Source: an uncultured Candidatus Saccharibacteria bacterium (lineage in GTDB: Bacteria; Patescibacteriota; Minisyncoccia; Minisyncoccales; GWA2-38-27). Taken from it: DNA of 64,000 nt. Shown here piece by piece: positions 1 through 64,000 of this stretch. Positions within the stretch are counted from its first letter, which is position 1, and each line of letters begins with the position of its first letter. The notes under the pieces are model-generated. The model made no database searches. It worked only from the letters and a program-made list of their open reading frames with translations, and was not told the DNA's origin. The stretch covers positions 15,890-79,889 of the forward strand of contig CAZDXV010000001.1 of assembly GCA_964509645.1 (NCBI GenBank), read 5' to 3'. Both the position numbers and the translations under genes were made by a program.

Positions 1-1
1 A

Positions 2-382
2 GCTTTTAAACTTCAGGATGAGGTTCAGTGCCGATATACAGGAGGTACTGTTTTGCACGGATTTTTAGGAGAAAGAATAAATGATCCTGAAATGGCCAAA
101 GCTCTAGTTAAAAAGATTGCTGAAAAATTCCATCTGCCTTACTTTACTCTTACTCCCACCTTTTCTATTTGCCCTACTCACGGATATATTTCAGGAGAGC
201 ATTTTTACTGCCCCAAATGCGCAATTGAGCAGCCCTGCGAAGTTTACTCGAGAATAGTAGGATATATTAGGCCCGTTCAGCAGTGGAATACGGGAAAGAA
301 GCAGGAGTTCAAAGAAAGAAAAGAGTTTAAAGTAAAAGAAGTTTCTAAGAAAAAATCTCAACAGAAGAAAATTCTGTCTTAA
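2..382 (+). CDS. nrdD: anaerobic ribonucleoside-triphosphate reductase (class III), C-terminal fragment; 5' end lies outside the window
   Basis: Frame open from base 2. C-terminal Cys cluster CPKC...C and RIVGYIRPVQQWNTGKKQEFKERKEF, the glycyl-radical C-terminus typical of NrdD. Followed directly by the NrdG activase. Confidence 0.75.
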   Translation, partial: AFKLQDEVQCRYTGGTVLHGFLGERINDPEMAKALVKKIAEKFHLPYFTLTPTFSICPTHGYISGEHFYCPKCAIEQPCEVYSRIVGYIRPVQQWNTGKKQEFKERKEFKVKEVSKKKSQQKKILS

Positions 383-431
383 TGTTTAGAAAAATATTAG
401 TTTTTACTCCGCTTGCCCGCGGAGTTTTTAT

Positions 432-1124
432 ATGAAAATAGGAGGTCTTCAAAAAAACACTTTAATAGATTATCCGGGTCTGATAGCCTGTACAGTTTTT
501 CTTTCTGGCTGCAACTTAAGATGTCCTTGGTGCTATTCTTCAGAGCTGGTTTTGCCGGAAAAAATAGAAAAACAACCGGAAATATCTAAAAAGGAGTTTT
601 TCTCTTTTTTAAAGGAAAGGAAGGGGCTTTTGGAGGGTGTTGTTGTCTGCGGAGGGGAGCCCACAACAAACAAAGAACTCCCTTCTTTTTTGAGGAGCAT
701 AAAAGAAATGGGTTTTAAAACAAAGCTTGACAGCAACGGGACGAATCCAAGTGTTTTAAAAGATTTAATAGATAAGAAGCTACTGGATTATATTGCAATG
801 GATGTAAAGCTTCCAAAAGAAAAATACCAAGAGGTTTTGGGTGTAGATCCTGAAAAAATAGACAAAAGTATTTCTATTTTAAAAGAAGGCAAAGTAGATT
901 ATGAGTTCAGAACAACTGTTGTTCCGGGCGTGCTTAAAAAAGAAGATGTTGTTGGAATCGCTCAATGGATAAAAAGAGCTAAAAAATATTATATCCAAAA
1001 CTTTAGGGCGGAAAAAACAATTGATCCTTCTTTTGAAGAAATAGAACCTTATTCTACGGAGTATTTAAAAGCCATAGAAGATATTGTCTGCCCTTGGTTC
1101 GAACTGTGCCAGATTCGTGACTAA
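432..1124 (+). CDS. nrdG: anaerobic ribonucleotide reductase activating protein (radical SAM)
   Basis: CNLRCPWC radical-SAM cysteine motif near the N-terminus, ~230 aa, immediately downstream of nrdD. Confidence 0.8.
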   Translation: MKIGGLQKNTLIDYPGLIACTVFLSGCNLRCPWCYSSELVLPEKIEKQPEISKKEFFSFLKERKGLLEGVVVCGGEPTTNKELPSFLRSIKEMGFKTKLDSNGTNPSVLKDLIDKKLLDYIAMDVKLPKEKYQEVLGVDPEKIDKSISILKEGKVDYEFRTTVVPGVLKKEDVVGIAQWIKRAKKYYIQNFRAEKTIDPSFEEIEPYSTEYLKAIEDIVCPWFELCQIRD

Positions 1125-2505
1125 ATCAAAAACTCTTTTTTATCTTTCTTTAGCTTTTATTTTGGGATTGTTTTTGTCTTTGAAGTTCAATTTTCCTTTT
1201 GTGGTTTTTCTTCCTTTGCCCTTTTTGTTTTTTAAAAAACCCTCTTTGGCTATTATTGTTCTTTTTTTGCTTTTAGGCCTTTGGCGGGGATCTTTTGATT
1301 ATCATCAGGAAATAGAAAAATACCAAGGAAAAGAGGCGCTTTTAAAGGGCAGAATATCCAAAGAGCCCGATGTAAGAGAAAATAATACAAAACTTGAAAT
1401 AGAGACAGAGCAAGGAAAAGTTTTAGCTACAGTTTCTAAGTTTTCAGATTACAGCTTTGGAGATAAAGTGGAGTTTAGGGGAAAGATTTTAGCTCCTCCT
1501 GTTTTTGAAAGTTTTAATTACAAAGATTACTTGAAAAAGGATGGTATTTCTTCTGTTGTTTATTATCCCGATATAAAACTGCTGGAAAAAGGATCTTCTT
1601 TTTACAATAAGATCCTTTCTTTGAAAGAAAGAATGAGAAACGTTCTTTACGACAATCTTTCTCCTCCTCACAGCTTCGTGCTTGGAGCCATGGTTTTAGG
1701 AGATAAATCAAGAATGCCAGATTATTTAAAGGAAAAACTGAACAGATCAGGCCTTAGGCATATTACGGCAGTATCCGGGTTTCATATAGTGGTTTTATCG
1801 GGTATTCTAATGTCTTTTCTTCTGGCCTTAGGCTTTTGGCGGGGCCAGGCATTTTATCTTTCTTTTGCGGTTATGTTTCTTTTTGTAGTTTTTGTGGGAT
1901 TTCATGCTTCAGCTGTAAGAGCGGGTTTAATGGCAGCAGCTTTTTTATTAGCAGAGAAGCTGGGAAGAAAGGGATCTGGGTCAAGGATCTTAGTTTTTAT
2001 TGCGGCTTTAATGCTTCTTTTTAATCCTTTTTTACTTTTGTATGACGCCGGATTTCAGCTTTCTTTTCTGGCTGTTCTGGGAATTATTTTTTTCAACTCC
2101 TTTTTCAAGGATTTATTTTCTTTTCTCCCTTCCTTTTTTAAGGAGATTACGGCTGTGACTTTTTCAGCTCAGGTTTTCACTTTGCCTCTTTTGATTTACC
2201 AGTTCGGAACCTTTTCTTTAGCCACTCCTCTTTCCAACCTTTTTGTTCTTCCTATAGTTTATTGGATTATGATTTTGGGGTTTGTTTTTCTTTTTTTGGG
2301 TTTACTTTCCTCTTCTTTGGCTTTTATCCTTTCTTTTCCTTGTTTTATTCTCTTGTCCTATCTTTCTTTCGTGGCAGATATTTTTTCTCGCTTCTTTTTT
2401 TCCGGTCTTAAGATCCATTGGATATGGCTTTTGGCTTTTTATCTTTTTCTTTTCTTTCTCGCCTTTATTTTGAGAAAAAAGAAATTAAGCTTTCTGAGAT
2501 ATTAA
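1084..2505 (+). CDS. ComEC/Rec2-family DNA internalization channel protein (competence domain only, no beta-lactamase domain)
   Basis: Polytopic membrane protein with LRHITAVSGFHIVVLSGIL, the ComEC competence-domain signature. Annotated start overlaps the nrdG 3' end by 41 nt, so the true start may be a downstream or alternative codon. Confidence 0.65.
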   Translation: MSALGSNCARFVTKSKTLFYLSLAFILGLFLSLKFNFPFVVFLPLPFLFFKKPSLAIIVLFLLLGLWRGSFDYHQEIEKYQGKEALLKGRISKEPDVRENNTKLEIETEQGKVLATVSKFSDYSFGDKVEFRGKILAPPVFESFNYKDYLKKDGISSVVYYPDIKLLEKGSSFYNKILSLKERMRNVLYDNLSPPHSFVLGAMVLGDKSRMPDYLKEKLNRSGLRHITAVSGFHIVVLSGILMSFLLALGFWRGQAFYLSFAVMFLFVVFVGFHASAVRAGLMAAAFLLAEKLGRKGSGSRILVFIAALMLLFNPFLLLYDAGFQLSFLAVLGIIFFNSFFKDLFSFLPSFFKEITAVTFSAQVFTLPLLIYQFGTFSLATPLSNLFVLPIVYWIMILGFVFLFLGLLSSSLAFILSFPCFILLSYLSFVADIFSRFFFSGLKIHWIWLLAFYLFLFFLAFILRKKKLSFLRY

Positions 2506-2521
2506 ATTTAAGATATAATAT

Positions 2522-3793
2522 ATGAATATGAAGAAAAAAGCTTGGGTAGTGGGCGTTAATATGGGTTACGGACATCAAAGAACGGTTCATCCATTAAGGG
2601 ATATAGCTTACGAAGGGAAAATTTTAAACGCCAACGACTATCCTAAAATTCCAAAAAAAGACAAGAGAATCTGGGTTAATACTAGAAGATTTTATGAGTT
2701 TGTTTCCAGATTAAAAGATCTTCCTTTAATAGGGAACTTTCTTTTTTCGCTTTATGACAAGCTTCAGAAAATACCCGAGTTCTATCCTAGAAGAGATCTT
2801 TCCAAGCCCATTTTAAGCATTAAGAAGATTTTTTCTACTATCGAAAAGGGATGGGGGAGAGATTTTATTGAAAGACTAAAAAAGCGCCCTCTACCCTTTG
2901 TATCCTCATTTTTTGTATCTTCTTTTATGGCAGAGGAGTTTAACTATCCAAAAAATATTTATTGTATAATATGCGATGCTGATGTTTCTAGGAGCTGGGT
3001 TTCTCTTGACCCCGAGAAAAGCAGGATAAAATACTTTGCGCCCAATAACTGGGTAGTCAACAGGTTAAAGCTTTACGGAGTTAAAGATAAAAATATACAT
3101 CTTACAGGCTTCCCTCTTCCCAAGGAAAATGCCAAAAAAGTTAAGAAAGATTTGGGCATAAGAATTGTAAAGCTCGATCCCTCAGGAGAGTACAGAGAAA
3201 AATACAGCCCCTTAATCAGAAAGTATTTGGGCAGAATTCCTTCTTCTGTTTCCCGTCCTATTACCATTCTTTTTTCAATAGGGGGAGCCGGAGCCCAAAA
3301 GGAAATGGCTTTTAAATTTGTTAAAAGTCTTTCCGATAAGATAAAGAGGGGGGAAATAAAGGTTTTTCTTTCTGCCGGAATTAGAGAAGAGGTAAGGAAT
3401 TATTTTGCCAGAGAGCTTGAGAAGGAAGGCCTAAAAGATTCTGAATTTGCTGAAATTATTTTTGATAAAGATATATGGGACTATTTTGGTAGGTTTAACA
3501 AGGCATTAAGAGAGACAGATATTCTTTGGACAAAGCCCTCAGAACTCTCTTTTTATACGGCTTTGGGTCTCCCCATGCTTTTAGCTCCTCCCATCGGATC
3601 TCAAGAGGATTTTAATAGGAAGTGGCTTTTAAGCTTGGGTTCTGGTGTTTTGCAAGAGAACCCAAAATATGCTGACCAATGGCTTATAGATTATTTAAAA
3701 AGCGGGAGGTTTGCGGAAGCTGCCATGAGGGGCTTTATATCCGCTGAAACCGAAGGAAGCTATAATATTGAAAAAATATGCTTTGGATCTTAA
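2522..3793 (+). CDS. GT-B fold glycosyltransferase, MGDG-synthase/MurG-like (GT28-like C-terminal domain)
   Basis: C-terminal ILWTKPSELSFYTALGLPMLLAPPIGSQEDFNRKWLLSLGSGV resembles the Glyco_tran_28_C donor-binding region. N-terminal GVNMGYGHQR loop. Confidence 0.4.
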   Translation: MNMKKKAWVVGVNMGYGHQRTVHPLRDIAYEGKILNANDYPKIPKKDKRIWVNTRRFYEFVSRLKDLPLIGNFLFSLYDKLQKIPEFYPRRDLSKPILSIKKIFSTIEKGWGRDFIERLKKRPLPFVSSFFVSSFMAEEFNYPKNIYCIICDADVSRSWVSLDPEKSRIKYFAPNNWVVNRLKLYGVKDKNIHLTGFPLPKENAKKVKKDLGIRIVKLDPSGEYREKYSPLIRKYLGRIPSSVSRPITILFSIGGAGAQKEMAFKFVKSLSDKIKRGEIKVFLSAGIREEVRNYFARELEKEGLKDSEFAEIIFDKDIWDYFGRFNKALRETDILWTKPSELSFYTALGLPMLLAPPIGSQEDFNRKWLLSLGSGVLQENPKYADQWLIDYLKSGRFAEAAMRGFISAETEGSYNIEKICFGS

Positions 3794-4683
3794 TTATAAT
3801 CTCAGCCTATTTTCTTTTTTCTATTAATTCTTTAGGGGACCGCTACCTTCTTATAGGTTCTCCCAATCCCAAAAACTACTCTTTTTACGTAGGAGTTCTC
3901 GGAGTTTTAGCGGTTGCTTTGATTCCTTTTGTGAGTTTTTCTTTAATTTCTTTTCTAGAACTTTTGCTTTGCTTTTTAGCCGGAGCTGTCTTTGTTCTCT
4001 TTATCTTCTCTATTTTTACCGGGCTGGAAAAATACGAAGCTGCTACCGTCGTACCCGCTTTCGGAGGCCTTCTTCCCGTTTTTACTTTTGCTTTAACTTT
4101 TTTCTTTTCCGGGGGAAATACGGTTCTAGGGGGCTGGAATCTTGTCTCCTTCTTTGTTTTGATTATTGGCAGCTTCTTGATTACCAGAGATCCGGTAAAA
4201 GAGTTTTCTTTGGGAGCTTTAAAAATTGCTTTTGTTATAGCTTTGTCTGCTTCCCTTTATTTTCTTTTGGCAAAATATGTTTATCTCCTTTTAGGTTTTT
4301 GGACAGGGTTTATCTGGATGAGAATAGGAACATTTTTAACGGCGTTGCTCTTTATCTTTTTTAAAGATGTAAGAGAAGATATTTTCAGGAAAAAGCCTGC
4401 CTTTAACAAAAAAACAGGATCTCTTTTTCTTTTTATCCAGCTTATCGGAGCCCTGGCTTTTGTTCTTCAGAACTGGGCGGTTGATTTGGCGGGCATGGTT
4501 TTTCTGCCTGTAATCAACGCTTTAATGGGAATTCAGTACGTATTTTTGTTTCTTTTCTCTTTTCTTCTTTCCTTTAAGTATCCCAGAATTTTAAAAGAGA
4601 AGATTTCAAAGAAAAAGGTCTTAAGAAAAGCTTTGGCTATATTTCTGATAGCCGGAGGATTAGTTTTGCTGTCCCTAAAATGA
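3778..4683 (+). CDS. polytopic membrane protein (~10 TM; possible DMT/EamA-like transporter)
   Basis: Hydrophobic throughout with two similar halves; no catalytic motif recognised. Confidence 0.35.
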   Translation: MLWILIIISAYFLFSINSLGDRYLLIGSPNPKNYSFYVGVLGVLAVALIPFVSFSLISFLELLLCFLAGAVFVLFIFSIFTGLEKYEAATVVPAFGGLLPVFTFALTFFFSGGNTVLGGWNLVSFFVLIIGSFLITRDPVKEFSLGALKIAFVIALSASLYFLLAKYVYLLLGFWTGFIWMRIGTFLTALLFIFFKDVREDIFRKKPAFNKKTGSLFLFIQLIGALAFVLQNWAVDLAGMVFLPVINALMGIQYVFLFLFSFLLSFKYPRILKEKISKKKVLRKALAIFLIAGGLVLLSLK

Positions 4684-5711
4684 AGATTTTAAAAAACAGC
4701 TTAATTATTTTTTTATTCTGTCTTGTTGCAGGCCTTCTTTTATCAGGATATATTTTTAAAGAAAAGGACGATATTATTATAGAAAAAGATCTTTTGGAAA
4801 ACCTTTCTTTGGAACAGAAAATAGGGCAGCTTTTTATAATAGGAATAGAGGGCAAAGAATTAGACGAGAAAACTGAGCGTTTGATGCGGGAAGTAAAGCC
4901 CGGAGGGATTCTTCTTCTAGGAAGAAACATTGAGAATAAAGAACAGCTCAAAAAGCTTGTTTCCTCTCTTCAAGAGATCTCGTTAGCTGAGACAGGTTTT
5001 CCTCTTTTTGTGGCAGCAGATCAAGAAGGAGGATTAATTTCCCGCCTTTCTTGGGTAGAAAGCACTCCCCAGTCTGAAGTTGGAGATGGGTATGAAACAG
5101 GACTTTTAAGGGGAAAGCAGTTAAAAGATTCAGGTGTTAATTTAAACTTGGCTCCTCTAGTGGAGAAAGCTTTTCTTTCCGACTTTATTTACGAGAGATC
5201 TTTTCAGGCAGAAGACAGGGAAGCTATCGAGAAAGCCTCAGGCCTGGTTAAGGGACAGAAGGAAGCCGGAATCCTAACCTGCGTTAAGCATTTTCCGGGA
5301 TACACAGGGATTGATTTTAATCCAGAAGAAGATTTAGCTTTTAAAGAAAAGATTCCTTCTCTTCATCGTTTTAGAGAGGTTTTAAAAGAAGGTCCTGAGA
5401 TGGTAATGATTTCCAACGCTGTTTACGGAGATGAAATTTTTTCAAAAAACGTTTTTAATCTTTTGAATTCAGATCTTGTTGTGATAACGGACGATTTATC
5501 TCAAAACTCTCTTTTAAAGGAGCTTTCTTTGAAAGAGATCGTGGTTTCTCCTTTTTTGGCAGGATCCGACATCCTTCTTTTTTCCGGCTGGAGATCTCCC
5601 GTAAAAGAGGGGATTGAGGTTTTTAAAGAAGCCTTTGAGGAAGGGAAGATTGCAGAAGAAAGGATTGATTCTTCTGTTTTAAAAATACTAGAATTAAAAA
5701 ATGAAATTTAA
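4680..5711 (+). CDS. glycoside hydrolase family 3 N-terminal domain protein (beta-N-acetylhexosaminidase NagZ-like)
   Basis: KIGQLFIIGIEG...FPLFVAADQEGGLISRL...KHFPGYTG motifs of GH3/NagZ. N-terminal TM anchor. Confidence 0.7.
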   Translation: MKILKNSLIIFLFCLVAGLLLSGYIFKEKDDIIIEKDLLENLSLEQKIGQLFIIGIEGKELDEKTERLMREVKPGGILLLGRNIENKEQLKKLVSSLQEISLAETGFPLFVAADQEGGLISRLSWVESTPQSEVGDGYETGLLRGKQLKDSGVNLNLAPLVEKAFLSDFIYERSFQAEDREAIEKASGLVKGQKEAGILTCVKHFPGYTGIDFNPEEDLAFKEKIPSLHRFREVLKEGPEMVMISNAVYGDEIFSKNVFNLLNSDLVVITDDLSQNSLLKELSLKEIVVSPFLAGSDILLFSGWRSPVKEGIEVFKEAFEEGKIAEERIDSSVLKILELKNEI

Positions 5712-6690
5712 AACAGTTTTTGTCATATTTTTATTTCTAGTTTTAGGTTTTATTATTTTCTTTTTTATAGGTTTTTCTGAAAAAGAAGAAGATATTTTGT
5801 GGGGAGTCAGCTTTTCTGAAAAGCATTCTTCTCAGATGGGTTTTGATTGGAAGAAAAATTATTCATCTTTGCTGGACGATTTAAATATTAAAAGAATTAA
5901 AGTAGCGGCTCACTGGGATCTTTTAGAGCCAGAGAAAGACGAATTCTTTTTTGACAATCTGGATTGGCAGATTAAAGAAGCGGAAAAAAGGGGAGCTAAG
6001 GTTATGCTGATTTTAGGGATAAAGACCTCTAGATGGCCTGAATGCCATATTCCTTCCTGGGTTTTAAAGCTTGAAGAGCAAGAACAAAAAGAACGAGTTT
6101 TAAACTTAATAGAAAAGACAGTTTCAAGGTATAAAAAAGAGGAAGCTGTTTGGGCTTGGCAGGTAGAAAACGAGCCCTTTTTCCGTTTCGGAGAATGCCC
6201 CTGGGAGATAGACGAGGATTTTTTGAAAAAAGAGATAGCCAGAGTTAAGTTCTTCGACTCCTTAAAAAGACCTGTTGTTGTTTCAGAGTCCGGCGAGTTT
6301 TCTTTTTGGTTTAAGGCAGCTAAGCTTGGTGATGTTGTTGGGACTACTCTTTACAGAAAGGTCTGGTCGGATCAGCTAAAAAGACATTTTACCCATATTT
6401 TTCCTCCTCTGTTTTATTCCAGAAAAGCTTCTCTTGTTAATTGGCTTTTCGGCAAAAAAGTTATTTGCGTTGAAATGCAGGCAGAACCTTGGGGACCCAG
6501 GCTTTTATATGATTCTCCCTTAGAAGAGCAGTTAAAAAGCATGGATCTTAACCAGCTAAAAGAAAATATATCTTTTGCTAAAAAAACAGGCTTTAAAGAG
6601 ATTTATCTATGGGGAGGAGAGTGGTGGTATTGGATGAAAGAAAGGGGAGACCCCCGTTTTTGGGAGGAAATTAAAAGATTAACAGAATAA
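5701..6690 (+). CDS. secreted/anchored TIM-barrel glycoside hydrolase (GH5/GH42-like)
   Basis: N-terminal TM, then WQVENEPF (catalytic-acid NEP motif of clan GH-A hydrolases). Confidence 0.45.
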   Translation: MKFKTVFVIFLFLVLGFIIFFFIGFSEKEEDILWGVSFSEKHSSQMGFDWKKNYSSLLDDLNIKRIKVAAHWDLLEPEKDEFFFDNLDWQIKEAEKRGAKVMLILGIKTSRWPECHIPSWVLKLEEQEQKERVLNLIEKTVSRYKKEEAVWAWQVENEPFFRFGECPWEIDEDFLKKEIARVKFFDSLKRPVVVSESGEFSFWFKAAKLGDVVGTTLYRKVWSDQLKRHFTHIFPPLFYSRKASLVNWLFGKKVICVEMQAEPWGPRLLYDSPLEEQLKSMDLNQLKENISFAKKTGFKEIYLWGGEWWYWMKERGDPRFWEEIKRLTE

Positions 6691-6718
6691 GTTTATCTTT
6701 TTTAAAAGATAATGTATA

Positions 6719-7429
6719 GTGAACTTGATGTTAAGCATTGTCATACCTTCTTTAAATGAAGAAAAAGAACTTTCTTCTCTGCTAGACTCCATTAAAGCTC
6801 AGGGCTTTTCAGATTATGAGATAATTTTAGCTGACGCAGGATCCAGAGATAAAACCCTTGATATTGCCAAAGAGTACGGGTGTAAAATAATCAAAGGGGG
6901 CCTTCCTGCTCAAGGAAGGAATAAAGGAGCTTCTGTTTCTTCGGGAGAAATTATCCTTTTTCTTGACGCTGACGTAGTTTTGCCTCCCGCTTTTCTGAGT
7001 TCCGCTTTAAAGGAGTTTAAAAAGAGAAAGCTTGATATCGCTTCCTTTAATTTGCTTCCTAAAAAAAGAGGTTCTTTTCTTTTTAATTTTTTCTATAATC
7101 GGCCCATGATTTTCTTGGAAAAAGTTCTGCCTCATGCCGCTATGGGAATTTTAGTTAAAAAAGATGTTTTTGAGAAAATAGGAGGGTTTGACGAAACAAT
7201 AAAAATGGCAGAAGATCATGAATTTGCCAGGAGAGGAAAAAAAATAGCTAGCTACGGGGTAATAAGGTCTGTTCCTCTTTTTGTATCCGAAAGAAGATTT
7301 GAAAAAGAGGGCTGGATTAAAACAGCTTTAAAGTATCTGTTTTACGAGCTTTACACTATCTTTATAGGACCTATAAAATCGGACAAGGTTGCAAATCTTG
7401 ACGACTATTTTAAAAACAGAAAGAAATAA
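6719..7429 (+). CDS. family 2 glycosyltransferase
   Basis: LSIVIPSLNEE...DYEIILADAGSRDKT...FLDADV, the GT2 DXD architecture. Confidence 0.75.
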   Translation: MNLMLSIVIPSLNEEKELSSLLDSIKAQGFSDYEIILADAGSRDKTLDIAKEYGCKIIKGGLPAQGRNKGASVSSGEIILFLDADVVLPPAFLSSALKEFKKRKLDIASFNLLPKKRGSFLFNFFYNRPMIFLEKVLPHAAMGILVKKDVFEKIGGFDETIKMAEDHEFARRGKKIASYGVIRSVPLFVSERRFEKEGWIKTALKYLFYELYTIFIGPIKSDKVANLDDYFKNRKK

Positions 7430-7446
7430 GTTATAATAATATAATT

Positions 7447-8730
7447 ATGTACGAACTCCCCGTTTTTAAAAAAAAGAAATCTTCTTTAAAAAAACTTAAA
7501 AAAAAGAAAACTGTTCTTTTTGCCTTTTTGATTATTATATTTTCTTCTGTTTTCGGTTTTGGAGCAGGAGTTCTTTCTATCTATTATTTTGTTCCCCAAT
7601 CTAGAGATATTATCGGGAAAGATTTGGGCATTCCTAGAATAGTGGAAAAGGAGACCGTAATAGAATATGTTCCTCAGACCACCCACGAGGAAGCTATTAT
7701 CCAATCTGTTAAGGAAGTATCTCCTGCGGTAGTAAGCATTGTTATTTCAAAAGATGTTCCTGTGATAGAAAGAAGAATTGAAGAGTTTGGCCCTTTTGAG
7801 ATAGAAGTTCCAGAACAAAAAGGGTTTGAAAGACAGGAGATCGGAGGAGGAACCGGATTTATTGTTTCAGAAGAGGGGCTGGTTCTTACTAATAAGCACG
7901 TTGTTCTAGATGAGGAAGCAGAATATACTGTTTTTTTTAAAAACGGAGATAGGTATCCTGCCAGGGTCTTGGCTAAAGATCCTTTTCAGGATATAGCTGT
8001 TCTTAAGATAGCTCAGGAAGAAAGGGTAAATGAAAAAGGAGAGATTACCAGAGAAAAGTTTCCTACAGTAAAACTAGGAGATTCTGACAGCTTGAAAATG
8101 GGGCAGACAGTAATAGCCATAGGAAATGCTTTGGGAGAATTTAAAAACACGGTTTCTGTGGGGGTTGTTTCCGGCTTGGGAAGAACTGTTACAGCTTCTG
8201 GCGGAGATTTTGTGGAAACTTTAGAGAATGTTATTCAGACAGACGCCGCTATTAACAGGGGAAACTCAGGAGGGCCTCTTTTGAATCTTAACAAAGAAGT
8301 AATAGGAATAAATACAGCAATGGTTAATCAGGCTCAAAGCATAGGTTTTGCTATTCCAATCAACAAAGCTAAAAGAGACATAGACCAAGTTCAAAAACAG
8401 GGGAAAATTGTCTATCCATTTTTAGGGGTACGCTACACCTTAATTACAGAAGAAATTAAAGAGTTAGAAGAACTTCCAATTGATTACGGAGCTTTGATTG
8501 TAGCAGGTTCACAGGGAGAACCTGCTGTAGTGGAAGACTCTGCTGCTAGCAGAGCGGACCTTAAAGAAGGAGATATTATTTTGAGAATAAACGGAGAAGA
8601 GATTAGACAAGAAAATTCTTTGGGAGATCTTGTAAGGTTATACAACCCGGGAGAAAGGATAACTTTAAGGATTTTAAGAAACGGACAGGAATTTGATCAG
8701 GACATAATTTTAGGAGAGAAGAGCGGATAA
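7447..8730 (+). CDS. htrA: HtrA/DegP-family serine endoprotease with C-terminal PDZ domain
   Basis: GTGFIVSEEGLVLTNKHVV (His region), D in FQDIAVLKI, GNSGGPLLN (catalytic Ser), C-terminal PDZ-like segment. N-terminal TM anchor. Confidence 0.85.
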   Translation: MYELPVFKKKKSSLKKLKKKKTVLFAFLIIIFSSVFGFGAGVLSIYYFVPQSRDIIGKDLGIPRIVEKETVIEYVPQTTHEEAIIQSVKEVSPAVVSIVISKDVPVIERRIEEFGPFEIEVPEQKGFERQEIGGGTGFIVSEEGLVLTNKHVVLDEEAEYTVFFKNGDRYPARVLAKDPFQDIAVLKIAQEERVNEKGEITREKFPTVKLGDSDSLKMGQTVIAIGNALGEFKNTVSVGVVSGLGRTVTASGGDFVETLENVIQTDAAINRGNSGGPLLNLNKEVIGINTAMVNQAQSIGFAIPINKAKRDIDQVQKQGKIVYPFLGVRYTLITEEIKELEELPIDYGALIVAGSQGEPAVVEDSAASRADLKEGDIILRINGEEIRQENSLGDLVRLYNPGERITLRILRNGQEFDQDIILGEKSG

Positions 8731-8776
8731 TTTTGAGTTCTTTTTAAATAAAGCTCTTTCAAAAAAGGAGAAAAAA

Positions 8777-9403
8777 ATGAAAAACGCGTCAAAACTTGCT
8801 GTGTTTTGCTGGGAAGTTTGCATTTTTTTGGTCTTATTCTTTGCTCTTTGGTGGTTTTTCATTTCGGCAGAAATAATAGAGCCGGTGGAAGAGATTACGA
8901 TAAACGAAAAATCTTTTAGAATGCCATTTGTATTTTCTCGATGGCTGGATTTTATTGCCCTTTCTTTTTTCTGGTTGATTCCTCTTTCTGCTTTGGTATT
9001 TTTTCAGAAACTGGAAGACGAGGTAGCCTTAAGGGATTTCGGTATCGTTATGGGGATTATGATGGCCATACTCTCTTTCAGCCTTTTTTTTCTGGTAGAG
9101 AACCCCTTTATTTTCATAGCTTTCTTTGCTTTGATTTTTCCCTTTCTGTTTGCTTTTTTAACTAGGTTTCTTTACGGAGAGATGGGTCTTTCCTGGAACA
9201 TGAATCTGAGGTTTTCCGTAACATTCCTTATTGTTCCCGGATTTTGTTGGGGCTTTCCTTTTATGATTCTTTTTTTTGTAGGCTCCTGGGTCGTCTTTCT
9301 TGCTGGAATCTGTCTGGATCTTTTAATCCGTGGAGTGAAAGCTTTAAGACTGATTATTCAATATGGAAAGGACTGGAGAAACTATTCTTCTTTGATGGTC
9401 TAA
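8777..9403 (+). CDS. hypothetical polytopic membrane protein
   Basis: Long ORF, several predicted TM helices, no recognisable motif. Confidence 0.35.
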   Translation: MKNASKLAVFCWEVCIFLVLFFALWWFFISAEIIEPVEEITINEKSFRMPFVFSRWLDFIALSFFWLIPLSALVFFQKLEDEVALRDFGIVMGIMMAILSFSLFFLVENPFIFIAFFALIFPFLFAFLTRFLYGEMGLSWNMNLRFSVTFLIVPGFCWGFPFMILFFVGSWVVFLAGICLDLLIRGVKALRLIIQYGKDWRNYSSLMV

Positions 9404-9408
9404 GTTAA

Positions 9409-9437
9409 AGAGCTTCAGGTTTTAACTGAAGCTCTTT
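9409..9437 (+). terminator. intrinsic terminator-like hairpin after the membrane protein gene
   Basis: agagcttcag / ctgaagctct 10-bp inverted repeat with 7-nt loop, followed by a T-rich stretch. Confidence 0.5.
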
Positions 9438-9441
9438 CTAT

Positions 9442-9469
9442 TTGACATTATTTTTAAAAAGAGTATACT
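9442..9469 (+). promoter_or_regulatory. sigma70-like promoter upstream of the PilZ gene
   Basis: TTGACA, 16-nt spacer, TATACT. Confidence 0.4.
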
Positions 9470-9511
9470 TTGTAATTAGGTATCTAAGAACTCTAAATAA
9501 GGAGAGAAGAC

Positions 9512-9844
9512 ATGCTGCGATCGCAAGAAAGAGGAGAATCTCATTTTTTTCAGGGTGATTTTGTTTTAGAAGGACAGGGGGGTTTGAAGGATATTTCCGT
9601 GGGAGGGGCCTGCATTAAAGTGACTCACCCTCTTCCCGTGGGAAAGATTATTAGTCTGGAGATTAAGCTGCCAGAAGAATCTTTTAGTGCGCAATCTGAG
9701 GTGAGATGGTGCTCAAAAGAGGGAACAGACTATTTAGTTGGGCTTCAGTTTATGGACCTTGAAGAAAAAGAGAAGGAAATCATCCAGGTCTTAGTTTCTG
9801 TTCTTAAAAAATTAACCTCCGCAAAAAATCCGGAGGTAAATTAA
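9512..9844 (+). CDS. stand-alone PilZ-domain protein (predicted c-di-GMP receptor)
   Basis: N-terminal RSQER (RxxxR) and DISVGGA (D/NxSxxG), the two c-di-GMP-binding signatures of PilZ domains. Confidence 0.65.
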   Translation: MLRSQERGESHFFQGDFVLEGQGGLKDISVGGACIKVTHPLPVGKIISLEIKLPEESFSAQSEVRWCSKEGTDYLVGLQFMDLEEKEKEIIQVLVSVLKKLTSAKNPEVN

Positions 9845-9898
9845 AGCACAAGGGACACCCCCCTTGAGCTTTTTCCCCCGGAGTCAACCCTTCGGGAA

Positions 9899-9930
9899 GG
9901 CCCCTCACTACTAAATGAGGGGCTTTTATT
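9899..9930 (+). terminator. rho-independent terminator
   Basis: gcccctca-N8-tgaggggc stem followed by TTTTATTT. Confidence 0.6.
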
Positions 9931-10070
9931 TGACATTTTTTTTAGGAGGAATAAAATAATTACAGGAAGTTGTTTCAAACCGCTTTCACGAAGGCGGCTT
10001 GAAACAGCTTCTTTGCGGAGAAGAGCTGTTTTTTTTAAGGTTCTTTTACATTAAGGATGGGAGAGAAAAA

Positions 10071-10424
10071 ATGAGTGAGCTAGTGAAAATGTCTGAAAAA
10101 TTGAAGCCCGGAACAAAAGTGCTAATCAACAAAGGAAGAAAGAAAGGAGAGTTTGGCGTAATAATTCCGGACACAGAAAAAGTTTGTTGTAACGACACAA
10201 TTCTTGTTGAGCTGGGTCCTCTCTCTGGCGGGGTTTTTGATCTTAGAGACCTCGAAGTTTTAAAAAGAATCGATTGGAGCGAAGTCAATCTTCGAAGATG
10301 TATGGGGTGTATTTTTGAAACTGCGAGCGGATGCGGAAGATACAAGCGCTGTAGAGGAGATCTTTTGCAGCGCATGGTAGGCTGGATTCCTTCCGGCGTA
10401 CCTCCTCGTTGTAGAAAAAATTAA
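10071..10424 (+). CDS. small hypothetical protein, KOW-like N-terminus plus Cys-rich C-terminal (possible zinc ribbon)
   Basis: Likely start at the ATG at 10071, preceded by aaggatgggag. KPGTKVLINKGRKKGEFGVII resembles a KOW motif; C-terminal CMGC...CGRYKRC. The ORF-track start at 9999 lies inside an upstream hairpin region. Confidence 0.4.
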   Translation: MSELVKMSEKLKPGTKVLINKGRKKGEFGVIIPDTEKVCCNDTILVELGPLSGGVFDLRDLEVLKRIDWSEVNLRRCMGCIFETASGCGRYKRCRGDLLQRMVGWIPSGVPPRCRKN

Positions 10425-10430
10425 AATTAG

Positions 10431-10460
10431 AGCGGTCTTGTTTGAGGCCGCTTTTATTTG
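10431..10460 (+). terminator. rho-independent terminator
   Basis: gcggtc-N8-ggccgc stem followed by TTTTATTTG. Confidence 0.5.
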
Positions 10461-10476
10461 ATTTTAGCTTAATTTT

Positions 10477-13191
10477 ATGTTAAAAAGAGGTATTATGATG
10501 AATATGCAAGGAGGAAATTTTACCCATAAAGCCCAGAAAGCAATACTTTCTTCTCAGAATTCTGCCCAGAATAACGGTCAGCAGCAGGTGGATGCTTTGC
10601 ACTTGCTTAGCGCTTTGCTTTCTCAGCAGGAAAGCATTGTTTTGACGCTGATGGACAAGCTGGGTGTTGACAAGGACAACTTAAAAGAAAAAACGAGAAA
10701 AGCCTTAACTCAAATTTCCAGCGTGTCTGCTGCTAAAGGACAGGGACAGTTCTATCTGACTCAAGATATGGCGAAAGTTTTGGAAAGAGCCAGCAAGGAG
10801 GCTATGAGAATGGGAGATGAGTTTATTTCAGTAGAACATTTGTTTTTAGCTTTATTAGCTGTTGAGACCAAAGCTAAAGAGATTTTAGATAAAGCCACTT
10901 TTGTTAAGGGATCGGGGAGCGCAGGAACTTTGGAGGTCTCCAATCTTGATTATGAAGCGGTTCTCAAAAATTTATCTAAGATAAGAGGCAATTCTAGAAT
11001 TACAGATCCGGATCCTGAGTCCAAATATCAAGTTGTAGAGAGGTACACCAAGAGCCTTGTCTCTCTTGCCAGGCAGGGCAAATTGGACCCTGTTATAGGA
11101 AGAGAAGACGAGATAAGGAGGTTGATGCAGGTTTTGTCTAGAAGGACCAAGAATAATCCTGTCTTGATAGGGGAAGCCGGTGTGGGAAAAACAGCTATTG
11201 TAGAAGGGCTTGCCCAGAGAATAATAAAGGGAAATGTTCCTGAAAGCTTAAAAGATAAAGAAATAATCAGTTTAGATTTGGGTGCCTTAATTGCCGGTAC
11301 AAAATACAGGGGAGAATTTGAAGATAGGGTAAAAGCTTTGCTAAAGGAAGTTGCCAGAGCTTCAGGAAAATACATCCTCTTTATAGACGAGCTTCATACT
11401 CTTGTGGGAGCCGGAGGAGCTGAAGGAGCTATCGACGCTTCCAATCTTTTAAAACCCGCCTTAGCCAGAGGAGAATTGAAGGCTATAGGAGCTACAACCT
11501 TGAAAGAATACCAGAAGTATATAGAAAAAGATACAGCTTTGGAAAGAAGATTCCAGCCTATTTATGTAAAAGAGCCCTCCGTAGAAGATACAGTATCTAT
11601 TTTAAGAGGCATTAAAGAAAAATACGAAGTTCATCACGGCCTTAAGATAAAAGATTCAGCTTTAGTAGCTGCAGCCGAGCTTTCTTCCCGATATATTACA
11701 GACCGGTTTCTGCCGGATAAAGCGGTGGATTTAATGGATGAAGCCATGTCTGCTTTAAGACTGGAAATAGAATCAGAACCCACTAAGCTTGACGATCTTA
11801 AAAAAGAGATTCAGAAGTTGGAAATAGAAAAAGAAGCCATTAAAAAAGAAAAAGGTTCTTCTAAAAGATTGAAGGCCATAAAAAGATCTTTGGCTGATCT
11901 GAAAGAGAAAGCCGAGGAGTTTGAAACCAAGTGGAGGTCAGAGAAAGATCTTATTCATGAGATAAGAAACAAGAAAAAGAAAATAGACGATCTTACCTTT
12001 CAATCAGAGATAGCTCAAAGAGAGGCCGATTTGCAGCAAGTAGCTGAAATAAAATACGGCAAAATTCCAGAGCTTTTAAAAGATATAAGGAAAGCTGAAA
12101 AAAAGCTTGGCAGAATACAAAAAAGCAGGCAGATTCTTAAAGAAGAAGTTTCAGAGGAGGATGTAGCCATAATTGTTTCTCGCTGGACAGGAATCCCCGT
12201 TACCAAGCTTATAGAAGCTGAAGCCAAAAAGCTAGAAAAGATGGAAGATATACTTTCAAAAAGAGTAATAGGGCAGTCAGAAGCGATCTCTGCCACATCT
12301 AACGCTCTAAGAAGGGCAAGAGCCGGGATATCAGAGGAAGATAGGCCTTTGGGTTCTTTTATGTTTTTAGGTCCTACCGGTGTAGGTAAGACGGAAACCG
12401 CTCGCGCCCTAGCTGAGTTTCTTTTTAACGACGAAAACTCCTTAGTTCGCCTTGATATGTCAGAGTATATGGAAAAGCACGCCGTGTCCAAAATGATAGG
12501 TTCTCCTCCTGGTTATGTTGGTTTTGACGAAGGAGGACAGCTTACAGAAAAGATAAGGAGAAGGCCTTACAGCGTTATTCTTTTGGATGAAATTGAAAAA
12601 GCTCATCCAGATGTTTTTAACATCCTTCTTCAGATTTTAGAAGACGGAAGGCTTACTGACGCTAAGGGGAGAACGGCTTCTTTCAAGAACGCTATTTTAA
12701 TAATGACATCCAACATTGGTTCTGAGCATATAGCAAAGATGGGTTCTTTGGGATTTTTGGGAGACAGTAAGGGCCAGGAAAGAGAAAGCTTGAAAGATAA
12801 AGTAATGGGAGCTTTAAAAGAAAGCTTTAGGCCTGAGTTTATAAACAGAATAGATGATATCGTTATATTTAATTATCTGAGCCAAAAAGAGATTAAGCAA
12901 ATTGTAGAACTTGAGATTGATAAAGTCAAAGCTCGTTTAAAGAAGAAAAATATTAAGATAAAGGTTTCAGAAAAAGCCAAAGGTCTTTTAGCGGAGCAAG
13001 GCTTTGATCCTAATCTTGGAGCAAGGCCGCTGAAGAGAATTATTCAGCAGAAGGTTTTAAATCCCTTGTCTTTAAAGATTGTAGCCGGTGTTATAAAGGA
13101 GGGAGAAAGGGTTTTGATTGATGTTGAAAAAAAGAAGATTACAGTAGAAGCTCCTTCTGAAACAAAGAAGAAAACCACTGTTTTAAAATGA
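10477..13191 (+). CDS. clpB: ATP-dependent chaperone ClpB (two AAA+ modules with coiled-coil middle domain)
   Basis: Clp N-domain repeats; Walker [19 protein letters not shown] and [17 protein letters not shown]; [17 protein letters not shown]; long coiled-coil M-domain between the NBDs. Real start possibly a few codons downstream (MMNMQ). Confidence 0.9.
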
Positions 13192-13871
13192 AAAAAATAG
13201 TTTATTTGATCTTAGCTTTTGTTTTCGGTTCTGCCGGAGGCGTTTTTGCTACTCACATTTTTCAAAATTACTTTATCAAATATGAGAGACCTGTAGAGAT
13301 AGTAGAGAAAAAAGAGATTATTATAGAAGAAAATACAGCCTTGCAAGATAGCGTTTCCCAAATAGAAAAAGCTGTTGTCGGAGTAAGGACTGAAACCTTG
13401 TCGGGGATAATAGAAGGATCTGGTTTGGTTGTAACTACAGACGGCCTGATGGTTACCTTTTCCGACTTAATCCCCAGAGGAGGGGAATTTTCTTTTTACG
13501 TGGAAGGAGAAACTCCTTCCTACCAAGTTTTAAAAAGAGACGAAGAAAGCAATCTTGCCTTAATAAAGCTGGATAAAAACAATTTGGCTACAGTGGGATT
13601 TACCGAGTTTGGAAGTTTAAGATTCGGGCAAAGAGTGTTTTTAATAGGAAAAAGCTTAGAAAAAGGAAAAATTGTTGAAACAGTTAACGAAGGGATTATT
13701 AAAAGATACGATTTAACAGTTATTAAAACAAATATATTAGAGAGCCGGAACCTTGAAGGAAGCCCTTTGTTTAATATCAAGGGTCTTTTGGTAGGATTAG
13801 TTAGGGTTGATTCTTACGGGCAGGTTTCAGCTCTTCCCATTTCCAAGATAAGAGAATTTGCGGGATTTTAA
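13188..13871 (+). CDS. trypsin-like serine peptidase domain protein (small, possibly degenerate, no PDZ)
   Basis: N-terminal TM; [13 protein letters not shown] and LEGSPLFN segments resemble an S1C fold with a GxSxxP-like Ser region. Overlaps the clpB stop by 4 nt. Confidence 0.45.
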
Positions 13872-13872
13872 C

Positions 13873-13901
13873 TTGACAGAATAAAATCTTCTCCTTATAA
13901 T
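13873..13901 (+). promoter_or_regulatory. perfect consensus sigma70 promoter (TTGACA-17-TATAAT)
   Basis: TTGACA at 13873-13878, exact 17-nt spacer, TATAAT at 13896-13901. Predicted TSS ~13908, directly into a 10-bp perfect hairpin (13906-13932) and the GC-rich island. Confidence 0.6.
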
Positions 13902-13986
13902 CAAAACACATCAGGTACGGTGCCTGATGTGTTTTAAATTAGTTCTTTGTCATAACCCGCAAGGCGGGTAGAAAGGAGCAGTCGCG

Positions 13987-14843
13987 ATGAGAGAATCGAC
14001 GGCGCTCAAGATGACCGAAGGCCAAGAAAGAGAGATTGTTCGGCTTTTTGAGGAGGGAGGAAGATGGGCTTTAGGAATTGTTAAAGAGAATTAAGCAGAG
14101 AGGAAGCTCAGGTTATTATCAACAAAGGGAACGAGCTTCGTGAAGATTTCCCTGAACTTCTCAGGAAGCTGGGAAAAGGCAAATTCTCCGACGAAGAAGC
14201 GGAGTCTGACCATGTTTATCCTTCAGGCTACAGCCACAAGGATATCACAGCTCAGACAGATATCCTTCAATCCTTCTTCTCTGGTTTAGGACGAGCCAAA
14301 GAAGAACTGGCAAAAGCTTCTCTTCCCAAGGGAGCAGAAGCCTTTTTCGCCATTCCCCAATGGCAAAAGCTTGGCCAAACTTACGAAGAAGCGGTTGAGA
14401 AGGTTTTCGGGGCTATTGCCTCAAAGAGAGCTTTCCATAGCCTCAGAACCGACTATCTCAGAAGAAACGAAAAAACAGAGAGAATGCTCCAAACCCTGGC
14501 TTAACAGCAAGGAAATCCGGACATCCTTGTGGTTCCCGCCCAATTCGGTCTCAGACACCGAGGAAGGTCTATCAGAAGGGCAAGAGAGATGTTTACAGCC
14601 CAAGAGTTCGGGCTGGGAGCATTCGAAGTGGGGATTATGCTCCTCACTCATCTACACCGCCTGACAGATTACAAAGATCTCTGGGTTGACTGTCCCGGAG
14701 ACGAATATTCTCCGACTGTCGACGGCCAGTTTGTCGACGCATTCTACTTTGGCTTTCACGGCGGTGGGGACGGGTTCTTTGCCCGCTGGGCTGGCAGTGC
14801 CTACGGCCTCTTTGGCTCTGTGTCGGCCTTCCTGCCGCAGTAA
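13987..14843 (+). pseudogene. GC-rich (~50-55%) disrupted coding region of unknown function: SD+ATG at 13987, one frameshift near 14085-14094 and one in-frame TAA at 14502-14504
   Basis: AAGGAG 8 nt upstream of the ATG at 13987. A 35-codon ORF is followed by a 250-codon open frame (14085-14843) with a single stop, far fewer than the ~12 expected by chance at this GC. No start codon in the second segment. Composition very different from the flanking ~33% GC genes. Confidence 0.35.
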
Positions 14844-15149
14844 ATTGGATTTTGGGCTTTGGTTCTTGTCTGGAATCTTGGCTCTTGGATTCAAAATTAA
14901 GGGGCTGCTTGAAAGAGTAGCCCTTTTTGTTTTGGTTGATTAATGTGTTTTAGGGGTTTAGAATGGAATAAAGGGTAAATCCTGGCTAATTTTATGATAA
15001 AAATAGCGGGAATCATTCTCCTTATAGGTTTTATACTGCTTTGTGTGCTAGGTTTTAGGAAGGGATGGGACGATAAAAACAAACAGTTTTAGCAATTTGT
15101 TTTTGACAAAAATTGTTTTTTGGATAGAATAAGCTTGGAACCTTTAAAG

Positions 15150-16235
15150 AACATTCAGTCCTCAAATAGGACACCTGCGATAGGTGTTTTTTTGTTTTGT
15201 AATAGTACCAAAATCTTTTAATGTTTTAAATTGATTATTTTCTAACATTACTTCCAGGGGTGTCTTGTATTTTAAACCTTTTCTCGGCCTGCTGTTGAGT
15301 TTTCTTTCAATTTCTCTGATGTAGCCGTCGCTGTATTTAGAAATGTCGCTGCCTTTGGGAATATATTGCCTGATTAGTTTGTTGATATTTTCAACCCCTC
15401 CTTTTTCCCAGGAATGATAAGGATGGCAGAAGTAAACCGGAGCTCCTAGAAGTTCAGACAATTCCTCGTGTTTTCTGAAAGAGATGTCATTGTCTATGGT
15501 TAGAGAATTAAAACAAACAAATCCACCGGTCATTTCTTTCAGGTAGCGATTAACGACTGCGCAGCTGCGAGTCATTAATCTTTTAATCATCACATACATC
15601 GCTTTTCTTTCGTAAAGGACAATTAATACTCCTTTGCCAGTTTTGTTGGAGACGATGAAGTCTCCTTCCCAATCGCCGAATCTTTGCTTTTTCCCGATTA
15701 TTTCAGGCCTTTCATCAATAAAGACCCTGTTTTTTAGTTGGTTGACTTTTACTCTTCTGCCACTCTTTCTTTTTCTACCTTTGTAGCGAAGATGCTGTTC
15801 CAAAGATCTGCCGTAGACTGAATAGACGAATTTGTAGATGGCTTCCCGGCTGGCGTATTTAATGTGTCTGTCAACTTCTTTTAGTCTGCCGGCTATTTCT
15901 TCTGGCGACCAGTCTGTTTTCAAGTTTTCCTCAACGTAGTTTCTTAATTGTCCATCTTCAACAACTTTCATTCCTTGATATTTGGAATATTTCCTCTTTA
16001 CATAGGCCTTGTGCTGGGCCTTGTAGGGATCATATTTTCCCCTGACGCTGTTTTTAGATATTTCAAGCGAAATGGTGTTGGGGCTTCTTTTGAGTACTTT
16101 GGCAATATCTCTGTTGCTGTACCCTTTCCCTTTTAACAGAGCAATCTCCAGACGCTCTGTTTTTGTTATGTGTTTGTAGTTTCTCATGGCGGTATTTTAC
16201 ACCACCAAGTGTCCTACTTCAAACATGAATTTACG
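15150..16235 (-). mobile_element. IS30-family insertion sequence (single transposase, imperfect terminal inverted repeats)
   Basis: Transposase ORF on the minus strand flanked by similar inverted ends containing TAGGACAC (aaataggacacct near 15165; aagtgtcctactt near 16207). ~1.08 kb, typical IS30 size. Boundaries approximate. Confidence 0.7.
15162..16187 (-). CDS. IS30-family transposase (HTH plus DDE)
   Basis: N-terminal HTH (ERLEIALLKGKGYSNRDIAKVLKRSPNTI); GDWEGDFIVSNK (IS30 GxWEGD motif); downstream D...E catalytic residues; 341 aa. Confidence 0.9.
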   Translation of the reverse strand: MRNYKHITKTERLEIALLKGKGYSNRDIAKVLKRSPNTISLEISKNSVRGKYDPYKAQHKAYVKRKYSKYQGMKVVEDGQLRNYVEENLKTDWSPEEIAGRLKEVDRHIKYASREAIYKFVYSVYGRSLEQHLRYKGRKRKSGRRVKVNQLKNRVFIDERPEIIGKKQRFGDWEGDFIVSNKTGKGVLIVLYERKAMYVMIKRLMTRSCAVVNRYLKEMTGGFVCFNSLTIDNDISFRKHEELSELLGAPVYFCHPYHSWEKGGVENINKLIRQYIPKGSDISKYSDGYIREIERKLNSRPRKGLKYKTPLEVMLENNQFKTLKDFGTITKQKNTYRRCPI

Positions 16236-16563
16236 TTTAAAAAAGGAGAAAGCTCTGGCAGAGGATCGAGTGATTTCGGAGGATAATTTCGTGGAATTGG
16301 TGGGAGAAAAGCTTAACATTTTGCAGTTTTCCCGGACTCTGGATCTTTTTCGAAAATTTGGTCCCAGATTATCATGGGACGTGACTAATGTTTTGCTTTA
16401 TGCCGCAGAGCAGGATAAAGCGCAAGACGTTTTGAATATTCTGGAAAATCATTTTAAAGCAGATCTTTCTTTTCAGCACCCTGATGCAAGGGGGCTGAAC
16501 AAAAGGACAGAGATTATGTTTCACGATCTCTGCGTTAAAACGCTTGGTCTTAAACCCTCTTGA
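16225..16563 (+). CDS. hypothetical protein (possibly 5'-truncated by the IS30 insertion)
   Basis: ORF 16186..16563 begins inside the IS30 terminal repeat. First internal ATG at ~16225 (MNLRL...). No recognisable domain. Confidence 0.3.
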   Translation: MNLRLKKEKALAEDRVISEDNFVELVGEKLNILQFSRTLDLFRKFGPRLSWDVTNVLLYAAEQDKAQDVLNILENHFKADLSFQHPDARGLNKRTEIMFHDLCVKTLGLKPS

Positions 16564-16571
16564 AAGAAAAA

Positions 16572-16600
16572 GAGCTCTCCTACGGGAGAGTTTTTATTTC
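16572..16600 (+). terminator. rho-independent terminator
   Basis: ctctcc-TACG-ggagag stem-loop followed by TTTTTATTT. Confidence 0.6.
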
Positions 16601-16732
16601 TGTCTAGGTCCAGGTACATATGATACAATAGGCATAAGTTTATGTTTAGAAAATCAAAAAGAAAGATAAAAAGAGATATTAAGAAAGAAAATTACCAGAA
16701 AGAGATAATAGATTTTACTAAAGTGAAAAAAA

Positions 16733-16740
16733 GGGGGGGG
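16733..16740. repeat. G8 homopolymer in an AT-rich intergenic region (A7 immediately upstream)
   Basis: aaaaaaagggggggg read directly. Unusual in this low-GC background; ~135 nt upstream of the 16875 gene. Confidence 0.9.
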
Positions 16741-16825
16741 TTAATATTGAAGAGATTCTAAAACGTTTATAGATTTTCTATAGAAGAAAAACTCTTCACA
16801 AAGTTAGTTTTCCACAGGGTTTTGC

Positions 16826-16854
16826 TTGAACCTTGTGTTTTTTGTTTGTAGAAT
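16826..16854 (+). promoter_or_regulatory. sigma70-like promoter for the 16875 gene
   Basis: TTGAAC, 17-nt spacer, TAGAAT. ATG 21 nt downstream. Confidence 0.5.
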
Positions 16855-16874
16855 AGAGAAATTAACTCGTACTT

Positions 16875-17516
16875 ATGACTAAAAAGAAAAAGATTGTTGT
16901 CATATCTTTGTCTATTTTTATTTGGCTTCTTCTTTTTGGAGGAGCTTATTTTCTTTATGAATGGATATACTTTAAAATATCTGAAGGACCTGATCTTTCT
17001 TATGAAAATGAATTTGTGAAGGCAGAAGAGTTTGAGGTTATAGAGAAGCTAGAGGGGAGGTTTGTCAAATGCGAAAAATATTCTTTAAAGGTTAAAGTTC
17101 CCGAGAACTGGACTGTAAAAATTTATAATGGAGTAGCTCTTTATGATCCTAATACTGATGAAGATAATCTGTTAGAAAGCGCGAGGCAGGGAGCTTGCGG
17201 TATGGGAGTTGAGATTTACGAAAATAAAAAAAACAGCTCAGAGTCTACAACCTATGCTGATTATTTGAATAAATTGATTAAATCCTTGGAGAATAGCGGA
17301 CCCCGAGAAGATTCAGAAAGCAGAGAAGAGGTTGTCCTAATTGATGGAAACAAAGGGATTAAGAAAACTTTGTTTCATGAAGAAAAGGTTTCTTTTGTTA
17401 ATATAGAAATGCCTATAAATCAGACAATTTATGGTTTTACGAGTGGTTTTATTGGTTCAGAAAAATGTGTTGATGCTTTTAATAGCATTATGGAAACTGT
17501 AGAGATTAATAAATAG
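16875..17516 (+). CDS. hypothetical membrane-anchored extracytoplasmic protein
   Basis: N-terminal Lys-rich signal anchor (KKKKIVVISLSIFIWLLLFGGAYFLY), then a soluble domain with two Cys. Confidence 0.45.
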   Translation: MTKKKKIVVISLSIFIWLLLFGGAYFLYEWIYFKISEGPDLSYENEFVKAEEFEVIEKLEGRFVKCEKYSLKVKVPENWTVKIYNGVALYDPNTDEDNLLESARQGACGMGVEIYENKKNSSESTTYADYLNKLIKSLENSGPREDSESREEVVLIDGNKGIKKTLFHEEKVSFVNIEMPINQTIYGFTSGFIGSEKCVDAFNSIMETVEINK

Positions 17517-17604
17517 TTCTTTTATAGCTCTTTCTAATAGTTCTTTAAGATAAGAATATCAAGCTTTATAGAAATTAGATTCTAAAACTAACCTTGATTT
17601 ATTT

Positions 17605-20600
17605 GTGCGGATTTTAGCTAAAAGAGCAATTTCCTATGCTTTTCTTTTAATTTTTATAGGCAGTTTTTTGTTTTTGCCTAAAATTGGAATAGCTAAGGAA
17701 ATTTCGGTAGAAGATTTGATCGCCAATTCAGAGAAAATACAGCTAGAAGAGGACGAGGGAAAGCATATATTAAGATCTCTTCTACAAGAACTTCATGATG
17801 AATGGGAAGCTGTTGTAGTAGAAGGAGGAGAGAAAGTTAAAGAAAAGGAAGTTATTTTACTTGCAGTAAAGAAAGCTGTTCAAAAAGATTTATTCAATTA
17901 TGTATTTTTAGAGGCCCCTAAAGAAATAGGGAAAGAAATTATTAAAATAGGGGCGAAAATAGTAGCTATAGTTTGGGGGGGAGATCCTTCTACTATTACC
18001 AAAGAGGCTTTAGAGGAAATAGAGAAATTATCTGTAGAGAAGGCAAAAGAATATGTGATGGAGTGGCTTCTACAGAATCAGATTAAAGTTATTGGGGGAA
18101 ATCTTTCTGTTTCTTATTACTCTCTTAAAGCAGAGTTTCAGCATATCATTATCTATAGACCGGTAGCTGTTAATGAGGGAAGAGTAAATATTAGTATCTA
18201 CTCTTCTTCTGTTATTAATAACATTCCTTATCCTGGACCTTATTTTCAATGGGAAGGAGGCATAGATAAATTACCTCCCTTTATACTTGAAATAGAAGGA
18301 ATGGTTAAGAAAGATAGATATGGAAGCTATGTTTGGACAGAGGGACCTGAAATGAACTACATATTTGATCAGAGGGTGCCAGAGTTTACTTTTAAAGAGA
18401 TTGGCTTTTTTGATAAGTGGAGAGCTGAAATAAAGAAGAGTCTGTTGGCTTTTGATAAATTGAAGGGAATAATAGAGGAAATAAGCAAAAAAGGGCAGGA
18501 ATACGGAGGAGATTTCTGGGAGGAATTTAGGTCTGTTCTATCTGATTTAAATCCATTTCAGGCTACAGTTAATCCAGAAAACCTTTTTCCGGAAGGCTAC
18601 TCGGAAGTAGATTTTTCTGAAATTGAAGCAGAAGAGCCTTCTTCTGAGACTCCTCAAGAAGATTCAGAGGTAGAAGAACTAGAAAAAGAACCGGAAGAGG
18701 AACTGGATCAAGAATCCGGGGAAGTTTTAGAAAAAGAAGGAAAATCAAGACAGGATGTTATGGATGATATTTTAGAAAGAATAGATATTTTAAACAGCAG
18801 GATTGATAAATTAAATCAAAAAAATGAAGATAGTGGTTCTGGAGAGGAGAAACAAGAAGAGAAGGAGGATAGAGATTATGAAGAAGACGAAAAAGAGGAA
18901 GAAGAAGACGAAGAAGAGGAAGATGATGAAGAAGACGAAGAGGAAAACCAAGAGGAAAGCAATACAGGAGGAGGCGGAGGATCTTCAGAGCCTGATTATT
19001 GTAATATTCCGGCCTCAGATCCTTCGAAAGAAAGGGTAATTTTAAACGAAATAGCTTGGATGGGAACAGAATCTTCTTCTAATGATGAATGGATTGAGCT
19101 TAAGAATATTTCAGATGAAGCTGTTAATGTAAACGGATGGCAGATTATAGACAGGGACGGACAGATAAAGGAAATTTTAGTTTCTAAAGAGCTTCAGCCA
19201 GGAGAATTCTATCTTTTAGAAAGAACAGACGATAGTTCGGTTCCAACTGTTTTAGCCGATCTTATTTACACAGGAGGTTTAAACAATACAAATGAGGCTC
19301 TTTATCTTTTTGACAATAATTGTCAGCTTCAAGATAAAGTAGAAGCTGATCCTGATTGGCCGGCAGGCAACAACGAGAATAAAAAAACAATGGAAAGGGG
19401 ACCGGATTTGAATTGGCATACTTTTTCAGGAGAGGGCAATGGAACGCCGAAATCGGAGAATAGCTCTCTTCTTTCTGTAGCTGTTTTAGATGTTTCACCT
19501 AAAACCCTTTTATTTGAAAGTAAATCATCTTCTTCTGCAATAATAAGAGTAGACACCAAGGGGAAGAATCTGGGGTGGACTGCCAGTTCTTCTGCGGCAT
19601 GGCTTGAGATAAACCCTGTTTCCGCTACCAGTTCTCAGGATGTTAGCGTATCGGTTGACTGCGGTAATTTATCTCCAGGCGATTATTCTGCCGATATTAT
19701 CTTTTCAACAGAGGATTTGGAAGAAACAGTAGAAATTGACTTAATTGTTGAGCCGGAGATAAAACCTTTAGATCATTTAGTTATTTCAGAGGTTCAACTG
19801 GGAGATAAAGAGTTTGTAGAACTTTACAATCCAAAAAACCAGGATATAGACCTTTCTTCCTTTTACTTCTCTTATTACTCTTCCAGTAGAGAAGAGTGGA
19901 ATAATCCTTATCGCAACAAACAGTTTTCTGCAAGCTCAACTATCTCTGCCAAGGGGCATTATTTAATAGGATTTAAGGGCTACCCTGATGTTTTAGGCAA
20001 TCCTGCTAGCGATTGGCAGATTTATTCTTCTTCCCAATTAAGCGACTCTGAAGGAAGTATAGCTATATTTCCTTGGAATCCTTTAGAAAAGTCCTCAGAA
20101 GAGGCGGAAGAAGGAAGAATAGATGCAGTAGGCTGGGGAAATGTTTCTATAAAAGAAGGCGAGAGTTGCGGTTCTGTCTCTGAGGGAAAAAGCTTAAATA
20201 GAATTAACGGGCAGGATACAGATTTTAACAGTTTTGACTTTGAGGAAAAAGAACCAACTCCCATTAATTCAAAAAATGAAACGTATTCTATTCCTTCTTC
20301 TGATAAGTTTGCCTGGCCCATGATTCAACAAAATCCAAAACATACAGGCAGGAGCAAGCATTCTATTCCAGAAAACTTGGAAGAAAAATGGAGTTTGGTT
20401 TTAGAAGACTCTATTTCAGGAAGGAACATAGGAGCGAGTTATCAGCCGATAATAGGAAAAGATGACATTGTTTATTATGTTTTAAGAGAGTCCTCAGACA
20501 ATGTTTGGGGCAGAATTTGTGCTGTAGATCCAAACGGCAATAGAAAATGGAGTTATGAACTAGATGGAGATTTTCCTTATGCACCAAGTATAGGTTCGGA

Positions 20601-21933
20601 CGGAACAATTTACGTCCCCACCCATAGAGGTTTTGTTTATGCTCTTAACCCTCAGGGAAAAGAAAAATGGAGGTTTGATACGGGAGAGGAAGACTGGATA
20701 TCTAAAATTTCGATAGGGGAATATCATAATATTTATTTTACAGATTACAAGTATGTCTATAGCGTTGACTCTAAGGGCGATCTCAACTGGAAGAATACGG
20801 GAGTAACAAGAGGGGGTTCGGCTAATCTAGGTCCTGCCATAGGGGAAGATGGAACAATTTATGTTTCTTGGACGGGGTTTAAGAATTTTCAAGATGCACG
20901 GACAGGAGCTTTGTACGCCTACAACCCAGTGGACGGGAGCGAAAAATGGCATACTCTTCTTGATCATGATGCTACATCTCCCGTTGTAGGAGCAGACAAC
21001 AAAATATATCTTATAGCGGGAGATCCCTGGGCGGGACATGAATACCGCACTTTAAGAGCTTTTAATCCAGACACAGGAGAAGAAGCGTGGAGGAGTGAAA
21101 AGGCTTCAGACGGAAGTATTAAAATTCCTCTTTTAAGTTCTGATAATAGGATAATTATAACAGACAGCTGGGGAGAGTTTGTAGGATGGTCCTGGGGAAG
21201 CCAAGTTTATCAGCCAGTTTCTAATATGACATCGTATAACTTTGATGGAGACATAGTTTGGGAGTCTGAAATAAAGAAAAGCCTTACCTTTTACAAAAAT
21301 ATTTTAGTTGGAAACCAGAATAAGATTTTAACTCAAAGAAAAGTTTATGATAAAGAATGGAAATTTCCATTTATTAAAAACGAAATAGAGCTTTTCGGTG
21401 CTGATTACAGTTCTTTGGAGAAAATAGATATCTCAGGAGAGTTTTTGTCTTCTTTTTCAGCGGGGGAAAACCACATTTATTTTATAGTAAAAGATAATGA
21501 TAAAATAATGCTCAAAGCTTTTGGAGAGGGGCCTAAGAAAGTAAAAGGATGTACAGATCCCGAAGCTTTAAATTATAACCCAGAAGCTGTTACTGATGAC
21601 GGCTCCTGTATCGTTCCAGAAGTCGAAACAGATAATTTAAATTCTGTTCCTCCCTTAGAGTCTCTTGCTCCTCTTTCAAGTTCTTCTACTCAGCTTGATT
21701 CTTCTTCTATTCCTTTTGAAATAAAAGAGGAAGAGAGCAGTAGCTCCACTGTTCTTAAAGAAGAAGAAAGCGTGCAGATAGAAAGCGGGTCTTCTACTCC
21801 CGACATTTTTCTTAAAAAAAATAGCAGTTCTACGCAAGAAACCTCTTTTGTTTCAGGATCATCTTCTGCGGTAGAGGAATTAAAGACAGAGAAGATTGAA
21901 GATGGTTCAGCAAGTTCTACTGCCGGCTATTGA
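17605..21933 (+). CDS. giant secreted surface protein (1442 aa): N-terminal anchor, acidic low-complexity tract, two lamin-tail-domain (LTD)-like modules, Ig-like module, PQQ/BamB-like beta-propeller repeats, C-terminal CTDPxALNYNPxAxxDDGSC motif and Ser-rich tail
   Basis: LTD-like segments VILNEIAWMGTESSSNDEWIELKN...NGWQI and LVISEVQLGDKEFVELYNPKNQDIDLSSFYF. Repeated GSDGTIYV / GEDGTIYVS / DNKIYLIAG motifs typical of PQQ-like propeller blades. (E/D)n tract at ~18830-18960. Hydrophobic N-terminus. Confidence 0.7.
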   Translation: MRILAKRAISYAFLLIFIGSFLFLPKIGIAKEISVEDLIANSEKIQLEEDEGKHILRSLLQELHDEWEAVVVEGGEKVKEKEVILLAVKKAVQKDLFNYVFLEAPKEIGKEIIKIGAKIVAIVWGGDPSTITKEALEEIEKLSVEKAKEYVMEWLLQNQIKVIGGNLSVSYYSLKAEFQHIIIYRPVAVNEGRVNISIYSSSVINNIPYPGPYFQWEGGIDKLPPFILEIEGMVKKDRYGSYVWTEGPEMNYIFDQRVPEFTFKEIGFFDKWRAEIKKSLLAFDKLKGIIEEISKKGQEYGGDFWEEFRSVLSDLNPFQATVNPENLFPEGYSEVDFSEIEAEEPSSETPQEDSEVEELEKEPEEELDQESGEVLEKEGKSRQDVMDDILERIDILNSRIDKLNQKNEDSGSGEEKQEEKEDRDYEEDEKEEEEDEEEEDDEEDEEENQEESNTGGGGGSSEPDYCNIPASDPSKERVILNEIAWMGTESSSNDEWIELKNISDEAVNVNGWQIIDRDGQIKEILVSKELQPGEFYLLERTDDSSVPTVLADLIYTGGLNNTNEALYLFDNNCQLQDKVEADPDWPAGNNENKKTMERGPDLNWHTFSGEGNGTPKSENSSLLSVAVLDVSPKTLLFESKSSSSAIIRVDTKGKNLGWTASSSAAWLEINPVSATSSQDVSVSVDCGNLSPGDYSADIIFSTEDLEETVEIDLIVEPEIKPLDHLVISEVQLGDKEFVELYNPKNQDIDLSSFYFSYYSSSREEWNNPYRNKQFSASSTISAKGHYLIGFKGYPDVLGNPASDWQIYSSSQLSDSEGSIAIFPWNPLEKSSEEAEEGRIDAVGWGNVSIKEGESCGSVSEGKSLNRINGQDTDFNSFDFEEKEPTPINSKNETYSIPSSDKFAWPMIQQNPKHTGRSKHSIPENLEEKWSLVLEDSISGRNIGASYQPIIGKDDIVYYVLRESSDNVWGRICAVDPNGNRKWSYELDGDFPYAPSIGSDGTIYVPTHRGFVYALNPQGKEKWRFDTGEEDWISKISIGEYHNIYFTDYKYVYSVDSKGDLNWKNTGVTRGGSANLGPAIGEDGTIYVSWTGFKNFQDARTGALYAYNPVDGSEKWHTLLDHDATSPVVGADNKIYLIAGDPWAGHEYRTLRAFNPDTGEEAWRSEKASDGSIKIPLLSSDNRIIITDSWGEFVGWSWGSQVYQPVSNMTSYNFDGDIVWESEIKKSLTFYKNILVGNQNKILTQRKVYDKEWKFPFIKNEIELFGADYSSLEKIDISGEFLSSFSAGENHIYFIVKDNDKIMLKAFGEGPKKVKGCTDPEALNYNPEAVTDDGSCIVPEVETDNLNSVPPLESLAPLSSSSTQLDSSSIPFEIKEEESSSSTVLKEEESVQIESGSSTPDIFLKKNSSSTQETSFVSGSSSAVEELKTEKIEDGSASSTAGY

Positions 21934-21983
21934 TAATATATTTAGTTGTACGTTATAATGTACACACAATAAAGAACAACAAT

Positions 21984-22331
21984 ATGAGCCCTAAAAATAC
22001 TCTTCCAATTTCACAAGCAAGAAAGGAAATATTTAAGATTGCAGATAAAGTTCAAAAACCCTCTAATTATTATACTTTGACCGAGAAGGGAAAACCCAAA
22101 GCTGTAGTTATCTCTGCAGAAGAGTTTGATTCTTGGCAAGAAACTTTAGAAGTAATAAAAGATTTTCCTAATCTTGAAAAAGAAGCTAAAAGAGCTGAAA
22201 AGGATCTTGAAAAAGGAAATTTTTCTTCCCTAGAAGAAGTATTGGCTGAAGAGGGCTTTATTTTTTCTAAAAAGCAGTCTAAAAATGTATCAAATAGTTT
22301 TTCCAAAAAGGGCGGAAAAAGACATAAATAA
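21984..22331 (+). CDS. type II antitoxin, Phd/YefM family (with unusual C-terminal extension)
   Basis: From MSPKNTLPISQARKEIFKIADKV...KPKAVVISAEEFDSWQETLEV, the Phd/YefM fold signature. Overlaps the toxin start by 47 nt. Confidence 0.65.
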   Translation: MSPKNTLPISQARKEIFKIADKVQKPSNYYTLTEKGKPKAVVISAEEFDSWQETLEVIKDFPNLEKEAKRAEKDLEKGNFSSLEEVLAEEGFIFSKKQSKNVSNSFSKKGGKRHK

Positions 22332-22536
22332 AATTGACAAAAAGTACAAGCCGCGAATTATCGCGGCTCTTTTTGATCTAAAAGAAGATCCTTTTTTGGG
22401 AAAACTCTTAAAAGGAAAACTAAAGGGTCTTTATTTTTTAAGAATTTATCCTTACAGGATTATTTATAAGGTTTACAGAAAGAAGCTTTTAATTATTGTG
22501 ATAAGAATAGCTCATCGCCAAAAAGCTTATAAGTAG
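22285..22536 (+). CDS. type II toxin, RelE/ParE (YoeB-like) family
   Basis: MYQIVFPKRAEKDINKIDKKYKPRIIAALFDLKEDPFLGKLLKGKLKGLYFLRIYPYRIIYKV, the canonical RelE/ParE pattern; 83 aa. Confidence 0.7.
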   Translation: MYQIVFPKRAEKDINKIDKKYKPRIIAALFDLKEDPFLGKLLKGKLKGLYFLRIYPYRIIYKVYRKKLLIIVIRIAHRQKAYK

Positions 22537-22608
22537 CCGTTTTAAAAGTTTTCCACAGAAAAAACTTTACAGAGAAACAAGTTTGTGTAAAATAAGAAAC
22601 CACAGATT

Positions 22609-23067
22609 ATGGATTTTGAAAGAAAATCTTTTCTTGCCAATATAGATTATAAGGAAATACTGTCTTTTTTCCTTATTTTCCTTGCTTTGGCTGTAGTTGT
22701 TCTTCAGCTTACAGACAGAGTGGATATAAATAAATTTACAGCAGAGGTTTACAACAATCTCGCTTTTTTGCTTCCCGGAGCTTCTTCTAAAACAGAAGAG
22801 CTTTTTGAAGAGAGCGCAATCTTTAATATTAATTTAGAGGCTCTGGAAAAGAACAATGCCGAAATGGAAGCTGAAGTTTCTCAAGGAGTTAATCTTCAGG
22901 AAAAAGTCGGAAAAAAAGAAAACCCCGTTCAAAAGTCTCAGACAGAGCAGATGAGAGACAAAGTAAAAGAGCTTAGGAATGAAATAACTGTTCTCCAGCT
23001 TGAGCTTAATCAAACTCAAAAGAGGGTAAACGGCCTTCAAGAGAGAATAAATCAGCTTCAAAGCTGA
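22609..23067 (+). CDS. hypothetical single-pass membrane protein with C-terminal coiled coil (FtsB/DivIC-like architecture)
   Basis: TM ILSFFLIFLALAVVVL, then heptad-rich KVKELRNEITVLQLELNQTQKRVNGLQERINQLQS. Confidence 0.4.
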   Translation: MDFERKSFLANIDYKEILSFFLIFLALAVVVLQLTDRVDINKFTAEVYNNLAFLLPGASSKTEELFEESAIFNINLEALEKNNAEMEAEVSQGVNLQEKVGKKENPVQKSQTEQMRDKVKELRNEITVLQLELNQTQKRVNGLQERINQLQS

Positions 23068-23172
23068 TTTTGAATATTATATTCAACTGCTTTTTGGCAG
23101 TTTTTTATTTGACTTTAAGTTAAAGATATAATAGTATTTTTCTTATGAACCTTAAAAACAGAAAGGGAGGAA

Positions 23173-23448
23173 ATGGTAAACAAAAACCCTGCTCACGAAA
23201 TTATTATGAGAGAAATTGAAGATCTTTCCCAGTCTAGAGGAAACGCCTTTTTTCGCGAAGTTATGACAGCAATGATTGAATTGTTTTGTGATACTTTAAG
23301 AAATATTATCATTCCAAGAGAAGAAATTCCCGCTTTGATCGAAAGAGTGGAAAGATTAAGAAGTTCGTCTTCTCCCGGACGAGAAAAACCTCTTGCCAAA
23401 CTCAAAAAAGAACTGGAAGAATACCTGGAAAAAGGAGAAAGAGAATGA
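23173..23448 (+). CDS. hypothetical protein (91 aa)
   Basis: SD GGGAGG 6 nt upstream of the ATG; charged, helical-looking; no known motif. Confidence 0.35.
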   Translation: MVNKNPAHEIIMREIEDLSQSRGNAFFREVMTAMIELFCDTLRNIIIPREEIPALIERVERLRSSSSPGREKPLAKLKKELEEYLEKGERE

Positions 23449-23663
23449 TGTTTCTTGTAGAGGAGGTGAGGAAGAACGTCTCAGGATCTTGGGATTTTAC
23501 TAACAGGAGAATTCTGGGATATAAGGAGGCCCCCTCTTTGAGAGAGGCCACAAAAGAGCTGGGAGCTATTACTACCTGTTGCGGAGAGAAGGCAAAGCTG
23601 TTTGTTGAAAAATGGACCGGAAATACCAGGGGATGGATTCTTACTCCCCTAGAAAAGATTTAA
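23445..23663 (+). CDS. hypothetical protein (72 aa), start overlaps the previous stop (ATGA)
   Basis: Translationally coupled small ORF; no known motif. Confidence 0.3.
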   Translation: MMFLVEEVRKNVSGSWDFTNRRILGYKEAPSLREATKELGAITTCCGEKAKLFVEKWTGNTRGWILTPLEKI

Positions 23664-23774
23664 CGGTTCCAAAAAAGCTCCTGACAAAGGAGCTTTTTAT
23701 TACTTTTCCACAGTTTTACTTTTTTATTCTTTTGATATAGAATAATTAAATTAGGTTCAACTAATTGTTTTTTT

Positions 23775-24386
23775 ATGAACAAAAAAGAGCTTACAGATTT
23801 AACTAACAAGGTTTACAAAATTACCCTGCTTTTCCCAAAAAAGGATCCTTTAAGGTATAAGGTAAGAGAAAAAGCAAATGATCTTTTGGCCGGTTTTGTT
23901 GCTTGGGAAAGCTATTGCAGTCCGAATCCGGGAAGCATTTTGGGAACTAAAAAAGATGAAAGAGAAATTCTTTTTTCTTTGGAAAAAGATTTTGATATAA
24001 TAAGAAGCTATTTTGAGGTAGCCAAATGGCAGAACTGGGTAAACTATTTTGACATATTGGAGCTTCAGGAAGACTATGATAAGATAAAGGGAGCGTTGAA
24101 AGAAGAAATAGGAAAGCTTAAAAAAGACAGTCCGAAAGGGGAAGAGCTTAAAAAGGTTAAAACAGAGCAGGTTGTGGAGGAAGATTTAGATGGAAGAAAA
24201 GGAGAAATAATCAAGATTCTTAAAAAGGTTAACAGGATTCAAGTCGGAGAAATTACAGATCTTCTTCCAAGTGTCTCCAAAAGAACTTTAAGGCGTGATT
24301 TCCATAAATTAGTGGAGCAGGGGACAGTTGAAAGGGTAGGAGACAAAAACAACACCTTTTACAGGTTAAGAAATAAAGAAGTATAG
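23775..24386 (+). CDS. four-helix-bundle (23S rRNA-IVS/Avd-like) N-terminal domain fused to C-terminal winged-HTH DNA-binding domain
   Basis: N-terminus LTNKVYKITLLFPKKDPLRYKVREKANDLLAGFVAW matches the FPKxE(R)y...niaEG four-helix-bundle family pattern. C-terminus EITDLLPSVSKRTLRRDFHKLVEQGTVERVG is DeoR/wHTH-like. Confidence 0.45.
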   Translation: MNKKELTDLTNKVYKITLLFPKKDPLRYKVREKANDLLAGFVAWESYCSPNPGSILGTKKDEREILFSLEKDFDIIRSYFEVAKWQNWVNYFDILELQEDYDKIKGALKEEIGKLKKDSPKGEELKKVKTEQVVEEDLDGRKGEIIKILKKVNRIQVGEITDLLPSVSKRTLRRDFHKLVEQGTVERVGDKNNTFYRLRNKEV

Positions 24387-24470
24387 CAGGACAGAGTAGG
24401 ACAGATAGTAGGACAGAATATCTTTTGTTTCTGTCCTAACTGTCCTAACCTCTGTCTTAATTGTCCTAAT
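24387..24470. repeat. array of seven ~10-bp TTAGGACAGA units: three direct (24388-24417) and four inverted (24430-24467) at ~10-12-bp phasing, forming a large imperfect palindrome that ends 3 nt before the ECF sigma start codon
   Basis: Read directly: cAGGACAGAg tAGGACAGAt agtAGGACAGAa then tatcttttgtt, then TCTGTCCTaa CTGTCCTaa cctCTGTCTTaa TTGTCCTaa. Confidence 0.75.
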
Positions 24471-24472
24471 AA

Positions 24473-24988
24473 ATGGCAAACCCTAAAAAAACATTCAGTA
24501 AGCTGTACGATAAAAACATCGATCAAATATATCGGTTTATTTACTTTAAAGTAGAATCTGAGGAAATAGCTCAGGATATATGCGCTGAAGCCTTTACTCG
24601 GGGATGGGAAGCTTTTAAAGAAAAGCATGATCAAATAGACAATCCCAGAGCTTTTCTGTATCGGATAGCCCATAACCTTGTAGCTGACCATCATAAAGCT
24701 AGGACAAGGGTAGAGTTTGTTTCTGTTGAAAATATTTCCTTGTCCGATCCGGATACTGACATAAAAGAAATGTCCGAAGTTAATTCTGACTTTAACAATA
24801 TTAAAAAAGCTCTGGAGGGGATAAATGAGGACTATAAAGAGATTATAGTGATGCACTATTTAAATGATCTTCAAATACCCGAAATAGCTCAAGCTTTAGA
24901 TAAATCAGAAGGAGCTGTAAGGGTCCAACTTCACCGGGCTATTAAATCTTTGAGAAAAACCCTTGAAAAAAATATAGAAATGTGCTAA
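24473..24988 (+). CDS. ECF-type RNA polymerase sigma-70 family factor
   Basis: Region 2 FTRGWEAFKEKHD...FLYRIAHNLVADHHKARTR and region 4 HTH EIIVMHYLNDLQIPEIAQALDKSEGAVRVQLHRAIKSLR; 171 aa. Confidence 0.85.
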   Translation: MANPKKTFSKLYDKNIDQIYRFIYFKVESEEIAQDICAEAFTRGWEAFKEKHDQIDNPRAFLYRIAHNLVADHHKARTRVEFVSVENISLSDPDTDIKEMSEVNSDFNNIKKALEGINEDYKEIIVMHYLNDLQIPEIAQALDKSEGAVRVQLHRAIKSLRKTLEKNIEMC

Positions 24989-24989
24989 T

Positions 24990-25745
24990 TTGTGGGGTGT
25001 AACAAAAAGCCCTTTATTTCGTCATAACTATACAATGGAGGACAAAAAGCTTCTCAACGAGTTAAAGCAACTAAAAGAGATTAAACCCAGAAAAGACTGG
25101 GTTAGTTTGACTAAAAAAGAGATTTTAGGCGAAAATCCTTCTATTTTCAGTATAGAAGAGCTTATTTTAGGAGCTAAAATGGTTTTAAGGCATAAAGCCG
25201 CTTTTTCTTCTCTAGTTGTTCTTCTTGTTATTATAGGAACTTTCGGCTTTGCTCAGAATTCAATGCCGGGAGATATGTTTTTTAGTATTAAGAAAGCGGG
25301 AGAAAAGGGAATGAGTATTTTTGCCTCAGACAAAGTAGAAAGGAGTTTTGATATAGCAAACAAAAGATTAGAGGAGTTAACCCTCATATCCCATCAGAAT
25401 AATATAGATAAGCTGGCTCCAGCCATAGAAGAATATCAGACTTCAGTCTCTGAAACGGCAGAAAGCATAAAAAGGGAAGCGGAATCAGGCTCTGCGGACA
25501 AGCTGGCTAGAGAAATAGAGGTTTTAGCTTCAAAAAGAGTAGAACTGGAGGAAGAAGGAGTTGAAATACCCCAAAACGAGTCATATAACGCAGCTATGGG
25601 GAGGTTATTGAAAAGAGAGGTAGCAGATCTTGAAAACAGGTCTTTGATTGAAGAAAATGTTTCTGTTTTAAAAGAAGTTAAAGAGCTGATTGAAGAAGGC
25701 AAATTGGATCAGGCTTTTGTAAAGCTGATGAGCATTAAAAACTAG
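24990..25745 (+). CDS. single-pass membrane protein with DUF5667-like extracytoplasmic helical domain (candidate anti-sigma factor); probable start at 25035
   Basis: Immediately follows the sigma gene. TM SLVVLLVIIGTFGF and a long helical C-terminal domain, the sigma-adjacent architecture common in CPR. Likely start is MEDKKLL at 25035. Confidence 0.45.
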   Translation: MWGVTKSPLFRHNYTMEDKKLLNELKQLKEIKPRKDWVSLTKKEILGENPSIFSIEELILGAKMVLRHKAAFSSLVVLLVIIGTFGFAQNSMPGDMFFSIKKAGEKGMSIFASDKVERSFDIANKRLEELTLISHQNNIDKLAPAIEEYQTSVSETAESIKREAESGSADKLAREIEVLASKRVELEEEGVEIPQNESYNAAMGRLLKREVADLENRSLIEENVSVLKEVKELIEEGKLDQAFVKLMSIKN

Positions 25746-25769
25746 TTGAGTTTTCCACATTGACATTAT

Positions 25770-25796
25770 TATAGGACTGGTATAATGAAAGAATAT
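25770..25796 (+). promoter_or_regulatory. strong promoter with -35 TTGACA and extended -10 (TGgTATAAT)
   Basis: TTGACA at 25770-25775; cTGGTATAAT at 25788-25796 (spacer 15 nt, compensated by the TG extension). Confidence 0.5.
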
Positions 25797-25802
25797 TTGT
25801 AT

Positions 25803-26108
25803 TAATCCGCCGCAGTTCTATTTGATACCAAAAATATCAGATAGTCTCGCGGGTTGAAAAAGTCGTTGTTTTCTTGATTTTTTGAGTATTGGGCCCATGC
25901 ACTATAAGGTGCATAGGGTAAACAGAAAGGTTCTGTTAACTCGCACCTGTATGGTGCAAACCGCCTCGCAAGAGGCAGCCAAAAATATTTATACTCAAAA
26001 GTTCGAGACAAGGTCGACGACGACACATTATAAAAGGTCAAAAAAAGTTAAATAATTATCAACTGAAGATCGACAGATTAAAAGGTTGGTAATTACACAT
26101 TACAAATC
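25803..26108 (+). promoter_or_regulatory. ~300-nt structured 5' leader upstream of the putative S-layer gene, with several hairpins including a GNRA (GCAA) tetraloop stem
   Basis: Locally GC-rich. Hairpins atgcac-tataag-gtgcat (25897-25914), aacag-aaaggtt-ctgtt, gcacc-tgtat-ggtgc, gcctc-GCAA-gaggc (25963-25976). No forward ORF. Confidence 0.4.
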
Positions 26109-28130
26109 ATGAAAAAATTAATTGCAACAGCTATTACATTAGCCGTCGTTGCAGTTGTCGCTCCAGTAGCAGCTAGCGCTGTTGATGTCAGCGGAATGGA
26201 TCTTTCAGAGTTGCAGGATTTACTTGCAGCTATTGAAAGCCAGATCGCTGCTCTTTCAGGAGATACAAGTGGAGATGGAGTTGCAGTATCCTGCAATTTT
26301 ACCAGACCTCTTTATCCCGGAAGTACAGGAGCTGACGTTCAGTGCTTACAGCAGTACCTGAATGCCGAAGGGTTCACAGTAGCTTCTTCAGGCGCAGGTT
26401 CTCCGGGAAGTGAGACCATGTATTATGGTTCTCTTACCCAGGCTGCAATAGGCAACTGGCAAGACGCTAATGGCGTAGCTTACGGTAACTACAGAGGTTA
26501 CTTCGGTCCTGTTTCACAGGCCAAGTACGATGCTTTAGCTGCCGCAGATACAGAAGATGAAGATGAGGATGAAGATGAAGATGAGGATGAAGATGATGAA
26601 GATGATGAAGAACTCTCTGGTGGTGAAGCTACAGTTACTCTTACCGCAGCAGCTAGTCCTGCTTCAGGTACAGAGCTGTACACTTCAAATAACGACGTCG
26701 CAGTTGCTGCTTTCAACGCACAGGCTGTAGAAGGCGATGCCAGAATCGAAAGGTTAGATCTTAACTTTAGAACTGGTAACAGTGGAAATGCAAGAGTATG
26801 GCTTTATGTTGACGAGATTTCAATTTGGAATGGCGATGAAGAGGCAGCTAGAAAAAGTATTACTGAGAGCAGTGTTACTACAGTAACAACAGCTTCAGAT
26901 TACATGGTTCGTTTCACCGGTCTTGACATTATAGTTAGGGAAGATGAAACAGAAGAAGTCACCATTAAAGTTAGTGGCAAGAGTTTTCCTGATGGAGGTA
27001 CTGCTACTTCTTACATAGGTGATGTTGACGTTCTAGCAAACGCCGTGAGAGTAACTGACGGAACAGGTGTTACTTCTTACGAACCGACAAGTATGCTTCT
27101 TGACAGCCAGTACTTTACTGTCAAAGAGGGTGATACTGCTGCATTAGAGGGTTCTGTCAATACAGATAATCCTGACGAGCAGTCAGTACAGGTTTCTGAG
27201 TCAGGTACCACAGAGGATATTGTTTTATTGAGGCACGACCTTAAAGCTAAGAACAATAATGTTGTGATCAATAAGGTAGCAAGTGAAATATCAAGTTCTA
27301 CTTCTACTCCAAACACTGTTCTCTCAACGCTGTACTTATATGCTGACGATACTTTGTTAGCTAGCACCAGTGTTCCAAGCACTGTTGGTCGTTTAGCTGT
27401 ATTCACTGGTTGGGGCGATTACACTGTTGAAAAAGACGAAACAGTAACTCTTACTGTAAAGGCAGACGCAAAAAAGCGCCTGATGACTAATTACAATGAG
27501 GGTGCTGCCGCTTCAGCTCTTCTAGATGTTTCAGCTAATGTTGTTGCTTACGATGCAGACAACTATACTGCTATTACGCCCACGGGGTCAGATGGCACAG
27601 GTAAAGATCAGCATCTTTACAGCAAGGGTGTTAGGTTAGCCTTGAACGGCACTCCTTCATTAACAACAGTAGATTTGCCAGGTGCTAGTTCCAGTAGTGG
27701 TCCTATTAGAGCTACAGGTACTATGAAAGTAGATGTTACTGCTTTTGGTGGAACCGTTTATATCAAGGATGATTCTGACGCTAACGCTGCTAGTAGTGGT
27801 GTGTACGCAACTTCAAGTGAAACTGCCAGCACTACAACTACCTTTAGCGTGGTTAGTAACGCAGACACGGGAAGCAATAACAACTGGGTGGTTAGTGAGA
27901 CAGAGACATTTACAGTTACTTTCGACATTGCAAGTAGCGAAGTCTATGGTACTATGGGTGTAGCTGAAAAGTTCAGCGTTAGAGGCATTGTGCCTTATCT
28001 CAGATGGAGCACTACTGATTCAGCAGATGGAGGAATATTGACTAATACGACTAATGTTAGTAACTACGTATATCAGAATTGGGGCAAAAAGGATCTTAAG
28101 ACAGATCCGGTAATAATCTACGCTAAGTAG
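26109..28130 (+). CDS. secreted S/T-rich surface protein with N-terminal peptidoglycan-binding domain (PG_binding_1) and acidic (DE)n linker; candidate S-layer/major surface glycoprotein
   Basis: Signal peptide MKKLIATAITLAVVAVVAPVAASA. PGBD LYPGSTGADVQCLQQYLNAEGF...GYFGPVSQAKY. DEDEDEDEDEDEDDEDDEE tract. Remaining ~480 aa rich in T/S/V/A/G/N/D with no Cys. Noticeably higher GC and different codon usage from neighbours (GCT/GCA/GTT/ACT-rich). Confidence 0.5.
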   Translation: MKKLIATAITLAVVAVVAPVAASAVDVSGMDLSELQDLLAAIESQIAALSGDTSGDGVAVSCNFTRPLYPGSTGADVQCLQQYLNAEGFTVASSGAGSPGSETMYYGSLTQAAIGNWQDANGVAYGNYRGYFGPVSQAKYDALAAADTEDEDEDEDEDEDEDDEDDEELSGGEATVTLTAAASPASGTELYTSNNDVAVAAFNAQAVEGDARIERLDLNFRTGNSGNARVWLYVDEISIWNGDEEAARKSITESSVTTVTTASDYMVRFTGLDIIVREDETEEVTIKVSGKSFPDGGTATSYIGDVDVLANAVRVTDGTGVTSYEPTSMLLDSQYFTVKEGDTAALEGSVNTDNPDEQSVQVSESGTTEDIVLLRHDLKAKNNNVVINKVASEISSSTSTPNTVLSTLYLYADDTLLASTSVPSTVGRLAVFTGWGDYTVEKDETVTLTVKADAKKRLMTNYNEGAAASALLDVSANVVAYDADNYTAITPTGSDGTGKDQHLYSKGVRLALNGTPSLTTVDLPGASSSSGPIRATGTMKVDVTAFGGTVYIKDDSDANAASSGVYATSSETASTTTTFSVVSNADTGSNNNWVVSETETFTVTFDIASSEVYGTMGVAEKFSVRGIVPYLRWSTTDSADGGILTNTTNVSNYVYQNWGKKDLKTDPVIIYAK

Positions 28131-28205
28131 TAATTGCCTTTCCCAATTGATATACTTGATGCTCTGAAAGCAAGTTTCTGGTTGAACTTTAAAGCCAGGG
28201 GAAAT

Positions 28206-28245
28206 CCCTCCGATTGCAATCGGAGGGTTTTCTTTTAAGTTTTTT
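28206..28245 (+). terminator. strong rho-independent terminator
   Basis: ccctccga-TTGCAA-tcggaggg perfect 8-bp stem followed by TTTTCTTTTAAGTTTTTTTT. Confidence 0.7.
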
Positions 28246-28300
28246 TTGGTATACTGTCTATTAGAAGCTAGAGATTTTTTTATCCTAACTTTTAGCTAAA

Positions 28301-30541
28301 ATGATAGAAAAAATTACAAAGTTTTTAATTCTATTAGCCTTAATAATACCTCCTTTTGTTAAGACAGATTATTTATTTTTTCCTTTTTCTTCAGGAAAGG
28401 TGTTTTTTTTCCGCTTCTTTTTGTTTTTAGCTCTTTTAGGATGGGTTATTTTAATGTTAAGAAATAGGGAATTTAGGCCTCAGATGAATATTTTAACAAT
28501 TGCCCTTATTTTATTTGTTATTGGAATGCTGGTAACAAGTTTTACGGGAGTGGGTATTATGCGTTCTCTTTTTTCTAACTTTGAAAGGCACGATGGAACA
28601 ATTCAGTTTTCTTTTTTCGTTTTATACTTTTTAATGCTGATTTCAGTGTTTAAGTCTAAAAAAGATTGGCAGGTATTGATTGGCAGTTTTTTATTGACAG
28701 CATTTGCTATTTCTATTTATTCTTGGATAAGTCAGGGAGAGCAGACTAGATTATCCGGTCTCTTTGGGAACCCTTCCTATCTCGGTGCTTTTTTGCTAAT
28801 TGCTATAGGGTTTTCTGCCGTCGGTTTAAGAGAAAGCTTCAGAAATTTTAACGGCTTTTTAGGAAAGAAATATATTAAAGTTAGCTTAATAACCTTAATC
28901 TTATTTTTCTTAATAACCTTATTTTATACGGGCACTAGAGGTTGTTATGCAGGTATCGCCGTTGCTTTCTTATTAATGGTTATTTTTTCTATATTCTTTT
29001 TCAGAAAGAACAAAAAGGTATTTATTTCTTTGATTTTTGTTGTTGTTCTTTTAATTTTCTTTTTAAGTTTAATATTCATTTTTTCAGATCATTCTTTTGT
29101 AAGAAGCCGTTCAAATCTTAAAAGAATAGCTGATTTAAAAAATCCAACAGAGATTTCTTCGGTTAGCGAAAGATTGTCTGTTTGGAATATGGCTCTAAAA
29201 GGATTTAAGGATAAACCTGTTTTTGGCTGGGGTCCCGAGAACTTTGAAGCTGTTTTTAACAGGCACTATGATTATAAGGTTGGTTTATCAGAGCCTTGGT
29301 TTGATAAAGCCCATAATCAGTTTTTAGAAGTTTTAGCTACGGGAGGAATATTTCTTTTTTCTATTTATCTTTTTTTAATTTTTTCCGTATTTTATTTAAT
29401 ATTTAAAATATTTAAAAAAGAGAAACTGTTAGCTGTTATTTTGACTTCTATTTATTTTGGCTATTTAGTCCAAGGAATGTTTTTGTTTGATACTCTCCAT
29501 TTATATCTAGCACTTTTCCCTTTCTTAGCTTTTATTTCTTTTGAATACAAAAGACTATATCTTTCTTCCGGGGAAAATAACAGAAAAACAAATAAAGAAA
29601 ATCCTTCTTTGTTTAAATTTTTTACAGGGGTAACTGTTTTGGTTGTTATCTTTTTGCTTTATACGACCGTCTGGCTTCCTTATAAAGCAAATGCTTCGGC
29701 TTTAAACTGTTTGATGGCCACAAGAGAAGGTAATTTTAAAGAAGCAAAAGAGTTTTTAGAAGAAGCGATTGACAATGATACGCCTTTTTCTTTTGTTCCG
29801 ATAAGAATTAGAGTTTCTTGGGACTTCTTTTCAGGATTAGCTCTCATAGAAGAGGGTGTACCTCCCGAAAAAATAAAGCCCGCTATAAAGGATCTTTATC
29901 GTCTTTTAACGTCAGAATTAGAAAAAGTAGTGATTAGTTCTCCTTATAATTCTAGGGTTTATTATGTTTTAGGAGTACTTTATCAATTAGGATTTGAAAA
30001 ATTAGGAATAAACGACTTAGATAAAGCAGAAGAAATTTTTAAAAAGTCTTTAAACTACTCTGACAAAAGAACCGATTATTACAATGAGTATGCTAAGGTT
30101 TTATTAGCGATGGAAGAATATAAAAAAGCGGAAAAATTAGTTAAAGAATATTTAGAGAGGACAGGTAGAAAAGATCCTACTGTTTTATTTACTTTGGGTA
30201 ATATAAATTTTAATCAAGGAAATTATGAGTTAACTATAAAATATTATGAAAGAGCGCGTGAAGAAGGTTACGATTTTCTAAAAACGGAAGGATCTTATTC
30301 TCGTTATCTCTTATCTGCTCAGGAGATTGGCGACTACCAAAAAATTATTGATGCAGCCAAGGCTTATTTAGAAAAAAATAGAAGTCTTCTTGAAGGGAAA
30401 AAACTGGCTAATACTTATTACAACATAGCTTTGGGTTATATGAAAATAGGTAAAAATGATGTAGCTAAAGAATATTTTTACAAAGCTTTAGAAATAGAAG
30501 AGGGGTACAAAGAATATAAAAGTATTTTTGATAATCTTTAA
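28301..30541 (+). CDS. O-antigen ligase/Wzy_C-domain polytopic membrane protein with C-terminal TPR repeats (candidate O-oligosaccharyltransferase or polymerase)
   Basis: ~12 TM helices with the Wzy_C-like segment YTGTRGCYAGIAVAFLLMV...WGPENFEAVFNRHYD...HNQFLEVLATGGIF. C-terminal ~250 aa made of TPR-like repeats. Confidence 0.6.
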   Translation: MIEKITKFLILLALIIPPFVKTDYLFFPFSSGKVFFFRFFLFLALLGWVILMLRNREFRPQMNILTIALILFVIGMLVTSFTGVGIMRSLFSNFERHDGTIQFSFFVLYFLMLISVFKSKKDWQVLIGSFLLTAFAISIYSWISQGEQTRLSGLFGNPSYLGAFLLIAIGFSAVGLRESFRNFNGFLGKKYIKVSLITLILFFLITLFYTGTRGCYAGIAVAFLLMVIFSIFFFRKNKKVFISLIFVVVLLIFFLSLIFIFSDHSFVRSRSNLKRIADLKNPTEISSVSERLSVWNMALKGFKDKPVFGWGPENFEAVFNRHYDYKVGLSEPWFDKAHNQFLEVLATGGIFLFSIYLFLIFSVFYLIFKIFKKEKLLAVILTSIYFGYLVQGMFLFDTLHLYLALFPFLAFISFEYKRLYLSSGENNRKTNKENPSLFKFFTGVTVLVVIFLLYTTVWLPYKANASALNCLMATREGNFKEAKEFLEEAIDNDTPFSFVPIRIRVSWDFFSGLALIEEGVPPEKIKPAIKDLYRLLTSELEKVVISSPYNSRVYYVLGVLYQLGFEKLGINDLDKAEEIFKKSLNYSDKRTDYYNEYAKVLLAMEEYKKAEKLVKEYLERTGRKDPTVLFTLGNINFNQGNYELTIKYYERAREEGYDFLKTEGSYSRYLLSAQEIGDYQKIIDAAKAYLEKNRSLLEGKKLANTYYNIALGYMKIGKNDVAKEYFYKALEIEEGYKEYKSIFDNL

Positions 30542-30570
30542 TTGTTTCTAATTTTTTGTTAACATAGATC

Positions 30571-32295
30571 TTGATGAAAGACTTTTTTAAGAAAACAATC
30601 CTTTTGGGTTTTATTTTATTTTCTCTTTTTATTGGAGGAAAAGTTTTAGCTTCAGAAGGTTTCCATGTGGATCCAGATTACGATCTTTTTAAAAGAAAAG
30701 AAATAGAAGCAGTAAAAATTGATTCATCTGACAAATTGTACTTTTATATTGATAACAGCTGGTGGGAAGATCTTTTTTCTGAAGAAAAAGAGAAGATAAA
30801 GGATTCTTTGGAAAAATTAGGGAAAGAGTTTGATGATAATATTTATCCTATTTTAACTTCAGATTATGGATCTGAATGGAACCCTGGCATTGATAATGAC
30901 AACAGGATTACAGTTTTAATCCATCCGATGAAAGGAGGGGTAACGGGATATTTTAATAGTGGAGACCAGTATAGTGTTTACCAAAATTCGGCTTCTAACG
31001 AAAGAGAGATGGTTTATCTAGATGTTAGGCGTATTACAGATGAGGCAGTAGAAAGCTATTTAGCTCATGAGTTTACTCACTTGATTACTTTTAATCAGAA
31101 GCAAAATTTAAATAATATTCAAGAAGAAGTGTGGCTGAATGAAGCAAGAGCAGAATATGCTTCTACTTTGTGTGGATATAACGAAGAGTACGAGGGAAGT
31201 TATCTTGAATCAAGAGTAAATGATTTTATAAAAACTCCTTCTGATTCTATTACAGAATGGCAGGGAAAAACTGACGACTATGGTGCTCTTTCTATGTTTA
31301 TTCACTATTTGGCGGATCATTACGGTAAAGAGATTCTTACCAAAAGTATTAGATCTTCTAAAATAGGAATTGAGAGTATAAACGAAGCTTTAAGAGACAA
31401 TGGATCTAATAAAAGATTTTCAGAAATATTTATTGATTGGACAATAGCAGTGTTTGTAAATGATTGTTCTATGAACGAGAAATATTGTTATTTAAATAGT
31501 AACCTAAAAAACTTGAGAGTTTTCCCCCAGAGTAATTATTTGCCGGTAGAATCCCAAAGCATTCTTTCCGTTTTTTATCAGACAAAAGATTGGACAGGAA
31601 GATGGCATAAAATATTCGGAGGGAAGGGCAACCTGGAATTTGAATTTGACGGAGAAGATGATATAAGTTTTAAGGCCCCTTTTATTCTTTGTAGAAAGGG
31701 AAATAACTGCTCAGTAGATTATTTGGAATTAGATAGCAAACAAAAAGGACAGATTAAAATATCCGATTTCGGAGAAGATTACAATTATTTTACTATCATT
31801 CCCGTGGTTAGAGAGAAAATTTCAGGATTTGACGGTTCAGAAACTAATTACAGCTATTCTTGGCAAGCTAATTCCTCTGGGCTGAAAGATGATGCTGTTG
31901 ATGAGCACCAAAACAATATTCCTATAGAAGATCAGGTGGGAGAAACAAAAGAAGAAAAGCTTAGCAGGCTTTTACGCCTTTTAGAGTTGGTAAAAGAGAG
32001 AATAGCTGAGATTATTTCAGGGGATTCTTATTGTCAGAGAATTGATAACAATCTTTATTACGGAATGAGAAATAATAATGAAGTAAAATGTTTACAGAAA
32101 TTTTTAAAAAATCAGGGTTCTGACATCTATCCTGAAGGATTAGTAACCGGTAACTATCTCTCTCTGACAAGAAAAGCCGTAGTTCGTTTTCAGGAAAAAC
32201 ATAAAGACCAAATACTGACTCCGCTTAATTTAAGTCAGGGAACAGGTTATTTTGGGCCCAGGAGTCGGGAAGTAGCCAACGAACTAATGGATTAA
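30571..32295 (+). CDS. secreted putative zinc metallopeptidase (HEXXH) with C-terminal peptidoglycan-binding domain
   Basis: Signal anchor; AHEFTHLITF...EEVWLNEARAEY (HExxH plus downstream Glu). C-terminal CLQKFLKNQGSDIYPEGLVTGNYLSLTRKAVVRFQ...GYFGP PG_binding_1. Confidence 0.45.
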   Translation: MMKDFFKKTILLGFILFSLFIGGKVLASEGFHVDPDYDLFKRKEIEAVKIDSSDKLYFYIDNSWWEDLFSEEKEKIKDSLEKLGKEFDDNIYPILTSDYGSEWNPGIDNDNRITVLIHPMKGGVTGYFNSGDQYSVYQNSASNEREMVYLDVRRITDEAVESYLAHEFTHLITFNQKQNLNNIQEEVWLNEARAEYASTLCGYNEEYEGSYLESRVNDFIKTPSDSITEWQGKTDDYGALSMFIHYLADHYGKEILTKSIRSSKIGIESINEALRDNGSNKRFSEIFIDWTIAVFVNDCSMNEKYCYLNSNLKNLRVFPQSNYLPVESQSILSVFYQTKDWTGRWHKIFGGKGNLEFEFDGEDDISFKAPFILCRKGNNCSVDYLELDSKQKGQIKISDFGEDYNYFTIIPVVREKISGFDGSETNYSYSWQANSSGLKDDAVDEHQNNIPIEDQVGETKEEKLSRLLRLLELVKERIAEIISGDSYCQRIDNNLYYGMRNNNEVKCLQKFLKNQGSDIYPEGLVTGNYLSLTRKAVVRFQEKHKDQILTPLNLSQGTGYFGPRSREVANELMD

Positions 32296-32316
32296 TCTTA
32301 TATGAACCTTTTTGAC

Positions 32317-32345
32317 ACCTCTTGACAAGAGGTTTTTCTTTTTTT
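32317..32345 (+). terminator. terminator hairpin plus T-run
   Basis: cctct-TGACA-agagg followed by TTTTTCTTTTTTT. Confidence 0.5.
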
Positions 32346-32358
32346 AAGATGAAGCTGT

Positions 32359-32604
32359 ATGGGAAAGATTAAACCAGACGAATTATATACAACAAAAGAA
32401 GCGAAAAGTTTTTTGAAGATATCAGAGAGCACTATGAAACGTCTTTTAAAGAAAGGTATAATTAAGGCTCACAAGGTCGGGGGGCAATATAGAATTTGGG
32501 GTAGTGAAATATTACAGCTTGTTTCTCCCAAGCTAGAGTCGGGTGTTTATCGAGTTTATAAAAAGGCCAAAGATAAAACTAGAGAAAAAATAGAAAAATG
32601 GTAA
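32359..32604 (+). CDS. small excisionase/MerR-like HTH DNA-binding protein
   Basis: ELYTTKEAKSFLKISESTMKRLLKKGIIKAHKVGGQYRI matches the HTH_17/excisionase-type helix-turn-helix pattern; 81 aa. Confidence 0.5.
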   Translation: MGKIKPDELYTTKEAKSFLKISESTMKRLLKKGIIKAHKVGGQYRIWGSEILQLVSPKLESGVYRVYKKAKDKTREKIEKW

Positions 32605-32635
32605 TCGGAGACAATAAATTAAAAAATAAAATATT

Positions 32636-33628
32636 ATGAAAAAAAGAATTTTAATTACGGGCGGAGTAGGATTTATCGGCGCTCATTTAATAGAGGGTAT
32701 TTTGAAGGATACGAATTGGGAAATTGTTATAATAGATAGGTTAGATATATCAGGAAATACAAAAAGACTAACAGATATTGAGCTTTGGGATGAAGAAAAA
32801 GATAGAATTAAATTTATTTGGTGGGATTTAAAATCAGAGGTAAATAATTCTATTAAAAAAGAGATAGGAGAGGTAGATTATATTTGGCATTTAGCCGCTT
32901 CTAGTCATGTAGATAGAAGCATAGAGGATCCTCTATTGTTTGTAATGGATAATGTAGTAGGAACATGCAATCTTTTGAATTTTTCAAAAAAACTCAAAAA
33001 TTTAAAGCAGTTTATATATTTTTCCACTGATGAAGTATTTGGACCAGCTAAGAGCGGAGTATCTTATAAAGAGTGGGATAGATATAAATCAGGCAACCCT
33101 TATGCTGCCACCAAGGCCGGTGCTGAAGAATTATGTGTTGCCTTTCAAAACACTTATAAACTTCCAATAATTATTACTCATACTATGAACGTGTTTGGTG
33201 AAAGACAACATCCAGAGAAATTTATCCCTCTTGTTATTAAAAAAGTTCTAGTTGGTGAAAAAGTGTTTATCCATGCCGACAAGACAAAAACAAAATCAGG
33301 AAGTAGGGCATGGATACATGCTAGAAATGTATTTTCAGCACTATTTTTTCTAACAAAAAAGGGGAAACCAGGCGACAAATACAACATAGTAGGGGAAAAA
33401 GAAGTAACTAATTTAGAAATGGCTCAGTTTATAGCTAGGGTTATTGGAAAAGAATTAAAATATGAGTTAATCGATTTTCATTCTTCAAGACCAGGGCATG
33501 ATTTAAGATATAGCTTGGACGGTAAAAAAATGAGAAAAATGGGTTGGCAGCTTCCTAAGACATTCGAGCAATCATTAAAAAAAACTATTAAATGGACATT
33601 AGATCATCAAGAATGGATAAACATTTAG
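32636..33628 (+). CDS. rfbB: dTDP-glucose 4,6-dehydratase (SDR family)
   Basis: ILITGGVGFIGAHL Rossmann motif; HLAASSHVDRSIEDP (RmlB signature); YAATKAGAEEL catalytic YxxxK. Confidence 0.7.
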   Translation: MKKRILITGGVGFIGAHLIEGILKDTNWEIVIIDRLDISGNTKRLTDIELWDEEKDRIKFIWWDLKSEVNNSIKKEIGEVDYIWHLAASSHVDRSIEDPLLFVMDNVVGTCNLLNFSKKLKNLKQFIYFSTDEVFGPAKSGVSYKEWDRYKSGNPYAATKAGAEELCVAFQNTYKLPIIITHTMNVFGERQHPEKFIPLVIKKVLVGEKVFIHADKTKTKSGSRAWIHARNVFSALFFLTKKGKPGDKYNIVGEKEVTNLEMAQFIARVIGKELKYELIDFHSSRPGHDLRYSLDGKKMRKMGWQLPKTFEQSLKKTIKWTLDHQEWINI

Positions 33629-34038
33629 GTAATAAAAAAATTAGACACAAAGTTAAAGAAATAGAACTCCATTCAGATGAAAGGGGTTGGTTGGCAGAGG
33701 TATTAAAAAGAAACGAAATAAAAGAAGACATAAAGCAGATTTATGTTGCTACCATTAAACCGGGTTATATTAGGGGTAATCATTATCACCTAGAAAGAAC
33801 CGAATGGTTCTTTGTTGTCGGTGGCAGGGCTAATCTATATCTTGGAAATCCCGAAAACAAAGAAAATATTTGTTTAGAAATTTCCTCTGGGAAACCTAAA
33901 GTAATAACTATTTTCCCCAAAACAGCTCATGCTGTAAAAAACACAGGAGAAGAAACCATTTATTTAGTAAGTGCTCGAAATACTATTTATGATCCGGAAA
34001 ATACGGACACATTTTATTATTCGCTTTGTGAAAAATAA
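33592..34038 (+). CDS. cupin-fold sugar-nucleotide 3,5-epimerase/3,4-ketoisomerase (RmlC/FdtA-like)
   Basis: HSDERGWLAEV and RGNHYH cupin motifs; small size favours an FdtA/QdtA-like ketoisomerase. Probable start downstream of the annotated one. Confidence 0.45.
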   Translation: MDIRSSRMDKHLGNKKIRHKVKEIELHSDERGWLAEVLKRNEIKEDIKQIYVATIKPGYIRGNHYHLERTEWFFVVGGRANLYLGNPENKENICLEISSGKPKVITIFPKTAHAVKNTGEETIYLVSARNTIYDPENTDTFYYSLCEK

Positions 34039-34055
34039 TTTCTAAGAATTTAAAA

Positions 34056-35345
34056 ATGAAAAATTTAGAATATTTGATTAAAAATAAAAAAGCTAAAGTT
34101 GCTGTAGTAGGTTTAGGATATGTGGGGTTGCCTCATGCCGTGGAATTGGCTAAGGCAGGATTTAATGTTTTTGGAATTGATATTAAGAAGGAGAGAGTAG
34201 ATAGAGCAAACAAAGGAGATTCTTATATTGGGGACGTAAAAGACGAAGATCTTAAAAGTGTTCTAGGTAAATTTAAGGCGTTTAATAATTTTGAAAAATT
34301 AAAAGAAGTTGATGTTGTTTTGATTTGTGTTCCTACTCCTCTTGATAAGCACAAGGTCCCTGATATTTCTTATATTAAAAAATCGAGTCAAGAGATTAAA
34401 AAAAGATTGAAAGATAAAAAATTAATAATTCTTGAAAGTACTAGCTATCCTGGCACAACAGAGGAAATTATTCTGGCTATGCTTCAAAAAGAGGGGTTAA
34501 AAGTAGATCAAGATTTTTATTTAGCTTTTGCTCCGGAAAGAATTGATCCCGGAAATAAAATGCCTTTTTATGATATTCCTAAAATAGTTGGAGGAGTGAC
34601 AAAAGAGAGCACGAAACTGGCTCAAATTTTTTATGAACAATTTATAAAAAAAGTTTATTCTGTATCCTCCTCTAGAGCAGCGGAAATGACCAAACTTTTA
34701 GAAAATGCCTATAGGTTAGTGAATATTTCTATGGTTAATGAACTGTCTCTTCTTTGCGACAAAATGGGAGTTGATATTTGGGAAGTAATTAGAGCCGCAG
34801 AAACCAAGCCTTATGGGTTTACTCCTTTTTATCCCTCTCCCAAGATAGGGGGGCATTGTATTCCTCTTGATCCTTTTTATCTTTCTTATAAGGCAAAAGA
34901 ATATAATTTTTGGGCTCGATTTATTGAATTAGCGGGAGAAATTAACGATCATATGCCGCATTTTGTGGTTACAAAAATTAATTATCTTTTAAACAAAAAT
35001 AAAAAATCTATTTCTGGATCTAAAATTTTAATTTGGGGAGTAAGCTACAAAAAAGATATAGGAGATATCAGAGAATCAGCTTCTTTAAGAATAATCCCTG
35101 ATTTGATAAGAAAAGGAGCTGAGATTTCTTATTTTGATCCTTATGTTCAAAAACTAAACATAGGAAGGAAGGTTTTTAATTCTATAAATTATTTGTTAAA
35201 AGAATTAAAAAAATACGATTTGGTTTTAATTATAACTGATCACTCTGATTTTGATTACAATAAGATAGCAAAAAATTCTAATTTGGTAGTAGATACTAGA
35301 AATGCGATTAAATCCAGGGATCATAATAATGTTTTCTGGCTATAA
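34056..35345 (+). CDS. nucleotide-sugar (UDP-N-acetylhexosamine) 6-dehydrogenase, WbpA/TviB/WecC family
   Basis: VAVVGLGYVGLPHAVELA Rossmann; catalytic Cys in GGHCIPLDPFYL; 429 aa. Confidence 0.75.
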   Translation: MKNLEYLIKNKKAKVAVVGLGYVGLPHAVELAKAGFNVFGIDIKKERVDRANKGDSYIGDVKDEDLKSVLGKFKAFNNFEKLKEVDVVLICVPTPLDKHKVPDISYIKKSSQEIKKRLKDKKLIILESTSYPGTTEEIILAMLQKEGLKVDQDFYLAFAPERIDPGNKMPFYDIPKIVGGVTKESTKLAQIFYEQFIKKVYSVSSSRAAEMTKLLENAYRLVNISMVNELSLLCDKMGVDIWEVIRAAETKPYGFTPFYPSPKIGGHCIPLDPFYLSYKAKEYNFWARFIELAGEINDHMPHFVVTKINYLLNKNKKSISGSKILIWGVSYKKDIGDIRESASLRIIPDLIRKGAEISYFDPYVQKLNIGRKVFNSINYLLKELKKYDLVLIITDHSDFDYNKIAKNSNLVVDTRNAIKSRDHNNVFWL

Positions 35346-35347
35346 TT

Positions 35348-36130
35348 ATGAAATTTTTTTTAATAGGAAAAGGATTTATTTTTCCGCGCCATAAGAATGC
35401 TATAGAAAGTATAGGCGGTGAGATAATAGATATAGTAAGTAAGGAGGATGGTGAAGAAAAGTGGAAAGAAGTCTTAGATAATACGTTAGCTGAGTATGTT
35501 TCTATTCTGACCCCCAACTATCTTCATTATGAAATGATAGAAAGAGCTTTAAGTAGGGGAAAAAGAGTTCTTTCCGAAAAACCCTTAGTTATAAATTCAA
35601 ACAACGCAAAAGAATTAATAGGAAAAGATGTTTTTTGCGTTTTACAGCTAAGGTATCATCCTCTGGTTAAGAAAATTAAAAAAAAGATAAGTAAAACCGA
35701 AAAAAACAAAATAGATATAGATGTTTCAGTTTTTAGAGATAGGGATTACCATAGAGGTTGGAAAGGAAATACAGAAAAGTCCGGAGGCTTACTATTTAAC
35801 TTAGGTATTCATTATTTTGATCTTCTCTTATATCTTTTTGGGAAAGAAAAAGAAGCAAAAACCCTTTTCTTAAAAGAAAAGAGTGGGCAAGGGATTATTC
35901 GCGGAGAAAATTATGTTTGTAATTGGCGAATAAGTACAAACGAGAGAAGAGATAACCAAAGAAGAATTTTTAGGATAAATGGCGAAGATTATAATTTTTC
36001 TTCTAAAGATAATCTTTCTTATGAAAATCTTCATAAATTTGTTTACAAGGATTTTGTTCAAGGAAAAGGAGTTAAAGCAAAAGAGGAGATAGAATCAATT
36101 AAATTAGTAGAAAGGCTTTATGAAAAATAA
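35348..36130 (+). CDS. Gfo/Idh/MocA-family oxidoreductase (WbpB-like 3-dehydrogenase candidate)
   Basis: N-terminal [16 protein letters not shown] dinucleotide fold, EKP motif. Sits between the WbpA-like and WbpD/E-like genes. Confidence 0.5.
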
Positions 36131-36701
36131 ATTTCACAAGACGGTAAAAATTCAGAGGGGTGCCAAAATAGGAAAAGGTACTGAAATTTGGCATAATTCT
36201 CAAGTTTTGAAAGAGGCTGAAATAGGCAAGGGCTGTACAATAGGCCACAATTGTTTTATTGGATCTGGGGCACGATTAGGAAATGGTGTAAAACTTCAAT
36301 CAAACATAGATATCTGGGATCGGATTGTATTGGAAGATTATGTTTTTGTGGGGCCTTCAGCTGTTTTTACTAACGATCTTAATCCTAGATCTAAATATCC
36401 GAAATCGGAGTATCAAGAATATGGGCAATGGTTACCTACCTTAGTTAAGAAGGGATCTTCAATTGGAGCTAACTCTACAATTATTTGTGGTGTAACTGTT
36501 GGTAGCTGGTCAATGATAGGAGCTGGTGCTGTAGTAACTAAGGATATACCTGATTATGCCATTGCAGTGGGTAATCCTGCAAGAGTTATTGGTTGGGTTT
36601 GTGAATGCGGTAATAAACTTAATCTTGAAAGAGGAAAATCAGAATGTCCAATTTGTCATAGAAAATATAAAAAAGAAGAAAATAAAGTATGGCAAGAATA
36701 A
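36120..36701 (+). CDS. hexapeptide-repeat sugar N-acetyltransferase (WbpD/FdtC/PglD-like) with C-terminal CxxC...CxxC zinc-ribbon
   Basis: Left-handed beta-helix repeats ([32 protein letters not shown]...). C-terminal CECGNK...CPIC. Confidence 0.65.
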
Positions 36702-37801
36702 ATTTTTTAGATTTTAAAAAGCAACATTTCTCAATAAAAAAAGAAATTGAACTAGGTTTCAAAAAGGTTTTGGAAAGCCAAATTTTTATAAACGGAGAAG
36801 AAGTGGAAAAGTTTGAAAAAGAAGTAGCTGATTTTTGTGGTGTTAAAGAAGCTGTTGGTGTAAACTCCGGTACCGATGCTCTTTCTCTTTCTTTGAAAGC
36901 TTTTGGCATAAAAGAAGGAGATGAAGTAATAACCACTCCTTTCACTTTTATTTCTACAGCAGAAACCATTATTAATTTGGGAGCGAGGCCTGTTTTTACG
37001 GATATAAATAAAGATTTAAATATTTCTCCTGAAGAGATAGAAAAGAAAATTACAGATAGAACAAAAGCAATTATCCCCGTTCATTTATTTGGATTAGTTT
37101 CTCAAATGAATAAAATTTTAAAAATAGCTAGGAACCATGGTCTTTATGTGATAGAAGATGCAGCTCAAGCTTTTGGGTCGGGATACAAAGGGAAAAGAGC
37201 GGGTTCTATGGGGGATATAGGATGTTTTAGTTTTTTTCCGACAAAAAATCTAGGAGCGCTGGGGGACGGAGGCATGGCGGTTACAAATAATGAAAAATTA
37301 GCTGAGAAGATAAGACTTTTAAGAAATCATGGTTCTGATTTCGAAAATAAATATCGAAATTTAATCTTGGGAACTAACTCGAGATTGGATTCTATCCAGG
37401 CAGCTATTTTAAGAACCAAATTAAACTATATTGAAAGTTGGATTAGGGAAAGGAGAAATATTGCAAAAAATTATAACAAAAGACTGTCCGCAATAAAAGA
37501 AATTAAAACGCCTTCTTTTGCGAAAGACGATTATCATTCTTTTAATTATTATACAATAAGAGCTAAAAGAAGAGATGAATTAAAAATTTTCTTAGAAGAA
37601 AAAGGAATCGAGACCAAAATTTATTATTTTCTTCCCCTATATTCTCAACCAGCTTTAAATTTTTTAAAAGTCGATAAAAATTATTTTTCTGAAACAGAAA
37701 AGGCAGCTAAGGATGTTCTTTCTCTGCCCATTTATCCCGGTTTTGAAAATCAAGATTTTGTTGTTAATAAGATAAAAGAATTTTATAAAAGAATTTTATA
37801 G
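36689..37801 (+). CDS. DegT/DnrJ/EryC1/StrS-family PLP-dependent sugar aminotransferase (WbpE/FdtB-like)
   Basis: [15 protein letters not shown]...[16 protein letters not shown] (PLP-Lys region); 370 aa. Confidence 0.8.
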
Positions 37802-37810
37802 ATTTTTAAA

Positions 37811-38968
37811 ATGGCAAAAAAATATCAAATTTGTACAAAATGTATTTTAGACACTACGGCTCCCTATATTCATTTCGATGAAAAAGGAGTTTGTAATTAT
37901 TGCAGAAAAGAAGGATCTTTTGTAAAAAAGTATCTTTCTATATCACCTCAAAAAAAAGAAAAAGAATTAAAGAAAATAATCAATAAAATCAAAGAGCAAG
38001 GAAAAGGTAAAAAATATGACTGCATTGTAGGACTTAGCGGGGGAGTAGATAGCACTTATCTTACTTATATAGCTAAAGAAATGGGCTTAAGGCTTCTGGC
38101 TGTTCACTTAGATAATGGATGGGATGCTGAGATGGCAGTTGATAACGTTAATGATATTGTAAAAAAGCTTAATATCGACCTCTATAATTATAAGATAAAC
38201 TGGGAAGAATTTAAAGATTTACAATTAGCATACTTAAAATCTTCAGTGGTTGATATAGAAGCTATTACAGACCATGCAATAAAAGCCCTTTTGTATAATA
38301 CTGCCCAAAAAAGAAATATTAAATATATCTTGAGCGGAGGAAATATTGCAAGCGAAGGAGTTTTACCCAAGGGGTGGGCTCATAATAAAAATGATTTAGT
38401 AAACCTGAAAGATATATACGGTCGTTTCGGTACGCTTAAGCTGAAGACATTTCCTACTTTAGGTTTTTGGAAAAAAAGGTATTATGAAAAAATTAAAGGA
38501 ATTCAGAGAATAGCAATTTTGAATTATATTCCTTACGTTAAAAAGGATGTTAAAGATTTTCTTGTTAAAGAAATTGGATGGAGAGATTATGGCAGTAAAC
38601 ACTATGAGTCTATTTTTACTCGATTTTACCAAGCTTATATCCTCCCCAGAAAGTTTAATATTGATAAAAGAAGAGCTCATTTATCAAGTTTGATTTACTC
38701 GGGCCAGATGACTAGGGAAGAGGCCCTAAAAGAAATAGAAAAAGATCCTTATCCGGACAAGGGAATGATGGAAAAAGACAAAGAGACAGTTTTGAAGAAG
38801 CTTGGGTTTACCAAAAAGGAGTTTGAGAAGATAATGAAACTTCCCATTAAAAGTCATTTTGATTACAAAACTGACGCAAAAACAGTAAGTTTTGCAAGAG
38901 CTATTTATAAACCGGTGAAACTATTCAAAAACTTTGTGAATGTTTTGAAAAATTATGGCAAAAGATAA
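37811..38968 (+). CDS. N-acetyl sugar amidotransferase (PP-loop ATP pyrophosphatase, WbpG-like)
   Basis: N-terminal Cys4 cluster CTKC...CNYC; PP-loop DCIVGLSGGVDSTY; 385 aa. Confidence 0.6.
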   Translation: MAKKYQICTKCILDTTAPYIHFDEKGVCNYCRKEGSFVKKYLSISPQKKEKELKKIINKIKEQGKGKKYDCIVGLSGGVDSTYLTYIAKEMGLRLLAVHLDNGWDAEMAVDNVNDIVKKLNIDLYNYKINWEEFKDLQLAYLKSSVVDIEAITDHAIKALLYNTAQKRNIKYILSGGNIASEGVLPKGWAHNKNDLVNLKDIYGRFGTLKLKTFPTLGFWKKRYYEKIKGIQRIAILNYIPYVKKDVKDFLVKEIGWRDYGSKHYESIFTRFYQAYILPRKFNIDKRRAHLSSLIYSGQMTREEALKEIEKDPYPDKGMMEKDKETVLKKLGFTKKEFEKIMKLPIKSHFDYKTDAKTVSFARAIYKPVKLFKNFVNVLKNYGKR

Positions 38969-40145
38969 AAGGTTGAAAATTCTTTTTATAGCCAGTCATT
39001 ATCCAGAAAAAAGGAGTCCTCTGGAGGGAATTTTTACTAGAGAACATGCAAAAGCAGCTTCTTTATACAATCAGATTACTGTCTTATACAGTGGGGAGAA
39101 GGTTGGAAATCAAAAAAAGTTGTGGTGCGTTGTTTCTGATAAAGAAGAAGGAGGAGTTAGCACCATTAGAGTAAAACATAAAATTTCTTCTATTTCAAAG
39201 TTTTTTTCCTATTTTTTATATCTTTCTAGTATTTTTTTTACCTTTAGAAAATTAAGAAAGGAAAATGGAAAACCAGATATAATTCATGCTCATATTTATG
39301 TGGCAGGTGTGCCCGCAGTAATTTTGGGTAAAATTTATCATATTCCTGTAGTTCTTACAGTTCATTCTTCAACTTTCCCGAGACGAGCTTTAAGGCCTAA
39401 TCAGAAAAGACAAGCTAGGTTTGCTATAAACAATGCAGATCTGGTTCTTCCTGTTAGTAATTTTTTAAAAAAGAGTATTGGGGATTATGGTTTTAAAAAT
39501 GAATTTCAAGTAGTTCCAAATACTATAGATACAAAACTATTTTCCCTTCTTCTTAATGGGAAAAAATCAAAGAAAAAAGAGATATTGACAATAACTTCTT
39601 TTAAGCCAAAGAAAGGAAACCTATATCTGCTAGAAGCTTTGTCAATAATTAAAAACAAAAGAAACGATTTTTGTATTAACATTATAGGGGACAGTCCAGA
39701 GAAGAAAGAATATGAAGAAATGGTTAATAACTTGCAGTTACAGGATTTTGTGAAATTTTGTGGTTTTAAAAGAAAAAAAGAAGTTGTTCATTTGATAAGA
39801 CAATGTGATTTTTTAGTATCACCTAGTCTTTTTGAAACTTTTGGGGTATCAATTATAGAAGCTTTAGCCTGTGGGAAACCTATTGTTGCTACAAAATCTG
39901 GAGGACCTAATGAAATTATAGATAAAAAAGTAGGTGTTTTAGCCGCTACAAAAAATTCGGAAGATTTAGCAAAATCAATCGATTACATGTTGGATCATTA
40001 TCAGGATTATTCACCCGAAAGATTAGCTAATTATGCACAAGAAAATTTTAGTTACGAAAAAGTCGGCTGGACATTAAATAGAATATATAGGAAATTAATT
40101 AAAAATAAGCAAAATAATTATGAATCAAGAGAAGAAAAAGAATAA
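38955..40145 (+). CDS. GT4 (GT-B) glycosyltransferase
   Basis: C-terminal KKEILTITSFKPKKG...FGVSIIEALACGKPIVATKSGGPNEII, the Glycos_transf_1 EX7E region. Confidence 0.7.
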   Translation: MAKDKRLKILFIASHYPEKRSPLEGIFTREHAKAASLYNQITVLYSGEKVGNQKKLWCVVSDKEEGGVSTIRVKHKISSISKFFSYFLYLSSIFFTFRKLRKENGKPDIIHAHIYVAGVPAVILGKIYHIPVVLTVHSSTFPRRALRPNQKRQARFAINNADLVLPVSNFLKKSIGDYGFKNEFQVVPNTIDTKLFSLLLNGKKSKKKEILTITSFKPKKGNLYLLEALSIIKNKRNDFCINIIGDSPEKKEYEEMVNNLQLQDFVKFCGFKRKKEVVHLIRQCDFLVSPSLFETFGVSIIEALACGKPIVATKSGGPNEIIDKKVGVLAATKNSEDLAKSIDYMLDHYQDYSPERLANYAQENFSYEKVGWTLNRIYRKLIKNKQNNYESREEKE

Positions 40146-40950
40146 TTCATATAACCATGAAGTGAAACGTTTACTTGCTCCATATAAAGCAGTGCTTCCT
40201 TTGGTTTCTGGAAAAAGAGTGCTTGATCTTGGTTGTGGGCGAGGACGGGGTTCTAGTGTGTTAGCGGATTATGCTGAAAAAGTAGTAGCTATTGATATTT
40301 CAGCCGATACCATATCTGAGAATAAGAGGAGGTATGTAAACAAAGGAAATCTTGTTTTTAAAGAAATGAATGCCGAAAAATTAGAATTAGAAGATAATAA
40401 TTTTGATGTTGTTATTTCCTTTGAGGTTATTGAGCACGTGGATAATCCTGATATCTTTTTAAGAGAGATCAAGAGAGTTCTTAAGTCCTCAGGATTTGCG
40501 TTCTTGACAACGCCGAATAGAAAGGTGCGTTTACTTCCTTTACAAAAACCATGGAATCCCGAACACAAAAGAGAATATTATTTAAAAGAATTTCGGAAAG
40601 AATTAGAATCTGTTTTTTCAAATACAACAATATTGGGTATTTTTGGAAGAGGAAATTTACATGATTTGTTTTTAAAAAAGCAGAAACAAAATATACTGGG
40701 AGTTTATGGAACAATGATTTTTACTCCTCGATTAGCTGGTTTTGTTAAATTTCTTCTTGGTAAAGAAAAGAAAAAATATATTCAGGGAAAAAATCAAGGG
40801 ACACAGGAAAAATCCTTTGGCAAGCTAGATGACAAGCAATCGCTGATCGTGATAAAAGAAAATTTAAAATCCTGCCTTAATTTTTTTGCTATTTGTACCT
40901 TAGATAAAAACATAAACATTAGGAAAATTAAAAAAATATTGTTTAATTAG
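40120..40950 (+). CDS. class I SAM-dependent methyltransferase
   Basis: VLDLGCGRGRGS motif I, FDVVISFEVIEH motif II. Confidence 0.6.
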   Translation: MNQEKKKNNSYNHEVKRLLAPYKAVLPLVSGKRVLDLGCGRGRGSSVLADYAEKVVAIDISADTISENKRRYVNKGNLVFKEMNAEKLELEDNNFDVVISFEVIEHVDNPDIFLREIKRVLKSSGFAFLTTPNRKVRLLPLQKPWNPEHKREYYLKEFRKELESVFSNTTILGIFGRGNLHDLFLKKQKQNILGVYGTMIFTPRLAGFVKFLLGKEKKKYIQGKNQGTQEKSFGKLDDKQSLIVIKENLKSCLNFFAICTLDKNINIRKIKKILFN

Positions 40951-40956
40951 TACGAT

Positions 40957-42294
40957 ATGACAGAAGATACAAAAAATCTATCCAGAAACAGCTTGATAAC
41001 TTTTGTAAGCAGAATAATTATGATAGTGGTAGGGATTTTAAGCTCTATTATTCTGGCCAGAGTTTTGGGTCCGTCTGAAAGGGGGGTCTATGCATTGATT
41101 TTTTTGTTTCCCGCGATTTTTTCAATGATTGGCAGCTTTGGGGTAGGAACATCTAATACTTATTTTACGGGCAGCAGAAAATATAAAATAAACGATATTG
41201 TTTCGAATTCTTTAATTTTTGCTTTTGGGATGAGTTTTATTGTTATTTTATTTTTTTGGGGAGCGACTGAAACAAAAATTTTTCAGCAATATCTTTTATC
41301 AAATAAAATTCCCTTGAATTATTTATGGTGGGCAGTGTTGCTTTTGCCAATTCTTTTGTTGTCAAATTTTTTAAAGCAAATTATCTTAGGAAAAGAAAAA
41401 ATTAAGAATTTCAATAAGATAGGTATATTTGAAAAAATCTTTGAACTTTTTTTGATAATTCTGCTCTTAATAATTTTAAACAAGGGCTTATTTGGTGCTG
41501 TTATTTCTTTTATATTTACTGCTTTGGGTGTTGCTTTAATAATATTTTTACTTGTAAGAAAAATGGGTCAGCTTAATTTTTCTTTTAATTCTAAATTAAT
41601 GAAAGAATCGATTAAATACGGCGGTAAAGCCTATATCGGGGATTTTGTTCAGTTTTTAAATTATCGTCTAGACATGTTTTTAGTCGCTTGGTTTTTAGCT
41701 CCTGTAGCGGTGGGATATTATGTAATTGCTGTTGGACTAGCTGAAAGAATTTGGTTAATACCTGGCTCCATAGGATTAGTTTTGTTTCCTCGTGTTTCTT
41801 CAGTAGGAGGAAAAAGAGCTAACTTATTTACTCCTAAAATAGCTCGGAATATTTTGTTTAGTCTTCTTCTTATTTCTATTCCTATTATTTTTTTGGTGAA
41901 GCCTTTCGTCGGATTATTGTATGGTATTAATTTTCTTCCCTCCGTTACCCCCTTTTTAATTTTACTGCCCGGCATAATAGTTCTTGGTTTTGCTAAAATA
42001 TTGGCTAGTGATTTAGCTGGTAGAGGCAAACCGGAATTTTGTACTTATTCTGCTTTGATTTCTTTGGCGATTAATATTCCCTTAAATATTGTTTTAATTC
42101 CAAAATGGGGTATTTCGGGAGCAGCTTTCGCTTCTTCGGTAGCTTATTTAACAGCAACCATTGTATTATTGCTTTCATTTTTAAAGCTTTCGAAAAGCTC
42201 TTGGCGAGATACTCTTTTGATTAAAAAAGAAGACCTTAATAATTATTTAAATTTATATTTCATAATTAGAAACGCTATCAAAACCAGACTATGA
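40957..42294 (+). CDS. Wzx-like oligosaccharide flippase (MOP/PST family)
   Basis: 445 aa, ~12-14 TM, Polysacc_synt-like N-terminus (ILARVLGPSERGVYAL). Confidence 0.65.
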   Translation: MTEDTKNLSRNSLITFVSRIIMIVVGILSSIILARVLGPSERGVYALIFLFPAIFSMIGSFGVGTSNTYFTGSRKYKINDIVSNSLIFAFGMSFIVILFFWGATETKIFQQYLLSNKIPLNYLWWAVLLLPILLLSNFLKQIILGKEKIKNFNKIGIFEKIFELFLIILLLIILNKGLFGAVISFIFTALGVALIIFLLVRKMGQLNFSFNSKLMKESIKYGGKAYIGDFVQFLNYRLDMFLVAWFLAPVAVGYYVIAVGLAERIWLIPGSIGLVLFPRVSSVGGKRANLFTPKIARNILFSLLLISIPIIFLVKPFVGLLYGINFLPSVTPFLILLPGIIVLGFAKILASDLAGRGKPEFCTYSALISLAINIPLNIVLIPKWGISGAAFASSVAYLTATIVLLLSFLKLSKSSWRDTLLIKKEDLNNYLNLYFIIRNAIKTRL

Positions 42295-43304
42295 TAAAAA
42301 AAAGAAAAATTCATAATTACCTAAGAAGAACTGTATTTAAAAATAAAGAATCAGTTTTTTCTCGTATCTTGGCAAGATATCAGTCGCTTAGCTATCCGGA
42401 ATATTGTCCTAAGACAAGTCTGGAGGGAAACAGTTCCTCAGGGCCGAGGATAGCCATAGCGGCTTGTTCTGATATAGCGTCCGAAAAAGAGCAACCGCAA
42501 TGGGGAGATTACTGGGTTAAATATCGATTAACCGAAGAGTTGGAGAAATTGGGATATGCGGTCGGCGATACAGATCCCGATATTATTATTCATCTTTTTG
42601 GTAGCCCCGTTAAACTGCCTAAAAACACTTTTAATATTGCCTGGATATATAGCCATCCGAACTGGGTTAGTCCTTACATTCTTAAGCAGTATGATAAAAT
42701 ATTCTGTTTATCTTCTTCTTTTGCAGAAAAGATTGAGAAATGGGGATTAAATACAGAGTTGATGATTGGGGCGACAGATAAAAAGCCCGCTCAGGAGGAT
42801 GTAAAATATGATGTTGTTTTTGTTGGAAACGTCCATTCGGCTCCTGAAAGAGGAAAGATTATTCAGTATCTCGCAGGAATCCCCTGTAATTTTAAATTAT
42901 GGGGTAAGGGATGGAAAAATATAATACCCGAAAAGTGCTACGGGGGAGACTATTTTGATAATAGAAAATTAGATAAACTGTACGCCTCTTCTTTGATTAG
43001 TTTAAACGATCATCATGAGGATATGGCTCGAGAAGGTTTTGTCGCAGTAAGAGTATTCGACATCTTAGCTAGTGGGGGTTTTTGCATCTCAGATAAAAAT
43101 TCAGGCATCGAGGAAATTTTTGGAAATGCGGTGCCTCAATATAAATCCCCCGAGCATTTAAAAGAGCTTATTGATTTTTATCTTAAAAATCCAAGGGAAA
43201 GGGAAAAATTAATGAAAAAAGGGAGAGAAGTAGCTCTCTCTCATACTTGGAGAAAAAGAGCAGAACAATTTTCAAATGTTATAAAAAGAAAAAATGTTAA
43301 GTAA
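42291..43304 (+). CDS. CgeB-like glycosyltransferase (Glyco_trans_1_2/DUF3880 family)
   Basis: C-terminal RVFDILASGGFCISDKNSGIEEIFG...ELIDFYLKNPREREKLMKKGRE pattern. Confidence 0.45.
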   Translation: MIKKRKIHNYLRRTVFKNKESVFSRILARYQSLSYPEYCPKTSLEGNSSSGPRIAIAACSDIASEKEQPQWGDYWVKYRLTEELEKLGYAVGDTDPDIIIHLFGSPVKLPKNTFNIAWIYSHPNWVSPYILKQYDKIFCLSSSFAEKIEKWGLNTELMIGATDKKPAQEDVKYDVVFVGNVHSAPERGKIIQYLAGIPCNFKLWGKGWKNIIPEKCYGGDYFDNRKLDKLYASSLISLNDHHEDMAREGFVAVRVFDILASGGFCISDKNSGIEEIFGNAVPQYKSPEHLKELIDFYLKNPREREKLMKKGREVALSHTWRKRAEQFSNVIKRKNVK

Positions 43305-44358
43305 TAAGAAGGAAAAAAAATTTATTGAGAGTTACAAGTCGAGAGAATTACTCGGTTTTTCTAAAAACCTCTTGGTTTATATTTTAAGTAAACATCAACC
43401 CTTATATTTTCTGAAAAATCTATTCAAATATAAAAAACGGAAAGATATAAAGATATTCTATATAGATTATTTTACCCCTGAGAATTCTAATTTTTATTGG
43501 CTAAGAGCTTTTAGAAAAGTTGGGCAGGTGATGATATTTGATGTTGGTAAAGATAATCTTAAAAAACTTCAAAGCAAGATTTTAGATTTTAAACCGGATC
43601 ATATTCATTTAGGGGGTAGTGTTAAGGATAATCATATTACTCCACAGTTTCTAGCTGGTTTAAAAGAAAAATTAAACTTTACCGCTTCTGCCTTTTATGG
43701 AGATGGATCATATTCTTTTTATCATTTTAAATTAGCAGAGATTGTTGATTATATTTATCTGTCGAATAAAACTCACATTAAAATCAATCAGGAGAGAGGA
43801 TTGAATAATTTTAAGTATATGCCGTGTCCTACATACCCTGACATTTTTAATCATCAAAAAGGTAGAAAAATATACGAGATAATTTTTATCGGTAATAATA
43901 ATCGGTCGGAACGGCTTATTCTCCTTAAAAAAATAGCTGAAAGATACAATCTGAGAGTATTCGGTAATGGCTGGGAGAAAACAGGGCTTGACTGGGGTAG
44001 CCCGGTTTATGGAAAAGATTTTAGCCGGATTTGCAGTCAAGCTAAAATATGTTTAGGAGAAAAACAACCATCTTGCGCTGAATTAGAGGCCTGTTTTTCT
44101 AACCGCTTGATAAATACTCTAGCCACAGGTTCTTTCTATGTTAATCCTTATAGTCGGAATCTGGAAAGCATTTTTACTAATAGAGAGCATTTGGTTTGGT
44201 ATGAAAATGAAGAAGAGTTATTTAAGCTGATTGATTACTATTTAGAGAATCCAAGAGAGCGGGAAAGAATTGCCCGCGAAGGCCAGAAGGAGGTTTACGC
44301 CAAATATACTTATGATAAGAGCGTAAAAATAATTTTAAAAAATGTAGGTATTAAATAA
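43294..44358 (+). CDS. CgeB-like glycosyltransferase, paralog of the previous gene
   Basis: C-terminal INTLATGSFYVNPYS...LIDYYLENPRERERIAREGQKEV, parallel to the previous protein. Confidence 0.45.
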   Translation: MLSNKKEKKFIESYKSRELLGFSKNLLVYILSKHQPLYFLKNLFKYKKRKDIKIFYIDYFTPENSNFYWLRAFRKVGQVMIFDVGKDNLKKLQSKILDFKPDHIHLGGSVKDNHITPQFLAGLKEKLNFTASAFYGDGSYSFYHFKLAEIVDYIYLSNKTHIKINQERGLNNFKYMPCPTYPDIFNHQKGRKIYEIIFIGNNNRSERLILLKKIAERYNLRVFGNGWEKTGLDWGSPVYGKDFSRICSQAKICLGEKQPSCAELEACFSNRLINTLATGSFYVNPYSRNLESIFTNREHLVWYENEEELFKLIDYYLENPRERERIAREGQKEVYAKYTYDKSVKIILKNVGIK

Positions 44359-44367
44359 TTTAAAAAT

Positions 44368-45492
44368 ATGAAAAATATTCAATTATTTAGAACAAATATA
44401 TCTGAAAAGTCTATAAAAGCAGTAATTAAGGTTTTGCGCTCTGGCTGGCTCAGCTTAGGCCCTAAAACAGCTGAATTTGAAGAAAAGTTCGCTGAATATG
44501 TAGGAGCAAAATATGCCGTAGCTCTCAATTCTTGTACAGCTGCTCTGCACCTTGCTTTAATCATCAGTGGTGTAAAAGAGGGAGATGAGGTTATTACTAC
44601 TCCCCTTACTTTTGTTTCTACCAATCATGTTATCTTATATCAAGGAGCACTTCCTGTTTTTGCTGATGTAAACCCTAAAACTTACTGTATTGATCCAGAA
44701 TCAATCAAGAAAATGATTACAAAGAAAACAAGGGCTGTAATAGTTATGCATTACGGAGGCCATCCCTGTGAGTTGGATAAAATATATAAAATAGCCAAAA
44801 AGCATAATCTTAAAGTAATTGAAGATGCAGCTCACGCTTGTGGTTCATCTTATAAGGGTAAAAAAATAGGTTCTTTTGGATTAACTTGCTTTAGTTTTCA
44901 TGCGGTCAAAAACTTGCCTACGGGTGATGGAGGAATGATAACAACAGATAATAAAAACTATTACGAAAGGTTAAAGAAATTAAGGTGGTTAGGCATAGAT
45001 AAGAGTACTTATGAGAGGACAAAAGCTGATAAAAAAAATTCAGATATCTATGCTTGGAAATATAATGTACCGGAAGTAGGATATAAATATCATATGAATG
45101 ATATTAATGCAGCGATTGGTATAGAACAATTGAAACTGTTAGACAAAGAAAATGCTTACCGAAGAAAATTAGCTAAAATATATAATCAGGGGTTGAGCCA
45201 CCCGGATATTATTTCTCTTCCCCACGTATCGCCAGATGTGGTTACTTCTCAACACTTATATGTAATTCAGGTTAAAAAAAGAGATGGCCTCATTGTTAAG
45301 TTAAAAGCTAACGGTATTGCTCCAGGAGTTCATTATAGGCCGAATAATATTTACCCTATGTATAATGGGTATAAGGCCGACATAGGAGTTGTTACAAAAA
45401 TATCGGGAAATATCATTTCTTTGCCAATGCATACGTTATTATCAAAAAAAGATGTTTCTGAAATAGCTAAAATAATTAATCAAGGTTGGTAA
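44368..45492 (+). CDS. DegT/DnrJ/EryC1/StrS-family sugar aminotransferase (second copy; ArnB/PseC-like)
   Basis: DAAHACGS...FSFHAVKNLPTGDGG PLP-Lys region; 374 aa. Confidence 0.8.
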   Translation: MKNIQLFRTNISEKSIKAVIKVLRSGWLSLGPKTAEFEEKFAEYVGAKYAVALNSCTAALHLALIISGVKEGDEVITTPLTFVSTNHVILYQGALPVFADVNPKTYCIDPESIKKMITKKTRAVIVMHYGGHPCELDKIYKIAKKHNLKVIEDAAHACGSSYKGKKIGSFGLTCFSFHAVKNLPTGDGGMITTDNKNYYERLKKLRWLGIDKSTYERTKADKKNSDIYAWKYNVPEVGYKYHMNDINAAIGIEQLKLLDKENAYRRKLAKIYNQGLSHPDIISLPHVSPDVVTSQHLYVIQVKKRDGLIVKLKANGIAPGVHYRPNNIYPMYNGYKADIGVVTKISGNIISLPMHTLLSKKDVSEIAKIINQGW

Positions 45493-45493
45493 T

Positions 45494-45988
45494 ATGAACA
45501 TAAGCTTAAAGCCTTTAAAAAAAAATTATATAGAATTTTTAAGAAAGGTAAGAACTAACCCAAAAATTAATAAGCATTTATTTACGGATGTTTATAACTC
45601 TTCGGAGAAGCAAAAAAAATGGTATAAGGATGATTATTTAAAAGATAAAAGCTACCTAATATTTATCGCCTTCGATGGAAAAACTCCCATTGGATACGGT
45701 CAGATAAACCATATAGATTATCATAATTATTCTTGCGAGGTAGGTTTTTGTGTCGCCCCGGAGTTTCAGGGGAGAGGGTACGGAAAGATCTTAACAAAAA
45801 GGATAATTAATTATTCTATTAAAGAACTAAAAATGCATAGAATATATCTAGAAGTTTTTACTACAAACAAGAAAGCAATTAAGCTATATGAAAAGATTGG
45901 ATTTAAAAAAGAGGGTGTTCTGAAGGACAAAGTATTTAAAAATGGAAAGTTTCATAATGTGCTTTTGATGAGTATTATAGCTAAATAG
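45494..45988 (+). CDS. GNAT-family N-acetyltransferase
   Basis: QGRGYGKILTKRIINYSIKELKMHRIYLEVFTTNKKAIKLYEKIGF (acetyl-CoA motif A region). Start overlaps the aminotransferase stop. Confidence 0.6.
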   Translation: MNISLKPLKKNYIEFLRKVRTNPKINKHLFTDVYNSSEKQKKWYKDDYLKDKSYLIFIAFDGKTPIGYGQINHIDYHNYSCEVGFCVAPEFQGRGYGKILTKRIINYSIKELKMHRIYLEVFTTNKKAIKLYEKIGFKKEGVLKDKVFKNGKFHNVLLMSIIAK

Positions 45989-46019
45989 AGCTGATTATGA
46001 GTTTTAAATCTTAAAATTA

Positions 46020-46937
46020 TTGATGAAAAAGAAACCAGAGATAAGCGTTATTATTCCTACTTTTAATAGAGAAAATTTATTATCACAATCTATTAAAAGT
46101 ATTTTGAGTCAATCTTATCAAGATTTTGAAATTATCGTTGTGGATGATGCTTCGACTGATAATACTAGAAAAATTGTTGAAAGTTTTAACGTTGATAAAA
46201 TAAGATATATTCGGCATAAAAAAAATAAAGGAGGAGCGATTGCAAGAAACACTGGGATCAAAACTGCTAAAGGAAAATATATTGCTTTTCAAGATAGTGA
46301 TGATAGATGGCTACCCATGAAACTAGAAAAACAGATAAAGATTTTTGAAAATTCGCCGCCGGAAATAGGTCTTGTCTATACCGGTCTTTGGAAAATAAAA
46401 GGAGATAAGAAGATCTATATTCCATCGGGAGCAAATAAAAAAGACGGGGATGTTTACAAGGAACTTCTTAAAAGAAACTTTGTGGCTGCTCCGACTATTT
46501 TAGTGTCTAAAAGATTTCTTGATAAAGCAGGCATGTTCGATAAAAGATTATCGCGACTTCAAGACTGGGAATTGGCTATAAATCTTTCAAGATACTGCAA
46601 ATTTAAATATATAAATAAACCCTTGGTAATTTCATCCTACACATCAAATAGTATTTCCAGTGACAGGGAAGCATTAATCGAGTCATTTAAAATTATTTTA
46701 GCTAAATATTTCAAAGATATTTCCAAAAACAAAAAACTTTTATCAGATTACTATTTTAGAATTAGTGTTAATCTTTGCTCTAATGGGGAAGTTAGAGAAG
46801 GAAAGAAATACCTTAAAAAGGCTTTTCATGCTTGTTTTTGGAATATTAAAATATTGCTGGTATTTTTCGTTTTGTTATTCGGCCATAATTTTTATAGTAA
46901 AGTTATAGAAAAGTATCGAAAGATCAAAAATGAATAA
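46020..46937 (+). CDS. family 2 glycosyltransferase
   Basis: ISVIIPTFNRENLL...DFEIIVVDDASTDNT...QDSDD. Confidence 0.75.
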   Translation: MMKKKPEISVIIPTFNRENLLSQSIKSILSQSYQDFEIIVVDDASTDNTRKIVESFNVDKIRYIRHKKNKGGAIARNTGIKTAKGKYIAFQDSDDRWLPMKLEKQIKIFENSPPEIGLVYTGLWKIKGDKKIYIPSGANKKDGDVYKELLKRNFVAAPTILVSKRFLDKAGMFDKRLSRLQDWELAINLSRYCKFKYINKPLVISSYTSNSISSDREALIESFKIILAKYFKDISKNKKLLSDYYFRISVNLCSNGEVREGKKYLKKAFHACFWNIKILLVFFVLLFGHNFYSKVIEKYRKIKNE

Positions 46938-47904
46938 AAAAGAAAAGTCTAAAATTGATATTTCTATTGTTGTCGGGAAGGGAAATAAAGAATTTATTTT
47001 ACCTTGCTTGCAGTCAATTTATGAAAACTATAGTAAAACGGCGGAAGTTTTTGTTATATCTAATTTGGCCTCTCAAGATACAATAAAAGAAATTAAAAAT
47101 CGGTTTCCACGTGTTTATCTTAAAATGAATAAAGAGAAAAAAGGGTTTGCTGAAAATCATAATAATATCATAGAAATAACCGAGAAGAAATATATTCTTA
47201 TTCTCAATGATGATACAATAGTATTAAAAAATGCTATAGATAAAATTGTAGATTATATGGACAAGCATCCTAAGGTAGCAGTAATTAGCCCAAAACTTTT
47301 AAATCCAGATTTATCTTTACAGCAATCTACTTATAGCTTTCCCAGTTTATTTACAATTTTCTTAAAGTTTTTTGGAATTAGAAGGTTAATTCCATTTAAT
47401 AAATTTACATATAAAATAGCGTCTTGTTTTTATAAGAAAGGAAAATCAAGATTCTGGTCGCACGATAAAACATGTCAAGTAGATACCTTGCGAGGAGCTT
47501 GTGTTCTAGTAAGAAGAAAGGCTGTAGAAGAAGTAGGATTAATGGATGAAGTTTCTTTAGCTTACGGGGACGAAACAGAATGGCATTATAGATTTAAAAA
47601 AAAGGGGTGGAAAGTTGTTTTCTATTCTAAAGCCAGCATAATTCATTATGGAGAACAAACTACCAAAAAACAACATTTGCATATAAAAGAAGAAGAAATA
47701 AAAGGACTGCTAAACTTTTATAGAAAGCATAAAAACATAGTAAGCTATTGTTTTTTAAGAGGAATAATTATATTTATCTTTTCCTTTCTTTCCTTATTTT
47801 CTTTAATGACTTCTAAGAAAAAAATATCAGAATCATATCTTAAAATTGTAAAAATCTCTTTCTGTTTTAATAAAATTCTAAAAGAAAAAAGAATATTTTA
47901 CTAA
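46930..47904 (+). CDS. family 2 glycosyltransferase with C-terminal hydrophobic segment
   Basis: ISIVVGKGN...ILNDDT (DXD region), C-terminal TM. Confidence 0.65.
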   Translation: MNKKEKSKIDISIVVGKGNKEFILPCLQSIYENYSKTAEVFVISNLASQDTIKEIKNRFPRVYLKMNKEKKGFAENHNNIIEITEKKYILILNDDTIVLKNAIDKIVDYMDKHPKVAVISPKLLNPDLSLQQSTYSFPSLFTIFLKFFGIRRLIPFNKFTYKIASCFYKKGKSRFWSHDKTCQVDTLRGACVLVRRKAVEEVGLMDEVSLAYGDETEWHYRFKKKGWKVVFYSKASIIHYGEQTTKKQHLHIKEEEIKGLLNFYRKHKNIVSYCFLRGIIIFIFSFLSLFSLMTSKKKISESYLKIVKISFCFNKILKEKRIFY

Positions 47905-47918
47905 TCAATTTTTAAGAA

Positions 47919-49190
47919 ATGAAATCAATATCAATCCTATTCGGGTATATCTATAGAGATAAGAAATTATTATTACTCTTGATTTTTCTTATTTCTCTCT
48001 TTGCTTCGCTAATTTTTTTATTGTTATTAAAAAATGTAGGACCGTCTCAACATAATATTCCTGGTACTGACTATTTAAGCTTATACAAGCCAGTTACTCA
48101 GAGTTTGCTTGAGGGAAAGGGTTTTACCAAAGAAGGAGAGCTAATTACTAAAATCCCTCCCGGTTATCCCATTTTCTTGTCGGTGATTTTTGGTTTATCT
48201 TTTTTCTTGGGGATTGAAGAGCTTCAATTAATAGTGTTTTTTAATATTTTTATTAGCGCTTTAGCTGTTTGTTTTTTATTTCTTTTGGTGAATTCTATTT
48301 TTAATAAAAAAATAGCGTTAATATCCGCAATTTTATGGGCGAGCTATCCCTTTAATCTCTGGTTTATTAAAAATCCAAACACTGAAATTCCTTTTATCTT
48401 TTTTTTGTATTTGGGAATTTGGCTTTATATTCTCGCCGTTAAAAAAAGACATATTGGGTTTGTTTTTCTTGCTGGAGTTTTTATTGGTTTAACCTCTTTA
48501 ATTCGTCCCATAAGCATGCTTCTTCCTCTCCTCTTATTTTTCTTAGTTTTTTTCTTATTAAAGAAATCTTCAAGAAAAATTAAGATTTTCCTAGCTTTAT
48601 TTTTATTACTAGGCAGTCTGGTGACAATTATTCCCTGGGAAGGATATATTTTATTAAAAACGGGAAACATTATACCTCTTTCAACGAACGGATCTTCTTC
48701 TATTGTTGGTGGTTTTGCTTTTGCGCTCAGACCGACTGAAAGCGGGGAAAGAGCACCTGTTCCTGACGATGTCTTAGTTCTTATGAAGAAAATTAAAAAA
48801 GAACAACCGAGCAGCTTGGGAGAAGTTTTCAAATTTTTTAATCATGAACTAAAAAACAAACCCATATCATTTTTTAAGCTTATAGGAATAAAGATAACCA
48901 GAGCCTGGTATGCCACTTCTCAAATGTGGCATGAAAAGGAAATATTAACAGTTCAACTTTTCTATCTTGCGTTTGCTGTTTTGGGGTTGGTGCATGTGTT
49001 TAAGAAAAATAAAGAAAAAATTAAATATATTCTTTTACTATTAGTTATAATATTTTTCTTCTGGGGCATGACTATTATTGCTCTTTCGATATTGCGTTAT
49101 ATGGTTCCCGTTATGGGATTAGTTTTTATTTTTTCAGCGTTTTCAGTAGAATATATATTAAGTTGGTTTAAGAAAAAATATGCTGATTAA
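47919..49190 (+). CDS. GT-C fold polytopic glycosyltransferase (GT39/ArnT/PMT-like, polyprenyl-phosphate-sugar dependent)
   Basis: ~12 TM, first-loop GKGFTKEGELITKIPPGYPIFL typical of ArnT/PMT-like enzymes; 423 aa. Confidence 0.5.
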   Translation: MKSISILFGYIYRDKKLLLLLIFLISLFASLIFLLLLKNVGPSQHNIPGTDYLSLYKPVTQSLLEGKGFTKEGELITKIPPGYPIFLSVIFGLSFFLGIEELQLIVFFNIFISALAVCFLFLLVNSIFNKKIALISAILWASYPFNLWFIKNPNTEIPFIFFLYLGIWLYILAVKKRHIGFVFLAGVFIGLTSLIRPISMLLPLLLFFLVFFLLKKSSRKIKIFLALFLLLGSLVTIIPWEGYILLKTGNIIPLSTNGSSSIVGGFAFALRPTESGERAPVPDDVLVLMKKIKKEQPSSLGEVFKFFNHELKNKPISFFKLIGIKITRAWYATSQMWHEKEILTVQLFYLAFAVLGLVHVFKKNKEKIKYILLLLVIIFFFWGMTIIALSILRYMVPVMGLVFIFSAFSVEYILSWFKKKYAD

Positions 49191-50127
49191 AAGGTGCTTA
49201 AAAGTTTTAGGATTAATTCTATTTATTTATATTCTTTCTAAAATTAATTTCAAAGAATTATTTTTTATCTTGAAGAATATAAATTATTTTTATTTTTTGT
49301 TGGCGCTTATTTTATGGTTTTTCGTATTTATTTTAAAAGTTTTAAAATGGAAAATATTAATTAATTCTCAATGCATAACAATTTCTCGGACTGATTTCTA
49401 TAAAATATCTTTTTTAGGCCAGTATTTAGGAATGATTACCCCCGGAAAATTAGGAGAATTTTGGAAAGCTGAATATCTAACTAGAGTTTCTAGGGTTTCT
49501 CGGGGAAGGGCCTTCTATACTACTTTAATAGATAGATTGATAGATTTAATTATTATTATACCGATAAGTTTAATAAGCATTTCTGTTTTATCTCTCTTTT
49601 ATAAAATAAAAATAGGCTGGTTAATAATATTTTTAGTTTTAGTTTTAGGAACTTTTCTTGTTTATTTTTTAACAAAAAAAGAGAATATCAAAAGATTTTT
49701 TGAATTTTTTATAAAAATCTTTCTTCCAGGGCCTTTAAAGAAAAAAACTAATTTGTTTTTTGATGAGTTTTTTAAAGAGTTGGAAAAACTTAATTTCACT
49801 TTATTTTTAAAACTTATAGTCTGTGGGATGGGCTATTATTTTACGGCTGTTCTTGTTTATTACTTCGTGGCAATTTCTTTAGGAATAAGTGTTCCTTTTT
49901 GGTTTTTGTTTTTGATTGTAGCTTTAGTTTGGCTAATCCTTGCTCTTCCTATTACCGTTCTGGGCTTAGGAACCAGGGAGGCAAGTTATATTTTTTTCTT
50001 TTCCATTTTTGGAATAAACCCTCTTCAAGCAGTTACTTTTTCATTGCTTATTTTATTTTTAAACATTCTCTTTGCTGTTCCTGGGGCGGTATTATCTATT
50101 AAAAATAGTTATTTTAATTTTTCTTGA
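49180..50127 (+). CDS. flippase-like polytopic membrane protein (UPF0104/lysyl-PG-synthase transmembrane-domain family)
   Basis: 8 TM, GKLGEFWKAEYL loop motif. Often paired with GtrB-like and GT-C enzymes. Confidence 0.4.
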   Translation: MLIKRCLKVLGLILFIYILSKINFKELFFILKNINYFYFLLALILWFFVFILKVLKWKILINSQCITISRTDFYKISFLGQYLGMITPGKLGEFWKAEYLTRVSRVSRGRAFYTTLIDRLIDLIIIIPISLISISVLSLFYKIKIGWLIIFLVLVLGTFLVYFLTKKENIKRFFEFFIKIFLPGPLKKKTNLFFDEFFKELEKLNFTLFLKLIVCGMGYYFTAVLVYYFVAISLGISVPFWFLFLIVALVWLILALPITVLGLGTREASYIFFFSIFGINPLQAVTFSLLILFLNILFAVPGAVLSIKNSYFNFS

Positions 50128-50175
50128 TTAAAATCTATAAAAGAATTAAAATTTTAAATATAGAAACAAACATCT

Positions 50176-51129
50176 ATGAAATTAATTATTCTTATTCCAG
50201 CCTATAACGAAGAAGATGCTATTGGTTCTGTAATTAATAAAATACCCGATGATATTTTTGGTATTGATGAAAAAGAAATTGTAGTGATTAATGATGGTTC
50301 TTCTGACAATACGGCTTCGAATTCAAAAGGGGCAGGAGCTCAAGTTTTTTCTCATCAAGAAAATAAAGGAGTAGGGATAGCTTTTCGAACAGGAATAGAA
50401 CAGTCATTAATAAGGAAAGCGGATCTTGTTGTAACTATTGATGGAGATGGGCAATTTAATCCAAGTGATATTTCAGAATTGATTAAGCCGGTGATTAAAA
50501 AAGAAGCAGATTTTGTTACGGCATCTCGTTTTTTAAAAAAAGAATTTATTCCTTTCAATATGCCCAAGATTAAAATTTGGGGAAATAAAATAGTAAGTAG
50601 GATAGTTAGTTTTTTGGTGGGAAAAAAATTTTATGATGTGACTTGTGGCTTTAGGGCTTATTCGAAAGAAGCTATATTAAATCTTAATTTATTCGGTGAT
50701 TTTACTTATACTCAGGAAACTTTTTTAGATTTAAGTTTTAAACAATTAAAAATAAAAGAAATTCCCATAAGAGTTCAGTATTTTTCTGATAGAAAATCAA
50801 GAGTTACAAAGAGTTTACTTAAGTATATTTTTCAAGTTTTTAAAATTATTCTTAAAACACTTAGAGATTATAAGCCCCTTAAATTTTTTGGTTCAATAGG
50901 GATTTTTATATTTTTATTGGGTATATTTGCGGATGTTTATATTTTTATATATTTTTTAAAGACAGGATTTTTTACCCCTTATAAATTTTTAGCTTTTATC
51001 GGAGGATTTTTAAATGCTTTAGGAGTGGGGATTTTTATACTTGGTTTAGTAGCTGATATGCTTTTGCGGTTAAGAAAAAATCAAGAAAAGCTGTTATATT
51101 ATCAGAAAAAAAAATTTTATGAAAATTGA
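50176..51129 (+). CDS. polyprenyl-phosphate glycosyltransferase (GtrB/ArnC/DPM1-like GT2 with C-terminal TM hairpin)
   Basis: LIILIPAYNEEDAIG...VVINDGSSDNT...TIDGDGQ (DXD), two C-terminal TM helices. Confidence 0.7.
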   Translation: MKLIILIPAYNEEDAIGSVINKIPDDIFGIDEKEIVVINDGSSDNTASNSKGAGAQVFSHQENKGVGIAFRTGIEQSLIRKADLVVTIDGDGQFNPSDISELIKPVIKKEADFVTASRFLKKEFIPFNMPKIKIWGNKIVSRIVSFLVGKKFYDVTCGFRAYSKEAILNLNLFGDFTYTQETFLDLSFKQLKIKEIPIRVQYFSDRKSRVTKSLLKYIFQVFKIILKTLRDYKPLKFFGSIGIFIFLLGIFADVYIFIYFLKTGFFTPYKFLAFIGGFLNALGVGIFILGLVADMLLRLRKNQEKLLYYQKKKFYEN

Positions 51130-51724
51130 AGAAAAATTTAGCGGCAAATATTTGTCAAAGAGTTTCATTATTAAGAAATTGGTTAAAAATTATTTTAATA
51201 ATATTGATGATATTATTTCCAATCTTGATGTTGAAAAAGTACTAGAAGTTGGTTGTGGTTTAGGATTTTCCACAGAGTATTTATCAAGAATGTTTGAAAA
51301 TAAAAAATTCCAGGCATCAGAATTTAATGACCGCTTATTAAAAAAGGCAAAAAAGAAAAACCCTTGTGTGAAAATAATCCAGGAATCTGTTTATGATTTG
51401 AAGAGAGAAGATAATTCTTTTGACTTGATAATGGTTTTAGAGGTTTTAGAACATCTAAAAAAACCTGAGTTAGCTCTAGAAGAAATTCATCGTGCAACTA
51501 ATCGTTATTGCTTAATAAGTGTTCCCAATGAACCCCTTTGGAGATTTCTAAATGTTATTAGGTTAAAGTATCTGAAGCGATTGGGTAATACGCCAGATCA
51601 CTATCAACATTGGTCAGAAAAAACCCTAGTGCGTTTTTTAGAGCCCCTTTTTTTAGTAAAAAAAATTAAAAAACCATTACCGTGGATATTTATTTTAGGA
51701 GAAAAAAGAAATTTTAAGATATGA
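51119..51724 (+). CDS. class I SAM-dependent methyltransferase
   Basis: VLEVGCGLGFST motif I, FDLIMVLEVLEHL. Confidence 0.6.
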   Translation: MKIEEKFSGKYLSKSFIIKKLVKNYFNNIDDIISNLDVEKVLEVGCGLGFSTEYLSRMFENKKFQASEFNDRLLKKAKKKNPCVKIIQESVYDLKREDNSFDLIMVLEVLEHLKKPELALEEIHRATNRYCLISVPNEPLWRFLNVIRLKYLKRLGNTPDHYQHWSEKTLVRFLEPLFLVKKIKKPLPWIFILGEKRNFKI

Positions 51725-52683
51725 ATTCTAATAAGATAAAATTTAATTCACCGTTTGTTTCAATAATTATTCCTTGTCGTAACGAAGAAAGATTTATTAA
51801 GGCGTGTCTAGATTCTATAATTAAAAATAATTTTCCTAAAGCAAACCTTGAGATTTTAGTAATAGATGGGTCATCAGAAGATAAAACCAAAGAGATAGTT
51901 AGTTTCTATATAGAAAAATATCCTTTTATTAAACTGTTTAATAATTCTAGAAAAATAAAGCCTGTTGCCTTGAATATAGGGATTAATAACTCAAGAGGGA
52001 GATATATCTTAATAGCGGATGCTCATTCTGTTTATCGAAAAGACTATATTTCCAAATGTATATATTATTTAGAAAATTACGGGGCTGATAATGTCGGGGG
52101 GGTGATAAAAACAAAACCTGCTTCTAGCAGTTTTATTGCAAAAGCTATTGCTCTTTGTTTGAGCCATTTTTTTGGAGCTGGAAATTCTTATTTCAGAACA
52201 GGCTCTGAAAGACCACAATGGGTAGATACTGTTTTTTGTGGTTGTTATAGAAGGGAAGTTTTTAATAAGGTAGGGCTTTTTAATGAGAATCTTGTGAGGT
52301 CTCAAGATATGGAATTTAACCTGAGATTAAAAAAAGCAGGAGGTAAAATTCTTTTAGTGCCTGATATTGTGAGTTATTATTACCCCAAAAGTAATTTAAA
52401 AGATTTTTTTCTTCATAACATAAAAGATGGAATATGGTCTATTTTTCCCTTAAAGTTTATTAAAACGCCATTTAAAATAAGGCATTATATCCCCCTTATT
52501 TTTGTTTTAACCTTGCCCTTGAGTATTTGGCCCTACATTATTCTTTCTATTTATTTCTCCTTGAAGATTGCTTTTAGAGATAAAGATTGGCGATATTTTT
52601 TTGTGATGCCACTTGTTTTTGGAATCCGCCATATTGGATATGGATTGGGTTCTCTTTTTGGTTTATTAAAGCTGATATTTTAA
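51721..52683 (+). CDS. family 2 glycosyltransferase with C-terminal membrane anchor (intact copy)
   Basis: VSIIIPCRNEERFI...EILVIDGSSEDKT...ADAHS, C-terminal TM helices. 3' 390 nt duplicated exactly at 59967-60356. Confidence 0.7.
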   Translation: MNSNKIKFNSPFVSIIIPCRNEERFIKACLDSIIKNNFPKANLEILVIDGSSEDKTKEIVSFYIEKYPFIKLFNNSRKIKPVALNIGINNSRGRYILIADAHSVYRKDYISKCIYYLENYGADNVGGVIKTKPASSSFIAKAIALCLSHFFGAGNSYFRTGSERPQWVDTVFCGCYRREVFNKVGLFNENLVRSQDMEFNLRLKKAGGKILLVPDIVSYYYPKSNLKDFFLHNIKDGIWSIFPLKFIKTPFKIRHYIPLIFVLTLPLSIWPYIILSIYFSLKIAFRDKDWRYFFVMPLVFGIRHIGYGLGSLFGLLKLIF

Positions 52684-52702
52684 TGCAAAGGAGAAAAGAG
52701 AA
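52271..52702. repeat. direct repeat copy 1 (~430 bp, perfect identity to 59943-60375)
   Basis: Base-for-base comparison from TAGGGCTTTTTAATGAG through the GT2 3' end and the first 20 nt of the methyltransferase gene. Confidence 0.85.
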
Positions 52703-53414
52703 AGAAATACAGCATTATGATAAAGCGGCGAACAGGTTTGAGAATAGAAGTTTGAGTCTTTTTTCTTTAGGCAGTTATGCTTTTCTGAGAAGCATTTTTA
52801 ATGATAATTACGGTAATGTTTTAGATTACGGTTGCGGAACAGGAGTACATTCTCAATGGCTAAAAGAGCATGGAGAGAGAGTAATGGGAGTTGATCTTTC
52901 TCAAAAATCAATTAATTTTGCTAGGAAAAAGGTGGAAGGCGTTGAGTTTTTGGTGAAAGATTGCGAAGAAACCGGATTTGACGATAATTATTTCGATATG
53001 GTTTTTGACGGAGGAACTTTTTCTTCTTTAGATTTAAACAAAGCTATAAAAGAGATAGTAAGAATTTTGAAGCCTAACGGAACTTTAGTTGGGATTGAAA
53101 CCCTGGGCCACAATCCACTTCTTAATTTGAAAAGAAGGATTAACAGATTGATAGGAAAAAGAACTAAATGGGCAACAGAACATATACTAAAAACGAAAGA
53201 TTTTGAAATGATTAAAAACCATTTTAGCAGGGCAGAAGCCCATTTTTTTCATCTTGTTTCTTGGTTGGCTTTTCCTTTTTTAAAATATCCTGGAGGAAAG
53301 TTTTTTTTGAGGTTTTTAGAGAAGATAGATATAATTCTAATTAGTTTATTTCCTTTTTTAGAGAAACATTCTTTTAAAATAGTGTTTATTCTCTCAAATC
53401 CTAAAAAGAAGTAA
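52683..53414 (+). CDS. class I SAM-dependent methyltransferase (allele A)
   Basis: VLDYGCGTGVHS motif I, FDMVFDGGTFSSLD. Start ATG overlaps the GT2 stop (TAATG). Paralog at 60356-61096. Confidence 0.65.
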   Translation: MQRRKEKEIQHYDKAANRFENRSLSLFSLGSYAFLRSIFNDNYGNVLDYGCGTGVHSQWLKEHGERVMGVDLSQKSINFARKKVEGVEFLVKDCEETGFDDNYFDMVFDGGTFSSLDLNKAIKEIVRILKPNGTLVGIETLGHNPLLNLKRRINRLIGKRTKWATEHILKTKDFEMIKNHFSRAEAHFFHLVSWLAFPFLKYPGGKFFLRFLEKIDIILISLFPFLEKHSFKIVFILSNPKKK

Positions 53415-54222
53415 TTAATGCATAATGCCACAAAGATGCTAACGATCGGCGAAGGCGGTATAATTATTACCGATGACAAGAAAATAGCAGATATAGTTAG
53501 AGAGTTAAGAGACTATACGGTCATACTGAATTCAAAATAAGGTATAATTACAAAATGACTGATATAGCGGCGGTTACGGATATTGCTTGGTTAAAGAAGC
53601 TGGATGGATTTATAGTGTGGAGACCTTAATTAAAGCAGTACCTTTTGTTTTAAATAAGTTGCCTGAAACAAAATTTATTATTGCAGGGGAGGGATTTGAG
53701 AGAAGAAAACTAAAAAAGCTGGCAGAATCTTTAAGAATATCAAAGAATATTAAGTTTGTGGGTCAGCTTTTTGAAAAACAGATTCCAGATTACTTAAAAT
53801 TAAGCGATATTTATGTGTCTACTTCTTTATCTGACGGTTCTTCCCTCTCTTTGATAGAGGCGATGTTTAGCGGTAGTTTTCCAGTGGTTACTCGTATTCC
53901 GGCCAATGAGGAATGGACTAAGGACGAAGTAAATGGTTTTTTGCGAACCTAGAAATTATCTCCAACTAGCGGAAAAGATTTTGAAGACTTTCTCAGTTTC
54001 TTTCTAGTGATATTAGGAAAAAAGTAGTTAAAAAAATCAAAAACTGGTTAAAAAAAGAAGATCGTCAGAAAAACATAGAATTAATGGAAAAGTATTATTC
54101 TCAATTAATTAATAAAAAAAGAGTTTTGATTAAACTAAAAATTTTACTAAAATCTAATAATAGGATATAAAGAATATATGTAAAAAGGTTGAATTAAAAA
54201 TTATTAATCTTTTTTTAAAAAA
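53415..54222 (+). pseudogene. decayed remnants of a DegT-family aminotransferase and a GT4 glycosyltransferase C-terminal domain
   Basis: Short frames MHNATKMLTIGEGGIIITDDKKIADIVRELRDY and MTDIAAVTDIAWLKKL (DegT PLP-region fragments). 53587-53952 encodes only a GT4 C-terminal half (KFIIAGEGFERRKLKKLAESL...LIEAMFSGSFPVVT). Broken frames continue to ~54150. Confidence 0.55.
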
Positions 54223-55239
54223 ATGAAAGGAATATCTCAAATTGTATTATGGGTTATTGTTATTTTGGTTATAGGAATCGGAGTTGCTTTATATTATTCT
54301 TTTCAGGAATCGACTGCGCCTGAAGAAGAAAAAACTGAAGGGGATAAGCTGGAAAAAATTAGATACGGAGGGCAATATTATCCTGGGGAGTTTGTGCTAT
54401 TTGGCGAACCTTCTTTTTGGTCAGATCGAGGCGTAGAGGTAGAGCATACTTTGTTTAGCTCAGGCGCTGAAAATAATGAAGCATTAGTTGCAGGAAACCT
54501 TGATATTAATTGTGGCTCTGACAGCAAAACCGTTGCTATATTCAACGCTATTCCAAACAAGGCCTTGATTATTGGTATTCTTCAGAGAGGGGACAGATAT
54601 GCTACTGTAGTAAGAGAAGATTCTAATTATGACAGCTGGAACGACTTAGCTGGTAAAAAGGTAGCTACTAGATTTGGTACTGGAGCAGAGGGAGTGTTGA
54701 GAAAATATTACGAAAGAGAAGGTTATTCCTGGGAAAATTTTCAGTATGTGAATCTTAAGATAGAAGATATGGCTGCTGCTCTAGAGAGCGGGCAGATTGA
54801 GGCTTTTACTGCCTGGGAACCTACTCCGGGCATAGTCGAAGCAAAAGGAATTGGGAGAGTGATGAGAACCTATGGAGATGTAGCTTTAGTGCCGGTATCA
54901 ATCCATACTACCAGAAAGTATGCTAGGGAACATCAAGAAGAGATAGTCAGATTTTTAGCAGCTCAATTAGATAAAGCGGAACTAATTAGGGAGAATCCCA
55001 AAGAAGCCGCGAAGATTGCTAGTACTGCTGCGGCTAAAAAAGGTATTACCGTATCTTCTGAAGCATTTGAAAAAGTATTTAGCAGAATTGATTTTACCAT
55101 TGAGTTCGACCAAAAGATTATTGATGCCATAAACCAAACTGCTGACTTTTTAGTGTCTCAAGGAAAGATTCAAGAGAAACCGGAGTTAGAATGGGATACT
55201 AGTTTTATTGAGGAGGCAAAAAAACTTCGGCAGGAATAA
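54223..55239 (+). CDS. ABC transporter substrate-binding protein, NitT/TauT (SsuA/NMT1-like) family
   Basis: N-terminal TM/signal, NMT1-like fold segments; followed by two permeases and an ATPase of the same family. GC visibly higher than neighbours. Confidence 0.7.
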   Translation: MKGISQIVLWVIVILVIGIGVALYYSFQESTAPEEEKTEGDKLEKIRYGGQYYPGEFVLFGEPSFWSDRGVEVEHTLFSSGAENNEALVAGNLDINCGSDSKTVAIFNAIPNKALIIGILQRGDRYATVVREDSNYDSWNDLAGKKVATRFGTGAEGVLRKYYEREGYSWENFQYVNLKIEDMAAALESGQIEAFTAWEPTPGIVEAKGIGRVMRTYGDVALVPVSIHTTRKYAREHQEEIVRFLAAQLDKAELIRENPKEAAKIASTAAAKKGITVSSEAFEKVFSRIDFTIEFDQKIIDAINQTADFLVSQGKIQEKPELEWDTSFIEEAKKLRQE

Positions 55240-55278
55240 AATCCTAAAAGCGCTTTTAATTCCAAAACTGTTTGATCT

Positions 55279-56097
55279 ATGGATAAATTAAAAGAAAAGT
55301 TTATCACGGTTTTATATTGCTTGATTCCTCTTGCGTTTGTTTTTGTGGGATGGGAGATATGTTCTAGATTAGAGATTGTAGAACCTGCTTTGCTTTCCAG
55401 GCCTTCCGAAATAATGAGAGTGCTTAACAGGTTACTTACCGAACAAACTGATGCTCAACATTCAGTCTTATTAACCCATATCTTTTCTAGTCTTTACCGT
55501 TTGTTTTTATCTTTAATTTTAGCTAGTTTGATAGGTATTAGCTTGGGAATTTTAATGGGAATTAACCGCTATGTTCGTAAATTTTTTGATCCCTTGCTGA
55601 GCGCTTTGGCACCTATCCCGGGGATAGCCTGGACCCCGCTTTTTTTAATCTGGCTGGGATTTGGTGACCTTACTATTATTACTGTTGGTTTTTTGGCTGC
55701 TTTTTTTCCTATTGTTTATAATACTGCAGCCGGAGTAAGAAGTATTAATCAAAAATTGGTTTGGGCGGCTCAGTCAGTAGGAGTTAATAAATTATCTCTT
55801 TTAATAAAAGTATATATTCCCTCTTCTTTAAACTATATTTTTACCGGTTTCAAACTTGGATTGGCTCGAGGATGGAGGACGATTATTGCTGTAGAAATGA
55901 TAGCGGCTACTCTTTGGGGTTTAGGTTTTATGATTTTTGACGCGAGAGAATATTTACAGTCCTCTGTTATCTACGGAGGTATAATGATTTTAGCTTTTAC
56001 CTATCTTTTTATTGAAAAAGTCATAATTAGCTGGATGGAAAAAAAGACTGTAACCAAATGGGGGATGGTCAGAGAAATTAACGAAAAGCAACAATGA
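55279..56097 (+). CDS. ABC transporter permease (NitT/TauT family)
   Basis: BPD_transp_1 EAA-like loop ...GLARGWRTIIAVEMIAA; 6 TM. Confidence 0.75.
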   Translation: MDKLKEKFITVLYCLIPLAFVFVGWEICSRLEIVEPALLSRPSEIMRVLNRLLTEQTDAQHSVLLTHIFSSLYRLFLSLILASLIGISLGILMGINRYVRKFFDPLLSALAPIPGIAWTPLFLIWLGFGDLTIITVGFLAAFFPIVYNTAAGVRSINQKLVWAAQSVGVNKLSLLIKVYIPSSLNYIFTGFKLGLARGWRTIIAVEMIAATLWGLGFMIFDAREYLQSSVIYGGIMILAFTYLFIEKVIISWMEKKTVTKWGMVREINEKQQ

Positions 56098-56882
56098 AGA
56101 AACTAAAAGATAAAATTAGAGAGTTAATTTTTTTCTTGATTCCTTTTGCGGTAGTGATTATTATTTGGCAACTAATTGTGGATTTTAGTTTGGTTAAATC
56201 CTCAATTCTTCCTTCTCCCTGGCAAGTAGTTTCGCATTTTTTTTCCCTGGTTTATCCAGAGCCAATTTTGCTTACTCATCTCAGTAAAAGTTTTTATAGA
56301 TTGATTTTTGGTTTTATCTTAGGGGCTTGTGGTGGTGTTTTGTCGGGAATTTTAATGGGGAGTTTCCGATGGGTAAGACGGGCCTTTTCTCCTCTAATTA
56401 GTTTTTTTATTTCCGTTCCTACTATTGCTTGGGTTCCTATACTATTGATTTTTCTTGGCATTGGAAATAAAAGTATTATTATTGCAATTTTTCTTGGCTG
56501 TTTTTTCCCAATAGTATATAATACAATGGAAGGGATAAAAGGAGTGAATAAGCATTATATCTGGGCTTCCAAAACAATGGGAGCTAAGAATTTAGTTATT
56601 TTTGCTAAAGTCCTTTTCCCCTGCTCTCTGGTTTCAATTTTAACCGGTTTAAGATTGGGACTTGGTTATTCTTGGAGAGCTTTGGTCGGAGCGGAGATGT
56701 TAGCGGCTGCCAGCTGGGGTTTGGGCTATATGATTTACAATGCTAGGGCTTTCTGTGATATAGAGACAATGTTTTTGGGTTTAATATTAATATGTTTAGG
56801 AGGGACGGTTTTAGATCAATTAATAATAAGAACAATAGAAAAGAAAACCATAGAAAAATGGGGATTGGTAACAAAAAAATAA
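56094..56882 (+). CDS. ABC transporter permease (NitT/TauT family), second copy
   Basis: Paralogous to the previous gene (GLGYSWRALVGAEMLAA). Confidence 0.75.
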   Translation: MKKLKDKIRELIFFLIPFAVVIIIWQLIVDFSLVKSSILPSPWQVVSHFFSLVYPEPILLTHLSKSFYRLIFGFILGACGGVLSGILMGSFRWVRRAFSPLISFFISVPTIAWVPILLIFLGIGNKSIIIAIFLGCFFPIVYNTMEGIKGVNKHYIWASKTMGAKNLVIFAKVLFPCSLVSILTGLRLGLGYSWRALVGAEMLAAASWGLGYMIYNARAFCDIETMFLGLILICLGGTVLDQLIIRTIEKKTIEKWGLVTKK

Positions 56883-57658
56883 AAATTGCTGCTGTAAATC
56901 TAAAAAAAAGTTTTGTGGATAGTGAAAATAAGAAAGTACTGGCTTTAGATAATTTTAATTTAGAAATCAAGGAAAAAGAATTTGCAGTAATAGTAGGGCC
57001 TTCTGGTTGCGGGAAGTCCACTTTTTTGTATATGGTGGGTGGTTTTGACCAGCCGACCAGTGGCCAAGTTCTAATTCAACAAAAACCGGTTACAAAACCG
57101 GGTCCAAACAGAGGATTTATTTTTCAGGAATATGTTTTGTTTCCCTGGTTAAATGTTTTAAAAAATGTTAGTTTTGGACTGAGAAATCAGGGTTTTTCTA
57201 GGAAGGAAGCAGAAAAGGTAGCTGGGCAATATATTAAAATGGTAGGATTAGAAGGGTTTGAAAGATCTTATCCTCACACTTTATCTGGGGGAATGAAACA
57301 GAGAGTGGCTATTGCTAGAGCATTAGCTTATGATCCAGAGATTTTATTGTTGGATGAACCATTTGCTTCTTTGGATGCCCAGACTAGAAAGATTATGCAG
57401 CAGGAATTGGTAAGAATTTGGCAGAAAACTAAAAAAACGGTAGTATTTGTTACTCATTCTGTAGTAGAGGCAGCTTATCTTGCTGACCGAATTTTTGTAA
57501 TGACCGCTAGACCAGGTAAAATAAAAGCGGTAATCGAGGTAAATATTCCAAGGCCAAGAGATTACTCAGGAAAAAAATATCTGACTATTAGAAAAAGAGC
57601 TCTTTCTCTTTTGGATCAAGAAGTTAAAAAGGAAAGAAAACTGGATAAAAATTATTGA
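56858..57658 (+). CDS. ABC transporter ATP-binding protein (NitT/TauT family)
   Basis: Walker A GPSGCGKST, signature LSGGMKQRVAIARAL, Walker B ILLLDEP. Likely start ATG at 56858 (ORF-track start 56792 is upstream, in frame). Confidence 0.8.
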   Translation: MGIGNKKIKIAAVNLKKSFVDSENKKVLALDNFNLEIKEKEFAVIVGPSGCGKSTFLYMVGGFDQPTSGQVLIQQKPVTKPGPNRGFIFQEYVLFPWLNVLKNVSFGLRNQGFSRKEAEKVAGQYIKMVGLEGFERSYPHTLSGGMKQRVAIARALAYDPEILLLDEPFASLDAQTRKIMQQELVRIWQKTKKTVVFVTHSVVEAAYLADRIFVMTARPGKIKAVIEVNIPRPRDYSGKKYLTIRKRALSLLDQEVKKERKLDKNY

Positions 57659-57661
57659 AAC

Positions 57662-58306
57662 ATGTTTAATAATTTTAAAAAAATATTAGTATTAGCTCCT
57701 CATACGGATGATGGAGAATTGGGGTGTGGAGGGAGCATTGCTAAGTTTTTAGAAGAAGGAAAGGAAATTTATTATATAGTTTTTTCTACGGCTCAGACCT
57801 CGGTTAAAAAAGGATTTTCTAAAAATATTTTAGAGATTGAAGTTAAAAAAGCCACAAGCATATTGGGAATTTCTCCTGAAAACTTAATTATTTATCATTA
57901 TCCAGTCCGTCGTTTTCCTCAATACCGGCAAGAGATTTTAGAAGAGTTAATAAAACTTAAGAGAAAAATTAACCCCAATCTAGTTTTTATTCCCTCTATA
58001 AATGATATTCATCAAGATCATCGGGTTATAGCCGAGGAAGGATTAAGAGCTTTTAAAAGACAAAGCCTCTTGGGATATGAAGAGCCTTGGAATAATATAG
58101 TTTTTGCTACAAGAAGTTTTATTCCTTTAGAAAAAAAACATGTGGAGAAAAAAGTTGAAGCATTGAACTGTTACCGGTCTCAAAAACATCGGGCTTATTT
58201 AAATCAAGATTTAATTTGGAGTTTGGCGAAAACTAGAGGAGTACAAATAGAAGGAGAATATGCTGAGGCCTTTGAGGTAATGAGATGGATTTTTGATGGA
58301 AAATAA
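57662..58306 (+). CDS. PIG-L/LmbE-family N-acetylglucosaminyl deacetylase
   Basis: LVLAPHTDDGELGCGGSIAKF and HQDH metal-binding motifs. Confidence 0.75.
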   Translation: MFNNFKKILVLAPHTDDGELGCGGSIAKFLEEGKEIYYIVFSTAQTSVKKGFSKNILEIEVKKATSILGISPENLIIYHYPVRRFPQYRQEILEELIKLKRKINPNLVFIPSINDIHQDHRVIAEEGLRAFKRQSLLGYEEPWNNIVFATRSFIPLEKKHVEKKVEALNCYRSQKHRAYLNQDLIWSLAKTRGVQIEGEYAEAFEVMRWIFDGK

Positions 58307-58336
58307 GACAAATTATACAATTTTTAGTACTCCTTA

Positions 58337-59401
58337 ATGGTTGATAAAAATATGAAAAAAATTAAAGTTATCCTTACTGCTTGTGGATGTCCTGGAGCAT
58401 CTACTTTTATTCAAAAATTAAAAAATAATAAAGAAAGAGAAATAGAGATTGTGGGCGTAGATGCAGATAGTCAGGCCACAGGCCGATTTTTAGTTGATGA
58501 ATTTTACAAAGTACCCTTAGCTGACTCCAAAGAATATATTCCTGCTATGCTTGACTTGGCAGAAAAAGAGAAAGCAGATGTTTTATTTCCAGAATCAAGT
58601 TATGAAATGTATCCATTGGCTATTAATAAAAGAAAGTTTGAAAAACTGGGAACTGAGGTTATAGTTTCTGATCCAGAGCCTATAGCTATCGCCAATAATA
58701 AGTATAAAATGTATGAAATACTCAGAAAAGAAACAGATATAAAATTGCCAAAGTACTACTATCCTAAAAACTTAGATGACTTTGTCAATCTTGTTTATGA
58801 GTTGGGATATCCTAAAAGGCCAGTTTGTTTTAAGCCTCACATAGGAAAAGGAAGTCGGGGTTTCCGTTTTATTGATGCTGTCGTAGACAGAGAGGAATTA
58901 TTGATGAAATATAAACCAAACAGCAGATATATGTCCCTAGAAGAATTTATTGAGATATTTAAAAACAAGAAGAATTTTCCAGATCTTCTTTTGATGGAAC
59001 GAGTGAGAGGAATGGAGTATACTACAGATCCTATTGCTTTGAACGGCAAAATGCTTATGTGCACCACTAAAACAGTAGAAGAGGCCAGATGGGGAATTAT
59101 TGTTAGGGGTGAGTTAGTAGATAGACCAAAATTAGTAGAGCAAACTAAGAAAATATTAGGTTCTATTAAGTTAAGTTACAATGTAAACCTTCAGTTTATA
59201 GAAGATAAACTTATAGAAATAAACCCTCGGGTTTCCACTTTTATTTATCAGGATGATTTGATTGCTCCTTACCTTTCTATTAAGTTAGCCTTAGGTGAGC
59301 TAATCCCAGCTCAAGTAGCAAAATACCAAGATAAAATTGATTACGGTAGGAAAATGGTGAGATATATGGATCAGGCTTTCTGGAAACCAAAGAAAAAATA
59401 A
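58337..59401 (+). CDS. ATP-grasp fold ligase
   Basis: ATP-grasp architecture with pre-ATP-grasp N-domain and EINPR-type C-terminal motif (LIEINPRVS); 354 aa. Confidence 0.55.
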   Translation: MVDKNMKKIKVILTACGCPGASTFIQKLKNNKEREIEIVGVDADSQATGRFLVDEFYKVPLADSKEYIPAMLDLAEKEKADVLFPESSYEMYPLAINKRKFEKLGTEVIVSDPEPIAIANNKYKMYEILRKETDIKLPKYYYPKNLDDFVNLVYELGYPKRPVCFKPHIGKGSRGFRFIDAVVDREELLMKYKPNSRYMSLEEFIEIFKNKKNFPDLLLMERVRGMEYTTDPIALNGKMLMCTTKTVEEARWGIIVRGELVDRPKLVEQTKKILGSIKLSYNVNLQFIEDKLIEINPRVSTFIYQDDLIAPYLSIKLALGELIPAQVAKYQDKIDYGRKMVRYMDQAFWKPKKK

Positions 59402-59408
59402 TGTTTCC

Positions 59409-60356
59409 ATGAAAAATAATGACCCTTTTGTTACAATTATTATACCCTGCAGAAATGAGGAGAAATATATTAAAAAATACCTGAATTCTATTATTGCTAA
59501 TGATTATCTAAAAGAAAAGTTAAAGGTTTTAGTGATAGAGGGGATAAGCGTAGATAAAACAAGAAAGATTTTAAAGAATTATCTAGATAAGTATTCTTTT
59601 ATTAAAACTCTAAATAATCCTAAAAAGATTACTCCTGTTGCTTTTAATCTTGGAGTAAAAAACTTTTATGGAGATTTAGTATGCTTATCGGAGCTTGTTC
59701 TGAAATCAGTAGAAAATTTACAAGTAGAAGCGTTAAAGCCATAAAAAAATATAATATGGATTGCATAAGTAGGTATTTCTAAAGTTCTGGTTCTAGAGAA
59801 TACATTAATTTCTAGAAGTATAGCAATAGTACTTCGCTCTTTTTTTGGCATGGGTAATGTTAAATATAGATTGAATCCTCAAAAGGTCGGATCAAGCGAT
59901 ACAGTCACAAAACCCTGATACAAAAAAGAAGTTTTCAAAAAAATAGGGCTTTTTAATGAGAATCTTGTGAGGTCTCAAGATATGGAATTTAACCTGAGAT
60001 TAAAAAAAGCAGGAGGTAAAATTCTTTTAGTGCCTGATATTGTGAGTTATTATTACCCCAAAAGTAATTTAAAAGATTTTTTTCTTCATAACATAAAAGA
60101 TGGAATATGGTCTATTTTTCCCTTAAAGTTTATTAAAACGCCATTTAAAATAAGGCATTATATCCCCCTTATTTTTGTTTTAACCTTGCCCTTGAGTATT
60201 TGGCCCTACATTATTCTTTCTATTTATTTCTCCTTGAAGATTGCTTTTAGAGATAAAGATTGGCGATATTTTTTTGTGATGCCACTTGTTTTTGGAATCC
60301 GCCATATTGGATATGGATTGGGTTCTCTTTTTGGTTTATTAAAGCTGATATTTTAA
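59409..60356 (+). pseudogene. disrupted paralog of the GT2 at 51721: N-terminal 111 codons (59409-59744), scrambled middle, then a C-terminal 129 codons identical to the intact copy
   Basis: 59409 ORF VTIIIPCRNEEKYI...VLVIEGISVDKT parallels the intact GT2 N-terminus but terminates. 59745-59942 has no frame. 59967-60356 is identical to 52294-52683. Confidence 0.6.
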
Positions 60357-60375
60357 TGCAAAGGAGAAAAGAGAA
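59943..60375. repeat. direct repeat copy 2 (~430 bp, perfect identity to 52271-52702)
   Basis: See copy 1. The copies are ~7.67 kb apart in the same orientation. Confidence 0.85.
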
Positions 60376-61096
60376 CGAAATACAGCACTATGACAAAGCT
60401 ACTCATAGCTTTAAGGGAAGAGGGGATTTCGAAGGTTTTAGCCCTTCTTTTTTGGCCAGCCACAAGTTTTTGAGAAAGATTTTAAAAGGAAAATCAGGAA
60501 TTTTTTTAGATTACGGATGTGGAATAGGAATTCACTCTTGCTGGCTAAAAGAAATAGCGGATGAATTAGTCGGCATTGATCTTTCCAAAAAATCTCTTGA
60601 TATTGCAAGACAAAATGTAAAGGGAGTCAGTTTTTTGTTAATGGATTGTGAGAATATGGAGTTTGAGAATAATTCCTTTGATATTATCTTTGACGGAGGA
60701 ACTTTCTCTTCTTTGGATTTAAACAAAGCTCTTTCTGAAATGGCCCGAGTTTTAAAACCCGAGGGCTTCTTAATCGGCATTGAAACTCTTGGTCACAATC
60801 CCATACTTAACCTCAAAAGGAAGATTAACAAAGTAAGGGGCAAGAGGACAGATTGGGCGGTAGAACACATTTTCCGGATGGAAGACCTGGAAACAGTAGA
60901 AAAGTATTTTGGTAAAACAGAGCTTTATTTCTTTCATTTTCTTTCCTGGATAGCATTTCCTCTTTTAAATTGGCCGGGAGGGAAGATTTTTTTAAGAGTG
61001 ATGGAAAAGATTGATAAATTCTTTTTAAAAATCTGCCCTTATTTTAAAAAATATTCTTTTAAGCTAGTTTTTATTTTTTCAAAACCTAAAAAATAG
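60356..61096 (+). CDS. class I SAM-dependent methyltransferase (allele B, diverged paralog of 52683-53414)
   Basis: MQRRKENEIQHYDKA..., FLDYGCGIGIHS motif I, IFDGGTFSSLDLNKA. Roughly half the residues identical to allele A, despite an identical 5' leader and first 7 codons. Confidence 0.65.
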   Translation: MQRRKENEIQHYDKATHSFKGRGDFEGFSPSFLASHKFLRKILKGKSGIFLDYGCGIGIHSCWLKEIADELVGIDLSKKSLDIARQNVKGVSFLLMDCENMEFENNSFDIIFDGGTFSSLDLNKALSEMARVLKPEGFLIGIETLGHNPILNLKRKINKVRGKRTDWAVEHIFRMEDLETVEKYFGKTELYFFHFLSWIAFPLLNWPGGKIFLRVMEKIDKFFLKICPYFKKYSFKLVFIFSKPKK

Positions 61097-61379
61097 GAGA
61101 AAACCTGTCTAAAAAATCAGCAAGAAGAATAATGGCGGGTTTAAGATTTTTAAAAGTAAAAACTGACTTTTTCTGTTAAAATTAAGTTATTTTAAGAGAA
61201 AGATTCTTTGATTTGCCAGAAATGAATTCTTACTAGAAAAGAAAATCTCCTTGTTCGTATTAGGGTTTGCTTTTATAGCGAAACTTTAGGACGAATAATA
61301 CTTTTTTATGGCTTGAAAAAAAGGCGCAAAAGAGGTAAATTAAATGTATTATACTAAGATTTATTTGTTAATTTAAAAA

Positions 61380-61973
61380 ATGAGTAAGCGTTTATTTGAC
61401 ATATTTTTTTCTTTTTTTGGATTAATAATTCTTTCTCCTTTGTTTTTGATATCAATTATTCTGGTAAAAATCTTTTCTCCAGGACCTGCTTTTTACAAAT
61501 CTAAAAGAATAGGGAAAAAAGGCAAAGAATTCAATATGTTAAAGTTCAGAACAATGGTTGTAGGAGCTGATAAAATTGGTGGACCTTCTACTGCAGCGGA
61601 TGATGAAAGGCTAACTAAAATAGGGTGGTTTTTAAAGAAGTTCCAACTTGATGAATTGCCTCAATTATTTAATGTTTTAAAAGGCGATATGAGCCTTGTA
61701 GGTCCTAGGCCTGAAGTTCCCTTTTATGTTAATATGATGACAGAAGAAGATAAGAATATTATCCTTTCTATCAGGCCGGGAATAACAGACCTAGCTTCCT
61801 TATGGAATTTCCATGAAGGAGAGATATTGAAAGGAAGTCTTGATCCCGAAAAGACCTATCAGGAGAAAATAAGGCCTAAAAAGCTGGAGCTTCAGAAAAA
61901 ATATGTCAGAGAGAGCTCCTTGCTATTGGATATTAAAATAATTTGTAAAACTATTTTAAAGATATTTAAATGA
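61380..61973 (+). CDS. small monotopic polyprenyl-phosphate sugar-1-phosphate transferase (PglC/WbaP C-domain-like, initiating enzyme)
   Basis: KRLFDIFFSFFGLIILSPLFL re-entrant helix, MLKFRTM, DELPQLFNVLKGDMSLVGPRP (Bac_transf signature). Confidence 0.75.
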   Translation: MSKRLFDIFFSFFGLIILSPLFLISIILVKIFSPGPAFYKSKRIGKKGKEFNMLKFRTMVVGADKIGGPSTAADDERLTKIGWFLKKFQLDELPQLFNVLKGDMSLVGPRPEVPFYVNMMTEEDKNIILSIRPGITDLASLWNFHEGEILKGSLDPEKTYQEKIRPKKLELQKKYVRESSLLLDIKIICKTILKIFK

Positions 61974-62758
61974 AAGATTACCAAAAAATAGCAGAAGAAG
62001 CCAGAAAAGCTGTTTTAGATATGATTTACAAGGCACAATCTTCTCATATAGGATCTAATTTTTCTTGCATAGATATTCTTTCTGTCCTTTATAATATAGC
62101 CGATGTAGACAAGGATTTAAAAGAAGACAGAGATAGGATTGTAATCTCTAAAGGATGGGTGGCAGCTTCTGTATACTACTTTTTAGCAGAAAAAGGGATA
62201 ATTCCTAAAGAAGCTCTTAAAGAATATTATAAAGAAGGAAGCAAGTATATAGGGCTTTTAGAGCCCACGATTAGAGGAGTAGAAGCTGCAGGAGGATCTA
62301 TGGGTTTTGGCCTTCCTTTTGGAACAGGGTTTGCTTTAGCAAAAAAGATTAAAAAAGAAAAAGGAAAATCCTTTGTTTTAATGGGAGACGGAGAAATGAA
62401 CTGCGGTACTACTTGGGAGTCTGCTTTAATAGCTGCTCACCACAAGCTGAATAATTTAATAGCTATTGTGGATTTTAATGGATTACAGGGAATGGGAAAA
62501 TCTGAAGAGATACTTAATACAGAACCTTTGAAGGAAAAATGGGAAGCATTTGGATGGGATGCTAGAGAAATTAATGGCCATAACTTTAGCGAGATAGAAG
62601 AAGCCCTAACTTTAGAATCTGACAAACCCTTAGCTGTTATAGCTAGAACAGTAAAAGGAAAAGGAGTAAGCTTTATGGAAAATGACAATATATGGCATTA
62701 CAAAGCTCCTTCCAAAGAGGAGTATAAAAAAGCAATCGAAGAATTATGTCAGAAATAG
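61970..62758 (+). CDS. transketolase, N-terminal (ThDP-binding) subunit of a split enzyme
   Basis: SSHIGSNFSCIDIL (transketolase His motif), GDGEMNCGTTWE ThDP-binding GDG motif; 262 aa. Confidence 0.7.
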   Translation: MKDYQKIAEEARKAVLDMIYKAQSSHIGSNFSCIDILSVLYNIADVDKDLKEDRDRIVISKGWVAASVYYFLAEKGIIPKEALKEYYKEGSKYIGLLEPTIRGVEAAGGSMGFGLPFGTGFALAKKIKKEKGKSFVLMGDGEMNCGTTWESALIAAHHKLNNLIAIVDFNGLQGMGKSEEILNTEPLKEKWEAFGWDAREINGHNFSEIEEALTLESDKPLAVIARTVKGKGVSFMENDNIWHYKAPSKEEYKKAIEELCQK

Positions 62759-63249
62759 TTCAAATAAAAGACACAAGAAGAGAGTTTATAGATACCTTAA
62801 TCGAGTTAGCTGAAAAAGACGAAAGGGTTGTTTTAATAGTGCCAGATGTGGGTTTTAACTATATTGAAGAATTCAGGAAGAAGTTTCCCAATAGATTTTT
62901 CAATTTAGGGGTGACAGAACAAACAACAATGACAATTGCAGCCGGTATGGCTTTATCCGGTCTAAAACCCTATGTGTATTCTATGATAAATTTTGTAGTT
63001 TTTAGGCCTTATGAGATGCTAAGAAATGCTGTCTGCCTTCATAACGCCAACGTTAAGGTTATAGGGGTAAAAGGAAGCGAGAAGTATAAGTTTCTTGGCT
63101 TTTCTCATAATTTAATTTCAGATGACGAAGATATCAAAGCTTTAGAAGAGCTTTCTATTGACTGCTTTGTTGTTTCAGACCCTGAAAAGGTAAGAGACAC
63201 TATTTTAAAAACATATAATAAGAAGGGTCCTGCTTATATTAGATTATGA
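62746..63249 (+). CDS. transketolase, C-terminal (pyrimidine-binding) subunit, short form
   Basis: FNLGVTEQTTMTIAAGMALSGLKPYV, the transketolase pyrimidine-binding domain; 167 aa. Confidence 0.65.
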   Translation: MSEIVQIKDTRREFIDTLIELAEKDERVVLIVPDVGFNYIEEFRKKFPNRFFNLGVTEQTTMTIAAGMALSGLKPYVYSMINFVVFRPYEMLRNAVCLHNANVKVIGVKGSEKYKFLGFSHNLISDDEDIKALEELSIDCFVVSDPEKVRDTILKTYNKKGPAYIRL

Positions 63250-64000
63250 AAGTTCCATTTGTAAACTACGGATTACAGTACAAAAACTTAAAAGAAGAGA
63301 TAGATAAAGCTATCTTCAAGGTTTTAGAAGGGGGAGATTTAATATTAAGAGAGGATGTGGAAGAATTTGAAAAGAAATTAGCTGATTTTGTAGGAACAAA
63401 GTTTGCTGTTTCCTTAAACAGCGGAACGGACGCTTTATTCTTTTCCTTAAAAGCTTTAGGGATAGGAAAAGGAGACGAAGTAATAACTGTCTCTCACACT
63501 TTTGTAGCTTCAATTTCTACAATAGTTCAGGCGGGAGCTACTCCTGTTTTAGTTGATGTAAAGGAAGACTATTTAATGGATGAAAATAAGCTGGAAGAAG
63601 CTATAACAGAGAAGACAAAAGCTATTATGCCTGTTCATTACAATGGAAGAATGTGTAATATGGAAAAGATCAAAGAAATTGCAGATAAACACAGCCTTTA
63701 TATCATAGAAGACGCAGCTCAGGGCTTAGGATCTTCTTTTAAGAATAAAAAGGCAGGCTCTACGGGCATTACAGGATGCTTTAGCTTTTATCCTGCTAAA
63801 ATACTGGGTTGTTTTGGAGACGGTGGAGCTTTAACTACAAATTCTGAGGAGATAGCAGAAGAAGTAAAACTTTTAAGAGATCATGGTCAGAAAACTAAGA
63901 CTAACATAGTTGAATTCGGTTGGAATTCCAGATTAGATAATATTCAGGCAGCTGTTTTGAATATTAAAATAGATCAGCTACCTTCCTGGATTGAGAGAAG
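63246..64000 (+). CDS. DegT/DnrJ/EryC1/StrS-family sugar aminotransferase (third copy), 3' end beyond the window
   Basis: ATG at ~63246 (MKVPFVNYGLQYKNLKEEIDKAI...); DAAQGLGS...FSFYPAKILGCFGDGG; frame open to the window end. Confidence 0.75.
   Translation, partial: MKVPFVNYGLQYKNLKEEIDKAIFKVLEGGDLILREDVEEFEKKLADFVGTKFAVSLNSGTDALFFSLKALGIGKGDEVITVSHTFVASISTIVQAGATPVLVDVKEDYLMDENKLEEAITEKTKAIMPVHYNGRMCNMEKIKEIADKHSLYIIEDAAQGLGSSFKNKKAGSTGITGCFSFYPAKILGCFGDGGALTTNSEEIAEEVKLLRDHGQKTKTNIVEFGWNSRLDNIQAAVLNIKIDQLPSWIER

Follow-up and report, generated by a model that had tools for sequence, protein, structure and literature searches.

Perfect 432-bp direct repeats bracketing a 7.7-kb segment in a predicted surface-glycan locus of an uncultured patescibacterium

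Recombination in surface-polysaccharide loci

Ectopic gene conversion, between paralogs or between a gene and a pseudogene, takes place in bacterial surface-polysaccharide loci, and the locus described here resembles such cases in carrying a perfect tract inside otherwise diverged homologous copies within one genome, in the apparent overwriting of part of a pseudogene by a functional copy, and in being a mosaic, recombination-prone glycan locus that contains gene debris. It differs in that the tract spans the junction between the tail of a family-2 glycosyltransferase (GT2) gene and the start of a methyltransferase (MT) gene, in that the host belongs to the Patescibacteria, and in that we infer which copy was donor and which recipient. 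A second point of comparison is Campbell-type, or ‘ends-in’, integration with gap repair, known from plasmid integration genetics, in which a direct duplication of the homology flanks the insert in register. The topology is the same as that of the repeat-bracketed segment reported here, but vector and replicon are absent, and the mismatch in age between a decayed insert and perfect repeats speaks for two separate events, one of integration and one that made the repeats identical. In the pilE/pilS silent cassettes of Neisseria and in invertible and shufflon switches a variable surface-related gene lies behind a common recombinogenic sequence, as the MT gene does here; however, the present locus has no cassette archive, inverted repeats, recombinase or reversibility, and the common coding part amounts to 6 codons.

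In the Haemophilus influenzae type b (Hib) cap locus, a tandem duplication with one truncated bexA, recombination between direct repeats leads to capsule loss (Kroll et al. 1988, as cited in PMC6535587). The likeness lies in direct repeats in a surface-polysaccharide locus with one defective gene copy, and in a one-step collapse by homologous recombination that alters the surface phenotype, which for the present locus is a prediction from sequence. The Hib repeats are copies of the whole 18-kb locus flanked by IS1016, and their collapse abolishes export, whereas the repeats here are 432 bp long, lack IS elements and bracket different genes, and their collapse would leave an intact operon of ancestral type. 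A tandem duplication of the Hib cap type was considered and rejected, as only 432 bp are duplicated and the bracketed genes are no copy of the flanking locus.

The repeat pair and its gene context

The window, the 64-kb stretch of DNA analysed here, is predicted to hold a surface-glycan biosynthesis locus of more than 35 kb from an uncultured, Parcubacteria/Paceibacteria-like member of the Patescibacteria; the ORFs across 28-64 kb all have biosynthetic or transport annotations. The features in and around the bracketed segment are as follows.

51119-51724, + strand: upstream anchor, a class I SAM methyltransferase of 201 aa that neighbours the GT2 in relatives as well (PF08241; homologue at the same place in the related locus L004, 66%)
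51721-52683, + strand: GT2_L, intact 320-aa family-2 glycosyltransferase (PF00535, E=8.6e-30; identical to P0001)
52271-52702, + strand: R1, repeat copy 1 (432/432 identical to 59944-60375)
52683-53414, + strand: MT_A, intact 243-aa SAM methyltransferase (PF08241; identical to P0121)
53418-53537, + strand: DegT/DnrJ/EryC1 aminotransferase debris, 40-codon internal fragment (PF01041, E=1.4e-6, positions 171-201/360)
53587-53952, + strand: GT1/GT4 glycosyltransferase debris, C-terminal, 121-aa ORF (PF00534, positions 29-139/172 only)
54223-57658, + strand: ABC importer of the sulfonate/taurine/nitrate (SsuA/TauA-like) type (Pfam NMT1)
57662-58306, + strand: PIG-L family de-N-acetylase (PF02585)
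58337-59401, + strand: PylC-like ATP-grasp ligase (PF21360, PF15632, PF02655)
59409-59943, + strand: pseudo-GT2, 5′ part (offset 7673, then 7672, then 7673; N-terminal 88 codons in frame)
59944-60375, + strand: R2, repeat copy 2, forming the pseudo-GT2 3′ end and the opening 20 nt of MT_B
60356-61096, + strand: MT_B, intact 246-aa methyltransferase directly 5′ of the sugar transferase (PF08241; identical to P0122)
61380-61973, + strand: downstream anchor, Bac_transf initiating sugar transferase (PF02397, E=1e-59)

Base-by-base comparison at an offset of 7673 yields a single unbroken 432-bp run with 432/432 matches between R1 and R2, the sole long repeat within the 64-kb window. The preliminary description had recognized this identity but began the second copy at 59943, one base too early. 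Both the linkage of R1 to R2 and the strict identity of the copies rest on the deposited assembly, and assemblers can collapse near-identical repeats to one consensus. The repeat contains the last 137 codons and stop of the GT2 gene, followed by 20 nt (6 codons, MQRRKE) of the MT gene; the figure of 129 GT2 codons given earlier belongs instead to an ORF in copy 2 that starts at a GTG. Flanking sequence outside R1 and R2 is 62-70% identical at the nucleotide level, with short stretches of elevated similarity on either side (52243-52270 and 52703-52740). Homology thus extends past the repeat both ways, the 5′ part of the pseudo-GT2 aligning with GT2_L at the same offset and MT_A with MT_B at 70% nt identity. 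Since orthologous GT2 3′ ends elsewhere reach only 71-79% nt identity to the tract, 100% over 432 bp far exceeds what chance or purifying selection would give.

The MT genes properly begin with the ATG at 52683 and 60356, which overlaps the GT2 stop (TAATG): P0121 (243 aa), P0122 (246 aa) and the family N-termini, M-E-x-R-K-x-K-E-I-x-Y-Y-D-K, begin there, and the 1-nt overlap is kept in the related loci L003 and L004 too. The identical MT leader proposed before turns out to be a 32-codon TTG-start ORF (52587/60260) that runs out of frame over the GT2 tail, and the common part of the supposed alternative alleles reduces to six family-conserved N-terminal codons and the conserved TAATG junction. 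Both proteins score well above the PF08241 cut-off of 21.2 bits (MT_A 82, MT_B 78), and their amino acid identity of 57% agrees with an earlier estimate, made by eye, of roughly half. MT_A is at most 57% identical to every other sequence, MT_B included; it retains 77/82 conserved columns and has a terminal branch of 0.337 against a median of 0.176, which makes it a divergent protein on a long branch within the MT family that partners GT2. MT_B shares 83% of its residues with P0123 and 65% with P0125. Because MT_A and MT_B are sisters in 0/200 bootstraps (MT_B and P0123 in 200/200) and a relative of MT_B at 83% exists elsewhere, MT_A and MT_B are not recent duplicates. A protein search for the donor lineage of MT_A found no relative above 57%.

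GT2_L scores 104 bits against PF00535, above the curated cut-off of 23.3, and has thousands of homologues, the closest at 62-72% identity and largely from Patescibacteria by source names. Conservation within the family peaks at the C-terminus (76% median identity versus 60%). The preliminary description had called the GT2 upstream of the second copy broken, and its lesions bear this out: two compensating frameshifts, a TGA stop and a change of DAH to GAC with loss of the catalytic Asp. Its frame-corrected middle has a median identity to the family of 35%, compared with 61% for GT2_L, while its N-terminus has 56.5%, compared with 60%, and matches GT2_L at 66% nt and 56% aa. The N-terminal 88 codons are barely decayed and the middle heavily so, a counterpoint to the history proposed below, and a single simple decay history fails for this pseudogene. 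A donor search with the N-terminus yielded nothing beyond the ORF in the window itself and short fragments of up to about 60% identity, except that one 64-aa fragment reaches 73% over half of the query. That searches with MT_A and with the pseudo-GT2 both left the donor lineage absent is a further counterpoint.

Within the bracketed segment the importer consists of a binding protein (54223-55239), two permeases (55279-56097 and 56094-56882) and an ATPase (about 56858-57658), and its NCBIfam matches (SsuA_fam, TauC/SaoP, SaoA) all fall under the equivalog cut-offs. Four unrelated metagenome contigs also pair a PIG-L gene, at 44-61% identity, with the ATP-grasp gene, and ATP-grasp homologues at 59-65% adjoin PIG-L genes. 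Downstream, the Bac_transf homologues in matching position are 82% (L004) and 74% (L001) identical, and split transketolase genes lie 3′ of Bac_transf.

Comparison with relatives, a check proposed at the outset, indicates how the locus looked before. GT2 and MT are adjacent in L003-L007, L009, L010 and L012, and GT2-MT-Bac_transf are directly adjacent in 7 of the 13 Patescibacteria loci compared, none of which has an importer, PIG-L or ATP-grasp gene between. The order in L004, GT2(317)-MT(197)-GT2(329)-MT(248)-Bac_transf-transketolase at 65-86% identities, is that of the window minus 7.7 kb. The direct adjacency of GT2, MT and sugar transferase in related loci, L004 included, makes the bracketed segment, 7.2 kb between the two repeat copies, a lineage-specific insertion, and by the GT2-MT-Bac_transf order of seven related loci the position of MT_B is the ancestral one. 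In a compositional test for foreign origin the insert genes lie inside the window range for GC and GC3 and none is an outlier, so a foreign origin has no compositional support.

Origin of the repeat

Module insertion, then decay, and then a later, recent gene conversion is the probable explanation of the R1/R2 structure. From an ancestral core order of MT(201 aa)-GT2-MT-Bac_transf-transketolase, a second GT2-MT module, foreign or anciently paralogous, would have integrated in register at the GT2-3′/MT-5′ junction, bringing with it a DegT gene, a GT1 gene, the sulfonate/taurine-type ABC importer, the PIG-L deacetylase and the ATP-grasp ligase and giving GT2_L-MT_A-...-GT2′-MT_B. The genome encodes ComEC, which makes DNA uptake a plausible entry route. 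The redundant GT2′, DegT and GT1 genes then decayed, as the state of the sequence shows, to pseudogene debris. Finally, much after the insertion and recently, 432 bp of the live GT2_L-MT_A junction would have overwritten the pseudogene-MT_B counterpart non-reciprocally, so that MT_A and MT_B now both follow the same upstream sequence, its stop and start overlapping in TAATG. GT2_L is the probable donor of the tract, and pairing would be favored by this tract being the most conserved part of the GT2 family.

The timing of conversion follows from the juxtaposition of a tract with 0/432 differences and a heavily decayed pseudogene, which argues for a later, recent event from the live GT2. Homologous copies occur in the same genome, identity within the tract, silent sites included, is far higher than in flanks and orthologues, and the flanks are phylogenetically discordant. 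The earlier suggestion that perfect identity beside diverged flanks reflects recent conversion or duplication is strengthened by pseudogene decay and MT phylogeny. Conversion between sequences of about 75% identity is normally inefficient owing to the homology requirements of RecA pairing; the R tracts were probably about that similar before conversion, and we count this against the conversion step.

Two other accounts of the same structure appear unlikely to us. A single-step duplicative insertion, the less improbable of the two, would have a circularised or ‘ends-in’ foreign fragment (...ABC-PIG-L-ATP-grasp-GT2′(5′)...gap...MT_A-DegT′-GT1′) invade both sides of the GT2 tail, with the gap repaired from the chromosome and integration by crossover duplicating the 432 bp, so that insert and repeat arose together and recently. 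Such an origin would account for the repeat bounding the insert exactly and in register, for the absence of the insert in relatives, for the stretches of elevated similarity beside the repeat at 52243-52270 and 52703-52740, and for the normal module, ATP-grasp-GT2′-MT_A-DegT-GT1, that appears when the segment is read as a circle; the presence of ComEC also fits. It is set against heavy decay of the pseudo-GT2 middle and of the DegT and GT1 fragments beside 0/432 differences in R, so that the donor would already have carried the pseudogenes, and against an insert composition matching the genome backbone and searches that turned up no donor.

An assembly artefact, which we consider quite improbable, would mean that the true chromosome reads GT2_L-R-MT_B and that the 7.67-kb loop is a strain variant or an excised circle, or that near-identical copies were collapsed. 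The repeat is longer than short-read k-mers, the other traversal of the graph gives the relatives' order plus a 7,673-bp circle, and the structure comes from a single deposited assembly. The Logan contig L030 (SRR7048227_60506, 3,975 bp), from an independent assembly, bears on both sides of this question. It matches 55999-59973 exactly over its whole length and stops 30 nt (k-1, for a k-mer size that we take to be k = 31) inside R2, as expected for the graph branch at a true repeat. Its break at R means that k-mer data alone cannot link across the repeat; yet both contexts of R occur in reads, the contig running from the pseudo-GT2 into R and branching exactly there. The loop also lacks replication and mobility genes and carries a GT2 pseudogene and an MT homologous to chromosomal ones, and both repeats lie inside a contig of 131,918 bp, away from its ends. 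Another strain with R at 100% but flanks at 57-66% is less parsimonious than intragenomic exchange. The tested proteins of the genome are singletons among 15 billion sequences, from one NCBI contig, with the Logan fragment as the only sequence besides; exact look-ups of GT2_L, MT_A, MT_B, P0001 and a partial peptide encoded by R gave zero matches in the contig index, and a literature search for SRA run SRR7048227 found nothing.

Recombination between the repeats

Homologous recombination between R1 and R2 could delete the 7,673-bp unit, which is mechanically plausible. Deletion would restore the GT2-MT_B-Bac_transf order of relatives at the cost, one-way, of MT_A and of the decoration module of importer, deacetylase and ligase. 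The fusion of the intact GT2 to MT_B foreseen in the preliminary description is therefore sound as far as the product goes, which has the gene order found in L004. The further proposal of a built-in antigenic switch is not supported: the repeats are direct, there is one alternative cassette, and no recombinase, invertase, integrase or tRNA lies nearby.

A programmed switch, in which the repeats would be kept since excision and re-integration toggle decoration and MT to give surface antigenic variation, is in our judgment extremely improbable. In favor of such a device, RecA-dependent deletion works efficiently on perfect direct repeats, the gene order left after deletion is viable and present in relatives, MT_A and MT_B are both intact, and the locus codes for surface glycan functions. 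Recombination between direct repeats is irreversible, however, and leads to loss, the deletion circle of 7,673 bp being non-replicating. ORF annotations across 28-64 kb reveal no recombinase, invertase, integrase or transposase in or near the segment; there are no IS elements at the R1/R2 borders, no significant inverted repeats, at the borders or elsewhere, in a repeat scan of the window, and no tRNAs or Rfam matches in its 64 kb. The window offers only one alternative cassette and two MT copies, pseudogene remnants within the unit point to passive decay rather than a maintained device, and a comparable bracketed cassette occurs in 0/13 related loci. A scan for promoters and terminators gave counts equal to those of shuffled controls. 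A mobile element or genomic island was likewise rejected, with no integrase or transposase, no tRNA or att target, no atypical composition, and a repeat that is 432 bp of coding sequence; the lack of a recombinase, att-like target or inverted repeats tells against both this and a programmed switch. The evidence favors a by-product of insertion and gene conversion over a dedicated switch.

Active use of the repeats, with cells that have and cells that lack the 7.7-kb unit coexisting in the population, appears very doubtful from the sequence at hand. If it occurred, there would be two surface-glycan chemotypes, one with MT_A and decoration and one with MT_B alone; recurrent gene conversion would maintain the perfect identity of the repeats, and an episymbiotic, reduced-genome bacterium would show glycan polymorphism. 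The structure makes a testable prediction, a deletion junction 52270-R-60376 together with a 7,673-bp circle, and provides a clean example for repeat quality control in MAG assemblies.

The R1/R2 case reveals no new mechanism and looks like ordinary glycan-locus plasticity. In it the entry of a module at a conserved gene junction is joined by the decay of redundant genes and by a recent tract of gene conversion, and the case places the recombinational plasticity of surface-glycan loci, familiar from cultured pathogens, in an uncultured, reduced-genome member of the CPR/Patescibacteria.

The exact repeat and the genes it brackets

Positions 52271-52702 (R1) and 59944-60375 (R2) form a single unbroken identity at an offset of 7673, and a repeat finder returned the same pair, its reported length capped at 300 nt. 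In base-by-base comparison 432 of 432 bases match, as the preliminary description had it except that copy 2 was there begun one base early, at 59943; this "perfect" identity rests on the assembly, and nearly identical repeats can be collapsed by assemblers. A repeat search found no further long repeats in the 64-kb window. Because orthologous tracts in other genomes are only 71-79% identical to the repeat, its identity reflects neither chance nor purifying selection. The repeat carries the last 137 codons and stop of the upstream glycosyltransferase (GT2_L), followed by 20 nt of a methyltransferase gene.

Features of the repeat-bracketed region
51721-52683: GT2_L, intact family-2 glycosyltransferase, 320 aa (PF00535, 104 bits)
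52683-53414: MT_A, methyltransferase whose start lies in R1 (PF08241)
53418-53537: internal DegT aminotransferase fragment, 40 codons (PF01041, profile positions 171-201)
53587-53952: C-terminal GT1 fragment
54223-57658: ABC importer, SsuA/TauA sulfonate/taurine/nitrate type
57662-58306: PIG-L de-N-acetylase
58337-59401: PylC-like ATP-grasp ligase
59409-59943: pseudo-GT2, GT2 pseudogene in three parts upstream of R2

The region belongs to one large glycan locus spanning 28-64 kb of the window. Encoded there are a Wzx-type flippase and a Wzy_C/TPR protein, several GT1, GT2 and GT4 enzymes, PMT_2, the sugar transferase Bac_transf, a split transketolase, UDP-glucose dehydrogenase, two DegT aminotransferases, acetyltransferases and an epimerase. 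The PIG-L and ATP-grasp genes are a conserved pair: four unrelated metagenome contigs have them side by side (44-65% identity), and in L028 the pair adjoins GT4-type glycosyltransferases. Domain annotation and a tRNA scan found no recombinase, transposase or tRNA in or near the bracketed unit.

The preliminary description's identical methyltransferase leader is not supported: its 32 codons come from the longer TTG-start ORFs at 52587 and 60260, in which the GT2 tail is translated in the wrong frame. The methyltransferases start instead at the ATG overlapping the GT2 stop (TAATG; 52683 and 60356), because P0121 (243 aa) and P0122 (246 aa) begin there as deposited, BLAST alignments to relatives run from residue 1, and the family N-terminus is conserved (M-E-x-R-K-x-K-E-I-x-Y-Y-D-K); therefore only the 20 nt encoding MQRRKE fall inside the repeat. 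The one-base stop/start overlap recurs in the related loci L003 and L004. Median amino acid identity of the GT2 C-terminus is 76%, versus 60% for the N-terminus. In the closest GT2 relative (P0002; L004, 2181-3170), 9 aa of the C-terminal membrane-associated region are duplicated in tandem and in frame (LTLPLSIWP twice), within the part homologous to the repeat.

The gene that ends in copy 2 was correctly described as a broken GT2. This pseudogene is a mosaic, almost normal at its N-terminus and strongly decayed in its middle, with a tail that reproduces GT2_L perfectly. The opening 88 codons keep their frame, with 56% identity to GT2_L and a median of 56.5% to the family, close to the value for GT2_L itself (60%). 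The middle contains two compensating frameshifts (offset 7673 to 7672 to 7673), a TGA at a family Cys/Gly position and the catalytic D-A-H changed to G-A-C; frame-corrected, it has a median of 35% (maximum 41%) to the family, versus 61% for GT2_L in the same region. The N-terminal 88-111 codons (59409-59744) form an intact ORF, and a single history of neutral decay fails to account for such unevenness along the gene; residual constraint, or a patch of earlier conversion, may have contributed.

Other features of the window include a G7 homopolymer in GT2_L (52096-52102; Gly-Gly codons GGG GGG in a gene of 30% GC); the window has just two other G runs of at least seven, 16733-16740 (G8) and 17975-17981 (G7). 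The homopolymer in GT2_L could be a slipped-strand site, though a short one. A weak three-copy direct repeat (37107-37212, 44774-44879 and 63661-63766; 63-72%) marks paralogous DegT-type aminotransferase genes of the glycan locus, and the nearness of its 7,667-bp spacing to the 7,673-bp period is coincidental. The only sizeable minus-strand ORF (15162-16187, 341 aa) encodes an HTH_38 domain, as is typical of IS30-type transposases, but is ~36 kb away from the repeat and has no evident link to it. Two large proteins, secreted or on the cell surface, contain acidic Glu/Asp-rich low-complexity coding repeats (18829-18972 and 26526-26630): a 1442-aa protein with LTD, BACON and PQQ-like beta-propeller domains and a 673-aa protein with PG_binding_1.

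Gene order in relatives and the two methyltransferases

The locus sits on a 131,918-bp NCBI contig, each of its checked proteins is a singleton cluster among ~15 billion sequences, and homologues with names are annotated Patescibacteria, Paceibacterota or Parcubacteria. Locus L004 (JGI Ga0366834_1158298) reads GT2(317 aa)-MT(197)-GT2(329)-MT(248)-Bac_transf-transketolase, with identities to the window genes of 86, 66, 71, 65 (to MT_B, the methyltransferase whose start lies in R2), 82, 76 and 82%; this is the window order minus 7.7 kb. GT2-MT-Bac_transf adjacency recurs in L005, L006, L007, L009, L010 and L012, and GT2 followed by Bac_transf in L001, L002 and L011. None of the 13 loci compared has an importer, PIG-L or ATP-grasp gene between GT2/MT and Bac_transf, and the methyltransferase adjoining GT2 is always closer to MT_B than to MT_A. 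From this gene order and these partners, comparison indicates that GT2_L and MT_B hold the ancestral positions and that the 7,673-bp unit (one repeat plus 52703-59943) is a lineage-specific insertion. L005 and L012, two contigs of MAG MFD04408.bin.1.52, carry copies of the GT2-MT-Bac_transf-transketolase region 88-96% identical over ~20 kb; either the region is truly duplicated on a large scale, or the bin combines two strains.

MT_A and MT_B are 57% identical. MT_B has closer relatives in P0123 (L003; 83%) and P0125 (L004; 65%), and MT_A is at most 57% identical to every other sequence compared. In neighbour-joining trees omitting the first 16 residues, MT_A and MT_B were sisters in 0 of 200 bootstraps and MT_B grouped with P0123 in all 200; the terminal branch of MT_A is 0.337 against a median of 0.176. 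MT_A nevertheless looks functional, since it keeps 77 of the 82 columns conserved in at least 90% of sequences. P0123 lies within a sulfation locus beside a GT2 that differs considerably (48-55% across its N-terminal and middle parts), which argues that GT2 and MT modules have been re-paired at their junction during evolution. The surroundings of P0123 (L003, JGI MLSed_10008763, 2727-7748) include a sulfotransferase, a CysQ-like phosphatase and a fused ATP-sulfurylase/APS kinase, suggesting a sulfated glycan; together with the sulfonate/taurine-type importer of the window, these genes hint at sulfur-containing glycan decoration in these lineages.

Assembly and proposed history

Over its full 3,975 bp, Logan contig SRR7048227_60506 (L030) matches the window exactly (55999-59973), and its right end lies exactly 30 nt inside R2. 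In a k = 31 de Bruijn assembly such as Logan, a unitig from the pseudo-GT2 side has to stop at precisely this point if the first 31-mer of the repeat has a second predecessor, and so both left contexts are present in the SRR7048227 reads. The contig end supports a real repeat and does not establish linkage across it. The same graph could be traversed as GT2_L-repeat-MT_B plus a 7,673-bp loop, a reading we disfavour: the loop carries no replicon functions and would need a separate molecule or strain with a repeat 100% identical between flanks only 57-66% identical. The left end of L030 falls inside permease gene 1, where there is no repeat; a population SNP at 55998, or else low coverage, might account for this break. 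Logan lacks most of the source genome's other genes.

For the inserted unit we propose that a second GT2-MT module with accessory genes joined in register at the GT2-tail/MT-start junction, probably by homologous recombination, given the exact register and the conserved GT2 C-terminus. The window also has a gene for the competence channel ComEC (PF03772; 1084-2505), which makes DNA uptake a plausible way in for foreign glycan modules. The redundant second GT2, the DegT gene and the GT1 gene decayed, as their present state shows. A recent non-reciprocal exchange would then have copied 432 bp from the live gene onto the pseudogene: a neutral tail should match the decay of the adjacent middle, yet there are 0 differences in 432, and conversion in the opposite direction would damage the only functional GT2. 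The earlier proposal of recent gene conversion is thereby supported and refined; the decay of the adjacent pseudogene and the non-sister placement of the two methyltransferases strengthen it. That the restored tail benefits MT_B, by giving it native-operon upstream context and the stop/start overlap, is pure speculation.

Deletion potential and its meaning

Perfect direct repeats of 432 bp at a spacing of 7.2 kb lend themselves well to RecA-dependent deletion. Recombination between R1 and R2 would yield GT2_L-MT_B-Bac_transf, a gene order proven viable in relatives, and would irreversibly remove MT_A and the importer/deacetylase/ligase module. The preliminary description took this for a built-in antigenic-variation switch, a reading that is not supported. 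We argue instead that the unit is a by-product of locus evolution, because no recombinase accompanies it, the repeats run in direct rather than inverted orientation, only one alternative cassette exists, the unit contains pseudogene debris, and a similar cassette between repeats is absent from all 13 related loci. In a known parallel, the Haemophilus influenzae type b cap locus, recombination between direct repeats is reported to cause capsule loss (Kroll et al. 1988, cited in PMC6535587); the present case differs from it in scale, IS involvement and outcome. In sum, the structure is a fresh instance of the well-known plasticity of polysaccharide loci, and its value, though modest, lies mainly in offering a case from a CPR bacterium that can be put to the test.
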